Shown piece after piece: positions 1-64,000 of a stretch of DNA of 64,000 bases. The position numbers were made by a program, and so were the translations under genes. Position 1 is the stretch's first letter. Every line of letters begins with the position of its first letter. Origin of the DNA: Nemertoderma westbladi. Lineage: Eukaryota > Animalia > Xenacoelomorpha. The notes under the pieces were generated by a model that worked only from the letters and a program-made list of their open reading frames with translations, did no database searches and was not told the DNA's origin. Location of the stretch: the NCBI GenBank assembly GCA_032718475.1, contig JAUCBJ010008553.1, forward strand, positions 29,319 through 93,318, written 5' to 3'.

Positions 1-1064
1 TTTAGGTTTTCTGGGGCGCTGATTCTAATGGAATACATTTCTAATAGGCAAGATCATTGCTAATCGTATTTTTCGGCGTAGTATGGCAAATTGTGGTGCT
101 AGCACCAAATTTCGTACCTGTTTTTATTGATTCCATCAGATTCAGGACCCTCATAAACACGGATAACGCAAGAAACAAGATGATACTATCTATTGATCGA
201 ATTTGCTTCTTTTTAAAAATTTGGTGCTAGCACACAAATCCCCGAAAAATACAAGTTTGAGAATTCTTATGGAATTTTTACTTATTCCATTGAATTCAGA
301 ACCCCCACAAACCCGTAAAACGCAAGTGACAACCTTACACATACACAATAGTGTCATCAGTTGTCTAGATATATAATTATGTATTCCATCGAAGTCAGAA
401 CCCCTATAAACCTCTAAAATGCGAGAAATAATTTGTCACAATCAATTGAACTATTGAATGATTTTCTAAATTTCGTGGTGGCACCAAATTTTGCCCACCG
501 CACCGAAACATACAAGTTTGATGTGCCTAGTGCGAATCTTATATATTCCATCGAAACGAGAACCCTAAAATCCCCTATTGCGCAAAAAACAGGTTCAAAC
601 AATCACTTTACAAAATTGAAATATTTCAAAATTTGGCGCTGGTACTAAAATTTGGCACCCGCCGAAAAAAAAAGGTTTGAAATTTCTAGCACATTTTATA
701 TGAATTCCATCTATAGCGAACATCAAAAAAACCGGTGTAAATCAAGAATATATCTTGCAAATCGTATTTCATGAAATATAATTTTCAAAAAAACGTCTCA
801 AAGTAGAGCCAAAAGTAGGGATAAAAAATGGTGCTATATAACTCGAAAAGTTCCCAATATTTTTAAAAACTGTTTTCACTATTAGGAAGACAATACGGTA
901 GATTTTTAGGAAAAGTCATAAAATTTCAGATTTCCAGCTCCGTTTGTTTAGAGTTATAACAATAAAAACCACATGGGTGGAGGGGGGGGGGGGGGGGGGG
1001 GGGGTGGGGGGGGGGGGGGGTGTCATATTGACTTCCACAGCCACACCCCCTGGGTTTAATAGGG
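1..1064 (-). mobile_element. Non-autonomous piggyBac-type (TTAA) DNA transposon, family B, truncated by the window edge
   Basis: Ends in ...TTTAATAGGG|TTAA (TTAA 1065-1068). It is the reverse-complement homologue of 12599-13776 and 47836-49355, sharing GGTGCTAGCACC motifs. Confidence 0.8.
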
Positions 1065-1339
1065 TTAAACATCTTTTAAATATACTGTGACATTTTTTAA
1101 TCAAACTGGAACACTTCATTAAAATGGTACTTATTTACTTATACAGTATTTACTAATTACTTTTACTTATAACTTTTAATTAAACTGGAATACCATTTAA
1201 TTAAGCTGACACACCTTATAATTAAACTGGCCTATCTTATATGTAATTAAACTGGCACACATATTAATCAAACTGGCACAAAATTAATTATGGTTTTATG
1301 GGAACAATTAATATACACAAAAAAAATTTAAGTTTTCAA

Positions 1340-2240
1340 ATTTCCTGAGCAGCAAGCAAACATTTTCCGTGACTTCATTCCTGATATTCAAATTTGGCGA
1401 TGTTGTTCCTGTCTGTAAGCCTGTCAGTCTGTCCGTCAAAATATAACCGACAGCCTGACAGCCAAACAGACAATTTGGAAGTCATCAAATGTTAAAATTG
1501 ACACTCGAAATTGATTCTGCGACCCTGGAAACCACAAGAGCTAAACCTTTAGCTTGGAGATCTGCCCTTTCCTTACATTTCACGGACAGATTGTCGGATA
1601 GTCAGAAAGACCGTCAGACAGACAAACAGACTAAATAGATTTCATTAAAAGTGAAAACTGACCTTAAAAATGAAATCAGCGACCAGGAAAACCCCCATAG
1701 CTAAAATCTTAGCATGGATTTGTGCTTTCGTGTTGCTAGATGTATATTGACAGACATTATCACATATTAAAACAGACAGTTTTTGCGCGGGAAGGTTTAT
1801 ACTTCAAAGGCAATAATCCTGGAATTACATTTTTTCACACAAAACACACTACTCCTCCGCCATTTCTTAACCTTTTTTTTGTGATTTTTGATTTTTATGA
1901 AAGGAAATTAAATAAGCTTTAATATTCTTCGGCCACTTTTTTTAATTTCACAATATTTCCGCGTCTTTTTCACGAAAAAACATAAAAAACATGGATTTTT
2001 TCAATTTTTAAAAATGTTGAGTTTTTTTTCACAAAATTACCAATTATCAGAAATAGAAAATGAAAATAAAAAAGTGGGCGAAGAACATGATGAAATTTAA
2101 CATGCTAGTTCCAAAAAATGTGGTATCGAAAAATGAAGATGGGAAATAACGGAGAAGTTAGTCTTTTTAGCGAAATTTTTTAAATCTTACCCCAGCCGCT
2201 AGGGGGCTCTAAAAAATTTTTTTTCAAATATTGATTTACT
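1340..2240. repeat. Interspersed repeat; inverted homologue at ~58620-59490
   Basis: 1441-1520 (ATATAACCGACAG...GTTAAAATTGACACTCGAAATT) matches the reverse complement of ~59305-59380. There is an internal ~160-bp-spaced duplication. Boundaries are approximate. Confidence 0.7.
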
Positions 2241-3030
2241 TTAGTTAATTCTCTTATTCGATGGTATATAGTTTTCTTCGCATTTTCAACCGAATTGTAG
2301 ATAAACAAATGAGAAAAACACTAGGGGGGGGGGGGGGGGGTGGTTAACTGATTAGCCCCCCCCCCCCCCCTTAATATTACCAATTAATACCTGTAATATT
2401 CTTACCGATTTTATCACATGTAAAGAAAGCATGTGCTTTCGATGTGCTAAATAAAAATTATAGAAACAATTGTTTATACGGGTTTAGAAAAAAGCTCACC
2501 AGTGGCCAACCCTGGCCATATAATTAATGCGTGTCAGAACAGAAAGAACAGCAGTGTCTATGAGCCGTGCGGATCGTATCTGAACTCAGATCAGGTTCTA
2601 GAGCATCCTTCACACACTTTCTCCTTCACACCTTCACATGGAACTTCATGTCTCTTCCGTGTAGAAAAATTTGCGCGCGCGACATGGAAGTTTTGCCAGC
2701 GCTGTCCGTTATGGGCTTCCGTATAGAGTGTCTCCACAGTCGCACGTTATTCTAACCAAAATTAAAACTTGAAGTTTTAATAACGAGCAGAAGTACTGTT
2801 AATATTGACACAACGTATTGACAATTAAATTATAATATAATAAAAATTAAATTAAACGCACTGCAACACCAAAGATATTTTTAAACAAGCCCTATTATTT
2901 TTTCATATTTTGTAATAATACTGAATATTAGTATTACACGCATTGGCTCCATAATGCATTAATAATTCAAACGCTTTTATTCGGTGTAAACAATTATTCC
3001 CGTGTAATGTATCATTTACAAATTCCTATG

Positions 3031-3265
3031 TTACAGTGCTTTATTTGGTGGGGGGCACCTGCCCCTGTGGCACTTGAGACCCCTGGCGTACCATTCGATT
3101 TGGTCCAATAATCTCCTAGCGTTGGATTCGTAACGTATCTTCCATTTTCCGTCAACCGGTTCTCCGTCTGTATTCAAGGAGTCCTGGACACTGGGACAGC
3201 CCATTATCTCGGACACAGAGAGACATCCATGGTGGCCTGTGAGCGCTCGCATCTGCATCGCTGCC
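3031..3265 (-). CDS. NAD(P)H-dependent FMN/quinone reductase (flavodoxin-like fold), coding exon 4 (last)
   Basis: Acceptor ttgtatttcag|G. Encodes (R)AAMQMRALTG...LLDQIEWYARGLK...KAL*. Phase 2 matches exon 3. AATAAA on the minus strand at 2976-2981. Confidence 0.9.
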
Positions 3266-4023
3266 CTGAAATACAATTTGTTTTCGTTTCTTAGTTTTGA
3301 GCATACTGTAATTGGTGTCGCCAATCCGAAATATTTATCGAACACAAATAACATGTTTCGCTTCGAAAACGACAAACGTTATTCTAAAGTTATACATTTA
3401 TGTAGCAAAGTATCTCACCTAATTCTATACCAGGCCTTCGCACAATACGATATTAGGCAGCATAATAATTATAGGACGTGTATAATGTATCAGTTTATAA
3501 CTCTCCAGTAGAGGCGAATAACATATTACATTACAGATATGGAGCTGTGCATTCATTAGCAAAGTAAATAGACTACAGTTACCGTTCTAGGCAACTAAAA
3601 ACAACGAAGCTGAACCTGAATTGTTTTTCCGTCACCATGGTTACTTGTATAAATATTATTCCCAATATTATTATTATAATTATTCAATTAGGCCTCTGCA
3701 ACAGCTACCTGCCATATTGAGCTCTCTACCTAGAGCATGACAGAAAGTTGAATCTATAGGGCCTACAGCTGTAATATATGTTTGTTCCGAGTCCCGTAAA
3801 TACATACAATAGTTTGCACCATACGGATAAATATATTGACTACTAGCTAGACCAAGACAAACCAGTGCCGATTCAAACAACTGCAAACGTTTAATATTTG
3901 GCTAAATTCTTACTGTGTGGGTAAAATAATGCGATAAAATATGATTGATCTGTAAAATTCTATTATGAAATTTGAGTAATTATTACTACAATGACAATTA
4001 TGTTTTATATGCAGTTTTTAATA

Positions 4024-4059
4024 ATGAATGAATGAATGAATGAATGAATGAATGAATGA
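4024..4059 (+). repeat. (TGAA)n microsatellite
   Basis: About 9 perfect copies. Confidence 0.9.
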
Positions 4060-4348
4060 AACACAATTCTGAAACACTCGTATCAGTTCTGTAATACGTT
4101 CTTTATATTATTTAGAATGATACAATCTCAATTATTCAAAAAAGTGAAAAGGAAATATACAAATCGTATTTGAGACTCAAGCGGTTCATATACATAAATA
4201 CCGGTAAATTAATGTTCAGAATACCTCATCGGTACATTTACTTTTGAGACGCATTTTTATTTATTTACATAATTTCTTACCGGTATATAATACCGGTATG
4301 AGCGCTATTTAAAATGTAAAATGTTCTGTAAATAAATCACGTACGAAC

Positions 4349-4552
4349 CTCATTCCGCCAAATATTCCACTGGAATAACAAACAATCCCACTGGGTTTGT
4401 AAGTCCATCCCTCCATTCCGAAATGGTCGACTAAGTTTTTCATAGCGGAAGGAATACAATGGTTGTATTCGCCACAAATAAAAATAAAAGCGTCGCAGGA
4501 CTTTATTTCGTCGTTGATTTTGACCAGCCAAGAAGGTGCTTCCGATATATCC
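4349..4552 (-). CDS. FMN/quinone reductase, coding exon 3
   Basis: Acceptor ctttgtag|, donor AG|gttcgt. Encodes DISEAPSWLVKINDEIKSCDAFIFICGEYNHCIPSAMKNLVDHF...KPSGIVCYSSGIFGGMR, carrying the EYN, KNxxD and GG-R motifs of the FMN_red family. Confidence 0.93.
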
Positions 4553-4916
4553 CTACAAAGAATAGGGAGTAAAGAGGTTGTTATTATTATTATTATTATC
4601 GTACATGAAACAATAACCTTACAATTATTGCACAGTACATACCTAACTACAGACACTCTAGCACAAAAAAAAGAAAAATAATTAAAGTAAGTAGAACAAT
4701 AATAATAAACAACAATAAGGTTATTCATTTTATTACCGAGAGCGAGAGTTTTTGTACTGGATATGTACATCTCTGTATGCCAATATATATGACTATATAT
4801 ATGTACTCTACAGACTTAACTTTCCAATTTAAACAGGGATTAAATATAATATATGTATGTTCCTTACGTATGAATACTCACTCCATAGCGAAAAATATTA
4901 ACTGATCCTAATGGGC

Positions 4917-5385
4917 CACGAAGACCTGTCACGAAGACCTGTCACGGAGACCTGTCACGAAGACCTGTCACGGAGACCCGTCACGGAGATCCGCCACGAA
5001 GACCTGTCACGAAGACCTGTCACGGAGACCTGTCACGGAGAGTTGTCACGGAGAGTTGTCACGGAGACCCGTCACGAAGACCTGTCACGAAGACGTGTCA
5101 CGGTGACATGTCACGGAGACCTGTCACGGAGACCCGTCACGAACACTTGTCTCGAAGACGTGTCACGATGACCTGTCACGGATACCTGTCACGGAGACCT
5201 GTCACGGAGAACCGTCACGAAGACCTGTCACGAAGACGTGTCACGATGACCTGTCACGGGGACCTGTCACGGAGACCCGTCACGAAGACCTGTCGCGGAG
5301 ACCTGTCACGGAGACCTGTTACGGAGACCTGTCACGGAGACCCGTCACGAAGACCTGTCTCGAAGACGTGTCACGATGACCTGTT
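4917..5385 (+). repeat. 13-bp minisatellite (ACGGAGACCTGTC) in intron 2 of the reductase
   Basis: About 36 degenerate tandem copies. Confidence 0.92.
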
Positions 5386-5754
5386 ACTCCGGTCAGGTAC
5401 TGCTGTACTTCCTTTTGAGTGACTGATAAAAACATTAGATAGCTCACTCCATAGCGAATAGATTATCCATCCGTCTTGGTAGCTCCATAACCTAGGTAAC
5501 GGTTCGAGCACCATTAGGGTCGGTTGATTGATGTATTTAATCCACCGTCACTACAACCCACAACAATTTATTTAATAAGATGATTATTAAGAGATTATTT
5601 AATAAAATGGCTGTACGATAATGTATCATAGCCAGGTAGTGGTCCAAATTGACCGCAAGTGAAATTAAAAAATGTTCTAGGTACGCCCCCTAGCTGAATT
5701 ATAACATTAGATGTTAGAATTAACTTTAGTTGAGAAATTCGGAAGTTTCCTTAC

Positions 5755-5865
5755 GTGTAATGGTGAAGCGGTTTCGTGAGAACGGGAAAGTCTATTTCTT
5801 CCGGGTCGCAAACATAAACTTCTAAATTTCGTTTCTTTAGTTGAGCTTCGATAAATCTGCTAACT
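5755..5865 (-). CDS. FMN/quinone reductase, coding exon 2 (absent from the ORF track)
   Basis: Acceptor tattacattttag|, donor AC|gtaagg. 111 nt encoding (R)VSRFIEAQLKKRNLEVYVCDPEEIDFPVLTKPLHHY(T); phases match on both sides. Confidence 0.9.
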
Positions 5866-6519
5866 CTAAAATGTAATACAGAAATAAATAAGTTAATGAA
5901 TATTATGTAATACCTACCTGTCTTGTATGATAAAACGATATTATAAGTCTTGTATGAAAATATTTAGAAATAATATTGTAGATATACATACACTTATTTT
6001 TTAATATTGTATATTGACGGGAACTCAGCCCATTTTACATACTGTAGATATATTATACATACATATAGCACAATAATTGTAATTGATTAGAAACATTACG
6101 TAATATCATACATATACGTCCTGTTGTTAATGGCTGCCAATGGGGATGATACAAGTTTAGGTTAGTTATTCTAGCAGTGTTTATTCATCCCTTAGGACAG
6201 TAACTACCCGTTTTAGTTAAAAAAAAGTGATCTGGAGTTTGGCTTAGAGAGGGGAATGTAGAATTCAACCAATCAGCGATGAGCTTTTTTTCAGAGAAAG
6301 CAGGCTGCTCCAATCAGAGTTTATTTCCCTTTCAAGCTTTTCACTGTAATAATCTACTTTGTAAATAAATAAATAACATTGACTGAAAAGTGAAAAGTGA
6401 AAACCAAGTATTCTTCATATTATTGGTGAAAATTTCGTAAATATAATAATGGGAATGATGATTGTTCATGTACTAGCATACTGGTGGGTTATTGTGGTAA
6501 TTCTGCAATAATGAAGCAA

Positions 6520-6634
6520 TGCAATGCTGCATTCAAAACAAGATTCGCCGGGACTCTCGGTATGAGTGCAAACAGTGCATTGGGAGTCCAGGGTTCTCTG
6601 CCTTGGTAAATGCTTTGCCGATTATCATAAATAG
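6520..6634 (+). pseudogene. piggyBac transposase C-terminal Cys-rich domain remnant
   Basis: Reads CCIQNKIRRDSRYECKQCIGSPG, then after a 2-nt frameshift LCLGKCFADYHK*, matching the RxxxxYxCxxC...LC...CFxxYH pattern. Confidence 0.7.
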
Positions 6635-6730
6635 ATCATATCATAGTAATAGTTCGATTATAACGGTACCATAAATAGACCATGAAACATAATATATACG
6701 ATATAGTTCAGAAAAATAAATATTTTTTTC

Positions 6731-9700
6731 GGGGGTGTAACAGGAGTGGATGAGTAAACGGGGGTGTAACAGGAGTGGAGGAGTAAAGGGGGTGTAACAG
6801 GAGTGGATGAGTATACGGGGGTGTAACAGGAGTGGAGGAGTAAACGGGGGTGTAACAGGAGTGGAGGAGTATACGGGGGTGTAACGGGAGTGGATGAGTA
6901 AACGTGAGTGTAACGGGAGTGGATGAGTAAACGGGGGTGTAACAGTAGTGGATGAGTAAACGGGGGTGTAACAGGAGTGGATGAGTAAACGTGGGTGTAA
7001 CAGGAGTGGATGAGTAAAGGGGGGTGTAACAGTAGTGGATGAGTAAACGGGGGTGTAACAGGAGTGGATGAGTAAACGGGGGTGTAACAGGAGTGGATGA
7101 GTATACGGGGGTGTAACAGGAGTGGATGAGTATACGGGGGTGTAACAGGAGTGGATGAGTATACGGGGGTGTAACAGGAGTGGATGAGTAAAGGGGGTGT
7201 AACAGGAGTGGATGAGTAAAGGGGGTGTAACAGGAGTGGATGAGTATACGGGGGTGTAACAGGAGTGGATGAGTATACGGGGGTGTAACAGGAGTGGATG
7301 AGTAAAGGGGGGTGTAACAGGAGTGGATGAGTATACGGGGGTGTAACAGGAGTGGATGAGTATACGGGGGTGTAACAGGAGTGGATGAGTATACGGGGGT
7401 GTAACAGGAGTGGATGAGTAAAGGGGGGTGTAACAGGAGTGGATGAGTATACGGGGGTGTAACAGGAGTGGATGAGTATACGGGGGTGTAACAGGAGTGG
7501 ATGAGTAAAGGGGGTGTAACAGGAGTGGATGAGTAAAGGGGGTGTAACAGGAGTGGATGAGTATACGGGGGTGTAACAGGAGTGGATGAGTAAAGGGGGT
7601 GTAACAGGAGTGGATGAGTAAAGGGGGGTGTAACAGTAGTGGATGAGTAAACGGGGGTGTAACAGGAGTGGATGAGTAAACGGGGGTGTAACAGGAGTGG
7701 ATGAGTATACGGGGGTGTAACAGTAGTGAATGAGTATACGGGGGTGTAACAGGAGTGGATGAGTATACGGGGGTGTAACAGGAGTGGATGAGTATACGGG
7801 GGTGTAACAGGAGTGGAGGAGTAAAGGGGGTGTAACAGGAGTGGATGAGTAAACGGGTGTGTAACAGGAGTGGATGAGTAAACGTGGGTGTAACGGGAGT
7901 GGATGAGTAAAGGGGGTGTAACAGTAGTGGATGAGTAAACGGGGGTGTAACAGGAGTGGATGAGTAAAGGGGGTGTAACAGTAGTGGATGAGTAAACGGG
8001 GGTGTAACAGGAGTGGATGAGTAAACGGGGGTGTAATAGTAGTGGATGAGTAAAGGGGGTGTAATAGTAGTGGATGAGTATACGGGGGTGTAACAGTAGT
8101 GGATGAGTAAAGGGGGTGTAACAGGAGTGGATGAGTAAAGGGGGTGTAACAGGAGTGGATGAGTATACGGGGGTGTAACAGGAGTGGATGAGTAAAGGGG
8201 GTGTAACAGGAGTGGATGAGTAAAGGGGGGTGTAACAGTAGTGGATGAGTAAACGGGGGTGTAACAGGAGTGGATGAGTAAACGGGGGTGTAACAGGAGT
8301 GGATGAGTATACGGGGGTGTAACAGTAGTGGATGAGTATACGGGGGTGTAACAGGAGTGGATGAGTATACGGGGGTGTAACAGGAGTGGATGAGTATACG
8401 GGGGTGTAACAGGAGTGGATGAGTAAAGGGGGTGTAACAGTAGTGGATGAGTAAACGGGGGTGTAACAGGAGTGGATGAGTAAACGGGGGTGTAACAGGA
8501 GTGGATGAGTATACGGGGGTGTAACAGTAGTGGATGAGTATACGGGGGTGTAACAGGAGTGGATGAGTATACGGGGGTGTAACAGGAGTGGATGAGTAAA
8601 GGGGGTGTAACAGTAGTGGATGAGTAAACGGGGGTGTAACAGGAGTGGATGAGTAAAGGGGGTGTAACAGTAGTGGATGAGTATACGGGGGTGTAACAGG
8701 AGTGGATGAGTAAAGGGGGTGTAACAGTAGTGGATGAGTAAAGGGGGTGTAACAGTAGTGGATGAGTATACGGGGGTGTAACAGTAGTGGATGAGTAAAG
8801 GGGGTGTAACAGTAGTGGATGAGTATACGGGGGTGTAACAGGAGTGGATGAGAAAAGGGGGTGTAACAGGAGTGGATGAGTAAACGGGGGTGTAACAGGA
8901 GTGGATGAGTAAAGGGGGTGTAACAGTAGTGGATGAGTAAAGGGGGTGTAACAGTAGTGGATGAGTATACGGGGGTGTAACAGTAGTGGATGAGTAAAGG
9001 GGGTGTAACAGGAGTGGATGAGTATACGGGGGTGTAACAGTAGTGGATGAGTAAAGGGGGTGTAACAGTAGTGGATGAGTATACGGGGGTGTAACAGTAG
9101 TGGATGAGTAAAGGGGGTGTAACAGGAGTGGATGAGTAAAGGGGGTGTAACAGGAGTGGATGAGAAAAGGGGGTGTAACAGGAGTGGATGAGTAAACGGG
9201 GGTGTAACAGGAGTGGATGAGTATACGGGGGTGTAACAGGAGTGGATGAGAAAAGGGGGTGTAACAGGAGTGGATGAGTAAACGGGGGTGTAACAGGAGT
9301 GGATGAGTATACGGGGGTGTAACAGGAGTGGATGAGTAAAGGGGGTGTAACAGGAGTGGATGAGTAAAGGGGGTGTAACAGGAGTGGATGAGTATACGGG
9401 GGTGTAACAGTAGTGGATGAGTATACGGGGGTGTAACAGTAGTGGATGAGTAAAGGGGGTGTAACAGTAGTGGATGAGTATACGGGGGTGTAACAGTAGT
9501 GGATGAGTAAAGGGGGTGTAACAGGAGTGGATGAGAAAAGGGGGTGTAACAGGAGTGGATGAGTAAACGGGGGTGTAACAGGAGTGGATGAGTATACGGG
9601 GGTGTAACAGGAGTGGATGAGAAAAGGGGGTGTAACAGGAGTGGATGAGTAAACGGGGGTGTAACAGGAGTGGATGAGTATACGGGGGTGTAACAGGAGT

Positions 9701-10384
9701 GGATGAGTAAAGGGGGTGTAACAGGAGTGGATGAGTAAAGGGGGTGTAACAGGAGTGGATGAGTATACGGGGGTGTAACAGTAGTGGATGAGTAAACGGG
9801 GGTGTAACAGGAGTGGATGAGTAAAGGGGGTGTAACAGGAGTGGATGAGTATACGGGGGTGTAACAGTAGTGGATGAGTAAACGGGGGTGTAACAGGAGT
9901 GGATGAGTAAAGGGGGTGTAACAGGAGTGGATGAGTATACGGGGGTGTAACAGGAGTGGATGAGTAAAGGGGGTGTAACAGGAGTGGATGAGTAAAGGGG
10001 GTGTAACAGGAGTGGATGAGTATACGGGGGTGTAACAGTAGTGGATGAGTAAACGGGGGTGTAACAGGAGTGGATGAGTAAAGGGGGTGTAACAGGAGTG
10101 GATGAGTATACGGGGGTGTAACAGGAGTGGATGAGTAAAGGGGGTGTAACAGGAGTGGATGAGTATACGGGGGTGTAACAGTAGTGGATGAGTAAACGGG
10201 GGTGTAACAGGAGTGGATGAGTAAAGGGGGTGTAACAGGAGTGGATGAGTATACGGGGGTGTAACAGTAGTGGATGAGTAAACGGGGGTGTAACAGGAGT
10301 GGATGAGAAAAGGGGGTGTAACAGGAGTGGATGAGTAAACGGGGGTGTAACAGGAGTGGATGAGTATACGGGGGTGTAACAGTA
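6731..10384 (+). repeat. 28-29-bp G-rich minisatellite (GGGGGTGTAACAGGAGTGGATGAGTA[TAC/AAC/AA]) in intron 1 of the reductase
   Basis: About 127 tandem copies over 3.65 kb. Confidence 0.97.
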
Positions 10385-10699
10385 ATAAGCAGATAGTGAT
10401 TGTAATAATATTCAAGGGGATTTTGTAGCGGGAAAAGCCGGTCTTCGACACGCAACACTATCAATTCTAAGCCGCCTGAGAGCGTGCCATGCTGAGGACG
10501 TGAGAAATCATTTACAGGTGTAGCAGGAATTTTTGATGAAATTCTGTGGGAGGAACAGAACACCATCATTTTCATAATTTACATTATCTTACTTAACATA
10601 ATTTAGACTATTGCACTCCATGAACCCTAGCAGTTAATGAGTCCATTCTCGAGCTCCACCATTTGTAGGCTGATATAAAAAATAGAGGAATATAAAAAA

Positions 10700-11170
10700 T
10701 ACCATTCTTATTCGTAATTGTGGTTGATTATGTTCTACGCATGCCATTTGACCATTTAATAAAGATGGGGTGATGGTAACACCCCCTACTGGCACAAGAA
10801 GTAGAGGAAATCCAACAAAGTACCTTACTATACTGATCTAGACTTTGCGGATGACTTAGAGGTACTGTCAGAATCACTAGAGGGAGCCAAAAGGCTCCTC
10901 TGCTCATTGGATCAGGTTGTGTCTAGTTTTGTTCCTTTTGTAAACTCCAAGAAGACCCAAATTATGACAGTGAACCTTGACAGCCCGGATGTCTGATCGT
11001 AAAGGGCATAAGCTCCAGGAATAGCATGTTTGAGAATGTGGATGACTTCTACCGCTTGGGATCATCGATTCGGAAGTCAGGTGAAGACCTTCGGATACGT
11101 AAGGGGAAGGCATGGGCAGTATTAAATAGTCTGTGCAGGATTTGTATGTCCCATAGAATAAAACGGAACC
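10700..11170 (+). mobile_element. RTE-like LINE reverse-transcriptase fragment, 5' part, degraded
   Basis: PFLFVIVVDYVLR at ~10703 and DLDFADDL ending at 10858, followed by RIRKGKAW...IKRNL. Confidence 0.8.
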
Positions 11171-11174
11171 TTAA

Positions 11175-12594
11175 CCCTATTACCACTGGGGGGGGGGGCG
11201 AATCGGCCCTTTCCTAGTTTTTAATTGCTGTATCTATGCAATCACCTTATGTACCTCCCAATTTTTTAGGAGAATTAGTCAAATTTAATGGCGCATCTTT
11301 TGCAAAAAACGGCGTTGCAATTAGATTTTAACTTTTCGATGTGGGTGCCACCTCAAAATTTTGTCCCCAGCAGAAATTTTATGAAATTTTCGAATTTTCA
11401 AGGTCTTTTATAAGTTAGTAATTCTTATGTTGGGGCTTTTTTTTATTGATTCTGATTTGTAAGGAGCACTCTACTACTCTATATAAGTATGTAAGGGAAG
11501 TGGTACGTCATTTTTGGTGCACTAAAATTAGGGCGTGGCACTTCAAATTTTCAAAATTTCAATATTCGTTAAATACTCCGAAGTTTAGATTTCAATGCGT
11601 TTTTATGGGTTTTCTGGCATGCTTAATCGATTGAAAGTAACATATAGATATAACAATTCTTAGTGGTACATCATTTTTGGTGCACCAAAATTAGGGCGTG
11701 GCAAGTAGGCATACTTCAAATTTTCAAAATTACGATATTCAGAAAATACCACAAGGTTTTCATTTCAACCCATTTTTATAGGTTATCTGGACCGCTGAAT
11801 CGATTGAAAGTAATATTGAAGCCTCAAGTCTTAGTGTTACGTCATTATTGATACACTACAATTAGGGCGTGGTACTTTTTCAAAATTTGCATAAGTGCCA
11901 CTCCCTAATTTTGGTGCACCAAAAATGCCAAACCACTACGTCTTCAGGCTTCTATAATACTTTCAATTGATTCAGCGGTCCAGAAAACCTATAAATGTGC
12001 GTTGAAATCTCAACTTTGGTTTATTTTCCGAATCTCGTATTTTTCAATATGAAGTGCCACACTTTAATTTTGGTGCTCTAAAAAGGACGATCCACTAAGT
12101 CTTCAGGCTTCGATAATATTTTCAATCGATTCAGCGGTCCAGAAAACCTTTAAAAACGCGTTGAAATCAAAAGATGGGGGTATTTTCCGAATATCGCATT
12201 TTTTAAAATTTGAAGTGCCACGCCCACTTCTTAGGTGCACGAAAAATAGCATCCAGTTCAATTTTCGGAAATGGAATATAATCACATTCGATTCAGCGTA
12301 GTGAAAAACCTACTAATGCTAGCCAACAATACCACACTATTACTGTAGTTTTTAGAATATCAAAAAATGTATATTTTGTCCTGGGACTACTTCTATTTTT
12401 CATGTGAAAATTATTACACCCACCTTATGAAATTTTCATTTTTTTGGATTTGAAAATGTTCTTCGATAATTCTTTCACCTACAGCCCAAATTTCGTAGAA
12501 TTTTATTGGATGATTACAAAAATACAGCGGGGGGGGGGCGAATCGACCCCCCGCCAGTGCTGCTAATGGTCTAAACACCCCAGTGGTAATAGGG
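11175..12594 (+). mobile_element. Non-autonomous piggyBac-type element, family A
   Basis: Perfect 17-bp TIRs CCCTATTACCACTGGGG / CCCCAGTGGTAATAGGG, flanked by TTAA at 11171-11174 and 12595-12598. Confidence 0.9.
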
Positions 12595-12598
12595 TTAA

Positions 12599-13776
12599 CC
12601 CTATTAAAAACTCGGGGGTTGGGGGTCAATATGACCCCCACCCCCTGTAGTTTTTTTGTTATAATTCTGAAACAAACGCAGTTGTGCATCTGAAATTTTA
12701 TGAATTTTCTTAAAAATATATTGTCTTCTTAATAGTGAAAACAGTTTTCAAAAATATTTGGTAGTTTTCGAGTTATACAGTAGTAAAAATTTTTAACAAT
12801 TTTTTGAGACGTTGAAAATGACATTTCATGAAATATTATTTGTAACATATCTATTTTTGATTTACACTGGTTTTTGTGGTGTTTGCCATTAGAAGAAATT
12901 CATATAAATTAATTTAGAAATTTTAAACTTGCTTTTTTCGGCGGGTGCCCATGCCCAATTTTGTTGCCAGCACCAAATAAATTTGTAAATTGATTATTTG
13001 AACCTGTTTTTTACGCAATAGGGGTTTTTGAGGTTCTGGTATCGATGGAATATATACGAGTTGCACCACGCGTAGTTTTCGCGTACCACTTGTATTTTTC
13101 GATGCTGTGTGCAAATTTTGGTGCCAGCACGAAATGTTGAAATTCCTTTCAATAGTTCAATTGCGTGTGACAACTTATTTCTCGCGTTTTAGAGGTTTAT
13201 GGAGTTCTGAATTCAACGGAATAAATAATTATTTAACGAGACATCTAAAACTTGTATTTTTCGGAAGTGGGCGCAAAATATGGTGCTAGAACCGAATTTT
13301 GAAAACCCTCAAATATCAATTGATTGTGTCACCTTGTTTCTTGCATTATACAGTACGTATTTGTGAGGGTCCTGAAATCAATGGAATAAGTAAAAATTGC
13401 ATAATAGTTTTCAAACATGAATTTTTCATCGGTGGGTGAAAATTGTAGTGTCAGCACCAAATTTTTGAAAATAAGCAAATTGATCAATAGATAGTATCAT
13501 CTTGTTTCTTGCGTTATACGGGTTTATCATGTTGTTTCTTGCGTTATACGGGTTTATGAGGGTCCTGAATCTGATGGAATCAATAAAAACCGCACTGGCT
13601 TTTTGGTGATGGGTACGAAATTTGGTGCTAGAACCATAATTTGTCATATTACGCCGAAAAATACAAGTAGCAATGATCTGGCATATTAGAAATGTATTCC
13701 ATTAGAATCAGCGCTCTAGAAAACCTGAAAATGTGAATTTATAGCATCGTATAAGAGAATTAAAAATTTTGTGGGG
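12599..13776 (+). mobile_element. Non-autonomous piggyBac-type element, family B, with right part deleted
   Basis: Starts TTAA|CCCTATTA and ends GGG|TTAA (13777-13780); colinear with ~47836-48960. Confidence 0.82.
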
Positions 13777-13780
13777 TTAA

Positions 13781-14178
13781 GGTTCTATTACTTATGGCAG
13801 TAGTTGTAACAATACTTTTATATGAGAGTCCAGGTCCCGGGTTCATTGACTGTGTCAAGTACAATGAACACATCTCCAATCAGACTTTATAGCTATACAA
13901 CATTGGAGGTGTATCGTTGGTCCCCCTAGTTTGACACTTGAACAGAGCCTCCGCCCCCGCTTACAGGCCATTGCTTTCACTGTGAGGACCAGCCAGTGCA
14001 TAATCTTGTGCTTTGGCCGCCTTATGGACTGAATAAACATGGTGTACAGCCCATGACTTTCTTAAGACGCATCTTAAAGGACACTGGCCTTGAAGATGCT
14101 GATGATCTAGCAAATATCATGGGTGTTAGGGAGTTGTGGCGGCGCAATTTTGTCGACAATCCGGCACAGCATTCTTAA
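13781..14178 (+). mobile_element. RTE-like LINE 3' part (continuation of 10700-11170)
   Basis: The rejoined frame reads IKRNLKVLLLMAVVVTILLYES. The C-terminus LVLWPPYG...ILKDTGLEDADDLANIMGVRELWR is typical of RTE ORF ends. Confidence 0.78.
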
Positions 14179-14322
14179 TATATATGTAATGTATATAATG
14201 CAGCTACAATGGAGCATGCCGTGATACCGATCGTAGTAGTACTGTAGGCTCATGTAGAAAATAATACTTGATTCAAAATGATACCTACACAAATAGCTTG
14301 AAAGCTGAAACGGAGTTCCTAC

Positions 14323-14396
14323 CTTAAGCTCAATCTTTCTTCCCTGACAGTTCCAATTATCACTCCAACCTTCAATCGACAGTCCCAAGTTTCCAT
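14323..14396 (-). CDS. FMN/quinone reductase, coding exon 1 (start)
   Basis: ATG at 14396 gives METWDCRLKVGVIIGTVREERLSL(R), the family's N-terminal G(S/T)xRxxR FMN-phosphate loop. Donor AG|gtagga. The four exons total 74+111+204+235=624 nt = 207 aa + stop. Confidence 0.88.
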
Positions 14397-15522
14397 TATA
14401 TGTCGTATCTATGGAACCGGTATGTTGCTACGCCAGTAGACAGTCAGTAATAATTATAAAAATTGAAAATTAAACTTATCTTGGCTAAAAAAATGTTAAA
14501 AAATTAAAAAAAAAAAGTTATGAACTGATGTACTATACGATAAGGTTATCTACGCGTTTATATTAAATATTTTACATAGTATTCACTTAGCGTTGAACAC
14601 ATCAGATCTTTTTGCTAAACCAAGTTTAAAATAATATAAAAAAAACTTTAAATTATCAAAAGAACCGAAGATATCAAATGAACTGTTAGCACGAAACTTG
14701 AGTTTGTTGAAAAAAACTTATAAGATTTGTTCAGATTTTTCCTACTTATTAGTTGTCAATTCGTTGACCGAGTCACATGGCGATCGAGAGATGATATAAG
14801 AAAATAATTTTAAATTGCCTATATAAAATGCTTAATTAAATTTATTTACTTTTCCGGAGTACTTAATCATTAGGGCCCGTAGTTACTATTAGTGTAAAGT
14901 GCAGTACAACAAAATTGTTTAGCGGGTGTGATGAATATCCTTTCACAACCTACTGTAATCAATCAATTCTACGACATGTTGAATTAACCATCATCAGGCT
15001 CTGGTACATATATATGTACAATATACGTGTACATCATAAGCCTATATAATATGTACATTACAGAGGAAGCCTTAGTTAATTAGTGCAATGGGAGGAATGG
15101 AAGTTACGGGTCGATAATACATTACTCACGCTCAACCTACACGTTATTATATATGATGTATTTATCTTTACAATGCGAAATGTAATAAGGGAAATTCTTA
15201 GCGCCATCGGATTCCTTACCCTAGGCGCCGCCCATTCGTTAGTATTTAATTTATCCTCGCTGTGTCTTTTCATGTGAATTGTGATATAGTGTAGTTTCAG
15301 AATTCACAACGCGGATTTTGTTAATTAAAAGAGGATGATATTTTATGAAACAAGTTTCAAACTTAATTTAATTTCATGGGAAACACAAATTTGACCTAGT
15401 ACCAATCTATTGGTACTGCTGGTATTAATAACACTTTCCATCTAATTTCAAAACTGATTAATAACTATTTACATACTACAACTACTTCTACTAGGATCGG
15501 CATGCTGTATTGCAGTTGCATT

Positions 15523-15740
15523 TTAAGAATGCTGTGCCGGCTTGTCAACAAAATTGCACCGCCACAACTCCCTATCACCCATGACATTTGCTAGATCATC
15601 CGCATCTTCAAGGCCAGTGTCCTTTAAGATGCGTCCCAAGAAAGTCATTGGCTGTCCACCATGCTTATTCACTCCATGAGGCTGCCAAAGTACAAGATTA
15701 TGCATTGGCTGGTCCTCACGGCGAAAGCAATGTCCTGCAA
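15523..15740 (-). mobile_element. Second RTE-like LINE 3'-end copy, inverted relative to ~13960-14178
   Basis: Near-identical translation HNLVLWQPHG...LKDTGLEDADDLANVMGDRELWR. Confidence 0.8.
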
Positions 15741-15891
15741 AGCTTCATAAGCAAAGCTTCAAACTATTGACACCATTGTGTGTGCAAAGTAGCACTTTTC
15801 AGCGTTATGACACGAGTTTATTTATGTGTTTACGCAAATAAACAAGGGTCTTTAACGCTGAAAAGTGACCTTTGAAACCAATGATGTATGT

Positions 15892-16473
15892 AATTTTGTT
15901 ACATTATGTCAACTTATCAGCGTTCGGTATGTGAAGAAAGGATTTTATGGATGTTCATTTATACATTTTAATCATGTATTATATCGAATATAAGTGAAAT
16001 TTATTAACAGGTTACACAGTATTAATTAATACATTTATATCTAATTAAAGTTTATTGTTGTTATCTCCTGCATGGATGTGATAAATCGTCCATCTTGAGT
16101 TTCGTCGACTGAAGCAAACTGAGTCATCCGTTCAGTTTTACTGAACACTGTCGCCATTTTCTTTGCTCAATTTCTGTATAAAGTGTCTACTATTGGACGT
16201 TTACAGTACACTTTAAACAATTATTTACATACTGTAGAGTAGACAGACAGTCCTGTGGTCTCGTCACTGCAAACTGGATAATATAGCAGCATATAGTAGC
16301 ATTAACATAAATGTAAAGAATACATTGTGGAAAACGGTAATTTAAGTTGTTTCCATGTTATTAATTACTTTGCAGCATTCCGTCCTATAGGCCGCAACGT
16401 TGCAAAGTAGTACTTTGCAGCGTTACGAGTAATTCATCAGAACGCTGATAAGTTGGCAAAATGTAACAAAATT
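15892..16473. mobile_element. MITE-like element with ~34-bp inverted repeats
   Basis: AATTTTGTTACATTATGTCAACTTATCAGCGTTC (15892-15925) versus its reverse complement at 16440-16473, 2 mismatches. Confidence 0.6.
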
Positions 16474-17155
16474 TATTACTAAATTACAAGATTTAGTTGT
16501 TGAAAATCTATAAAATATTTTCATGGTACAATAATTTATTATTTTTTATAAATAGTGTACATGTTCCAAAAAATATATAGATACTTTTCCAAATTAACCG
16601 TTAGTGTTTTTTTTAACTATTCTGCAAATCCGATAATAGTGTAGCTAAAAACAGTATTTTCATGGTATTTTCGTGGCAGTAAGACAAAAACGCTGAAACA
16701 CTGAATAAGTTTGGTTACAGGTTTTGAATAACAAAAGACTGATTGATGATTCCAAATCCCAACTAATCCTGCACTCCCACATCTTGTACGGCTTTTCGTT
16801 GCATTTCCATCGTATTCGTATAGAGAAAGTTGCACCTGGCAATTAAATCAAACGTCATTCCTTTGATTGTTTTTAACGAGCGGCAAATATATTTGAAGAA
16901 GATAATAATTATTATAATCAAACGTGAATTTAATGACTTGATCACATCTTTCATCTCCAACTACAAAATCGCTATAAAATAATCGGATCTTTATAAAAAA
17001 TCTTATAAATTTCCTTAAAATAGAGTTGTGACTATCATAACATTATGTTTATTTTGTTCTAAATAATTTAGTGACAAAGTAAGTAAAAACGTATTCAATC
17101 AGAAAATAAATAGCAGAACTGTATTTTCCACCGACCCTTGGACGTATAATTTATG

Positions 17156-17262
17156 GCACTGAGCGGGCTCAATTGGATTTGTGGCTCGGAGCACTGAGCG
17201 AGCGCAATGCGATTGGTAGCTCGGAGCACTGAGCCAGCTCAATGGGATTGGTGGCTCGGAGA
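17156..17262 (+). repeat. Three copies of a ~35-bp tandem repeat
   Basis: GCACTGAGC..GCTCAA.....TTGGTGGCTCGGA repeated three times. Confidence 0.75.
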
Positions 17263-17604
17263 GCATCAAACACATGCATGGTGGTATTAATATGAAAACA
17301 ATAAAAAATAAATAAAATAGGACATGGGGTCTTATTCCCTCAGATACTACCTAGCATTTATGGCCACTTGGGCCATTGTTAGTACTCAGGCACTAAGGCC
17401 CATTAAAAAACAAAATACCAAATCGATTTTAGTGCTACATATCCCAACCCAACTACCACAGGAAAAACTACACCAAACCATACAGTAACTACAGGTACCG
17501 GTAAGTATTGCACGAAATAGGCTATCTTATAAATTACGAAAAATATATAGGACATTTTGTCCGCCGAAAAGGTAAGTCTAAGTAATAAATTTTATAAAAA
17601 TAAA

Positions 17605-17676
17605 AGGGTTTCGGAGATTTAAACACTGTACCCTGGGATTCGTGGTTCTCCTCATCAGCAGTGTGCCACGAACCCC
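17605..17676 (-). ncRNA. Hammerhead ribozyme, non-circularly permuted (pseudoknotted) topology
   Basis: Minus-strand RNA GGGGUUCGUGG C ACACUG CUGAUGA GGAGA A CCACGAAUCCC AGGG UA CAGUGU UUAAA UCUCC GAAA CCCU. It has the intact CUGAUGA, GAAA and GUA core, stem I of 6 bp, stem II of 5 bp, stem III of 5 bp, and an extra 11-bp helix. Confidence 0.8.
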
Positions 17677-17928
17677 ACCCCTAACCTAACAAAACTGCAC
17701 CACTAAATTAAGACAATGACCAATAAATAAGAAATCCCACCGTACCTCCCCCAGAGTTGAAACCACCCACCCCCAATGTATGTTACCATCAGCCCCAAAT
17801 GCATAAACATGATTCCCCACTGAATGCAACCAACCCCAAATTAGCACCTACCGGTATGTACAGATAAATTATCAGATTTTTAAACAAAATTGCGCAGATG
17901 TCAGAAAATGCCCCTGTAAATATATAAT

Positions 17929-18400
17929 GCATGGTGGTGAACTAGCAATATCCTTTGGGAAACAGAGTGGAATGGTTACTGTGGAAGATCACCCAGGGTG
18001 GTGAACAGTGATTCCTTTAGGAAACAGAGTGGAAGGGTGTACTGTCAGACTGTGGAAGATCACCCATGGTGGTGAACAGGCATTCCTTTAGGACACAGAG
18101 TGGAAGGGTTTACTGTGGAAGATCACCCTTGATGGTGAACAGGCATTCATTTAGGAAACAGAGTGGAATGGTTTACAGTAGATGATCACCCATTGTGGTG
18201 AACAGGCATTCATTTAGGAAACAGAGTTGAAGGGTTTACTGTGGAAAATAAAACATGCATGGAGGTGAACTGGCAATATCCTTTGGGAAACAGAGTGGAA
18301 GGGTTTGCTGTGGAAGTTCACTCATGATGATGAACAGGAATTCATTTAGGAAACAGAGTGGAATGGTTTACAGTAGATGATCACCCATTGTGGTGAACAG
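17929..18400 (+). repeat. ~63-bp tandem repeat, ~7 copies
   Basis: GGTGGTGAACAGGCATTC.TTTAGGAAACAGAGTGGAAGGGTTTACTGTGGAAGATCACCCAT units start at 18068, 18131 and 18194. Confidence 0.88.
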
Positions 18401-21400
18401 TATAGGCAGTTCGCAGCTATTACAGTAGTACAGTATAGGCAGTTCGCAGCTATTACAGTAGTACAGTATAGGCAGTTCGCAGCTATTACAGTAGTACAGT
18501 ATAGGCAGTTCGCAGCTATTACAGTAGTACAGTATAGGCAGTTCGCAGCTATTACAGTAAGTACAGTATAGGCAGTTCGCAGCTATTACAGTAGTACAGT
18601 ATAGGCAGTTCGAAGCTATTACAGTAGTACAGTATAGGCAGTTCGCAGCTATTACAGTAGTACGGTATAGGCAGTTCGCAGCTATTACAGTAGTACAGTA
18701 TAGGCAGTTTGCAGCTATTGCAGTAGTACAGTATAGGCAGTTCGCAGCTATTACAGTAGTACAGTATAGGCAGTTCGAAGCTATTACAGTAGTACAGTAT
18801 AGGCAGTTCGCAGCTATTACAGTAGTACAGTATAGGCAGTTCGCAGCTATTACAGTAAGTACAGTATAGGCAGTTCGCAGCTATTACAGTAGTACAGTAT
18901 AGGCAGTTCGCAGCTATTACAGTAGTACAGTATAGGCAGTTCGCAGCTATTACAGTAGTACAGTATAGGCAGTTCGAAGCTATTACAGTAGTACAGTATA
19001 GGCAGTTCGAAGCTATTACAGTAAGTACAGTATAGGCAGTTCGCAGCTATTGCAGTAGTACAGTATAGGCAGTTCGCAGCTATTAAAGTAGTACAGTATA
19101 GGCAGTTCCCAGCTATTACAGTAGTACAGTATAGGCAGTTCGCAGCTATTACAGTAGTACAGTATAGGCAGTTCGCAGCTATTACAGTAGTACAGTATAG
19201 GCAGTTCGCAGCTATTACAGTAGTACAGTATAGGCAGTTCGCAGCAATTACAGTAGTACAGTATAGGCAGTTCGCAGCTATTACAGTAGTACAGTATAGG
19301 CAGTTCGCAGCTATTACAGTAGTACAGTATAGGCAGTTCGCAGCTATTACAGTAGTACAGTATAGGCAGTTCGCAGCAATTACAGTAGTACAGTATAGGC
19401 AGTTCGCAGCTATTACAGTAGTACAGTATAGGCAGTTCGCAGCTATTACAGTAGTACAGTATAGGCAGTTCGCAGCTATTACAGTAAGTACAGTATAGGC
19501 AGTTCGCAGCTATTACAGTAGTACAGTATAGGCAGTTCGAAGCTATTACAGTAGTACAGTATAGGCAGTTCGCAGCTATTACAGTAGTACAGTATAGGCA
19601 GTTCGCAGCTATTACAGTAGTACAGTATAGGCAGTTCGCAGCTATTACAGTAGTACAATATAGGCAGTTCGCAGCTATTACAGTAGTACGGTATAGGCAG
19701 TTCGAAGCTATTACAGTAGTACAGTATAGGCAGTACGCAGCTATTACAGTAGTACAGTATAGGCAGTTCGCAGCTATTACAGTAGTACAGTATAGGCAGT
19801 TCGCAGCTATTACAGTAGTACAGTATAGGCAGTTCGCAGCTATTACAGTAGTACAGTATAGGCAGTACGCAGCTATTACAGTAGTACAGTATAGGCAGTT
19901 CGCAGCTATTACAGTAGTACAGTATAGGCAGTTCGCAGCTATTACAGTAGTACAGTATAGGCAGTACGCAGCTATTACAGTAGTACAGTATAGGCAGTTC
20001 GCAGCTATTACAGTAGTACAGTATAGGCAGTTCGCAGCTATTACAGTAGTACAGTATAGGCAGTTCGCAGCTATTACAGTAGTACAGTATAGGCAGTACG
20101 CAGCTATTACAGTAGTACAGTATAGGCAGTTCGCAGCTATTACAGTAGTACAGTATAGGCAGTTCGCAGCTATTACAGTAGTACAGTATAGGCAGTTCGC
20201 AGCTATTACAGTAGTACAGTATAGGCAGTACGCAGCTATTACAGTAGTACAGTATAGGCAGTTCGCAGCTATTACAGTAGTACAGTATAGGCAGTTCGCA
20301 GCTATTACAGTAGTACAGTATAGGCAGTACGCAGCTATTACAGTAGTACAGTATAGGCAGTTCGCAGCTATTACAGTAGTACAGTATAGGCAGTTCGCAG
20401 CTATTACAGTAGTACAGTATAGGCAGTTCGCAGCTATTACAGTAGTACAGTATAGGCAGTTCGCAGATATTACAGTAGTACAGTATAGGCAGTTCGAAGC
20501 TATTACAGTAAGTACAGTATAGGCAGTTCGAAGCTATTACAGTAGTACAGTATAGGCAGTTCGCAGCTATTACAGTAGTACAGTATAGGCAGTTCGCAGC
20601 TATTACAGTAGTACAGTATAGGCAGTTCGCAGCTATTACAGTAGTACAGTATAGGCAGTTCGCAGCTATTACAGTAGTACAGTATAGGCAGTTCGCAGCT
20701 ATTACAGTAGTACAGTATAGGCAGTTCGCAGCTATTACAGTAGTACAGTATAGGCAGTTCGCAGCTATTACAGTAGTACAGTATAGGCAGTTCGCAGATA
20801 TTACAGTAGTACAGTATAGGCAGTTCGAAGCTATTACAGTAAGTACAGTATAGGCAGTTCGAAGCTATTACAGTAGTACAGTATAGGCAGTTCGCAGCTA
20901 TTACAGTAGTACAGTATAGGCAGTTCGCAGCTATTACAGTAGTACAGTATAGGCAGTTCGCAGCTATTACAGTAGTACAGTATAGGCAGTTCGCAGCTAT
21001 TACAGTAGTACAGTATAGGCAGTTCGCAGCTATTACAGTAGTACAATATAGGCAGTTCGCAGCTATTACAGTAGTACGGTATAGGCAGTTCGAAGCTATT
21101 ACAGTAGTACAGTATAGGCAGTTCGAAGCTATTACAGTAGTACAGTATAGGCAGTTCGCAGCTATTACAGTAGTACAGTATAGGCAGTTCGAAGCTATTA
21201 CAGTAAGTACAGTATAGGCAGTTCGCAGCTATTGCAGTAGTACAGTATAGGCAGTTCGCAGCTATTAAAGTAGTACAGTATAGGCAGTTCCCAGCTATTA
21301 CAGTAGTACAGTATAGGCAGTTCGAAGCTATTACAGTAGTACAGTATAGGCAGTTCGCAGCTATTACAGTAGTACAGTATAGGCAGTTCGAAGCTATTAC

Positions 21401-24400
21401 AGTAAGTACAGTATAGGCAGTTCGCAGCTATTACAGTAAGTACAGTATAGGCAGTTCGCAGCTATTACAGTAGTACAGTATAGGCAGTTCGCAGCTATTA
21501 CAGTAGTACAGTATAGGCAGTTCGCAGCTATTACAGTAGTACAGTATAGGCAGTTCGCAGCAATTACAGTAGTACAGTATAGGCAGTTCGCAGCTATTAC
21601 AGTAGTACAGTATAGGCAGTTCGCAGCAATTACAGTAGTACAGTATAGGCAGTTCGCAGCTATTGCAGTAGTACAGTATAGGCAGTTCGCAGCAATTACA
21701 GTAGTACAGTATAGGCAGTTCGCAGCTATTGCAGTAGTACAGTATAGGCAGTTCGCAGCTATTGCAGTAGTACAGTATAGGCAGTTCGAAGCTATTACAG
21801 TAGTACAGTATAGGCAGTTCGCAGCACTTACAGTAGTACAGTATAGGCAGTTCGCAGCTATTGCAGTAGTACAGTATAGGCAGTTCGCAGCTATTACAGT
21901 AGTACAGTATAGGCAGTTCGCAGCTATTACAGTAAGTACAGTATAGGCAGTTCGCAGCTATTACAGTAGTACAGTATAGGCAGTTCGCAGCTATTACAGT
22001 AGTACAGTATAGGCAGATCCCAGATATTACAGTAGTACAGTATAGGCAGTTCGAAGCTATTACAGTAGTACAGTATAGGCAGTTCGCAGCTATTACAGTA
22101 GTACAGTATAGGCAGTTCGCAGCTATTACAGTAGTACAGTATAGGCAGTTCGCAGCTATTACAGTAGTACAGTATAGGCAGTTCGCAGCAATTACAGTAG
22201 TACAGTATAGGCAGTTCGCAGCTATTGCAGTAGTACAGTATAGGCAGTTCGCAGCTATTACAGTAGTACAGTATAGGCAGATCCCAGATATTACAGTAGT
22301 ACAGTATAGGCAGTTCGCAGCTATTACAGTAGTACAGTATAGGCAGTTCGAAGCTATTACAGTAGTACAGTATAGGCAGTTCGCAGCTATTACAGTAGTA
22401 CAGTATAGGCAGTTCGCAGCTATTACAGTAGTACAGTATATGCAGTTCGAAGCTATTACAGTAGTACAGTATAGGCAGTTCGCAGCTATTGCAGTAGTAC
22501 AGTATAGGCAGTTCGCAGCTATTACAGTATTACAGTATAGGCAGATCCCAGATATTACAGTAGTACAGTATAGGCAGTTCGCAGCTATTACAGTAGTACA
22601 GTATAGGCAGTTCGAAGCTATTACAGTAAAACAGTATAGGCAGTTCGCAGCTATTACAGTAGTACAGTATATGCAGTTCGAAGCTATTACAGTAAGTACA
22701 GTATAGGCAGTTCGCAGCTATTGCAGTAGTACAGTATAGGCAGTTCGCAGCTATTAAAGTAGTACGGTATAGGCAGTTCGCAGCTATTACAGTAGTACAG
22801 TATAGGCAGTTCGAAGCTATTACAGTAGTACAGTATAGGCAGTTCGAAGCTATTACAGTAGTACAGTATAGGCAGTTCGCAGCTATTGCAGTAGTACAGT
22901 ATAGGCAGTTCGCAGCTATTACAGTAGTACAGTATAGGCAGTTCGCAGCTATTACAGTAGTACAGTATAGGCAGTTCGAAGCTATTACAGTAGTACAGTA
23001 TAGGCAGTTCGCAGCTATTACAGTAGTACAGTATAGGCAGTTCGCAGCTATTACAGTAGTACAGTATAGGCAGTTCGCAGCTATTACAGTAGTACAGTAT
23101 AGGCAGTTCGCAGCTATTACAGTAGTACAGTATAGGCAGTTCGCAGCTATTACAGTAGTACAGTATAGGCAGTTCGCAGCTATTACAGTAGTACAGTTTA
23201 GGCAGTTCGAAGCTATTACAGTAATACAGTATAGGCAGTTCGCAGCTATTACAGTAGTACAGTATAGGCAGTTCGCAGCTATTACAGTAGTACAGTATAG
23301 GCAGTTCGCAGCTATTGCAGTAGTACAGTATAGGCAGATCCCAGATATTACAGTAGTACAGTATAGGCAGTTCGCAGCTATTACAGTAGTACAGTATAGG
23401 CAGTTCGAAGCTATTACAGTAGTACAGTATAGGCAGTTCGCAGCTATTACAGTAGTACAGTATAGGCAGTTCGAAGCTATTACATTAGTACAGTATAGGC
23501 AGTTCGCAGCTATTACAGTAAAACAGTATAGGCAGTTCGAAGCTATTACAGTAGTACAGTATAGGCAGTTCGCAGCTATTACAGTAGTACAGTATAGGCA
23601 GTTCGAAGCTATTACAGTAGTACAGTATAGGCAGTTCGCAGCTATTACAGTAGTACAGTATAGGCAGATCCCAGATATTACAGTAGTACAGTATAGGTAG
23701 TTCGCAGCTATTACAGTAGTACAGTATAGGCAGTTCGAAGCTATTACATTAGTACAGTATAGGCAGTTCGCAGCTATTACAGTAAAACAGTATAGGCAGT
23801 TCGAAGCTATTACAGTAGTACAGTATAGGCAGTTCGCAGCAATTACAGTAGTACAGTATAGGCAGTTCGCAGCTATTACAGTAGTACAGTATAGGCAGTT
23901 CGAAGCTATTACAGTAGTACAGTATAGGCAGATCCCAGATATTACAGTAGTACAGTATAGGTAGTTCGCAGCTATTACAGTAGTACAGTATAGGCAGTTC
24001 GAAGCTATTACATTAGTACAGTATAGGCAGTTCGCAGCTATTACAGTAGTACAGTATAGGCAGTTCGCAGCTATTACAGTAGTACAGTATAGGCAGTTCG
24101 AAGCTATTACATTAATACAGTATAGGCAGTTCGCAGCTATTACAGTAGTACAGTATAGGCAGTTCGCAGCTATTACAGTAGTACAGTATAGGCAGTTCGA
24201 AGCTATTACATTAGTACAGTATAGGCAGTTCGCAGCTATTACAGTAGTACAGTATAGGCAGTTCGCAGCTATTACAGTAGTACAGTATAGGCAGTTCGAA
24301 GCTATTACAGTAGTACAGTATAGGCAGTTCGCAGCAATTACAGTAGTACAGTATAGGCAGTTCGCAGCTATTACAGTAGTACAGTATAGGCAGTTCGAAG

Positions 24401-25511
24401 CTATTACATTAGTACAGTATAGGCAGTTCGCAGCTATTACAGTAGTACAGTATAGGCAGTTCGCAGCTATTACAGTAGTACAGTATAGGCAGTTCGAAGC
24501 TATTACATTAGTACAGTATAGGCAGTTCGCAGCTATTACAGTAGTACAGTATAGGCAGTTCGCAGCTATTACAGCAGTACAGTATAGGCAGTTCGCAGCT
24601 ATTACAGTAGTACAGTATAGGCAGTTCGAAGCTATTACAGTAAAACAGTATAGGCAGTGCGAAGCTATTACAGTAGTACAGTATAGGCAGTTCGAAGCTA
24701 TTACAGTAGTACAGTATAGGCAGTTCGCAGCTATTACAGTAGTACAGTATAGGCAGTTCGCAGCTATTACAGTAGTACAGTATAGGCAGTTCGAAGCTAT
24801 TACAGTAGTACAGTATAGGCAGTTCGCAGCTATTACAGTAGTACAGTATAGGCAGATCCCAGCTATTACAGTAGTACAGTATAGGCAGTTCGCAGATATT
24901 GCAGTAGTACAGTATAGGCAGTTCGCAGCTATTACAGTAGTACAGTATAGGCAGTTCGAAGCTATTACAGTAGTACAGTATAGGCAGTTCGAAGCTATTA
25001 CATTAGTACAGTATAGGCAGATCGCAGCAATTACAGTAGTACAGTATAGGCAGTTCGCAGCTATTACAGTAGTACAGTATAGGCAGTTCGCAGCTATTAC
25101 AGTAGTACAGTATAGGCAGTTCGCAGCTATTACAGTAGTACAGTATAGGCAGTTCGCAGCTATTACAGTAGTACAGTATAGGCAGTTCGAAGCTATTACA
25201 GTAGTACAGTATAGGCAGTTCGCAGCTATTACAGTAGTACAGTATAGGCAGTTCGCAGCTATTACAGTAGTACAGTATAGGCAGTTCGAAGCTATTACAG
25301 TAGTACAGTATAGGCAGTTCGCAGCTATTACAGTAGTACAGTATAGGCAGTTCGCAGCTATTACAGTAGTACAGTATAGGCAGTTCGCAGCTATTACAGT
25401 AGTACAGTATAGGCAGTTCGCAGCTATTACAGTAGTACAGTATAGGCAGTTCGAAGCTATTACAGTAGTACAGTATAGGCAGTTCGAAGCTATTACATTA
25501 GTACAGTATAG
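18397..25511 (+). repeat. 33-bp satellite (ACAGTATAGGCAGTTCGCAGCTATTACAGTAGT), ~215 copies
   Basis: 7.1-kb homogeneous tandem array with recurrent variants (TTCGAAG, GATCCCAGAT, +A). Confidence 0.98.
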
Positions 25512-26128
25512 ATCTCTAAATCGGGAGTTTGTACTCGGAATTTGTACTGAAAACCAATGAGGAGGACAAGAACACTGCCGGTAACAGGTGACTGTAACTA
25601 CATTTGATTGATGTCTAGTTCAGACTACGGCCCGACGACGGCCTTAATAATTGCGGTGTTGGATGATGAATACTCCAAACCCTGGCCAGAAATTCCAATA
25701 GAAAGCTCTGACTTTGCCTACTGTAGTTCTTGTGGTGAATGTGCGCTACTACTGTCTGCTAAACCGACCTCTCGTTAACATATTGTATCAGACGTGTGGG
25801 GATAACATACGTTTCGGTCTAAGACGTTTCGCCCCAATGATCGAAATATATGATTTGATTGTCGGAATGTTTGTATAAAAAATAAATATGTATAAAAAAA
25901 AATCAGATTTACTGTAGTTTCTACTGTAGAAGCGAAATACCAGTGCAGTACTAATATAGTTACAGTCCTCAAATATTTGATACGGGGGTAATTCATTATT
26001 TTATTTTACTTGTATTATATCTCTAGTACTTACTATATATAAAGTTCTATATCATCCTCATGGGGAAACACAATAAACTAAATATTGATCAGTTCTTCAA
26101 TTTATTAGATCTGAAATTTCTACGTTAG

Positions 26129-26270
26129 TGGTGCAGTGTTGTCAGTAGGAAGTGCTCCAACTACACCAAAAGTCAAGGTCGATCCTTTGCAACCAATTTA
26201 TTGTGAACCTGAATCATCACTAAGCAAAGGTCAACCGACGCTTATTCCTTTTATGGGAGGAAGCTCGTGG
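26129..26270 (+). CDS. Possible coding exon of unknown product
   Basis: Acceptor tttctacgttag|, donor TGG|gttagt; open frame GAVLSVGSAPTTPKVKVDPLQPIYCEPESSLSKGQPTLIPFMGGSSW. No homology recognised. Confidence 0.3.
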
Positions 26271-27024
26271 GTTAGTTGCTACTTTATTGACTCAAGGGTT
26301 ATAGGTGTACTGTATGTACTACGTGCGGGTAAGGTAGTTATTACGTCCTAATCACCCCAAACCTAGTCATACTGTTTATAATAATAATCTGGTAGACCTC
26401 TGAAGCTGTGCTTGTCAATCTTATATATCTTTTCATGATTGTGTGGATGTCACATCAATTTTTCTGTATTACAATTATTTTCCTGACGGTACTGAAATAT
26501 AAAGGGTCTATATGAAAATTGACGCAATTAGAGTTTATGTTAACACAGTCAGACATCACATTACCCACACAAATCAACCAGACATATTTATTATAATATG
26601 ATGGATAATTTGCCACTTAAATATTTCCTGCATATGTGTAGGAGACCTATAGGTAGTTCTACTGTAAAATTTATGATATAACGGTCCAATGGGAGGCATT
26701 CAAAGACTCAGTCGTTCTGTAGTTTTTATGAATTATGCGACATGGCTTTTATATATCGCTTGAATTAATGTGCAGTCATTCGTGGCATGTGACACTGTGT
26801 AGTAGTGGATAACTATACGTTAATATATTTTGAAAACATTTCTCTATATTTTTTATATATTAGTTAATCTTAATTTCTCATTTGCACCCACTCCCCTCAC
26901 ATTAATAATGACTTTTAAAAATTTAGTAGGAAACCTTTGCCCAAAAGTAACGTTTGGATGCAATATGCAACTGCTAATTTTAAATGAAATGAAAGGGATA
27001 GCTCATGTTACGGTTTCATTCCAA

Positions 27025-28445
27025 CTCAACACCTAAACCCATAGAACCTGCAACCCAGCACGCACCTACAACCCAGCACGCACCTACAACCCGGCACCTA
27101 CAACTAATAGCACCTACAACCCAGCACGCACCTACAACCCAGCACATACAACCCAACACTTACAACACAGAACCTACAACCCGGCACCTACAACTAATAG
27201 CACCTACAACCCAGCACCTACAACTCAAAACCTACAACCCATAGAACCTACAACCCAGCACGTACAACCCAACACTTACAACATAGCACCTACAACCCAA
27301 CACTTACAACACAGCACCTACAACCCGGCACCTACAACTAATAGCACCTACAACCCAGCACCTACAACCCAACACCTACAACGTATCACCTACAACTCAA
27401 AACCTACAACCCATAGCACCTACAACCCAGCACGTACAACCGAACACTTACAACACAGCACCTACAACCCAACACTTACAACACAGCACCTATAACCCGG
27501 CACCTACAACTAATAACACCTACAACCCAGCACCTACAACCCAACACCTACAACGTATCACCTACAACTCAAAACCTACAACCCATAGCACCTACAACCC
27601 AGCACGTACAACCCAACACTTACAACATAGCACCTACAACCCAACACTTACAACACAGCACCTACAACCCGGCACCTACAACCCGGCACCTACAGCTAAT
27701 AGCACCTACAACCCAGCACCTACAACGTATCACCTACAACTCAAAACCTACAACCTATAGCACCTACAACCCAGCACGTACAACCCAACACTTACAACAC
27801 AGCACCTACAACCCAACACTTTAAATGCAACACCTACAACCCAACACATACAACCCAGCACCTGCAACCAATAGCACTTGCAATCCAGCACCTAAATCCC
27901 ACCACCTACAACGCAATACCTACAACTCAAAACCTACAACCCATAGAACCTACAACCTAGCACCTACAACCCATAGTACTTACAACCAAGCACCTACAAC
28001 TCGGCACCTACAACCAATACCACCTACAACTCAGCACCTACAACCCAACACCTACAACTGAACAACTACAAATCAAAGCCTACAACCCAACACCTACAAC
28101 CAATAGCACCTACAACCAAACACCTACAAACCATAGCACCTGCAGCCCAGCACCTACAGCCCAACACACACAACCCAGCACCTACAATACAGCACCTACA
28201 AGCCAGCACATACAACACAACACCTACAACTCAAAACCTACAACCCAGCACCTACAACCATCTACCTACGACCCATAGCACTTACAACCCAACACCTACA
28301 ACCTAACGCCTACAACCAAGCACCTACAAACCATAGCACCTACAACCCAGTACACACAACCCAGCACCTACAATCCAGCACCTACAACCCAGCACCGATA
28401 ACCAAGCACCTACAACCCATAGCACCTACAACCTAGCACATCCAC
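27025..28445 (+). repeat. ~14-bp C/A-rich minisatellite (CACCTACAACCCAG)
   Basis: About 100 degenerate copies; a few inverted copies at 28610-28660. Confidence 0.93.
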
Positions 28446-28826
28446 CTAAAACCTCTAATCGGTTTGCTTGTTTCTGAAATTGCTCTAATATATTTGATTA
28501 TGACTTAGGGTTAGGGTTACTTGACACTTATAATTAGGGTTTGTGTTACTCTTGTAACCTGCATGATAAACATTTTGAAAAATTTATTTTTGACCTGTTA
28601 TATGGGTTTAGGGTAGGTGTTTTGGGTTGTAGGTTCTTTGGGTTGTAGGTGTAGGTGCTTATAGATTTTAGTGTAGGGGCTTTGTGTAAATCTTTGTATT
28701 CATACAGTAGCTGTCCGGATGTCTGTAAGTTTTGTGTAGGAATTTGTTAATCTGCATGATATAGTCGATATATGAAATGAATTAATTCAATCGCTTCCTT
28801 ACCTCACCCCCAACAATGTAAGTTAA

Positions 28827-29374
28827 GCATATTGCTATAGTATTTAAAGTATGACGTCATATTGATATAGTGTTCAAAGTATGACGTCATATTGCTATAG
28901 TGTTTAAAGTATGACGTCATATTGATATGGTGTTTAAAGTATGACGTCATATTGCTATAGTGTTTAAAGTATGATGTCATATTGCTATATTGTTTAAAGT
29001 ATGACGTCATATTGCTATATTGTTTAAAGTATGCCGTCATATTGATATGGTGTTTAAAGTATGACGTCATATTGCTATATTGTTTAAAGTATGACGTCAT
29101 ATTGATATAGTGTTTAAAGTATGACGTCATATTGCTATAGTGTTTAAAGTATGACGTCATATTTCATAGTGTTTAAAGTATGACGTCATATTGCTATAGT
29201 GTTTAAAGTATGACGTCATATTGATATAGTGTTTAAAGTATGACGTCATATTGCTATAGTGTTTAAAGTATGACGTCATATTGATATAGTGTTTAAAGTA
29301 TGACGTCATATTGCTATAGTGTTTAAAGTATGACGTCATATTTCTATAGTGTTTAAAGTATGACGTAATATTGC
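28827..29374 (+). repeat. 30-bp tandem repeat carrying the palindrome TATGACGTCATA (CRE core)
   Basis: 18 units of ATTGCTATAGTGTTTAAAGTATGACGTCAT; 15 of them have a perfect TGACGTCA. Confidence 0.95.
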
Positions 29375-29452
29375 AACATGGCATAGTTCCTGTTCCTGTA
29401 TCTTCTGCGAATTATTTAATAATAAGTTGAATTGTATCAATGAGGAGCCGCT

Positions 29453-29755
29453 ATGAACTCTATTGAACTGGTTCGAAAATTCGACCCGAAAGACTCCCTT
29501 GGGCCTGGCAACAGTAACCACCACGTTGCCATGGCAATTAGTAACGCTTCAGTAGCGACTACAGGGGTTTCACGGACAGGGAATATATTGCCGAAGACAA
29601 TGCGTTTACTATTGGCCATGTGGATGGGCGCTATTATTGTGGCGTGTTTAGTTGGACTGATATACATCATCACTCACGCTGCCACCTTCAACCCAGATCA
29701 TCACCCCCATTCCGCACACCCTAATATCACCTTGGAAACTACGCAGACACCATAG
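29453..29755 (+). CDS. Putative 100-aa single-pass membrane protein (or terminal exon)
   Basis: Non-repetitive ORF, more GC-rich than its flanks, with a ~22-aa hydrophobic stretch LLLAMWMGAIIVACLVGLIYII after basic residues and a downstream NIT sequon. Confidence 0.45.
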   Translation: MNSIELVRKFDPKDSLGPGNSNHHVAMAISNASVATTGVSRTGNILPKTMRLLLAMWMGAIIVACLVGLIYIITHAATFNPDHHPHSAHPNITLETTQTP

Positions 29756-30249
29756 AAATTGTTGTTTGTATGTTGTGCTGACCCTAGCAATAATGGCGTG
29801 TAATAGGACCACAATAGATTCGATTAACAGAAATGAGATGAGTGACAATAATTGTGATATCTGAATTTTTGTTTAAAACTTTAATTACGTAATGGTATTA
29901 AAAATGAAACAAAATACAGTTATAGGCTACTAATATATTGCTAATAACTAGTTTTGTATATTTGTGTAACCAACGAGTGCAGCGAGTGAGTTATGCATAA
30001 ATATACGAGGGTATTTATCGCCGAATACATACAGTGATGGACGTAATTTTGTTACATTATGGCAACTTATTGGAGGTTCTAAACTTTTAATGAATTCATA
30101 TCGATTTATGCAACTAATTGTAGATATCATTGACAACAACTGTAGCCGAACAGTAAACATTCGTTCAAACACTTATATTATCATTTTCAATACTGTACGT
30201 CATATTGATTCCACCCCACCCCCCCCCCCCCCCCCCCCCCCCCATATAA

Positions 30250-30652
30250 AATGCTCTGGGGTGGTGGTTATATTGCTGCACCAAAATTACATGTAGAGCA
30301 AGTCCATAAAATCTGAAAGTTACATTTTTCGGCTAATTGTTTCTCAATATAGGTTGTCTGGGGCGCAAAATCCATTGGAAAATATTAAAAAATGATCTAA
30401 ATAATATAAATGGCTGTTTTAGTCCTTTGCGTAAACAAAATATAAAAAAAACAAGTAACCAGCACTTTTCAGTTTCAACACAAAATTTTTAATTCACTTA
30501 TACGATGCTATAAATTCACATGTTCAGGTTTTATAGGGCACTGATTCTAATGGAATACATTTCTAATATGCCAGATCATTGCTAATCGTATTTTTCGGCG
30601 TAATATTGTAATTTCTGGTGCTAGCACCAAATTTTGTACCCATCACCAAAAA
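30250..30652 (-). mobile_element. Internal fragment of the family B piggyBac-type element
   Basis: Reverse-complement match to ~48790-49190. Confidence 0.75.
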
Positions 30653-31205
30653 CTTTGAGATGTCCAGTCATGAATTTCATGAATAAACGGACATATGGGC
30701 TCATAAAAAACCTTCGCAGATAACCTTTTTAATGTTTGGATCTCATGCCTAATATCCTAAAGTATCTGAAATGAGAAATTGGAAGCAAATTCCGTTATGT
30801 GTGGGCTCATACTTGCAAGTTGAAATTGACTGAACATTTTTTTACATTTTCCAAAATCTCTGTGCGAATTTTACCTACAATTAAGGGCAAAATACCGTCA
30901 TTATAAATAACATTAATCCTAGTCTGTCTAATTGCCTGTGTGAGTGATGGTTCAACCTCGGTTGTACTTAAGAAATAATTAAATAGTGATTTCCTAGAAA
31001 GCAATAAACTTCGTTTGAAAAAATAACAAAACGCTATTGCGAATTTCGTAATAAATAGCTTTTAAACTACTCAACATGTGACATTCAAATTTTAAATTCT
31101 CTTCCTCTAACCGCTGGGCAATACACAAATATTTTCCGTTTGTGGCAACATGATATATAAGTCGAGATATTTGCGTTACGGAATTACAATTTTCAAGCTC
31201 TGCTT

Positions 31206-34200
31206 GACGTTTGTGTTGGTGTAGACTGCTACACTGCGAGACGTTAGTGTTGGTGTAGACTGGTACCGGTACACAGCAAGACTTTAGTGTTGGTGTAGAT
31301 TGGTACACAGGGACTTATTAGTGTTGGTGTAGATTGTTACACAGGGAGTTGTTAGTGTTGGTGTAGACTGGTACACTGCGAGACGTTAGTGTTGGTGTAG
31401 ACTGGTACACTGCGAGACGTTAGTGTTGGTGTAGACTGGTACATAGCGAGACATCAATGTTGGTGAAGACTGGTAAACTGCGAGACGTTAGTGTTGGTGT
31501 AGACTGGTACACTGCGAGACGTTTGTGTTGGTGTAGACTGGTACACAGCGAGACATCAATGTTGGTGTAGACTGGTAAACTGCGAGACGTTAGTGTTTGT
31601 GTAGACTGGTACAGAGCGAGACATCAGTGTTGGTGTAGACTGGTACACTGAGAGACGTTAGTGTTGGTGTAGACTGGTACACAGCGAGACGTTAGTGTTG
31701 GTGTAGATTGGTACACAGGGAGTTGTTAGTGTTGATGTAGACTAGTACACTGAGAGACGTTATTGTTGGTGTAGATTGTTACACAGGGAGTTGTCAGTGT
31801 TGGTGTAGACTGGTACACTGCGAGACGTTTGTGTTGGTGTAGACTGGTACACTGCGAGACGTTAGTGTTGGTGTAGACTGGTACACTGCGAGACGTTAGT
31901 GTTGGTGTAGACTGGTACAGAGCGAGACATCAGTGTTGGTGTAGACTGGTAAACTGCGAGACGTTAGTGTTGGTGTAGATTGGTACACAGGGAGTTATTA
32001 GTGTTGGTGTAGATTGGTACACAGGGAGTTGTTAGTGTTGGTGTAGATTGGTGCACAGGGAGTTGTTAGTATTGATGTAGACTAGTACACTGAGAGACGT
32101 TAGTGTTGGTGTAGATTGTTACACAGGGAGTTGTTAGTGTTGGTGTAGACTGGTACACTGCGAGACGTTTGCGTTGGTGTAGACTGGTACAATGCGAGAC
32201 GTTAGTGTTGGTGTAGACTGGTACACAGCGAGACATCAATGTTGGTGTAGACTGGTAAACTGCGAGACGTTAGTGTTGGTGTAGACTGGTACGGAGCGAG
32301 ACATCAGTGTTGGTGTAGACTGGTAAACTGCGAGACGTTAGTGTTGGTGTGGACTGGTACACAGCGAGACGTTAGTGTTGGTGTAAATTGGTACACAGGG
32401 AGTTATTAGTGTTGGTGTAGATTGGTACACAGGGAGTTGTTAGTGTTGGTGTAGATTGGTGCACATGGAGTTGTTAGTATTGATGTAGACTAGTACACTG
32501 AGAGACGTTAGTGTTGGTGTAGACTGGTACACTGAGAGACGTTTGTGTTGGTGTAGACTGGTACACTGAGAGACGTTAGTGTTTGTGTAGACTGGTACAC
32601 AGACAGACGTTAGTGTTGGTGTAGACTGGTACACAGATAGACGTTAGTGTTGGTGTAGACTGGTACACCGAGAGACGTTAGTGTTGGTGTAGACTGGTAG
32701 ACAGTGAGAGGTTAGTGTTGGTATAGATTGGTACACAGGGAGTTATTAGTGTTGGTGAAGATTGGTGCATAGGGAGTTGTTAGTGATGGTGTAGACTGGT
32801 GCACAGAGAGACGTTAGTATTGGTGTAGACTGGTACACAGCGAGACGTTAGTATTGGTGTAGATTGGTACTCAGGGAGTTATTAGTGTTGGTGTAGACTG
32901 GTACACAGACAGACGTTAGTGTTGGTGTATACTGGTACACTGAGAGACGTTAGTGTTGGTGTAGACCGGTACACTGAGAGACGTTAGTGTTGGTGTAGAA
33001 TGGTACACTGGGAGACGTTAGTGCTGGTGTAGACTGGTACACTGGGAGGCGTTAGTGTTGGTGTAGACTGGTACACAGCGAGACGTTAGTATTGGTGTAG
33101 ATTGGTACTCAGGGAGTTATTAGTGTTGGTGTAGACTGGTACACAGACAGACGTTAGTGTTGGTGTATACTGGTACACTGAGAGACGTTAGTGTTGGTGT
33201 AGACCGGTACACTGAGAGACGTTAGTGTTGGTGTAGAATGGTACACTGGGAGACGTTAGTGCTGGTGTAGACTGGTACACTGCGAGGCGATAGTGTTGGT
33301 GTAGACTGGTACACTGCGAGGCGTTAGTGTTGGTGTAGACTAGTACACTGCGAGGCGTTAGTGTTGGTGTAGACTAGTACACTGCGAGACGTTAGTGTTG
33401 GTGTAGACTGGTACACTGGGAGGCGTTAGTGTTGGTGTAGACTGGTACACAGCGAGACGTTAGTATTGGTGTAGATTGGTACTCAGGGAGTTATTAGTGT
33501 TGGTGTAGACTGGTACACAGACAGACGTTAGTGTTGGTGTATACTGGTACACTGAGAGACGTTAGTGTTGGTGTAGACCGGTACACTGAGAGACGTTAGT
33601 GTTGGTGTAGAATGGTACACTGGGAGACGTTAGTGCTGGTGTAGACTGGTACACTGGGAGACGTTAGTGCTGGTGTAGACTGGTACACTGCGAGGCGATA
33701 GTGTTGGTGTAGACTAGTACACTGCGAGGCGTTAGTGTTGGTGTAGACTGGTACATAGCGAGACATTAGTATTGGTGTAGATTGGTACTCAGGGAGTTAT
33801 TAGTGTTGGTGTAGACTGGTACACAGACAGACGTTAGTGTTGGTGTAGACTGGTACACTGCAAGGCGATAGTGTTGGTGTAGACTGGTACACTGCGAGGC
33901 GTTAGTGTTGGTGTAGACTGGTACACTGGGAGACGTTAGTACTGGTGTAGAGTGGTACACTGCGAGACGTTAGTGTTGGTGTAGACTGGTACACTGCGAG
34001 GCGTTAGTGTTGGTGTAGACTGGTACACTGCGAGGCGTTAGTGTTGGTGTAGACTGGTACACTGGGAGACGTTAGTACTGGTGTAGAGTGGTACACTGCG
34101 AGACGTTAGTGTTGGTGTAGACTGGTACACTGCGAGGCGATAGTGTTGGTGTAGACTGGTACACTGCGAGGCGTTAGTGTTGGTGTAGACTGGTACACTG

Positions 34201-37200
34201 GGAGACGTTAGTACTGGTGTAGAGTGGTACACTGCGAGACGTTAGTGTTGGTGTAGACTGGTACACTGCGAGGCGTTAGTGTTGGTGTAGACTGGTACAC
34301 TGCGAGGCGATAGTGTTGGTGTAGACTGGTACACTGCGAGGCGTTAGTGTTGGTGTAGACTGGTACACTGAGAGACGTTAGTGTTTGTGTAGACTGGTAC
34401 ACTGCGAGGCGATAGTGTTGGTGTAGACTGGTACACTGAGAGACGTTAGTGTTTGTGTAGACTGGTACACTGCGAGGCGTTAGTGTTGGTGTAGACTGGT
34501 ACACTGCGAGGCGTTAGTGTTGGTGTAGACTGGTACACTACGAGGCGATAGTGTTGGTGTAGACTGGTACACTGAGAGACGTTAGTGTTTGTGTAGACTG
34601 CTACACTGCGAGGCGTTAGTGTTGGTGTAGACTGGTACACTGCGAGGCGATAGTGTTGGTGTAGACTGGTACACTGAGAGTCGTTAGTGTTGGTGTAGAC
34701 TGGTACACTGCGAGGCGTTAATGTTGGTGTAGACTGGTACACTGGGAGACGTTAGTGTTGGTGTAGACTGGTACACTGAGAATCGTTAGTGTTGGTGTAG
34801 ACTGGTACACTGCGAGGCGTTAGTGTTGGTGTAGACTGATACACTGCGAGGCGTTAATGTTGGTGTAGACTGGTACACTGCGAGGCGTTAATGTTGGTGT
34901 AGACTGGTACACTGGGAGAAGTTAGTGTTGGTGTAGACTGGTACACTGAGAGACGTTAGTGTTGGTGTAGACTGGTACACTGCGAGGCGTTAATGTTGGT
35001 GTAGACTGGTACACTGCGAGGCGTTAATGTTGGTGTAGACTGGTACACTGGGAGACGTTAGTGTTGGTGTAGACTGGTACACTGAGAGACGTTAGTGTTT
35101 GTGTAGACTGGTACACTGCGAGGCGTTAGTGTTGGTGTAGACTGGTACACTGCGAGGCGTTAGTGTTGGTGTAGACTGGTACACTGCGAGACGTTAGTGT
35201 TGGTGTAGACTGGTACACTGCGAGGCGTTAATGTTGGTGTAGACTGGTACACTGGGAGACGTTAGTGTTGGTGTAGACTGGTACACTGCGAGGCGTTAAT
35301 GTTGGTGTAGACTGGTACACTGGGAGACGATAGTGTTGGTGTAGACTGGTACACTGAGAATTGTTAGTGTTGATGTAGACTGGTACACTGTGAGTCGTAA
35401 GTGTTGGTGTAGACTGGTTCACTGAGAGACGTTATTGTTGGTGTAGACTGGTACACTGGGAGACTATAGTGTTGATGTAGACTGGTACACTGAGAATCGT
35501 TAGTGTTGATGTAGACTGGTACACTGTGAGTCGTTAGTGTTGGTGTAGACTGGTTCACTGAGAGACGATAGTGTTGGTGTAGACTGGTACACTGCGAGGC
35601 GATAGTGTTGGTGTAGACTGGTACACTGAGAGACGTTAGTGTTTGTGTAGACTGGTACACTGCGAGGCGTTAGCGTTGGTGTAGACTGGTACACTGCGAG
35701 GCGTTAGTGTTGGTGTAGACTGGAACACTGCGAGGCGATAGTGTTGGTGTAGACTGGTACACTGAGAGACGTTAGTGTTTGTGTAGACTGGTACACTGCG
35801 AGGCGTTAGTGTTGGTGTAGACTGGTACACTGCAAGGCGTTAGTGTTGGTGTAGACTAGTACACTGCGAGGCGTTAGTGTTGGTGTAGACTGGTACACTG
35901 GGAGACGATAGTGTTGGTGTAGACTGGTACACTGAGAGACGTTAGTGTTTGTGTAGACTGGTACACTGCGAGGCGATAGTGTTGGTGTAGACTGGTACAC
36001 TGAGAGACGTTAGTGTTTGTGTAGACTGGTACACTGCGAGACGTTAGTGTTTGTGTAGACTGGTACACTGCGAGGCGTTAGTGTTGGTGTAGACTGGTAC
36101 ACTGCGAGGCGTTAGTGTTGGTGTAGACTGGTACACTGCGAGGCGATAGTGTTGGTGTAGACTGGTACACTGAGAGACGTTAGTGTTTGTGTAGACTGGT
36201 ACACTGCGAGGCGTTAGTGTTGGTGTAGACTGGTACACTGCGAGACGTTAGTGTTTGTGTAGACTGGTACACTGCGAGGCGTTAGTGTTTGTGTAGACTG
36301 GTACACTGCGAGACGTTAGTGTTTGTGTAGACTGGTACACTGCGAGGCGATAGTGTTGGTGTAGACTGGTACACTGAGAGACGTTAGTGTTGGTGTAGAC
36401 TGGTACACTGCGAGGCGTTAGTGTTGGTGTAGACTGGTACACTGAGAGACGTTAGTGTTTGTGTAGACTGGTACACTGCGAGGCGATAGTGTTGGTGTAG
36501 ACTGGTACACTGAGAGACGTTAGTGTTTGTGTAGATTGGTACACTGCGAGGCGTTAGTGTTGGTGTAGACTGGTACACTGCGAGGCGTTAGTGTTGGTGT
36601 AGACTGGTACACTGCGAGGCGATAGTGTTGGTGTAGACTGGTACACTGAGAGACGTTAGTGTTGGTGTAGACTGGTACACTGCGAGGCGTTAATGTTGGT
36701 GTAGACTGGTACACTGGGAGACGTTAGTGTTGGTGTAGACTGGTACACTGCGAGGCGTTAATGTTGGTGTAGACTGGTACACTGGGAGACGATAGTGTTG
36801 GTGTAGACTGGTACACTGAGAATTGTTAGTGTTGATGTAGACTGGTACACTGTGAGTCGTAAGTGTTGGTGTAGACTGGTTCACTGAGAGACGTTTTTGT
36901 TGGTGTAGACTGGTACACTGGGAGACTATAGTGTTGATGTAGACTGGTACACTGAGAATCGTTAGTGGTGATGTAGACTGGTACACTGTGAGTCGTTAGT
37001 GTTGGTGTAGACTGGTTCACTGAGAGACGTTAGTGTTGGTGTAGACTGGTACACTAGGAGACGATAGTGTTGGTGTAGACTGGTACACTGAGAGACGTTA
37101 GTGTTTGTGTAGACTGGTACACTGCGAGGCGTTAGTGTTGGTGTAGACTGGTACACTGCGAGGCGTTAGTGTTGGTGTAGACTGGTACACTGCGAGGCGA

Positions 37201-40200
37201 TAGTGTTGGTGTAGACTGGTACACTGAGAGACGTTAGTGTTTGTGTAGACTGGTACACTGCGAGGCGTTAGTGTTGGTGTAGACTGGTACACTGCAAGGC
37301 GTTAGTGTTGGTGTAGACTAGTACACTGCGAGGCGTTAGTGTTGGTGTAGACTGGTACACTGGGAGACGATAGTGTTGGTGTAGACTGGTACACTCAGAA
37401 TCGTTAGTGTTGATGTAGACTGGTACCGGTACACTGCGAGGCGTTAGTGTTGGTGTAGACTGGTACACTGCGAGGCGATAGTGTTGGTGTAGACTGGTAC
37501 ACTGAGAGACGTTAGTGTTTGTGTAGACTGGTACACTGCGAGGCGTTAGTGTTGGTGTAGACTGGTACACTGCAAGGCGTTAGTGTTGGTGTAGACTAGT
37601 ACACTGCGAGGCGTTAGTGTTGGTGTAGACTGGTACACTGGGAGACGATAGTGTTGGTGTAGACTGGTACACTGAGAATCGTTAGTGTTGGTGTAGAGTG
37701 GTACACTGCGAGGCGTTAGTGTTGGTGTAGACTGGTACACTGTGAGGCGTTAGTGTTGGTGTAGACTGGTACACTGAGAGACGTTAGTGTTTGTGTAGAC
37801 TGGTACACTGCGAGGCGTTAGTGTTTGTGTAGACTGGTACACTGCGAGACGTTAGTGTTTGTGTAGACTGGTACACTGCGAGGCGTTAGTGTTGGTGTAG
37901 ACTGGTACACTGCGAGGCGTTAGTGTTGGTGTAGACTGGTACACTGCGAGGCGATAGTGTTGGTGTAGACTGGTACACTGAGAGACGTTAGTGTTTGTGT
38001 AGACTGGTACACTGCGAGACGTTAGTGTTTGTGTAGACTGGTACACTGCGAGGCGTTAGTGTTGGTGTAGACTGGTACACTGCGAGGCGATAGTGTTGGT
38101 GTAGACTGGTACACTGAGAGACGTTAGTGTTTGTGTAGACTGGTTCACTGAGAGACGTTAGTGTTTGTGTAGACTGGTACACTGCGAGGCGTTAGTGTTG
38201 GTGTAGACTGGTACACTGCGAGGCGTTAGTGTTGGTGTAGACTGGCACACTGAGAATTGTTAGTGTTGATGTAGACTGGTACACTGCGAGGCGATAGTGT
38301 TGGTGTAGACTGGTACACTGAGAGACGTTAGTGTTTGTGTAGACTGGTACACTGCGAGGCGTTAGTGTTGGTGTAGACTGGTACACTGCGAGACGTTAGT
38401 GTTTGTGTAGACTGGTACACTGCGAGGCGTTAGTGTTTGTGTAGACTGGTACACTGCGAGACGTTAGTGTTTGTGTAGACTGGTACACTGCGAGGCGATA
38501 GTGTTGGTGTAGACTGGTACACTGAGAGACGTTAGTGTTGGTGTAGACTGGTACAATGCGAGGCGTTAGTGTTGGTGTAGACTGGTACACTGAGAGACGT
38601 TAGTGTTTGTGTAGACTGGTACACTGCGAGGCGATAGTGTTGGTGTAGACTGGTACACTGAGAGACGTTAGTGTTTGTGTAGACTGGTACACTGCGAGGC
38701 GTTAGTGTTGGTGTAGACTGGTACACTGCGAGGCGTTAGTGTTGGTGTAGACTGGTACACTGCGAGGCGATAGTGTTGGTGTAGACTGGTACACTGAGAG
38801 ACGTTAGTGTTGGTGTAGACTGGTACACTGCGAGGCGTTAATGTTGGTGTAGACTGGTACACTGGGAGACGTTAGTGTTGGTGTAGACTGGTACACTGCG
38901 AGGCGTTAATGTTGGTGTAGACTGGTACACTGGGAGACGATAGTGTTGGTGTAGACTGGTACACTGAGAATTGTTAGTGTTGATGTAGACTGGTACACTG
39001 TGAGTCGTAAGTGTTGGTGTAGACTGATTCACTGAGAGACGTTATTGTTGGTGTAGACTGGTACACTGGGAGACTATAGTGTTGATGTAGACTGGTACAC
39101 TGAGAATCGTTAGTGTTGATGTAGACTGGTACACTGTGAGTCGTTAGTGTTGGTGTAGACTGGTTCACTGAGAGACGTTAGTGTTGGTGTAGGCTGGTAC
39201 ACTGGGAGACGATAGTGTTGGTGTAGACTGGTACACTGAGAGACGTTAGTGTTTGTGTAGACTGGTACACTGCGAGGCGTTAGTGTTGGTGTAGACTGGT
39301 ACACTGCGAGGCGTTAGTGTTGGTGTAGACTGGTACACTGCGAGGCGATAGTGTTGGTGTAGACTGGTACACTGAGAGACGTTAGTGTTTGTGTAGACTG
39401 GTACACTGCGAGGCGTTAGTGTTGGTGTAGACTGGTACACTGCAAGGCGTTAGTGTTGGTGTAGACTAGTACACTGCGAGGCGTTAGTGTTGGTGTAGAC
39501 TGGTACACTGGGAGACGATAGTGTTGGTGTAGACTGGTACACTGAGAATCGTTAGTGTTGATGTAGACTGGTACCGGTACACTGCGAGGCGTTAGTGTTG
39601 GTGTAGACTGGTACACTGCGAGACGTTAGTGTTGGTGTAGACTGGTACACTGCAAGGCGTTAGTGTTGGTGTAGACTAGTACACTGCGAGGCGTTAGTGT
39701 TGGTGTAGACTGGTACACTGGGAGACGATAGTGTTGGTGTAGACTGGTACACTGCAAGGCGTTAGTGTTGGTGTAGACTAGTACACTGCGAGGCGTTAGT
39801 GTTGGTGTAGACTGGTACACTGGGAGACGATAGTGTTGGTGTAGACTGGTACACTGAGAATCGTTAGTGTTGATGTAGACTGGTACCGGTACACTGCGAG
39901 GCGTTAGTGTTGGTGTAGACTGGTACACTGAGAGACGTTAGTGTTTGTGTAGACTGGTACACTGCGAGGCGTTAGTGTTGGTGTAGACTGGTACACTGCG
40001 AGACGTTAGTGTTGGTGTAGACTGGTACACTGGGAGACGATAGTGTTGGTGTAGACTGGTACACTGCAAGGCGGTAGTGTTGGTGTAGACTAGTACACTG
40101 CGAGGCGTTAGTGTTGGTGTAGACTGGTACACTGGGAGACGATAGTGTTGGTGTAGACTGGTACACTGCAAGGCGTTAGTGTTGGTGTAGACTAGTACAC

Positions 40201-43200
40201 TGCGAGGCGTTAGTGTTGGTGTAGACTGGTACACTGGGAGACGATGGTGTTGGTGTAGACTGGTACACTGAGAATCGTTAGTGTTGATGTAGACTGGTAC
40301 CGGTACACTGCGAGGCGTTAGTGTTGGTGTAGACTGGTACACTGAGAGACGTTAGTGTTTGTGTAGACTGGTACACTGCGAGGCGTTAGTGTTGGTGTAG
40401 ACTGGTACACTGCGAGACGTTAGTGTTTGTGTAGACTGGTACACTGCGAGGCGTTAGTGTTTGTGTAGACTGGTACACTGCGAGACGTTAGTGTTTGTGT
40501 AGACTGGTACACTGCGAGGCGATAGTGTTGGTGTAGACTGGTACACTGAGAGACGTTAGTGTTGGTGTAGACTGGTACACTGCGAGGCGTTAGTGTTGGT
40601 GTAGACTGGTACACTGAGAGACGTTAGTGTTTGTGTAGACTGGTACACTGCGAGGCGATAGTGTTGGTGTAGACTGGTACACTGAGAGACGTTAGTGTTT
40701 GTGTAGACTGGTACACTGCGAGGCGTTAGTGTTGGTGTAGACTGGTACACTGCGAGGCGTTAGTGTTGGTGTAGACTGGTACACTGCGAGGCGATAGTGT
40801 TGGTGTAGACTGGTACACTGAGAGACGTTAGTGTTGGTGTAGACTGGTACACTGCGAGGCGTTAATGTTGGTGTAGACTGGTACACTGGGAGACGTTAGT
40901 GTTGGTGTAGACTGGTACACTGCGAGGCGTTAATGTTGGTGTAGACTGGTACACTGGGAGACGATAGTGTTGGTGTAGACTGGTACACTGAGAATTGTTA
41001 GTGTTGATGTAGACTGGTACACTGTGAGTCGTAAGTGTTGGTGTAGACTGGTTCACTGAGAGACGTTATTGTTGGTGTAGACTGGTACACTGGGAGACTA
41101 TAGTGTTGATGTAGACTGGTACACTGAGAATCGTTAGTGTTGATGTAGACTGGTACACTGTGAGTAGTTAGTGTTGGTGTAGACTGGTTCACTGAGAGAC
41201 GTTAGTGTTGGTGTAGACTGGTACACTGGGAGACGATAGTGTTGGTGTAGACTGGTACACTGAGAGACGTTAGTGTTTGTGTAGACTGGTACACTGCGAG
41301 GCGTTAGTGTTGGTGTAGACTGGTACACTGCGAGGCGTTAGTGTTGGTGTAGACTGGTACACTGCGAGGCGATAGTGTTGGTGTAGACTGGTACACTGAG
41401 AGACGTTAGTGTTTGTGTAGACTGGTACACTGCGAGGCGTTAGTGTTGGTGTAGACTGGTACACTGCAAGGCGTTAGTGTTGGTGTAGACTAGTACACTG
41501 CGAGGCGTTAGTGTTGGTGTAGACTGGTACACTGGGAGACGATAGTGTTGGTGTAGACTGGTACACTGAGAATCGTTAGTGTTGATGTAGACTGGTACCG
41601 GTACACTGCGAGGCGTTAGTGTTGGTGTAGACTGGTACACTGCGAGGCGATAGTGTTGGTGTAGACTGGTACACTGAGAGACGTTAGTGTTTGTGTAGAC
41701 TGGTACACTGCGAGGCGTTAGTGTTGGTGTAGACTGGTACACTGCAAGGCGTTAGTGTTGGTGTAGACTAGTACACTGCGAGGCGTTAGTGTTGGTGTAG
41801 ACTGGTACACTGGGAGACGATAGTGTTGGTGTAGACTGGTACACTGAGAATCGTTAGTGTTGGTGTAGACTGGTACACTGCGAGGCGTTAGTGTTGGTGT
41901 AGACTGGTACACTGAGAGGCGTTAGTGTTGGTGTAGACTGGTACACTGAGAGACGTTAGTGTTGGTGTAGACTGGTACACTGAGAGACGTTAGTGTTTGT
42001 GTAGACTGGTACACTGCGAGGCGTTAGTGTTGGTGTAGACTGGTACACTGTGAGGCGTTAGTGTTGGTGTAGACTGGTACACTGAGAGACGTTAGTGTTT
42101 GTGTAGACTGGTACACTGCGAGGCGTTAGTGTTTGTGTAGACTGGTACACTGCGAGACGTTAGTGTTTGTGTAGACTGGTACACTGCGAGGCGTTAGTGT
42201 TGGTGTAGACTGGTACACTGCGAGACGTTAGTGTTGGTGTAGACTGGTACACTGCGAGGCGATAGTGTTGGTGTAGACTGGTACACTGAGAGACGTTAGT
42301 GTTTGTGTAGACTGGTACACTGCGAGACGTTAGTGTTTGTGTAGACTGGTACACTGCGAGGCGTTAGTGTTGGTGTAGACTGGTACACTGCGAGGCGATA
42401 GTGTTGGTGTAGACTGGTACACTGAGAGACGTTAGTGTTTGTGTAGACTGGTTCACTGAGAGACGTTAGTGTTTGTGTAGACTGGTACACTGCGAGGCGT
42501 TAGTGTTGGTGTAGACTGGTACACTGCGAGGCGTTAGTGTTGGTGTAGACTGGCACACTGAGAATTGTTAGTGTTGATGTAGACTGGTACACTGCGAGGC
42601 GATAGTGTTGGTGTAGACTGGTACACTGAGAGACGTTAGTGTTTGTGTAGACTGGTACACTGCGAGGCGTTAGTGTTGGTGTAGACTGGTACACTGCGAG
42701 ACGTTAGTGTTTGTGTAGACTGGTACACTGCGAGGCGTTAGTGTTTGTGTAGACTGGTACACTGCGAGACGTTAGTGTTTGTGTAGACTGGTACACTGCG
42801 AGGCGATAGTGTTGGTGTAGACTGGTACACTGAGAGACGTTAGTGTTGGTGTAGACTGGTACACTGCGAGGCGTTAGTGTTGGTGTAGACTGGTACACTG
42901 AGAGACGTTAGTGTTTGTGTAGACTGGTACACTGCGAGGCGATAGTGTTGGTGTAGACTGGTACACTGAGAGACGTTAGTGTTTGTGTAGACTGGTACAC
43001 TGCGAGGCGTTAGTGTTGGTGTAGACTGGTACACTGCGAGGCGTTAGTGTTGGTGTAGACTGGTACACTGCGAGGCGATAGTGTTGGTGTAGACTGGTAC
43101 ACTGAGAGACGTTAGTGTTGGTGTAGACTGGTACACTGCGAGGCGTTAATGTTGGTGTAGACTGGTACACTGGGAGACGTTAGTGTTGGTGTAGACTGGT

Positions 43201-46048
43201 ACACTGCGAGGCGTTAATGTTGGTGTAGACTGGTACACTGGGAGACGATAGTGTTGGTGTAGACTGGTACACTGAGAATTGTTAGTGTTGATGTAGACTG
43301 GTACACTGTGAGTCGTAAGTGTTGGTGTAGACTGGTTCACTGAGAGACGTTATTGTTGGTGTAGACTGGTACACTGGGAGACTATAGTGTTGATGTAGAC
43401 TGGTACACTGAGAATCGTTAGTGTTGATGTAGACTGGTACACTGTGAGTCGTTAGTGTTGGTGTAGACTGGTTCACTGAGAGACGTTAGTGTTGGTGTAG
43501 ACTGGTACACTGGGAGACGATAGTGTTGGTGTAGACTGGTACACTGAGAGACGTTAGTGTTTGTGTAGACTGGTACACTGCGAGGCGTTAGTGTTGGTGT
43601 AGACTGGTACACTGCGAGGCGTTAGTGTTGGTGTAGACTGGTACACTGCGAGGCGATAGTGTTGGTGTAGACTGGTACACTGAGAGACGTTAGTGTTTGT
43701 GTAGACTGGTACACTGCGAGGCGTTAGTGTTGGTGTAGACTGGTACACTGCAAGGCGTTAGTGTTGGTGTAGACTAGTACACTGCGAGGCGTTAGTGTTG
43801 GTGTAGACTGGTACACTGGGAGACGATAGTGTTGGTGTAGACTGGTACACTGAGAATCGTTAGTGTTGATGTAGACTGGTACCGATACACTGCGAGGCGT
43901 TAGTGTTGGTGTAGACTGGTACACTGCGAGGCGATAGTGTTGGTGTAGACTGGTACACTGAGAGACGTTAGTGTTTGTGTAGACTGGTACACTGCGAGGC
44001 GTTAGTGTTGGTGTAGACTGGTACACTGCAAGGCGTTAGTGTTGGTGTAGACTGGTACACTGGGAGACGATAGTGTTGGTGTAGACTGGTACACTGAGAA
44101 TCGTTAGTGTTGGTGTAGACTGGTACACTGCGAGGCGTTAGTGTTGGTGTAGACTGGTACACTGTGAGGCGTTAGTGTTGGTGTAGACTGGTACACTGAG
44201 AGACGTTAGTGTTTGTGTAGACTGGTACACTGCGAGGCGTTAGTGTTTGTGTAGACTGGTACACTGCGAGACGTTAGTGTTTGTGTAGACTGGTACACTG
44301 CGAGGCGTTAGTGTTGGTGTAGACTGGTACACTGCGAGGCGTTAGTGTTGGTGTAGACTGGTACACTGCGAGGCGATAGTGTTGGTGTAGACTGGTACAC
44401 TGAGAGACGTTAGTGTTTGTGTAGACTGGTACACTGCGAGACGTTAGTGTTTGTGTAGACTGGTACACTGCGAGGCGTTAGTGTTGGTGTAGACTGGTAC
44501 ACTGAGAGACGTTAGTGTTTGTGTAGACTGGTTCACTGAGAGACGTTAGTGTTTGTGTAGACTGGTACACTGCGAGGCGTTAGTGTTGGTGTAGACTGGT
44601 ACACTGCGAGGCGTTAGTGTTGGTGTAGACTGGCACACTGAGAATTGTTAGTGTTGATGTAGACTGGTACACTGTGAGTCGTTAGTGTTGGTGTAGACTG
44701 GTTCACTGAGAGACGTTATTGTTGGTGTAGACTGGTACACTGCGAGGCGTTAGTGTTGGTGTAGATTGGTACACAGCGAGACGATAGTGTTTGTGTAGAC
44801 TGGTACACTGCGAGGCGTTAGTGTTGGTGTAGACTAGTACACTGCAAGGCGTTAGTGTTGGTGTAGACTGGTACACTGGGAGACGATAGTGTTGGTGTAG
44901 ACTGGCACACTGAGAATTGTTAGTGTTGATGTAGACTGGTACACTGTGAGTCGTAAGTGTTGGTTTAGACTGGTTCACTGAGAGACGTTATTGTTGGTGT
45001 AGACTGGTACACTGGGAGACTATAGTGTTGATGTAGACTGGTACACTGAGAATCGTTAGTGTTGATGTAGACTGGTACACTGTGAGTCGTTAGTGTTGGT
45101 GTAGACTGGTTCACTGAGAGACGTTAGTGTTGGTGTAGACTGGTACACTGCGAGGCGATTGTGTTGGAGTAGACTGGTACACTGCGAGGTGTTAGTGTTG
45201 GTGTAGACTGGTAGACTGAGAATCGTTAGTGTTGGTGTAGACTGGTACACCGAGAGCCGTTAGTGTTGGTGTAGACTGGTACACTGCGAGTCGTAAGTGT
45301 TGGTGTAGACTGGTACACTGTGAGTCGTAAGTGTTGGTGTAGACTGGTCCACTGAGAGACGTTATTGTTGGTGTAGACTGGTACACTGGGAGACTATAGT
45401 GTTGATGTAGACTGGTACACTGAGAATCGTTAGTGTTGATGTAGACTGGTACACTGTGAGTCGTAAGTGTTGGTGTAGACTGGTTCACTGAGAGACGTTA
45501 TTGTTGGTGTAGACTGGTACACTGGGAGACTATAGTGTTGATGTAGACTGGTACACTGAGAATCGTTAGTGTTGATGTAGACTGGTACACTGCGAGGCGT
45601 TAGTGTTGGTGTAGACTGGTTCACTGAGAGACGTTAGTGTTGGTGTAGACTGGTACACTGAGAGACGATAGTGTTGGTGTAGACTGGTACACTGAGAATC
45701 GTTAGTGTTGATGTAGACTGGTACACTGCGAGGCGTTAGTGTTGGTGTAGACTGGTTCACTGCGAGGCGATAGTGTTGGTGTGGACAGGTACACTGGGAG
45801 AGACGTTAGTGTTGGTATAGACTGGTACACTGAGAGACGTTAGTGTTGGTGTAGACTGGTTCACTGAGAGACGTTAGTGTTGGTGTAGACTGGTACACTG
45901 AGAGACGATAGTGTTGGTGTAGACTGGTACACTGAGAATCGTTAGTGTTGATGTAGACTGGTACACTGCGAGGCGTTAGTGTTGGTGTAGACTGGTTCAC
46001 TGCGAGGCGATAGTGTTGGTGTGGACTGGTACCGGTACACTGCGAGAC
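31206..46048 (+). repeat. 34-bp satellite (GTTAGTGTTGGTGTAGACTGGTACACTGCGAGGC), ~435 copies, with higher-order repeats
   Basis: 14.8-kb tandem array in which ordered variant blocks recur. Confidence 0.98.
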
Positions 46049-46049
46049 T

Positions 46050-46750
46050 GCGGTATCCAATACTTCCTTCTGAGCTTATTTATAGTCGCGTCCATTCCCC
46101 TATGAAGAGTTACTGCATGACTATCTCGGATGATCTGTTCCGTTATAATAGATTCGTTTGGTATTATTATTGGTTTGTTTGTCATTAATAATGATACAGA
46201 GTTGATCAATCGCGAGTTCATTACTAGTAAGCCATCTTCATTTAATTCCCGAAACAATGGGGTGATTTTGCTGTCTGCTGTATAGGGCATTTTATTCCTG
46301 ACTTTTGCTTGTTTATAAGCCAATATTGCTGTTTCTGCCGTATTTAGATCTATATTTGGTTTTATTGCTATGCCCTTGGTTTTGCCTTTCAAGTACTCCA
46401 TGAACGCTCGGAAGTATGCCACAAACTTCCTTGTCTTATACCAATAATCTATCCGTTGGATTCGTATCCCTATGTAGTGTCGTATAGTGTATATCCTTTA
46501 CCGTCTCTCCTGTCACTATTTCACCTAACATTGAGGTAAATATGTCGCCACATTCATTGTAAGTTTCTCTATTACCTTCCTCAATTTCCTCGCTTCCCTC
46601 GATCTCATCTTCCTTGACATTCTCTGTCCACAAGTCTTTGTTGTTTAGAAACTTGCCAATTAAATTCCATCTTCATTAGCCTAAACAGTTCGACTGATAG
46701 TAGTGACATACGCAATCGAATTGATATCTGCCGACTGTTGTATACAGATA
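46050..46750 (-). mobile_element. BEL/Pao LTR-retrotransposon pol fragment (end of RNase H region to integrase Zn-binding domain)
   Basis: LNEDGLLVMNSRL...KPIIIPNESIITEQIIRDSHAVTLHRGMDATINKLRRKYWIP matches the Pao pattern DGLLRxxGRL..HPIILP..IIxxxH...HxG..T...LRxxYWI. Upstream WNLIGKFLNNKDLW resembles WxxGPxFL...W. Confidence 0.85.
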
Positions 46751-46886
46751 TCAACGCCTTTAACTTGAATCTATTATTCAAAGCATTACTATTCTCTTTT
46801 ATTCAAAGCATTACTATTCTCTTTCAGAATTTACACTACTACTGTTCTTGATACAATTCTTATTATAGCTAGCTATAAGTAGTAAA

Positions 46887-47831
46887 TTATTACTCCTACT
46901 TAAATCAGGCGACGTCCACCCCAATACCGGACCAATCACAACTACATTCAATGACTCACAGGATATTATAGATTGATAAGACACACAGGATAAGACTTAC
47001 TTACAGAATAATACAGCTGACTAATTTTCAATCACATAAATAGTCGGAGCTTAGTAAAACACATCGACGTTGCGGAATATCTTGCTCGGATCCAGAAACG
47101 CCATTGTCTCCGTATCAGAAACTTGGCTAAAGAGGTATCATAGTGATAAATTTATTTCAATTCCTGGGTTTAGGGCATACCGTGGGGATAGGAAGGCCAA
47201 AAGGAGGGGCGGGGTGCAGGTTTACATTCCAGAACATATTGACAGCTGTGTCCGAGTTGACATAAAATCCTGTAACAAGTTGGAATATATCTGGGTAGAA
47301 ATTAATAACTTTCTTTTCTGTACAATTTACCGCAGACCAAGGTCGAAAGATTGTTTTTTTGAACAATTTGCAGAAGAAATCGAAAAAGCCACAGCACTTG
47401 AACCAACTAAAACACTTATCATACAAGGTGATCTCAACATAAATATATTTAAAGATAACAAAATTTGTCAGACATTAATTGATTTTTCGAATTTGTATTA
47501 ACATATTAAATAAAACTGTTCCGACACGAGTGGCAAATAAAATCACTCCATCTTCCTAATAATCACAAACATTGACCAAAATTCAATAGAATGCAGCTCA
47601 GTTTTCCCATGCGAATTCTCAGACCATGATTTTACATTAATTAAAATAAAATATAAATTAATAGAAAAATTTGTTTCAGAGATAAAAGAATGGATTGAAT
47701 ACCGCGATTTTAAAATTTTTAAAGAAAATGCTTTTCTTTCAGAATTTAGATCTCACAGTTGGAATTGTTTATAATTTCTAACAGACATTAACGTACAGTA
47801 TGAAGCTTTTGAAAGATCAATTGAACATTTA
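46887..47831 (+). mobile_element. CR1/L2-type LINE ORF2 N-terminus (APE endonuclease), degraded
   Basis: LLLLKSGDVHPNTGP, HINSRSL, VSVSETWL, RGGVQVYI, IYRRP, GDLNIN and SDHD motifs. Confidence 0.88.
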
Positions 47832-47835
47832 TTAA

Positions 47836-49355
47836 CCCTATTAAACCCCGTGGTTTTTTTGTTATAATTCTGAAACAAACGCAGTTGGGAATCTGAAATT
47901 ATATCACTTTTCCTAGAAATCTATGGTCTTCCTAGTAGTGAAAACCGTTTTCAAAAATATTGGGTAGTTTTCGAGTTATATCACCATTTTTTAACCCTAC
48001 TTTTGGCACTTTTTTTGAAAATTACATTTCGTTAAATATTAATTGTAATATCTCTATTTTTGATTTTCCGGTTTTTTGGTGTTAGCGATTGGATGGAATT
48101 CATATAAATTGATTTAGAAATTTCAAACTTGTTTTTTTCGGCGGGTGCTAAATTTTGGTGCCAGCACCAAATTTTGAAATATGTCAATTTTGTAAATTGA
48201 TTGTTTGAAACTTGTTTTTTACGCAATTGGGGTTTTTTGGGGTTCTGGTTTCGATGAAATATATACGAGTTGCACCAAGCGTATCAAACTTGTATTTTCC
48301 GGTGCTGTGTGCAAATTTTGGTGCTAGCACGAAATTTTGAAAATCCATTCAATAGATAAAATTGCTTGTGACAATTTATTTCTTGCATTTTAGAGGTTTA
48401 TGGCTGTTCTGAATTCAATGGAATATATAATTATCGACCTAGACAACTCAAAATTGTATTTTTCGGAAGTGGGTGCAAAATGTGGTGCTAGCACCAAATT
48501 TTGAAAACTATCAAATATATCAATTGATTGTGTCATCTTGTTTCTTGCGTTTGTACGGGTTTGTTAGGGTTCTGAATTCAATGGAATCAGTAAAAATGTC
48601 ATAAGAGTTTTCAAACTTGTATTTTTCGCCGGTGGGAGAAAATTGTTGTGCCAACACCAAATTTTGGAAAATGAGTAAATTGATCAGTAGATAATATCAT
48701 CTTGTTTCTTGCGTTATACGGGTTTATGAGGGTCATGAATCCGATGGAATCAATAAAAACAGCAATGGACATCGCAAACTTGTACTTTTTGGTGATGGGT
48801 ACGAAATTTGGTGCTAGCACCAAAATTTGCCTAATTACGCCGAAAACTACAAGTTGCAAGGATCTGGCATATTTGAAATGTATTCCATTAGAATCAGCGC
48901 CCTAGAAAACCTGAAAATGTGAATTTATAGCATCGTATAAGTGAATTAAAAATTTTGTGTTCTAACTGAAAAGTGCTGGTTACTTGTTTTTTTCATTTTT
49001 TTCCTACGCATAGAGGACTAAACAGCCATTTATGGTAATCATATCATTTTTAATTATTTTCCAATGTATTTTGCGCCCCAGAAAACCTGTATTGAAAAAC
49101 AATTAGCCGAAAAATGTAACTTTCAAATTTTGTGAAAATTGTGCACTACTTGTAATTTTGGTGCTGCAATATTACCACCCCAGTACATTTTTTCGAAAAT
49201 TTTTTTTTTCGATCGGATCTAGACTAGTGATACCTACGTACAAACAAAAAATCAGACGTTTTCGTTAATATTTGTAGATTTTAGAGGGAGAGGTCAATAT
49301 GACACCCCCCCCCCCCCCCCCCCCCCCGGTATTTTATAGCCCGGTGCTAATAGGG
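47836..49355 (+). mobile_element. Non-autonomous piggyBac-type element, family B, apparently complete, inserted in the LINE
   Basis: TTAA|CCCTATTA ... TAATAGGG|TTAA (TSD at 47832-47835 and 49356-49359). Confidence 0.88.
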
Positions 49356-49359
49356 TTAA

Positions 49360-50977
49360 ACAATCACGCACACAACAGCAACAGCACACAACACACATCA
49401 CAAACACACACAGTAAAATACCTAGGCGTACACATTGACAACAAACTCCTGTGGAAAAAAAACAGATTGAAACGACAATACAAAAAATGACTCCCTCCAT
49501 ATCATATCTACGCAGCATAAAGGGACAACTAACAGAACAAGCTAAATTGCAGGTTTTTAAATCAATGACACTTCCTTACCACAATTACTGCTGCCAACTT
49601 TTAACATCTCTACTCAACAAAAACGGTTCAAAGGTCACTATACAAATTCAAAAAAACACAAAACTATGCCCGACGAATAATTTACGTTAAAACAATGAGG
49701 GACATTACGGGATCCGAACTACGCAAGCGAGGTAAAGTGCCACTACTATCAACCGTCCGAGAATACCACAGTCTAATATTTTTCTTTAACTACATAAAAA
49801 CATTATCAAAGCCATTTCGACATTTAGATTTACCTTTCTATAGTATTGAAAGTATGATAAAATTATGGAACGCGCTACCTAGTAATATTTCAAATTGCTC
49901 AGATTACATAACATATCGGAAACTACTAAAAAACATATCTTAACAAATACACAAGAGACCTAACTTGAGAATTGTATTATATCTTAATTTTATTTGTGCT
50001 ATTAGTAATATGTATTTATGTAAGAATGGTTACTTTGAGTTTATATGTGTTGTATGTGTAGGTATGAATGGTTACTTTGAGTTTATATGTGTTGTATGTA
50101 GTGTATTAATGGTTACTTTGAGTTTATGTGTGTTGTATGTAGTGTATGAATGGTTACTTTGAGTTTATATGTGTTGTATGTAGTGTATGAATGGTTACTT
50201 TGAGTTTATATGTGTTGTATGTAGTGTATGAATGGTTACTTTGAGTTTATATGTGTTGTATGTAGTGTATGAATGGTTACTTTGAGTTTATATGTGTTGT
50301 ATGTAGTGTATGAATGGTTACTTTGAGTTTATATGTGTTGTATGTAGTGTATGAATGGTTACATTGAGTTTATATGTGTTGTATGTAGTGTATGAATGGT
50401 TACTTTGAGTTTATATGTGTTGTATGTAGTGTATGAATGGTTACTTTGAGTTTATATGTGTTGTATGTAGTGTATGAATGGTTACTTTGAGTTTATATGT
50501 GTTGTATGTAGTGTATGAATGGTTACTTTGAGTTTATATGTGTTGTATGTAGTGTATGAATGGTTACTTTGAGTTTATATGTGTTGTATGTAGTGTATGA
50601 ATGGTTACTTTGAGTTTATATGTGTTGTATGTAGTGTATGAATGGTTACTTTGAGTTTATATGTGTTGTATGTAGTGTATGAATGGTTACTTTGAGTTTA
50701 TATGTGTTGTATATGTGTGTATGAATGGTTACTTTGAGTTTATATGTGTTGTATGTGTGTGTTTGAATGTATGGTGTACATATAATACTATTTAACTACA
50801 TATAATATTCCTTTACTTTAAGTACTGTACATTGATGTTACAAAGTAGCATTGGCCTTACGACGCTATTCCTTTTAATTATCAGTAAATACTTATGTATT
50901 AACTGCCTCAATTGTATTTATATACGTTGAGTTTTAATGAATAAAGAGTACATTCAATTCAATTCAATTCAATTCAA
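49360..50977 (+). mobile_element. CR1/L2-type LINE 3' part with 3' UTR and tail
   Basis: VKYLGVHIDNKLLW and IKLWNALP motifs; AATAAA at 50940-50945 followed by (TTCAA)5. Confidence 0.8.
50023..50763 (+). repeat. 41-bp minisatellite in the LINE 3' UTR
   Basis: About 18 copies of GAATGGTTACTTTGAGTTTATATGTGTTGTATGTAGTGTAT. Confidence 0.95.
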
Positions 50978-51644
50978 TTGAACACGTTAGTTTTCTATTA
51001 AAGTAAAATTAAATGTTCTAAATCAAATATATTTTGTTAAAAATAAATTTTTCAACTATTTTTTATGTATTTAAATCGTATGAGATATATAGTTAGGCCT
51101 ATATAAAGCGTACCAGTACTACTTTTTCCAGGAAAAAAGTTTCACTAGAAATACAGAATTTTATCCAGTGGAAAGATAAAGGGGTGGGACCTCAACACAC
51201 AACAAACGTTATTATAATTATTATAATTATAATTATTCCCATATATCTTATCACGTCTATAAATATATATTTCCTGGAGTTGTATAATAATATATTTCTA
51301 TCTGTGTGTAATAGTTACAATGGGATTGTTGTACTTCTTGTTTATTGTGCTCTATTTATGTTTTGTTTCCCACCTCGCGATCGGTGGGCGTACGATTAAA
51401 TGAAGTTAAATTAAATCTCTCTCTTTCTATCTATTGGTGACGGCATAATATTAGGATGCCGTTACCTATGTAGGTAAACATTTTTTTTTTAATTTCTAAT
51501 ACTGCAATTAGTTTTTTTTTACATAGATATAAAATCACAATATAATACATCTAACATTTTACATTATATTACAATTATTACTTCCCACCACCTGCACTGT
51601 CCTATCAGCTGATAAGGTTGCTAGGCTACCAGCCAAAACATAAA

Positions 51645-52750
51645 TAAATAACTGTGGGGCGAGACACGTAGTCGGCGAGCCTTGGCATACGGTTCATATA
51701 GGGCAAATGGGGCATGTCCGTCTGTCTGTGCGTCTGTCCGTCTGTCCGTCTGTCTGTCTGGTAAATCTTTGAACGCGAATTTCTCGGCATCGCTGATTTG
51801 AAATTGAACCAAAATTAGTAGGTAAGTAGTAGAGGGAAAGTTTAGAAAATTTGTAAAGTTTGGTGAAAAATCATGCAGTCTGACGTCAGCTACGACAGAT
51901 TATGTGGTTTTTAGAAAATGTTAAATTTCTCGGGAACTCCTCATTTTCCAGAGCTGAAATTTTGGTTGCTTGTAGCGAATCATAAAGTCTATCTTCTACG
52001 AAATTGAAAAGTTAAGACATTTAATTGGGGATCGGCTAGAGACTCCGAAGTAATGACATAGGCCTACCGGTACTGTACAAGTACGAAATTGCAAAATAAT
52101 AATTTGACACCACCTAGCGGATTAATATATAATTGTATATCGATCGAATACATTTTATAGCATAGAGTATAGGGTCGAAGTTGGCGGAGCCTTTGCGAAC
52201 TGGCACTATCTCTTAGGGGGGTAGGTCAATTATGGCAAATAGTTGATTCAATAATGGTACTGTATGTCATCATCGTCGCTACGATTTTGACTTACTTATA
52301 TCTTCGTCGGATTTAAAGCTTTCGAGTCTAAAATTAGTAGGCATCAATAAGACCATAAGTTTTGTTTTTTAGGGACTTCCAGACACCATCAAATCCTCAG
52401 TCTCTCACTAGAGGGCTAAATGTCTAGATATTATTTATCCTCACATTTGCTTTGCTTTAAACCCGTTCTAGCTGAAACTTGGCATATTTGTACAGTACTA
52501 GACCATTAACTGTGTCATTCAAAGGAGGCTCATCTGTCTGCAGTTCTCTAGTCTGCCGCTAGAGGGCAAAATGTCTCAAAGTGCAATCACTGATTTAGCT
52601 GAAACATCAGATATGTGCTAGAACACTTCCGGTGTGTTTGCTGGGCTAGGAATCAGTCCGACCAGTTCCACCTCACCACTATTCCAGCAAGGTGTAATTC
52701 TATAGGACATGCAATAGTGCTAGAGTAATAAGACAGCTTGCTTATTGTTT
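51645..52750 (+). mobile_element. Possible Helentron/DINE-like non-autonomous element
   Basis: (GTCY)n microsatellite at ~51716-51760 near the 5' end and a short 3' hairpin AATAAG..CTTATT at 52728-52746. Boundaries are uncertain. Confidence 0.4.
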
Positions 52751-53411
52751 ATCTCGCAAAATGATTGGCTGAGTATTTAATGGAGATTCTTTAGAATAAA
52801 TATAGCTAAATAATTTTGTTGTGACATCAACATGGTAAATTAATATTTCAGTATCAATACTAAAACGTCATAAGGTAAGTTATAATATTTCTTATAAATT
52901 GGGTCGCCTCCACGCCTAAAATATATTACTTTTAAAACACAAATTTTCTGTTAATACCTGCCTGTGAACAATCTTCTGAACAAGGTACACTGTGTACCTT
53001 TGTGTTGCGGTGCAGATTAAGGGGGGGGGGGGGGGGGGGGGTTGAAAGCGAGCAACTTTCCCCTCTTATGATTTGTTTGCGGTTTGGTTAATTTCTTAAA
53101 TACAGATTTTGTGTAGAATTGCTCAATTTTAATTTGTATCTCATAACTGAGCCTCGTGCTGCGCGAAGGCCCCACGAACGTGTTTAACTGCAGGGCCCTT
53201 TCAGTTTTATATATATCATTTGAATCAGGAAACTGTTCTGCGTGAAGTTTCCCTGGGCCTGGACTGTATACTACAAAATTCCTGTCTGCTATGGTAGCCC
53301 AGCACCGTCCTCCAGACCGAAGCCGCTCGTCCATTTGATTTGGCCCACGACCCACGACCCACGACCCACGAACGCAATGGGGAGCACCGCGCAATAATGC
53401 AAACTGCACTT

Positions 53412-53978
53412 GAGTCCTCACCCAACCCATAACCACTCGAGTCCTCACCCAACCCATAACCACTCGAGTCCTCACCCAACCCATAACCACTCGAGTCCTC
53501 ACCCAACCCATAACCACTCGAGTCCTCACCCAACCCATAACCACTCGAGTCCTCACCCAACCCATAACCACTCGAGTCCTCACCCAACCCATAACCACTC
53601 GAGTCCTCACCCAACCCATAACCACTCGAGTCCTCACCCAACCCATAACCACTCGAGTCCTCACCCAACCCATAACCACTCGAGTCCTCACCCAACCCAT
53701 AACCACTCGAGTCCTCACCCAACCCATAACCACTCGAGTCCTCACCCAACCCATAACCACTCGAGTCCTCACCCAACCCATAACCACTCGAGTCCTCACC
53801 CAACCCATAACCACTCGAGTCCTCACCCAACCCATAACCACTCGAGTCCTCACACAACCCATAACCACTCGAGTCCTCACCCAACCCATAACCACTCGAG
53901 TCCTCACCCAACCCATAACCACTCGAGTCCTCACCCAACCCATAACCACTCGAGTCCTCACCCAACCCATAACCACTC
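53412..53978 (+). repeat. 27-bp minisatellite (GAGTCCTCACCCAACCCATAACCACTC) x21
   Basis: 567 bp = 21 units, near-perfect (one substitution seen). Confidence 0.97.
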
Positions 53979-54316
53979 TGTATCAATGTACCTATGTAGG
54001 TTGGTTATAATAAACTGTACCAATAAATAATACAGTATACACCAAACAATAGATTAACATTAATATATATACGTGAATAGCTAGCTAGTGCGGTCATGTG
54101 ACATGCAATTTGGCATGGCTCCCTGCTTGTAAGTTGACCTTTGGGAGTTTGGTTTAGTTTAGTTTAGTTTAATTACGCCAGTATCAATAAATTATGTCTC
54201 ACAAGTCAAACATACAAACACAAATGACAGAAATAAAGATAATCCATGATTAGGACAAATTTACAGTAAAATTAAATTTCAATATGAAGTTAATTTACGT
54301 ACGTACTGTAATGTAA

Positions 54317-54886
54317 TATATCGTGACCATAGAGCCAGAACAACACATACCACAATTTTTCAAAAAAAAATTTTTTCACCAAAATTACTCAAGATGGCGT
54401 TCTACATCTTATGTTAAAATCCTAGACTTGTATGTCAGTTCGTTTAGGAGATATGGAAAACCAGAACAACCCACACAACATAGAAGTTGAAAACTGTTAG
54501 AGGTAAAACAACACATACCACACTTTTCCCTATCATACTTTGCCAGGAAAAACACCATTCAATAGTCGAGGAATGACGTGAGTTCTTATGTTTCTGTGAT
54601 AAAATCCTAGAGGTAAAACAACACACACAGACTAGAGTTAATGTTAAATTTCAGTATGTGTTGTTTTGTCTCTTTGGAAAATAACGAAAAAAACAGTTTT
54701 TTTCATTAACAAAATTTATTTTGAATGCTAGCCACTATTATAAAATGTATCATTGTATTTTCCCAGACCTCTGTCGAAAAAATCAGGAGACGGGATCCAT
54801 ATAGAGGGAAATGAGAAGGTTTTTTGCATTTTTCTCGAAACCACATTTTTTGGTGAGTGTTGTTCTGGCTCTTTGGTCACGATATA
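54317..54886. mobile_element. TA-flanked MITE
   Basis: TIRs TATATCGTGACCATAGAGCCAGAACAACAC / GTGTTGTTCTGGCTCTTTGGTCACGATATA, 1 mismatch. Confidence 0.85.
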
Positions 54887-55002
54887 CACGTTCTGTTATA
54901 CAGTCTGCATTGCACCAAGAAAAATACTTATACATATTCAGATATTATGAACAATTGGTTTTTCGCAATGGCTGGCAAGTTACGCAGTTGCGTTTTAGGG
55001 CG

Positions 55003-55331
55003 GGAATAAAATATAAATAAAAAATAGATTAATTAATTAAAGATACAATTCGATAAAATATAAATAAAAAAAATAGATTAATTAATTAAAGATAAAATTC
55101 GATAATAAAAAATAAATATTAAGTCAAGACAAGAAATATATTCCTCGAACCAGCCACATATGTAATGTAATCATTTCCGTTTACTCAGAATACTCAGAAT
55201 AAAATATAAATAAAAAATAGATTAATTAATTAAAGATACAATTCGATAAAATATAAATAAAAAAATTAGATTAATTAATTAAAGATAAAATTCGATAATA
55301 AAAAATAAATATTAAGTCAAGACAAGAAATC
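55003..55331 (+). repeat. Local ~134-bp direct duplication, AT-rich
   Basis: ~55003-55136 is repeated at ~55197-55331; each copy has two internal ~48-bp subrepeats. Confidence 0.8.
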
Positions 55332-55489
55332 CTTTTTTTTTACACATATGTGGCTGTTTTTTTTAGCACCAAACTATCAGTTCCGTTTACTAGTTTGTGG
55401 TCCTCACAAGCCGGGGTGCTAATAGTTTCCCATTTTGCTTACTGTTTGAGGCAACATATTGGTTTTCTGGGTGTTGAAGTGCCTTAGGA

Positions 55490-56660
55490 ATCGCTCCTGT
55501 AACAAATATTTTATTATATAAATTATTAAATATATGACATGTTCTATAACATTTCCTCAAAAGTGGGCAAAAATTAGCTATTATAAAAATTTTGAGGGGG
55601 GGGGGGGGGTGTACCTACAGTATAACATACTAGTACACAAACGAAGCTCTGACGTCATACAGTATATCTTTCTCATTTTTCTCCTTACCTGTCTTATAAT
55701 TGCCTTTATTTGAATTTTGTGCATTTCGCACCCCAAACATGTTATGAAACTTTTTTGGTACTTTTACAGTTTCCCCCCACATTTTTCAAAATTTTCTTAA
55801 TAGTGATTTTACTGAATTATTTAATGTGTAAATGTTCTATAAACATCATCTAAATGTTTTCCAATGAAAAATTTTGTTTTTTCAACAAAATACATGTTCT
55901 AGAACATTAGCTATAAATAGATAATTTCAACAAATAATTAACATATCAATTATAATTAGTTAATAATTATTAACAAATAATGTTTACGTAGCTATGATAG
56001 CATTTTTCTAGAATATTACTGATTTATATTCAGTACACTGGCTGTGCATTATACAGTACGCAAAAAATCGGTTGTTCATGAAATATTTATTTTTTAATAG
56101 CTAATGTTCTAGAACAAGATTTTTATAATAATTTTATTGAAAAATTTTAGAAGATGATTTGAGAACATATACACATGAAATAATCCATAAAATGGATTGT
56201 TATAAAATTTTATAAAATTTTGAAAAATGTGGGGGGGGGGGGGGGAAACTGCAAAAGTACCACTTTTTTAATTACTAGCAATTTTAAATTTGATAAATAA
56301 TATAATAAAATAATAAAATAAATAACTAGCTTCCGGATATATGTTCTAGAACATTCTATTTTTTATTATATTTATGTTCTAGAATAGTGTATAATATCTA
56401 TATTTTGTTGTAGAACTCTGAAATTTTGCCAATTTATGTTATAAAAATGTAGTGCTATAAGGAACTGTTACCATTCCGTATAGCACTACATTTTTAAAAC
56501 ATATCATTGTTACTATGGCAACATTGAAGTGTTCTAGAACTATAGAAATGTATTATATACTATGTATAAATTATATATATTATATATACTACGTAATTTT
56601 ACATTTTTTGTTCTAGTACATTTTATATTAAAAAAAACATAATTTTTTAAACTAGCTAGT
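55490..56660. repeat. GTTCTAGAAC-rich fold-back repeat; related sequence at ~61400-62040
   Basis: Repeated palindrome TGTTCTAGAACA; imperfect inverted arms ~55755-55935 / ~56080-56262; perfect 17-bp hairpin arms at ~56443-56495. Confidence 0.6.
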
Positions 56661-56779
56661 TTTTGCCACTTTTTTATCGTTTATACGGGAAGAATGTTCG
56701 TTGGATTTTCATCAAGTTCAGTTTCTCCAGGTTCTTTATCCAGACTTCCCATTTCTTCCGGATTGCTAAGGGGGCAATA

Positions 56780-57680
56780 CTATGTTATGGGTACCCATTT
56801 TTTGACCAATTTTCTTTCATATGAAAATGGATTTTATTATGAGGTTTTTTGTTCTAGAACAAATATTTAACCTTCTGCGGGTAAGATGGTAGCTAGTACT
56901 TTTGATTTTGTGTTAGCTAGTACTATTTATTAGGTAGTAAAAAAATGTAAGATATAATTTAATTCTCAATTATATATTTGCCTGGAATAATTTATGAGTC
57001 ATAGTGTAGCTAGTACCGGTAATTATTATTTGACAGTCAAAGTAGGTAGTATTGTAATTGCCTATTCACTAGCTACTTTTTTTATACAAAATATAGGCAG
57101 ATGTCAAAATACAGTCTATACTACTATTCAGAAATATAAAATATATACATTTTTATTATACTCAGTCAGAACACTACCGTTGCTTAAAGGACTAGTTTAT
57201 CGTGTTTAATAATATTAATTTCTTGATCTTTTCCAAGAGCATCGAAAAAAATCTAATAATATTTACCTTTTTATTAGGCCTACTCATTTCGAGAATATAT
57301 TGATGATATTGATATTGTCTAAATAAAAGGGGCACTACAAATTTTACCTTGTAATTTAAAGATAACTAACTAGCTAGGCGTACCTTTAAAAACACTAGCT
57401 TCCAGAATAAAAAATAATAGCTAACCTCTCTCAGAAGGTGAAATTTATGTTCTAGAACAAAACAAAAAACATCATGATAATATCCATTAACATGGTCCAA
57501 AATTTTATGTTGTCATTTTAATATCACTATAGTTACTTTTAAAAACACTAGCTACCATAACAAAAACAATAGGTAACCTCTCTCAGAAGGTGATATTTAT
57601 ATTCTAGAACAAAAAACATCATGATAATAGGCATTAACATGGTCAAATAAATGGTTAAAAAGTGGGTACCCATAACATAG
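56780..57680. mobile_element. TA-flanked MITE (Tc1/mariner-like target)
   Basis: TA|CTATGTTATGGGTACCCATTTTTTGACCA ... TGGTTAAAAAGTGGGTACCCATAACATAG|TA, 2 mismatches. Confidence 0.82.
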
Positions 57681-57686
57681 TAATGC

Positions 57687-58500
57687 CTAAAAGGTTCCAA
57701 ATTTTTTATTCGCTGTAATTGTGTTGTCGTTGTATGTCCAGTGGTCAGTAGTACCAAGTTGTCCAGTGAAAACGCCAGGTGTAAGTATTTTATTTGAAAA
57801 GGTTGTAGATATGTAGTCTATTATAGTCTTAGATTGTGGTGTAATTCTAGTAGCTTTGACGATTAATTGTTCAAGTCTATTAGATTCAAGTGTTCGTATG
57901 TAATTATTGGCCGAGTTTGTTGGCCGAGTTAGTAGGTCAATGTTAAAATCGCCAGTGAGTATTATGTCTGTGTCCTGTTGATTAACTGTGGCTAATAGTG
58001 TATTTAAGTTTTCCATAAAGTCGTTAATGTTGCATGTATCTGCTCTGTAGACAGTGCCAAGGAGAAGTTGTTTATTTGTTTGGGGGGTGTTCCGTGTTCT
58101 AGAAATAGTTGCAAATGTGGATTCACAGATGGGTATTGTCAGGTCTTTCCGTTCTGTAATATTTATTTATACCTTTTTGCGTATATCGCGGTACCGCCTC
58201 TGTTTTTCTTACCAATTTGCCGGTTGGTTATTAGTGGTTGTGAGTATCCGTCAATCTGTATGTAATTTACGTCTGTGTCATGTGTTAGAAAGGTTTCTGT
58301 GAAAGTTAATATGTCGAATAAATGCGTTAGCGAAGATAAGTAATCGGATATTGAAGTTAAGTTAGGTTTTAGGCTACGAGAGTTTATATGAAAGATTGAT
58401 AGAGTTATTTTCAGCAAATGTCTTATTAAATTTATTCTCATCATAGTAGTGGCAGTTAGATTTGTTGGGAGTTATATTTATATCAGGGGCAATACTAATA
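57687..58500 (-). mobile_element. CR1/L2-type LINE APE endonuclease fragment
   Basis: SIFHINSRSL, TFTETFL, RGGTAIYA, ILTGDFNIDLL, TRIT..SKTIIDYI and TDH motifs, with frameshifts. Confidence 0.88.
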
Positions 58501-58619
58501 AAGTTATTGTAGAGGGTAGCGCTATAATGACACAGTCAATGAAAACCAATAGTAACAGGGCAAGACTTTGTCCAAAATGAATAATTTTTGGTATGAGGGT
58601 CAATCGATAACTGAAGGTT

Positions 58620-59490
58620 GTTTAAAAATTTTTTTTTTTATAATATAGTTATAAAAATTTAGTGCTATTTATTAGCATAAAATTATTACTATTACAAACA
58701 TTAGATATATAACTAGTTATTTCGTATTATATGGTTGAATAAAAGTATTGGTCAAAATTTTTTGATATTTCCAATTTTATTATCAAATTAAATAATTATT
58801 TTCCTATTTTTTTAAAAAAAATTAGCATTTTTCACATTTCGAAGACAATAAAATTAGTTAGGATCAAAATTTTAAAATTCTGACCAATACCTTTGAAGAT
58901 ACCAGGCATGTGGTTACTCTGTCCAAATTTAATGGAAAAATATTAAAAATTGGAAGAGGAGTAGCATTTTAAATTTCGTAAAAATGAAAAAAATACCATT
59001 CCGAGATAATTGCCTTTCAAATTTGAACCTTCCCGCGCAAAAATGGTCTGTTAATATGTGAGAATGTCTGTCAATATATATCTATCAACAAGAAAGCATA
59101 AAACCATGCTAAGATTTTTGCTATGGGGGTTTTCCTGGTCGCTGATTTCATTTCTGAGGTCAGTTTTTAATTTTAATGAATTCTAGTTTGTCTGCATGTC
59201 TGTCTGTCGGACTTTCTGACTATCCGACTATCTGTCTGTCAAATATAAGAAAAAAGCACACCATTGAGCTAAAAGTTTAGCTATTAGGGTTTTCCTGGTC
59301 GCAGAATTAATTTCGAGTGTCAATTTTAACATTTGATGACTTCCAAATTGTCTGTTTGGCTGTCAGACTGTCGGTTATATTTTCACAGACAGACTGAGAG
59401 GCATACAGACAGAACCGACAAGGCCAAATTTGATTAATGACATCAGAAATGAAGTCAGCGACCACGAAAACCCATACAGGGAATTTTTTA
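58620..59490. repeat. Interspersed repeat, inverted homologue of 1340-2240
   Basis: Extended reverse-complement similarity to 1340-1900; left boundary approximate. Confidence 0.65.
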
Positions 59491-59577
59491 GACAAATAGT
59501 ATACTTTTTATTGACGGACAGAATAGGTAACACCTATGTAAAAATTATGTAACACCACCATTCCAATAATTAGTAAC

Positions 59578-60723
59578 ATGGCGGAAGGCGGCGTCTTCAA
59601 AGGCGTTATATTGACAACACAACCACAAAGTAAAGGTAGTGGAACATACCTACGCGGCCAATGCTTGGATAGTGAGTTTTTGTTCAAACCGCTAATAACC
59701 GTGCAATGCAATGAGAGAAGATTGATGAACTGTGACGATGTCATTAAGATTGATGACGAATCTGACATTCAATATGACCATAGACAGTTTACAGTTCTTA
59801 TTGAAAATATAGTTGACGGAAAAAGTTGCGTGAGATATGCGATTTATTTTAATAACGAGTTGAGATTTAGATTATTTTATGATTACATTGATAGTTGGCT
59901 TAGACAATGTTTCTCTGGCCTCAGAATGTCTCAATCTCGGATAAATCCAATTTGCGCCATATTAAAAGTTAGGCTTTATACTGATGGCCAAAAAGTCGAC
60001 AAGGGATATTTCAAAATAACGAAAAAGGTAGAACAATACTACGGTTGCAACAAAGGCTATATAAGGGAGATCGACTTGACTAACATTTGGATAAGAAACG
60101 CAAACGAGATAATAGAATTTGGCATCCAAAATAACGTCAATGGCCAACTTCTACCTTATTTTCAATTTACTAATGACAAGGAAATTTACACGATATATTT
60201 CGCTAATGAGACTGAGAGGAATGACTGCAGGAATTTTATTGTTCATCATTTACCCGCCAAGTCGCGATATTTCAAAGTTAAAAACCAAATACCAAGTTTC
60301 ACTCCATTTCAAATTACCAGATGTAGCAATGATTATATTTTTCTTAAAATCGATAAATTGCGGCCTACTGATTCAACCTCGGAAATGCAACCATTACATA
60401 TGCTCAAAGTATCTGCAGCAGTTAAAGATCTGAAAGGCATGAAGTGGATCCACTATGGATTGGCGGGATACGAACGTGAATATACTCCAAACTTGGAAGA
60501 GGACGATGAACATTTCAAAATTACGCATAAGGAAGACGTGTTTAAAGATAAAAGAAATAAACAGATCATGGTCAAGTTCCACCATTTCCACAATCCACCA
60601 TTCGGAATAGTGCGTGTAAAGTTCACATCGGAGGAAGACTTCCAAGACATGGTCCGATACTTCGAGATGTTTCTAGGAATATCCGTGTTAGATATTCAAC
60701 AACCAATAACAAGGCCATTTTAA
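59578..60723 (+). CDS. Intronless 381-aa hypothetical protein, possibly three tandem PH-like domains
   Basis: Uninterrupted, non-repetitive 1146-nt ORF in AT-rich DNA; good start context AACATGG; AATAAA at 60774-60779 and 60796-60801. Confidence 0.8.
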   Translation: MAEGGVFKGVILTTQPQSKGSGTYLRGQCLDSEFLFKPLITVQCNERRLMNCDDVIKIDDESDIQYDHRQFTVLIENIVDGKSCVRYAIYFNNELRFRLFYDYIDSWLRQCFSGLRMSQSRINPICAILKVRLYTDGQKVDKGYFKITKKVEQYYGCNKGYIREIDLTNIWIRNANEIIEFGIQNNVNGQLLPYFQFTNDKEIYTIYFANETERNDCRNFIVHHLPAKSRYFKVKNQIPSFTPFQITRCSNDYIFLKIDKLRPTDSTSEMQPLHMLKVSAAVKDLKGMKWIHYGLAGYEREYTPNLEEDDEHFKITHKEDVFKDKRNKQIMVKFHHFHNPPFGIVRVKFTSEEDFQDMVRYFEMFLGISVLDIQQPITRPF

Positions 60724-61399
60724 GTTTAAAAAGTAAATTAGGTCACAACCGGTGGTTAAACTTAAGACTTATAAATAAATGACTTTGTATTTGGAAATAA
60801 ATATCTTTTTAACAAGATGTTTTTCACCAGACTACTTTCAGTTTTACATTATATCCCGACCACTGGCTGTAACGATTTATTTCCCGAAGTCTGATTGCCA
60901 CGCATTCTGTCAAGACTAATGCCTGACACACTTTATCTCTCAACAACTGACTGACTCACTTTATACTCCGCTCTCCGACTGGTCCGCTTTATATCCGCCC
61001 TGTCGCCCAGTATGATGTTTTTTAATCATACTGTATAACCATGCAAACATCAAAACGATGCCCTCAATTATATTTCAACGAAATTCCGATTGTGTGCCAT
61101 ATGTTGTATCCTTGCACGGCCAGGTTTCCAACACTACCAACAAATACTAGGGCCTACTGTATAAGGTTGACTGGGGTGAAATTGTATATATCGACAGAGA
61201 CACCTTTTTCAAACGCTTGGAGCTAAAAAAAAAAGGCGAAAATAAAAGTACTTACCCATACCCACCCACATAGGAGGAGGGAGGTGAAACTAGCTCTGTT
61301 TCAAATTGCATGCAATCTCATTAAGATTTGTAGAAAAATTTATGTGAGGGGCAGGTACCTAAATAACGACATTACATCCCAGGTAGCAAGATATTAGCG

Positions 61400-62040
61400 G
61401 AGATTTTTCGCATAATAAAATTGCATTAATTCGCATAAATAAATTGTTCTAGAACAAATAATTGTTGTTCTAGAACAAAATTCATTAATTAGTATTTTGA
61501 AGTTATCAAAGCTAGTTCTTCTTACTTTTTTAAAAAATGTTCTAGAACATATCGTCTATTTATTTTTATAAAAAGTTATGTTCTAGAACAAATATTTTTG
61601 TTCAAGAACATTAAAAAAAAATGTTATTTTGTGGTGTTTTTTATTTGATTAGTAAGTGTTAAAAACAACCACTAAAAACTACACATTTTCATTGTAGCTA
61701 GTGATTTTTATTAAATATGTGATACAAAGATAACAAATTAGATAGTTTTTTTTTGTTCTAAAACAAATAATATTTATCTGGAACAAAATTTTTATATTAA
61801 ATGAATAGATAATATGCTCTAGAACATTTTTTTAAAGAAAAAGAAACAAAAACTAGCTAGTTTAAAAAATTTACACAAAGATAACATACAATAAAAATGA
61901 AAAATATAAACAAATTGGTAGTTTTTTTCTTTTTTGTTCTAGAATAAAAAATATTTGTTCTAGAACAACATTTTTATATTCAATGAATAGATTATATGTT
62001 CTAGAACATTAAAAAAAAAAGTAACAATAACTAGCTTGTA
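61400..62040. repeat. GTTCTAGAAC-rich repeat element
   Basis: Many TGTTCTAGAACA palindromes within an inverted/duplicated AT-rich structure. Confidence 0.55.
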
Positions 62041-64000
62041 TAAATAAAAAATTTGAGGGCGCTGTGCACAAAACACACGAGTTAGTACCCACGATACGGT
62101 GGGTGCGATTTCGCAAAAGACACATTTTTAAAACGCTAATGGAAAAAATGTAAAGGGAAAATCATGGCAACAACGACGATGAATTGAGATAGTTGAGTTT
62201 CAAATTTCACGCAAGATGATAAAGATTTGTAGTTGATTTTTTTTTGGGGAGGGGGCGGGGGGGTGGGGGGGGGGGGGGGGGGGGGGTTCCGTGTCATCAG
62301 AAAATGACACTATATTACGGGTCATGGTTTAAGGTTTGACAACCACGGTTATATCACACACAGCAACTATAAATTAATAAATACGCATTATTCTGGAACA
62401 TTTTATTTCTGTATGTGACGTGTAGCTAAGCAATAGAGATATTGTATAGCCATACAGTTGTTGCACACATCTAATGAAATTAAATAAATAACACGTTGTA
62501 GAATTTAGTGTGGTAATTTATGTAATTTAGAATGATGGCCATCAGCGAACAATAATTCTTGCAATCTTTGAACGCTTATATCTCAGCTGTTTCTCAACGA
62601 CACTTAGATTTACATATTGTGTATTACATTTACACTTTTATTGTTACATACAGTATTTGGAATCCTTGCAACGCCAGCTTTCTAATGATATTAAAAAAAT
62701 CAGGGCTACTGTGAAGAATGGTCATCAAACGAAGGGTGAAAAATGTAAAGGCAAACAAAAGTGAATAGTGGCTGGAATTATTGAAAAATTTGGAGAGGGG
62801 GGCGTGTCATTGGATAATGTCACTTTATTACGGGTAAGGGTGTAACACAATGATGATTAGGTATTCTATAACGATGACTTCCAGTTCTGCAACTTGAAGG
62901 CCCCAGACTGGTTATGTATTAATAATATATATTAACCGCTAGACTTAAAACTCTTTACTGATAACAGCAACAAAACATTTCTGAGGAAATAATATTCTCC
63001 ATATTTTGATGCCGTATAAGTGAAATATAGTAGAATAATAATGTTTTAAAATATTTAGCGATGTTGTAATTAATCAATAATGATGTAATGTTTAATATAT
63101 TATAAAGAGGATAAATTGCTTAACTAGAAGAATCAACAACGAACACTAAAGAGGGAACGAAAACTACAGGAACATACAAACGCAAAAGTTACCGAACCAA
63201 TAAATACAAGTAATTTAAATGTATAAACAATTAATTACACCGAATATATCGCTAACAGAAATAGACAAACTGATTACATTAAGCGGCTTTATCGTATGTA
63301 AATATTAAATAATACATAACTTTATAGGATTGCTGACGGAAAATTGTAATAAAAAAAATCACTTGCGCTGTCTGCAAGATTTCCATTAATTGTTACAATA
63401 AGATATTTTAATAGTTTATGATTTATTACAGGTTCTATGCTATATATTATTAACCATCAATAATAACAGATCACATTAACTATTCAGTGAGTTTAACATA
63501 TTATACTGAACACAATAATAGGAAGATTGAAATATAATAATAAGTTATTATTATTTACATCAGATATGTAGGACCTACACCACCAGCAAGGGAGGGGGTT
63601 TTAATAAAGAGTGGAGCTGTGAGAGTCTTATAATGCTAGAAATACTTTATATACCGCAAAGTAAATAAATCAACGATTCCAAAATTAATTTAAAATACAA
63701 AAAAACGTTGCTTCTTATTCTTCCGAGTTGACATTTAACAAACATTTATTTTACATGCTGCGCGTAGGCCCCATTGTGTACAACTTATTATAATTTATTT
63801 ATTTTATAAGAACAACAAATTCTAAAAATGTAGATAAAAGTAATTCCAGTTGACATCAATACCGGCAATAATATTTGATTTAGGGCTACCGGTAGCTGTA
63901 GTAGTTAAAATTTATATTAAATATTGTATTATATTAGTAAATACAATATAGTTATAATAGTTAACCTTATATATATATAATTAGCCCGAATTATATATAA

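Follow-up and report, generated by a model that had tools for sequence, protein, structure and literature searches.

We consider it likely that the 72-nt motif described here is a hammerhead of type CSG, lying in the 3' end of a probably 5'-truncated Penelope-like retroelement that would belong to the Naiad clade. The motif was found in DNA of Nemertoderma westbladi (assembly GCA_032718475.1, contig JAUCBJ010008553.1, positions 29,319-93,318 of the forward strand); this whole stretch of 64,000 nt is called the window below. The hammerhead was split into blocks C, S and G by Eckert et al. 2023 (PMC10085705), and in the passages of that paper drawn on here type CSG comprises five sequences, two of them unique (CSG-1 and CSG-2), from soil metagenome DNA with no known host organism. 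The topology is thus already published, and it is the kind of host, a repeat in an animal genome, that appears from the sequence to be new. An earlier note on this DNA had suggested a new family or host; the host can be retained as new, but not the family, since the topology is that of the published type. The literature that we searched, which covers few subscription journals, yielded no report of CSG hammerheads in a eukaryotic genome or mobile element and no paper linking them to Naiads, and within it the terms 'type-CSG' and 'type-SGC' were found in one paper only (PMC10085705).

The coordinates of the motif and of the repeat that carries it are collected in Table 1. The blocks follow each other in the order C, S, G from 5' to 3', none of them interrupted, and the core is complete, with CUGAUGA, GAAA and the triplet GUA (GUU in copies of the family); its two halves are separated by 39 nt. 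In a folding check of the window motif, stems I, II and III have 6, 5 and 5 bp, Watson-Crick throughout, and the extra helix has 11 bp including one G-U, with a duplex energy of -18.7 kcal/mol. Every stem, core and helix position given in the earlier note was found again on the minus strand, and the non-circularly permuted, pseudoknotted order that it had claimed was confirmed as a C-S-G strand order in a doubly pseudoknotted design. Its 11-bp strut, described as running from the tip of stem II to the tip of stem III, exists as a helix but corresponds more exactly to the stem I-II interaction helix of the published type: a single-nucleotide link on either side fastens it to the 5' strands of stems I and II, and at its distal end it continues directly into stem III.

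Two further observations concern the immediate sequence of the motif. The 3' strand of the extra helix (17645-17635) is similar to positions 17616-17605 of block G (CCACGAAUCCC versus CUCCGAAACCC), which could be the relic of a duplicated block G or could be due to chance; this likeness was not seen in the other CSG motifs that we read. Additionally, a telomere-like TTAGG TTAGGG is located immediately upstream of the ribozyme, at 17677-17690 on the minus strand.

Table 1. Positions in the window of the predicted ribozyme, its parts and the surrounding repeat.
Feature	Position	Strand	Basis or remark
5'-truncated high-copy repeat, 641 bp	17286..17926	-	putative 3' end (pLTR) of a Penelope-like element
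U-rich 3' end, 35 nt, 69% T, no poly(A)	17286..17320	-	composition
12-bp direct repeat, left copy	17274..17285	.	likely target-site duplication
12-bp direct repeat, right copy	17927..17938	.	edge of 63-bp tandem array
Predicted type-CSG hammerhead ribozyme, whole motif, 72 nt	17605..17676	-	sequence, descriptor, folding, published CSG alignment
Extra (stem I-II interaction) helix, 5' strand	17666..17676	-	11 bp with 17645-17635, pair probability 1.0
1-nt link C, extra helix 5' strand to block C	17665	-	
Block C	17647..17664	-	stem I 5' strand 17664-17659, CUGAUGA 17658-17652, stem II 5' strand 17651-17647
1-nt link A, block C to extra helix 3' strand	17646	-	
Extra helix, 3' strand	17635..17645	-	abuts stem III, spacer 0
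Block S	17623..17634	-	stem III 5' strand 17634-17630, H17 17629, stem I 3' strand 17628-17623
Predicted cut	17629/17628	-	by analogy with CSG-1 and CSG-2
5-nt linker UUAAA, stem I to stem II	17618..17622	-	same as CSG-2 linker
Block G	17605..17617	-	stem II 3' strand 17617-17613, GAAA 17612-17609, stem III 3' strand 17609-17605

We file the motif as type CSG because it has all the defining features that sequence alone can reveal. In the published structure line of the type, a 5' helix is followed by stem I with 6 bp and the core, then by stem II and the partner strand of the helix, and lastly by stem III with 5 bp and a linker of 5 nt (PMC10085705). With CSG-1 and CSG-2 the window motif shares the C-S-G order, the interaction helix around block C, the intact core, the 6-bp stem I, the 5-bp stem III and a 5-nt linker UUAA(U/A). 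It differs from them in the sequence of all its stems, in its helix (11 bp with 1-nt links versus 8 bp flush), in the spacer before stem III (none versus 2 nt), in the cut triplet (GUA in the window and GUU in the family versus GUC) and in its host (an animal genome repeat versus soil metagenome DNA). Eckert et al. confirmed the four-stem design by compensatory mutants in the related SGC-3, and they proposed for both SGC and CSG that helix and linker hold stems I and II together. They could not reconcile the direct join of the helix to stem III with the crystal structure, and they regarded the evidence for biological relevance as weaker for CSG than for SGC (PMC10085705).

The motif has the sense orientation and lies 319 nt short of the 3' end in a 641-bp repeat of which the window holds a solitary copy and not an array of tandem monomers. 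The ends of the repeat were set by read data, namely contigs from four runs of one organism, representing at most three samples (X1-X4), in which coverage was deep over approximately 17320-17928 and 17250-17319 was skipped as repeat. A 12-bp direct repeat sits exactly at these ends, a length reached in 2 of 1500 random flank pairs. Over the ribozyme, individual contigs reach depths of 5800 (X2) and 4638 (X3), and most longer contigs that reach the flanks have depths of about 14-45; contig depth, which is not copy number, suggests hundreds of near-identical copies. The same coarse measure declines from the 17320 end toward 17920, as expected of 5'-truncated copies made from the minus strand. 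Other copies run past 17928 with sequence that is absent from the window (30 letters beyond the end were seen). Elsewhere there are inverted junctions: we counted two opposite-strand joints, three loose ends map to the minus strand in the 3' part of the element, and the last 11 nt of the U-rich end reappear at an inverted junction in another copy. LINE machinery also yields inverted junctions and direct repeats. We read 17286-17926, on its sequence, as a 5'-truncated retroposed copy that carries the putative ribozyme in sense.

No coding sequence was found in the 641-bp element. Naiads are marked by an N-terminal GIY-YIG, the CxC motif and a reverse transcriptase with DKA, and no sequence of a reverse transcriptase or endonuclease is linked to the window element. 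A plus-strand frame of 36 aa at 17822-17929, with a CPC motif faintly like the CxC of Naiads, was rejected; it is antisense to the ribozyme and has no Pfam match and no Atlas match above 0.80. Two splice-donor-like GGTAAGT sequences, half of the four on the plus strand of the window, are also located antisense inside the element, at 17500 and 17571.

The element adjoins the edge of a 63-bp array, and a 35-bp unit is present three times at 17156-17261, just past its 3' flank. Strand-skewed satellites occupy 6730-10382 (29-bp units), 17930-18400 (63), 18397-25511 (33), 27022-28439 (14) and 31206-46032 (34; 435 copies). A MITE-like sequence of about 580 bp at 15892-16473 has 34-bp inverted repeats (94% alike) and an internal palindrome at 16366-16427. 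Debris of mobile elements at 13996-14178, 15523-15705, 45997-46497, 47058-47501 and 57687-58471 contains, by Pfam, three pieces of endonuclease and one integrase zinc-binding piece, and in addition two similar frames, without a Pfam match, that resemble LINE C-termini. Exons resembling an NADPH-dependent FMN reductase (PF03358, E 8e-16) were observed on the minus strand at 4349-4552, with AG/GT borders, and at about 3031-3140. An open frame of 393 codons on the plus strand (59542-60723) belongs to no Pfam family, and a comparison with proteins of about its length gave no homologue. The intron-bounded exon, the LINE and LTR-element fragments and the long satellites give the window the look of animal DNA.

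We compared the element with published Naiads. According to Craig et al. 2021 (PMC8557442), Naiads are 5'-truncated and frequently sit beside an inverted copy. In the portions of that paper used here they are singled out as the Penelope-like clade that lacks canonical hammerheads, and this absence is taken as an argument that hammerheads could be passengers an element can do without. Eight Naiads are marked there as 'half core', with core halves 35-50 nt apart, and 'core' or 'half core' is marked in only four of the eight nematode consensi. We read the passages of File S5 by eye; of the 54 Naiad consensi, the eight nematode ones listed were covered systematically. A complete CSG hammerhead, in sense and near the U-rich 3' end, is recognizable in each of the eight. 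Adjacent headers give the names of the consensi Parc, Nbra-1, -2, -3, Hcon and Hpol, and Ppac and Asuum are assigned from their order in the file. By the same reading by eye, the helix in these motifs has 9-16 bp, stem I 5-6, stem II 4-5, stem III 6-12 and the linker 2-5 nt; the triplet is GUC in seven and GUU in the one from Heligmosomoides, and the Asuum motif has one additional U after the core. The stems are different in each, except for a near-identical pair from Pristionchus. Across the window motif, CSG-1, CSG-2 and the eight Naiads, compared by eye, stem sequences differ but pairing is kept.

The Pristionchus motifs have the spacing of the window motif: an 11-bp helix, 1 nt, a 6-bp stem I, a 5-bp stem II, 1 nt, no spacer before stem III and a 5-nt linker. 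The gap between the core halves in the window also falls within the range of the 'half core' Naiads. The window element resembles Naiads in its 5' truncation and in the inverted junctions of other copies, the latter not being specific to Naiads; Craig et al. list both traits for Naiads and Penelope-like elements. Naiads also have partial tandem copies (pLTR) and a tail of 30-40 bp. The U-rich end of 35 nt would agree with such a tail in length, although 17250-17319 was skipped as repeat in the read data, and the copy in the window is solitary. From the form of the ribozyme together with the insertion anatomy, we infer that the element is probably a Naiad. If the motifs cut, the apparent absence of hammerheads in Naiads would be an artefact of the search descriptors.

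An unlikely alternative is that the hammerhead is a real CSG ribozyme and the repeat not a Naiad, being instead a non-autonomous retrozyme- or SINE-like sequence or a member of another Penelope-like clade that acquired the ribozyme. Animal retrozymes are reported to be non-autonomous derivatives of Penelope-like elements (10.64898/2026.07.22.740005), and the 641 bp are non-coding. Moreover, short probes (four of 12-13 nt taken from the element, one of 14 nt taken from the ribozyme) matched none of the published Naiad, Chlamys and Hydra consensi, although line breaks in the consensi can hide matches. However, other copies extend upstream of 17928, and in nematode Naiads several hundred non-coding bases likewise precede the ribozyme (File S5). 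The window element has no poly(A) tail and shows neither of the marks of non-LTR retrozymes, tandem monomers and a type I hammerhead in each; in the sources drawn on, the hammerheads of retrozymes and of the other clades are of type I.

We regard it as highly probable, on the analysis as a whole, that the motif is an active CSG ribozyme, and the variation among copies bears on its cut site. Position 17629 on the ribozyme strand is U in 34,317 of 34,348 contig depth in X1 and in all depth of X2-X4; since nearly all depth reads U, the cut triplet of the family is taken to be GUU. The GUA triplet claimed previously therefore holds for the copy in the window and not for the family, and it is either private to this copy or an error. 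GUU is an active NUH triplet, the fastest being GUC and GUA (PMC3138052). The sole other variant listed within the motif, G12 to A, reaches up to about 2% of depth; the listed ribozyme variants (H17 and G12) are uninformative on covariation within the host, and diverged copies that span the motif carry 6-13 differences. Among the loose ends listed there is no pile-up of copy ends at the cut site, and therefore no footprint of cutting in the genome; copies that start at the cut site, which several contigs with ends at 17624-17628 had suggested, were dropped as a candidate for this lack of a pile-up. In the Penelope-like element of Anolis, insertion uses mainly uncut RNA, and the hammerhead site is not where RNA-seq reads end (PMC11167929). 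On this precedent, a missing footprint is expected.

It is improbable, in our estimate, that the CSG design is barely active or inactive, with the extra helix and stem III trapping the RNA so that the pseudoknots rarely form. These two helices are all that is retained in the nested fold. The nested minimum-energy fold of 17595-17690 is unremarkable (z -1.67), although the program used cannot form pseudoknots; the arms of the element are structurally ordinary (z 0.86 and 0.15). Low activity would also agree with the low published CSG rates, with inserted copies that retain an uncut ribozyme and with the lack of a pile-up; a GUU triplet outside the two fastest (PMC3138052) speaks against the main reading. 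In contrast, CSG-1 and CSG-2 share this layout, and cleavage of both RNAs was observed where predicted, at rates of 0.004 and 0.026 per min, for CSG-2 nearly to completion in 2 h (PMC10085705). Furthermore, the stems of the window motif are perfect, and the absent footprint is what the insertion of uncut RNA in Anolis leads one to expect (PMC11167929).

A further reading builds on the fallback of the earlier note, a degenerate type I fold using GAAU (17642-17639); it would be of the kind with a short stem III, here CCC-A-GGG, and block G would be incidental. We hold it to be very improbable. Stem II would have less than 2 bp, A15.1 is absent (the position is U), GAAU is paired in the extra helix with probability 1.0, and ten perfect pairs as well as GAAA would be left unaccounted for. 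These outweigh the nested position of stem I, the similarity of the 3' strand of the helix to block G and the listing in File S2 (PMC8557442) of type I hammerheads from Penelope-like elements whose loop III is a single nucleotide. We also scanned for the nested hammerhead orders of types I and III, and the best options have a 3-bp stem III with its partner 85-136 nt distant.

In order to estimate how often such an arrangement arises by chance, we scanned both strands of the window with a CSG descriptor, for which the motif at 17605-17676 is the single match, and both strands of 1500 dinucleotide shuffles of its 33,786 non-satellite bases (101 Mb). The shuffles contain three matches if every stem must reach 4 bp; none is left when 5 bp are required of every stem, and none has an extra helix of 8 bp or more. 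The Rfam models gave no match to the motif at gathering score, an outcome that the earlier note had thought probable for standard hammerhead models, and the lone match nearby (E=7) is unrelated. A strict CSG pattern had no match in viral contigs and six in metagenome contigs, none of which pairs; this blank is uninformative because the pattern does not recover the published CSG-1 and CSG-2 contigs. A family-specific pattern matched three times, in prokaryote genomes, and a loose pattern at least 120 times in viral contigs. A relaxed descriptor applied to the 129 pattern-matched loci listed found no comparable CSG fold; two weak matches among them were rejected, each having a 3-bp stem and an insertion in the core. 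A chance arrangement in AT-rich repeat DNA, for which the lack of an Rfam match could speak, has a negligible probability given no comparable match in the shuffles or among these 129 loci and a spacing and linker common to the published and Naiad motifs.

Returning to an active CSG ribozyme in a putative Naiad, we infer fold, cleavage, element class and role together in the following scheme. The 11-bp helix would form first, and block C would then sit in the 20-nt loop that it closes. Block S would next pair into this loop as stem I, and block G would then pair into it as stem II and close stem III. The outcome would be an ordinary hammerhead core formed as two pseudoknots, in which stems I and II are kept together by the extra helix and the 5-nt linker. 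Cleavage would occur after GUU or GUA, between 17629 and 17628, leaving a 2',3'-cyclic phosphate and a 5'-OH. The ribozyme may serve to trim tandem or read-through transcripts of the element at the pLTR; a role in transcript processing has been hypothesised for the type I hammerheads of other Penelope-like elements (PMC8557442).

The motif can finally be set beside other hammerheads of reversed order. By eye, a second hammerhead of this kind was observed in five Naiad passages (three from Acropora, one at the file start and one in part 12); it opens between CUGAUGA and stem II, with an additional helix plus a hairpin as the bridge. This split-core form and SGC (HRIMA-1) have the same reversed cyclic block order as CSG and differ in the opening point, which in SGC is at block S and in the split-core form between CUGAUGA and stem II, while in the window motif block C is intact. 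From strand order, the three appear to be circular permutations of one another, and tandem pLTRs might offer a route between them by shifting the opening point. We would give even chances to a broader proposal. In it, CSG would be the hammerhead of one Naiad branch, present here in hundreds of copies and in every nematode Naiad consensus, the soil CSG-1 and CSG-2 would be animal Naiad DNA, and CSG, SGC and the split-core form would be a single reversed-order lineage interconverted by tandem pLTRs. If the Naiad-branch reading is true, it would settle why Naiads seemed to be free of hammerheads, and non-circular RNA permutation would gain a eukaryotic host and an evolutionary route. A sequence-distinct member in a high-copy animal repeat, together with the eight Naiad motifs, would supply host, context and variation for type CSG, a type based so far on two similar sequences.

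The type I hammerheads of Penelope-like pLTRs and of animal retrozymes have the catalytic core and the kind of location in common with the window motif (PMC4209133, 10.64898/2026.07.22.740005); the latter source, a 2026 preprint, describes a search with type I models only. Type I hammerheads are nested three-way junctions with the order C-G-S and a core free of pseudoknots, whereas the window motif has the order C-S-G and is predicted to be pseudoknotted.
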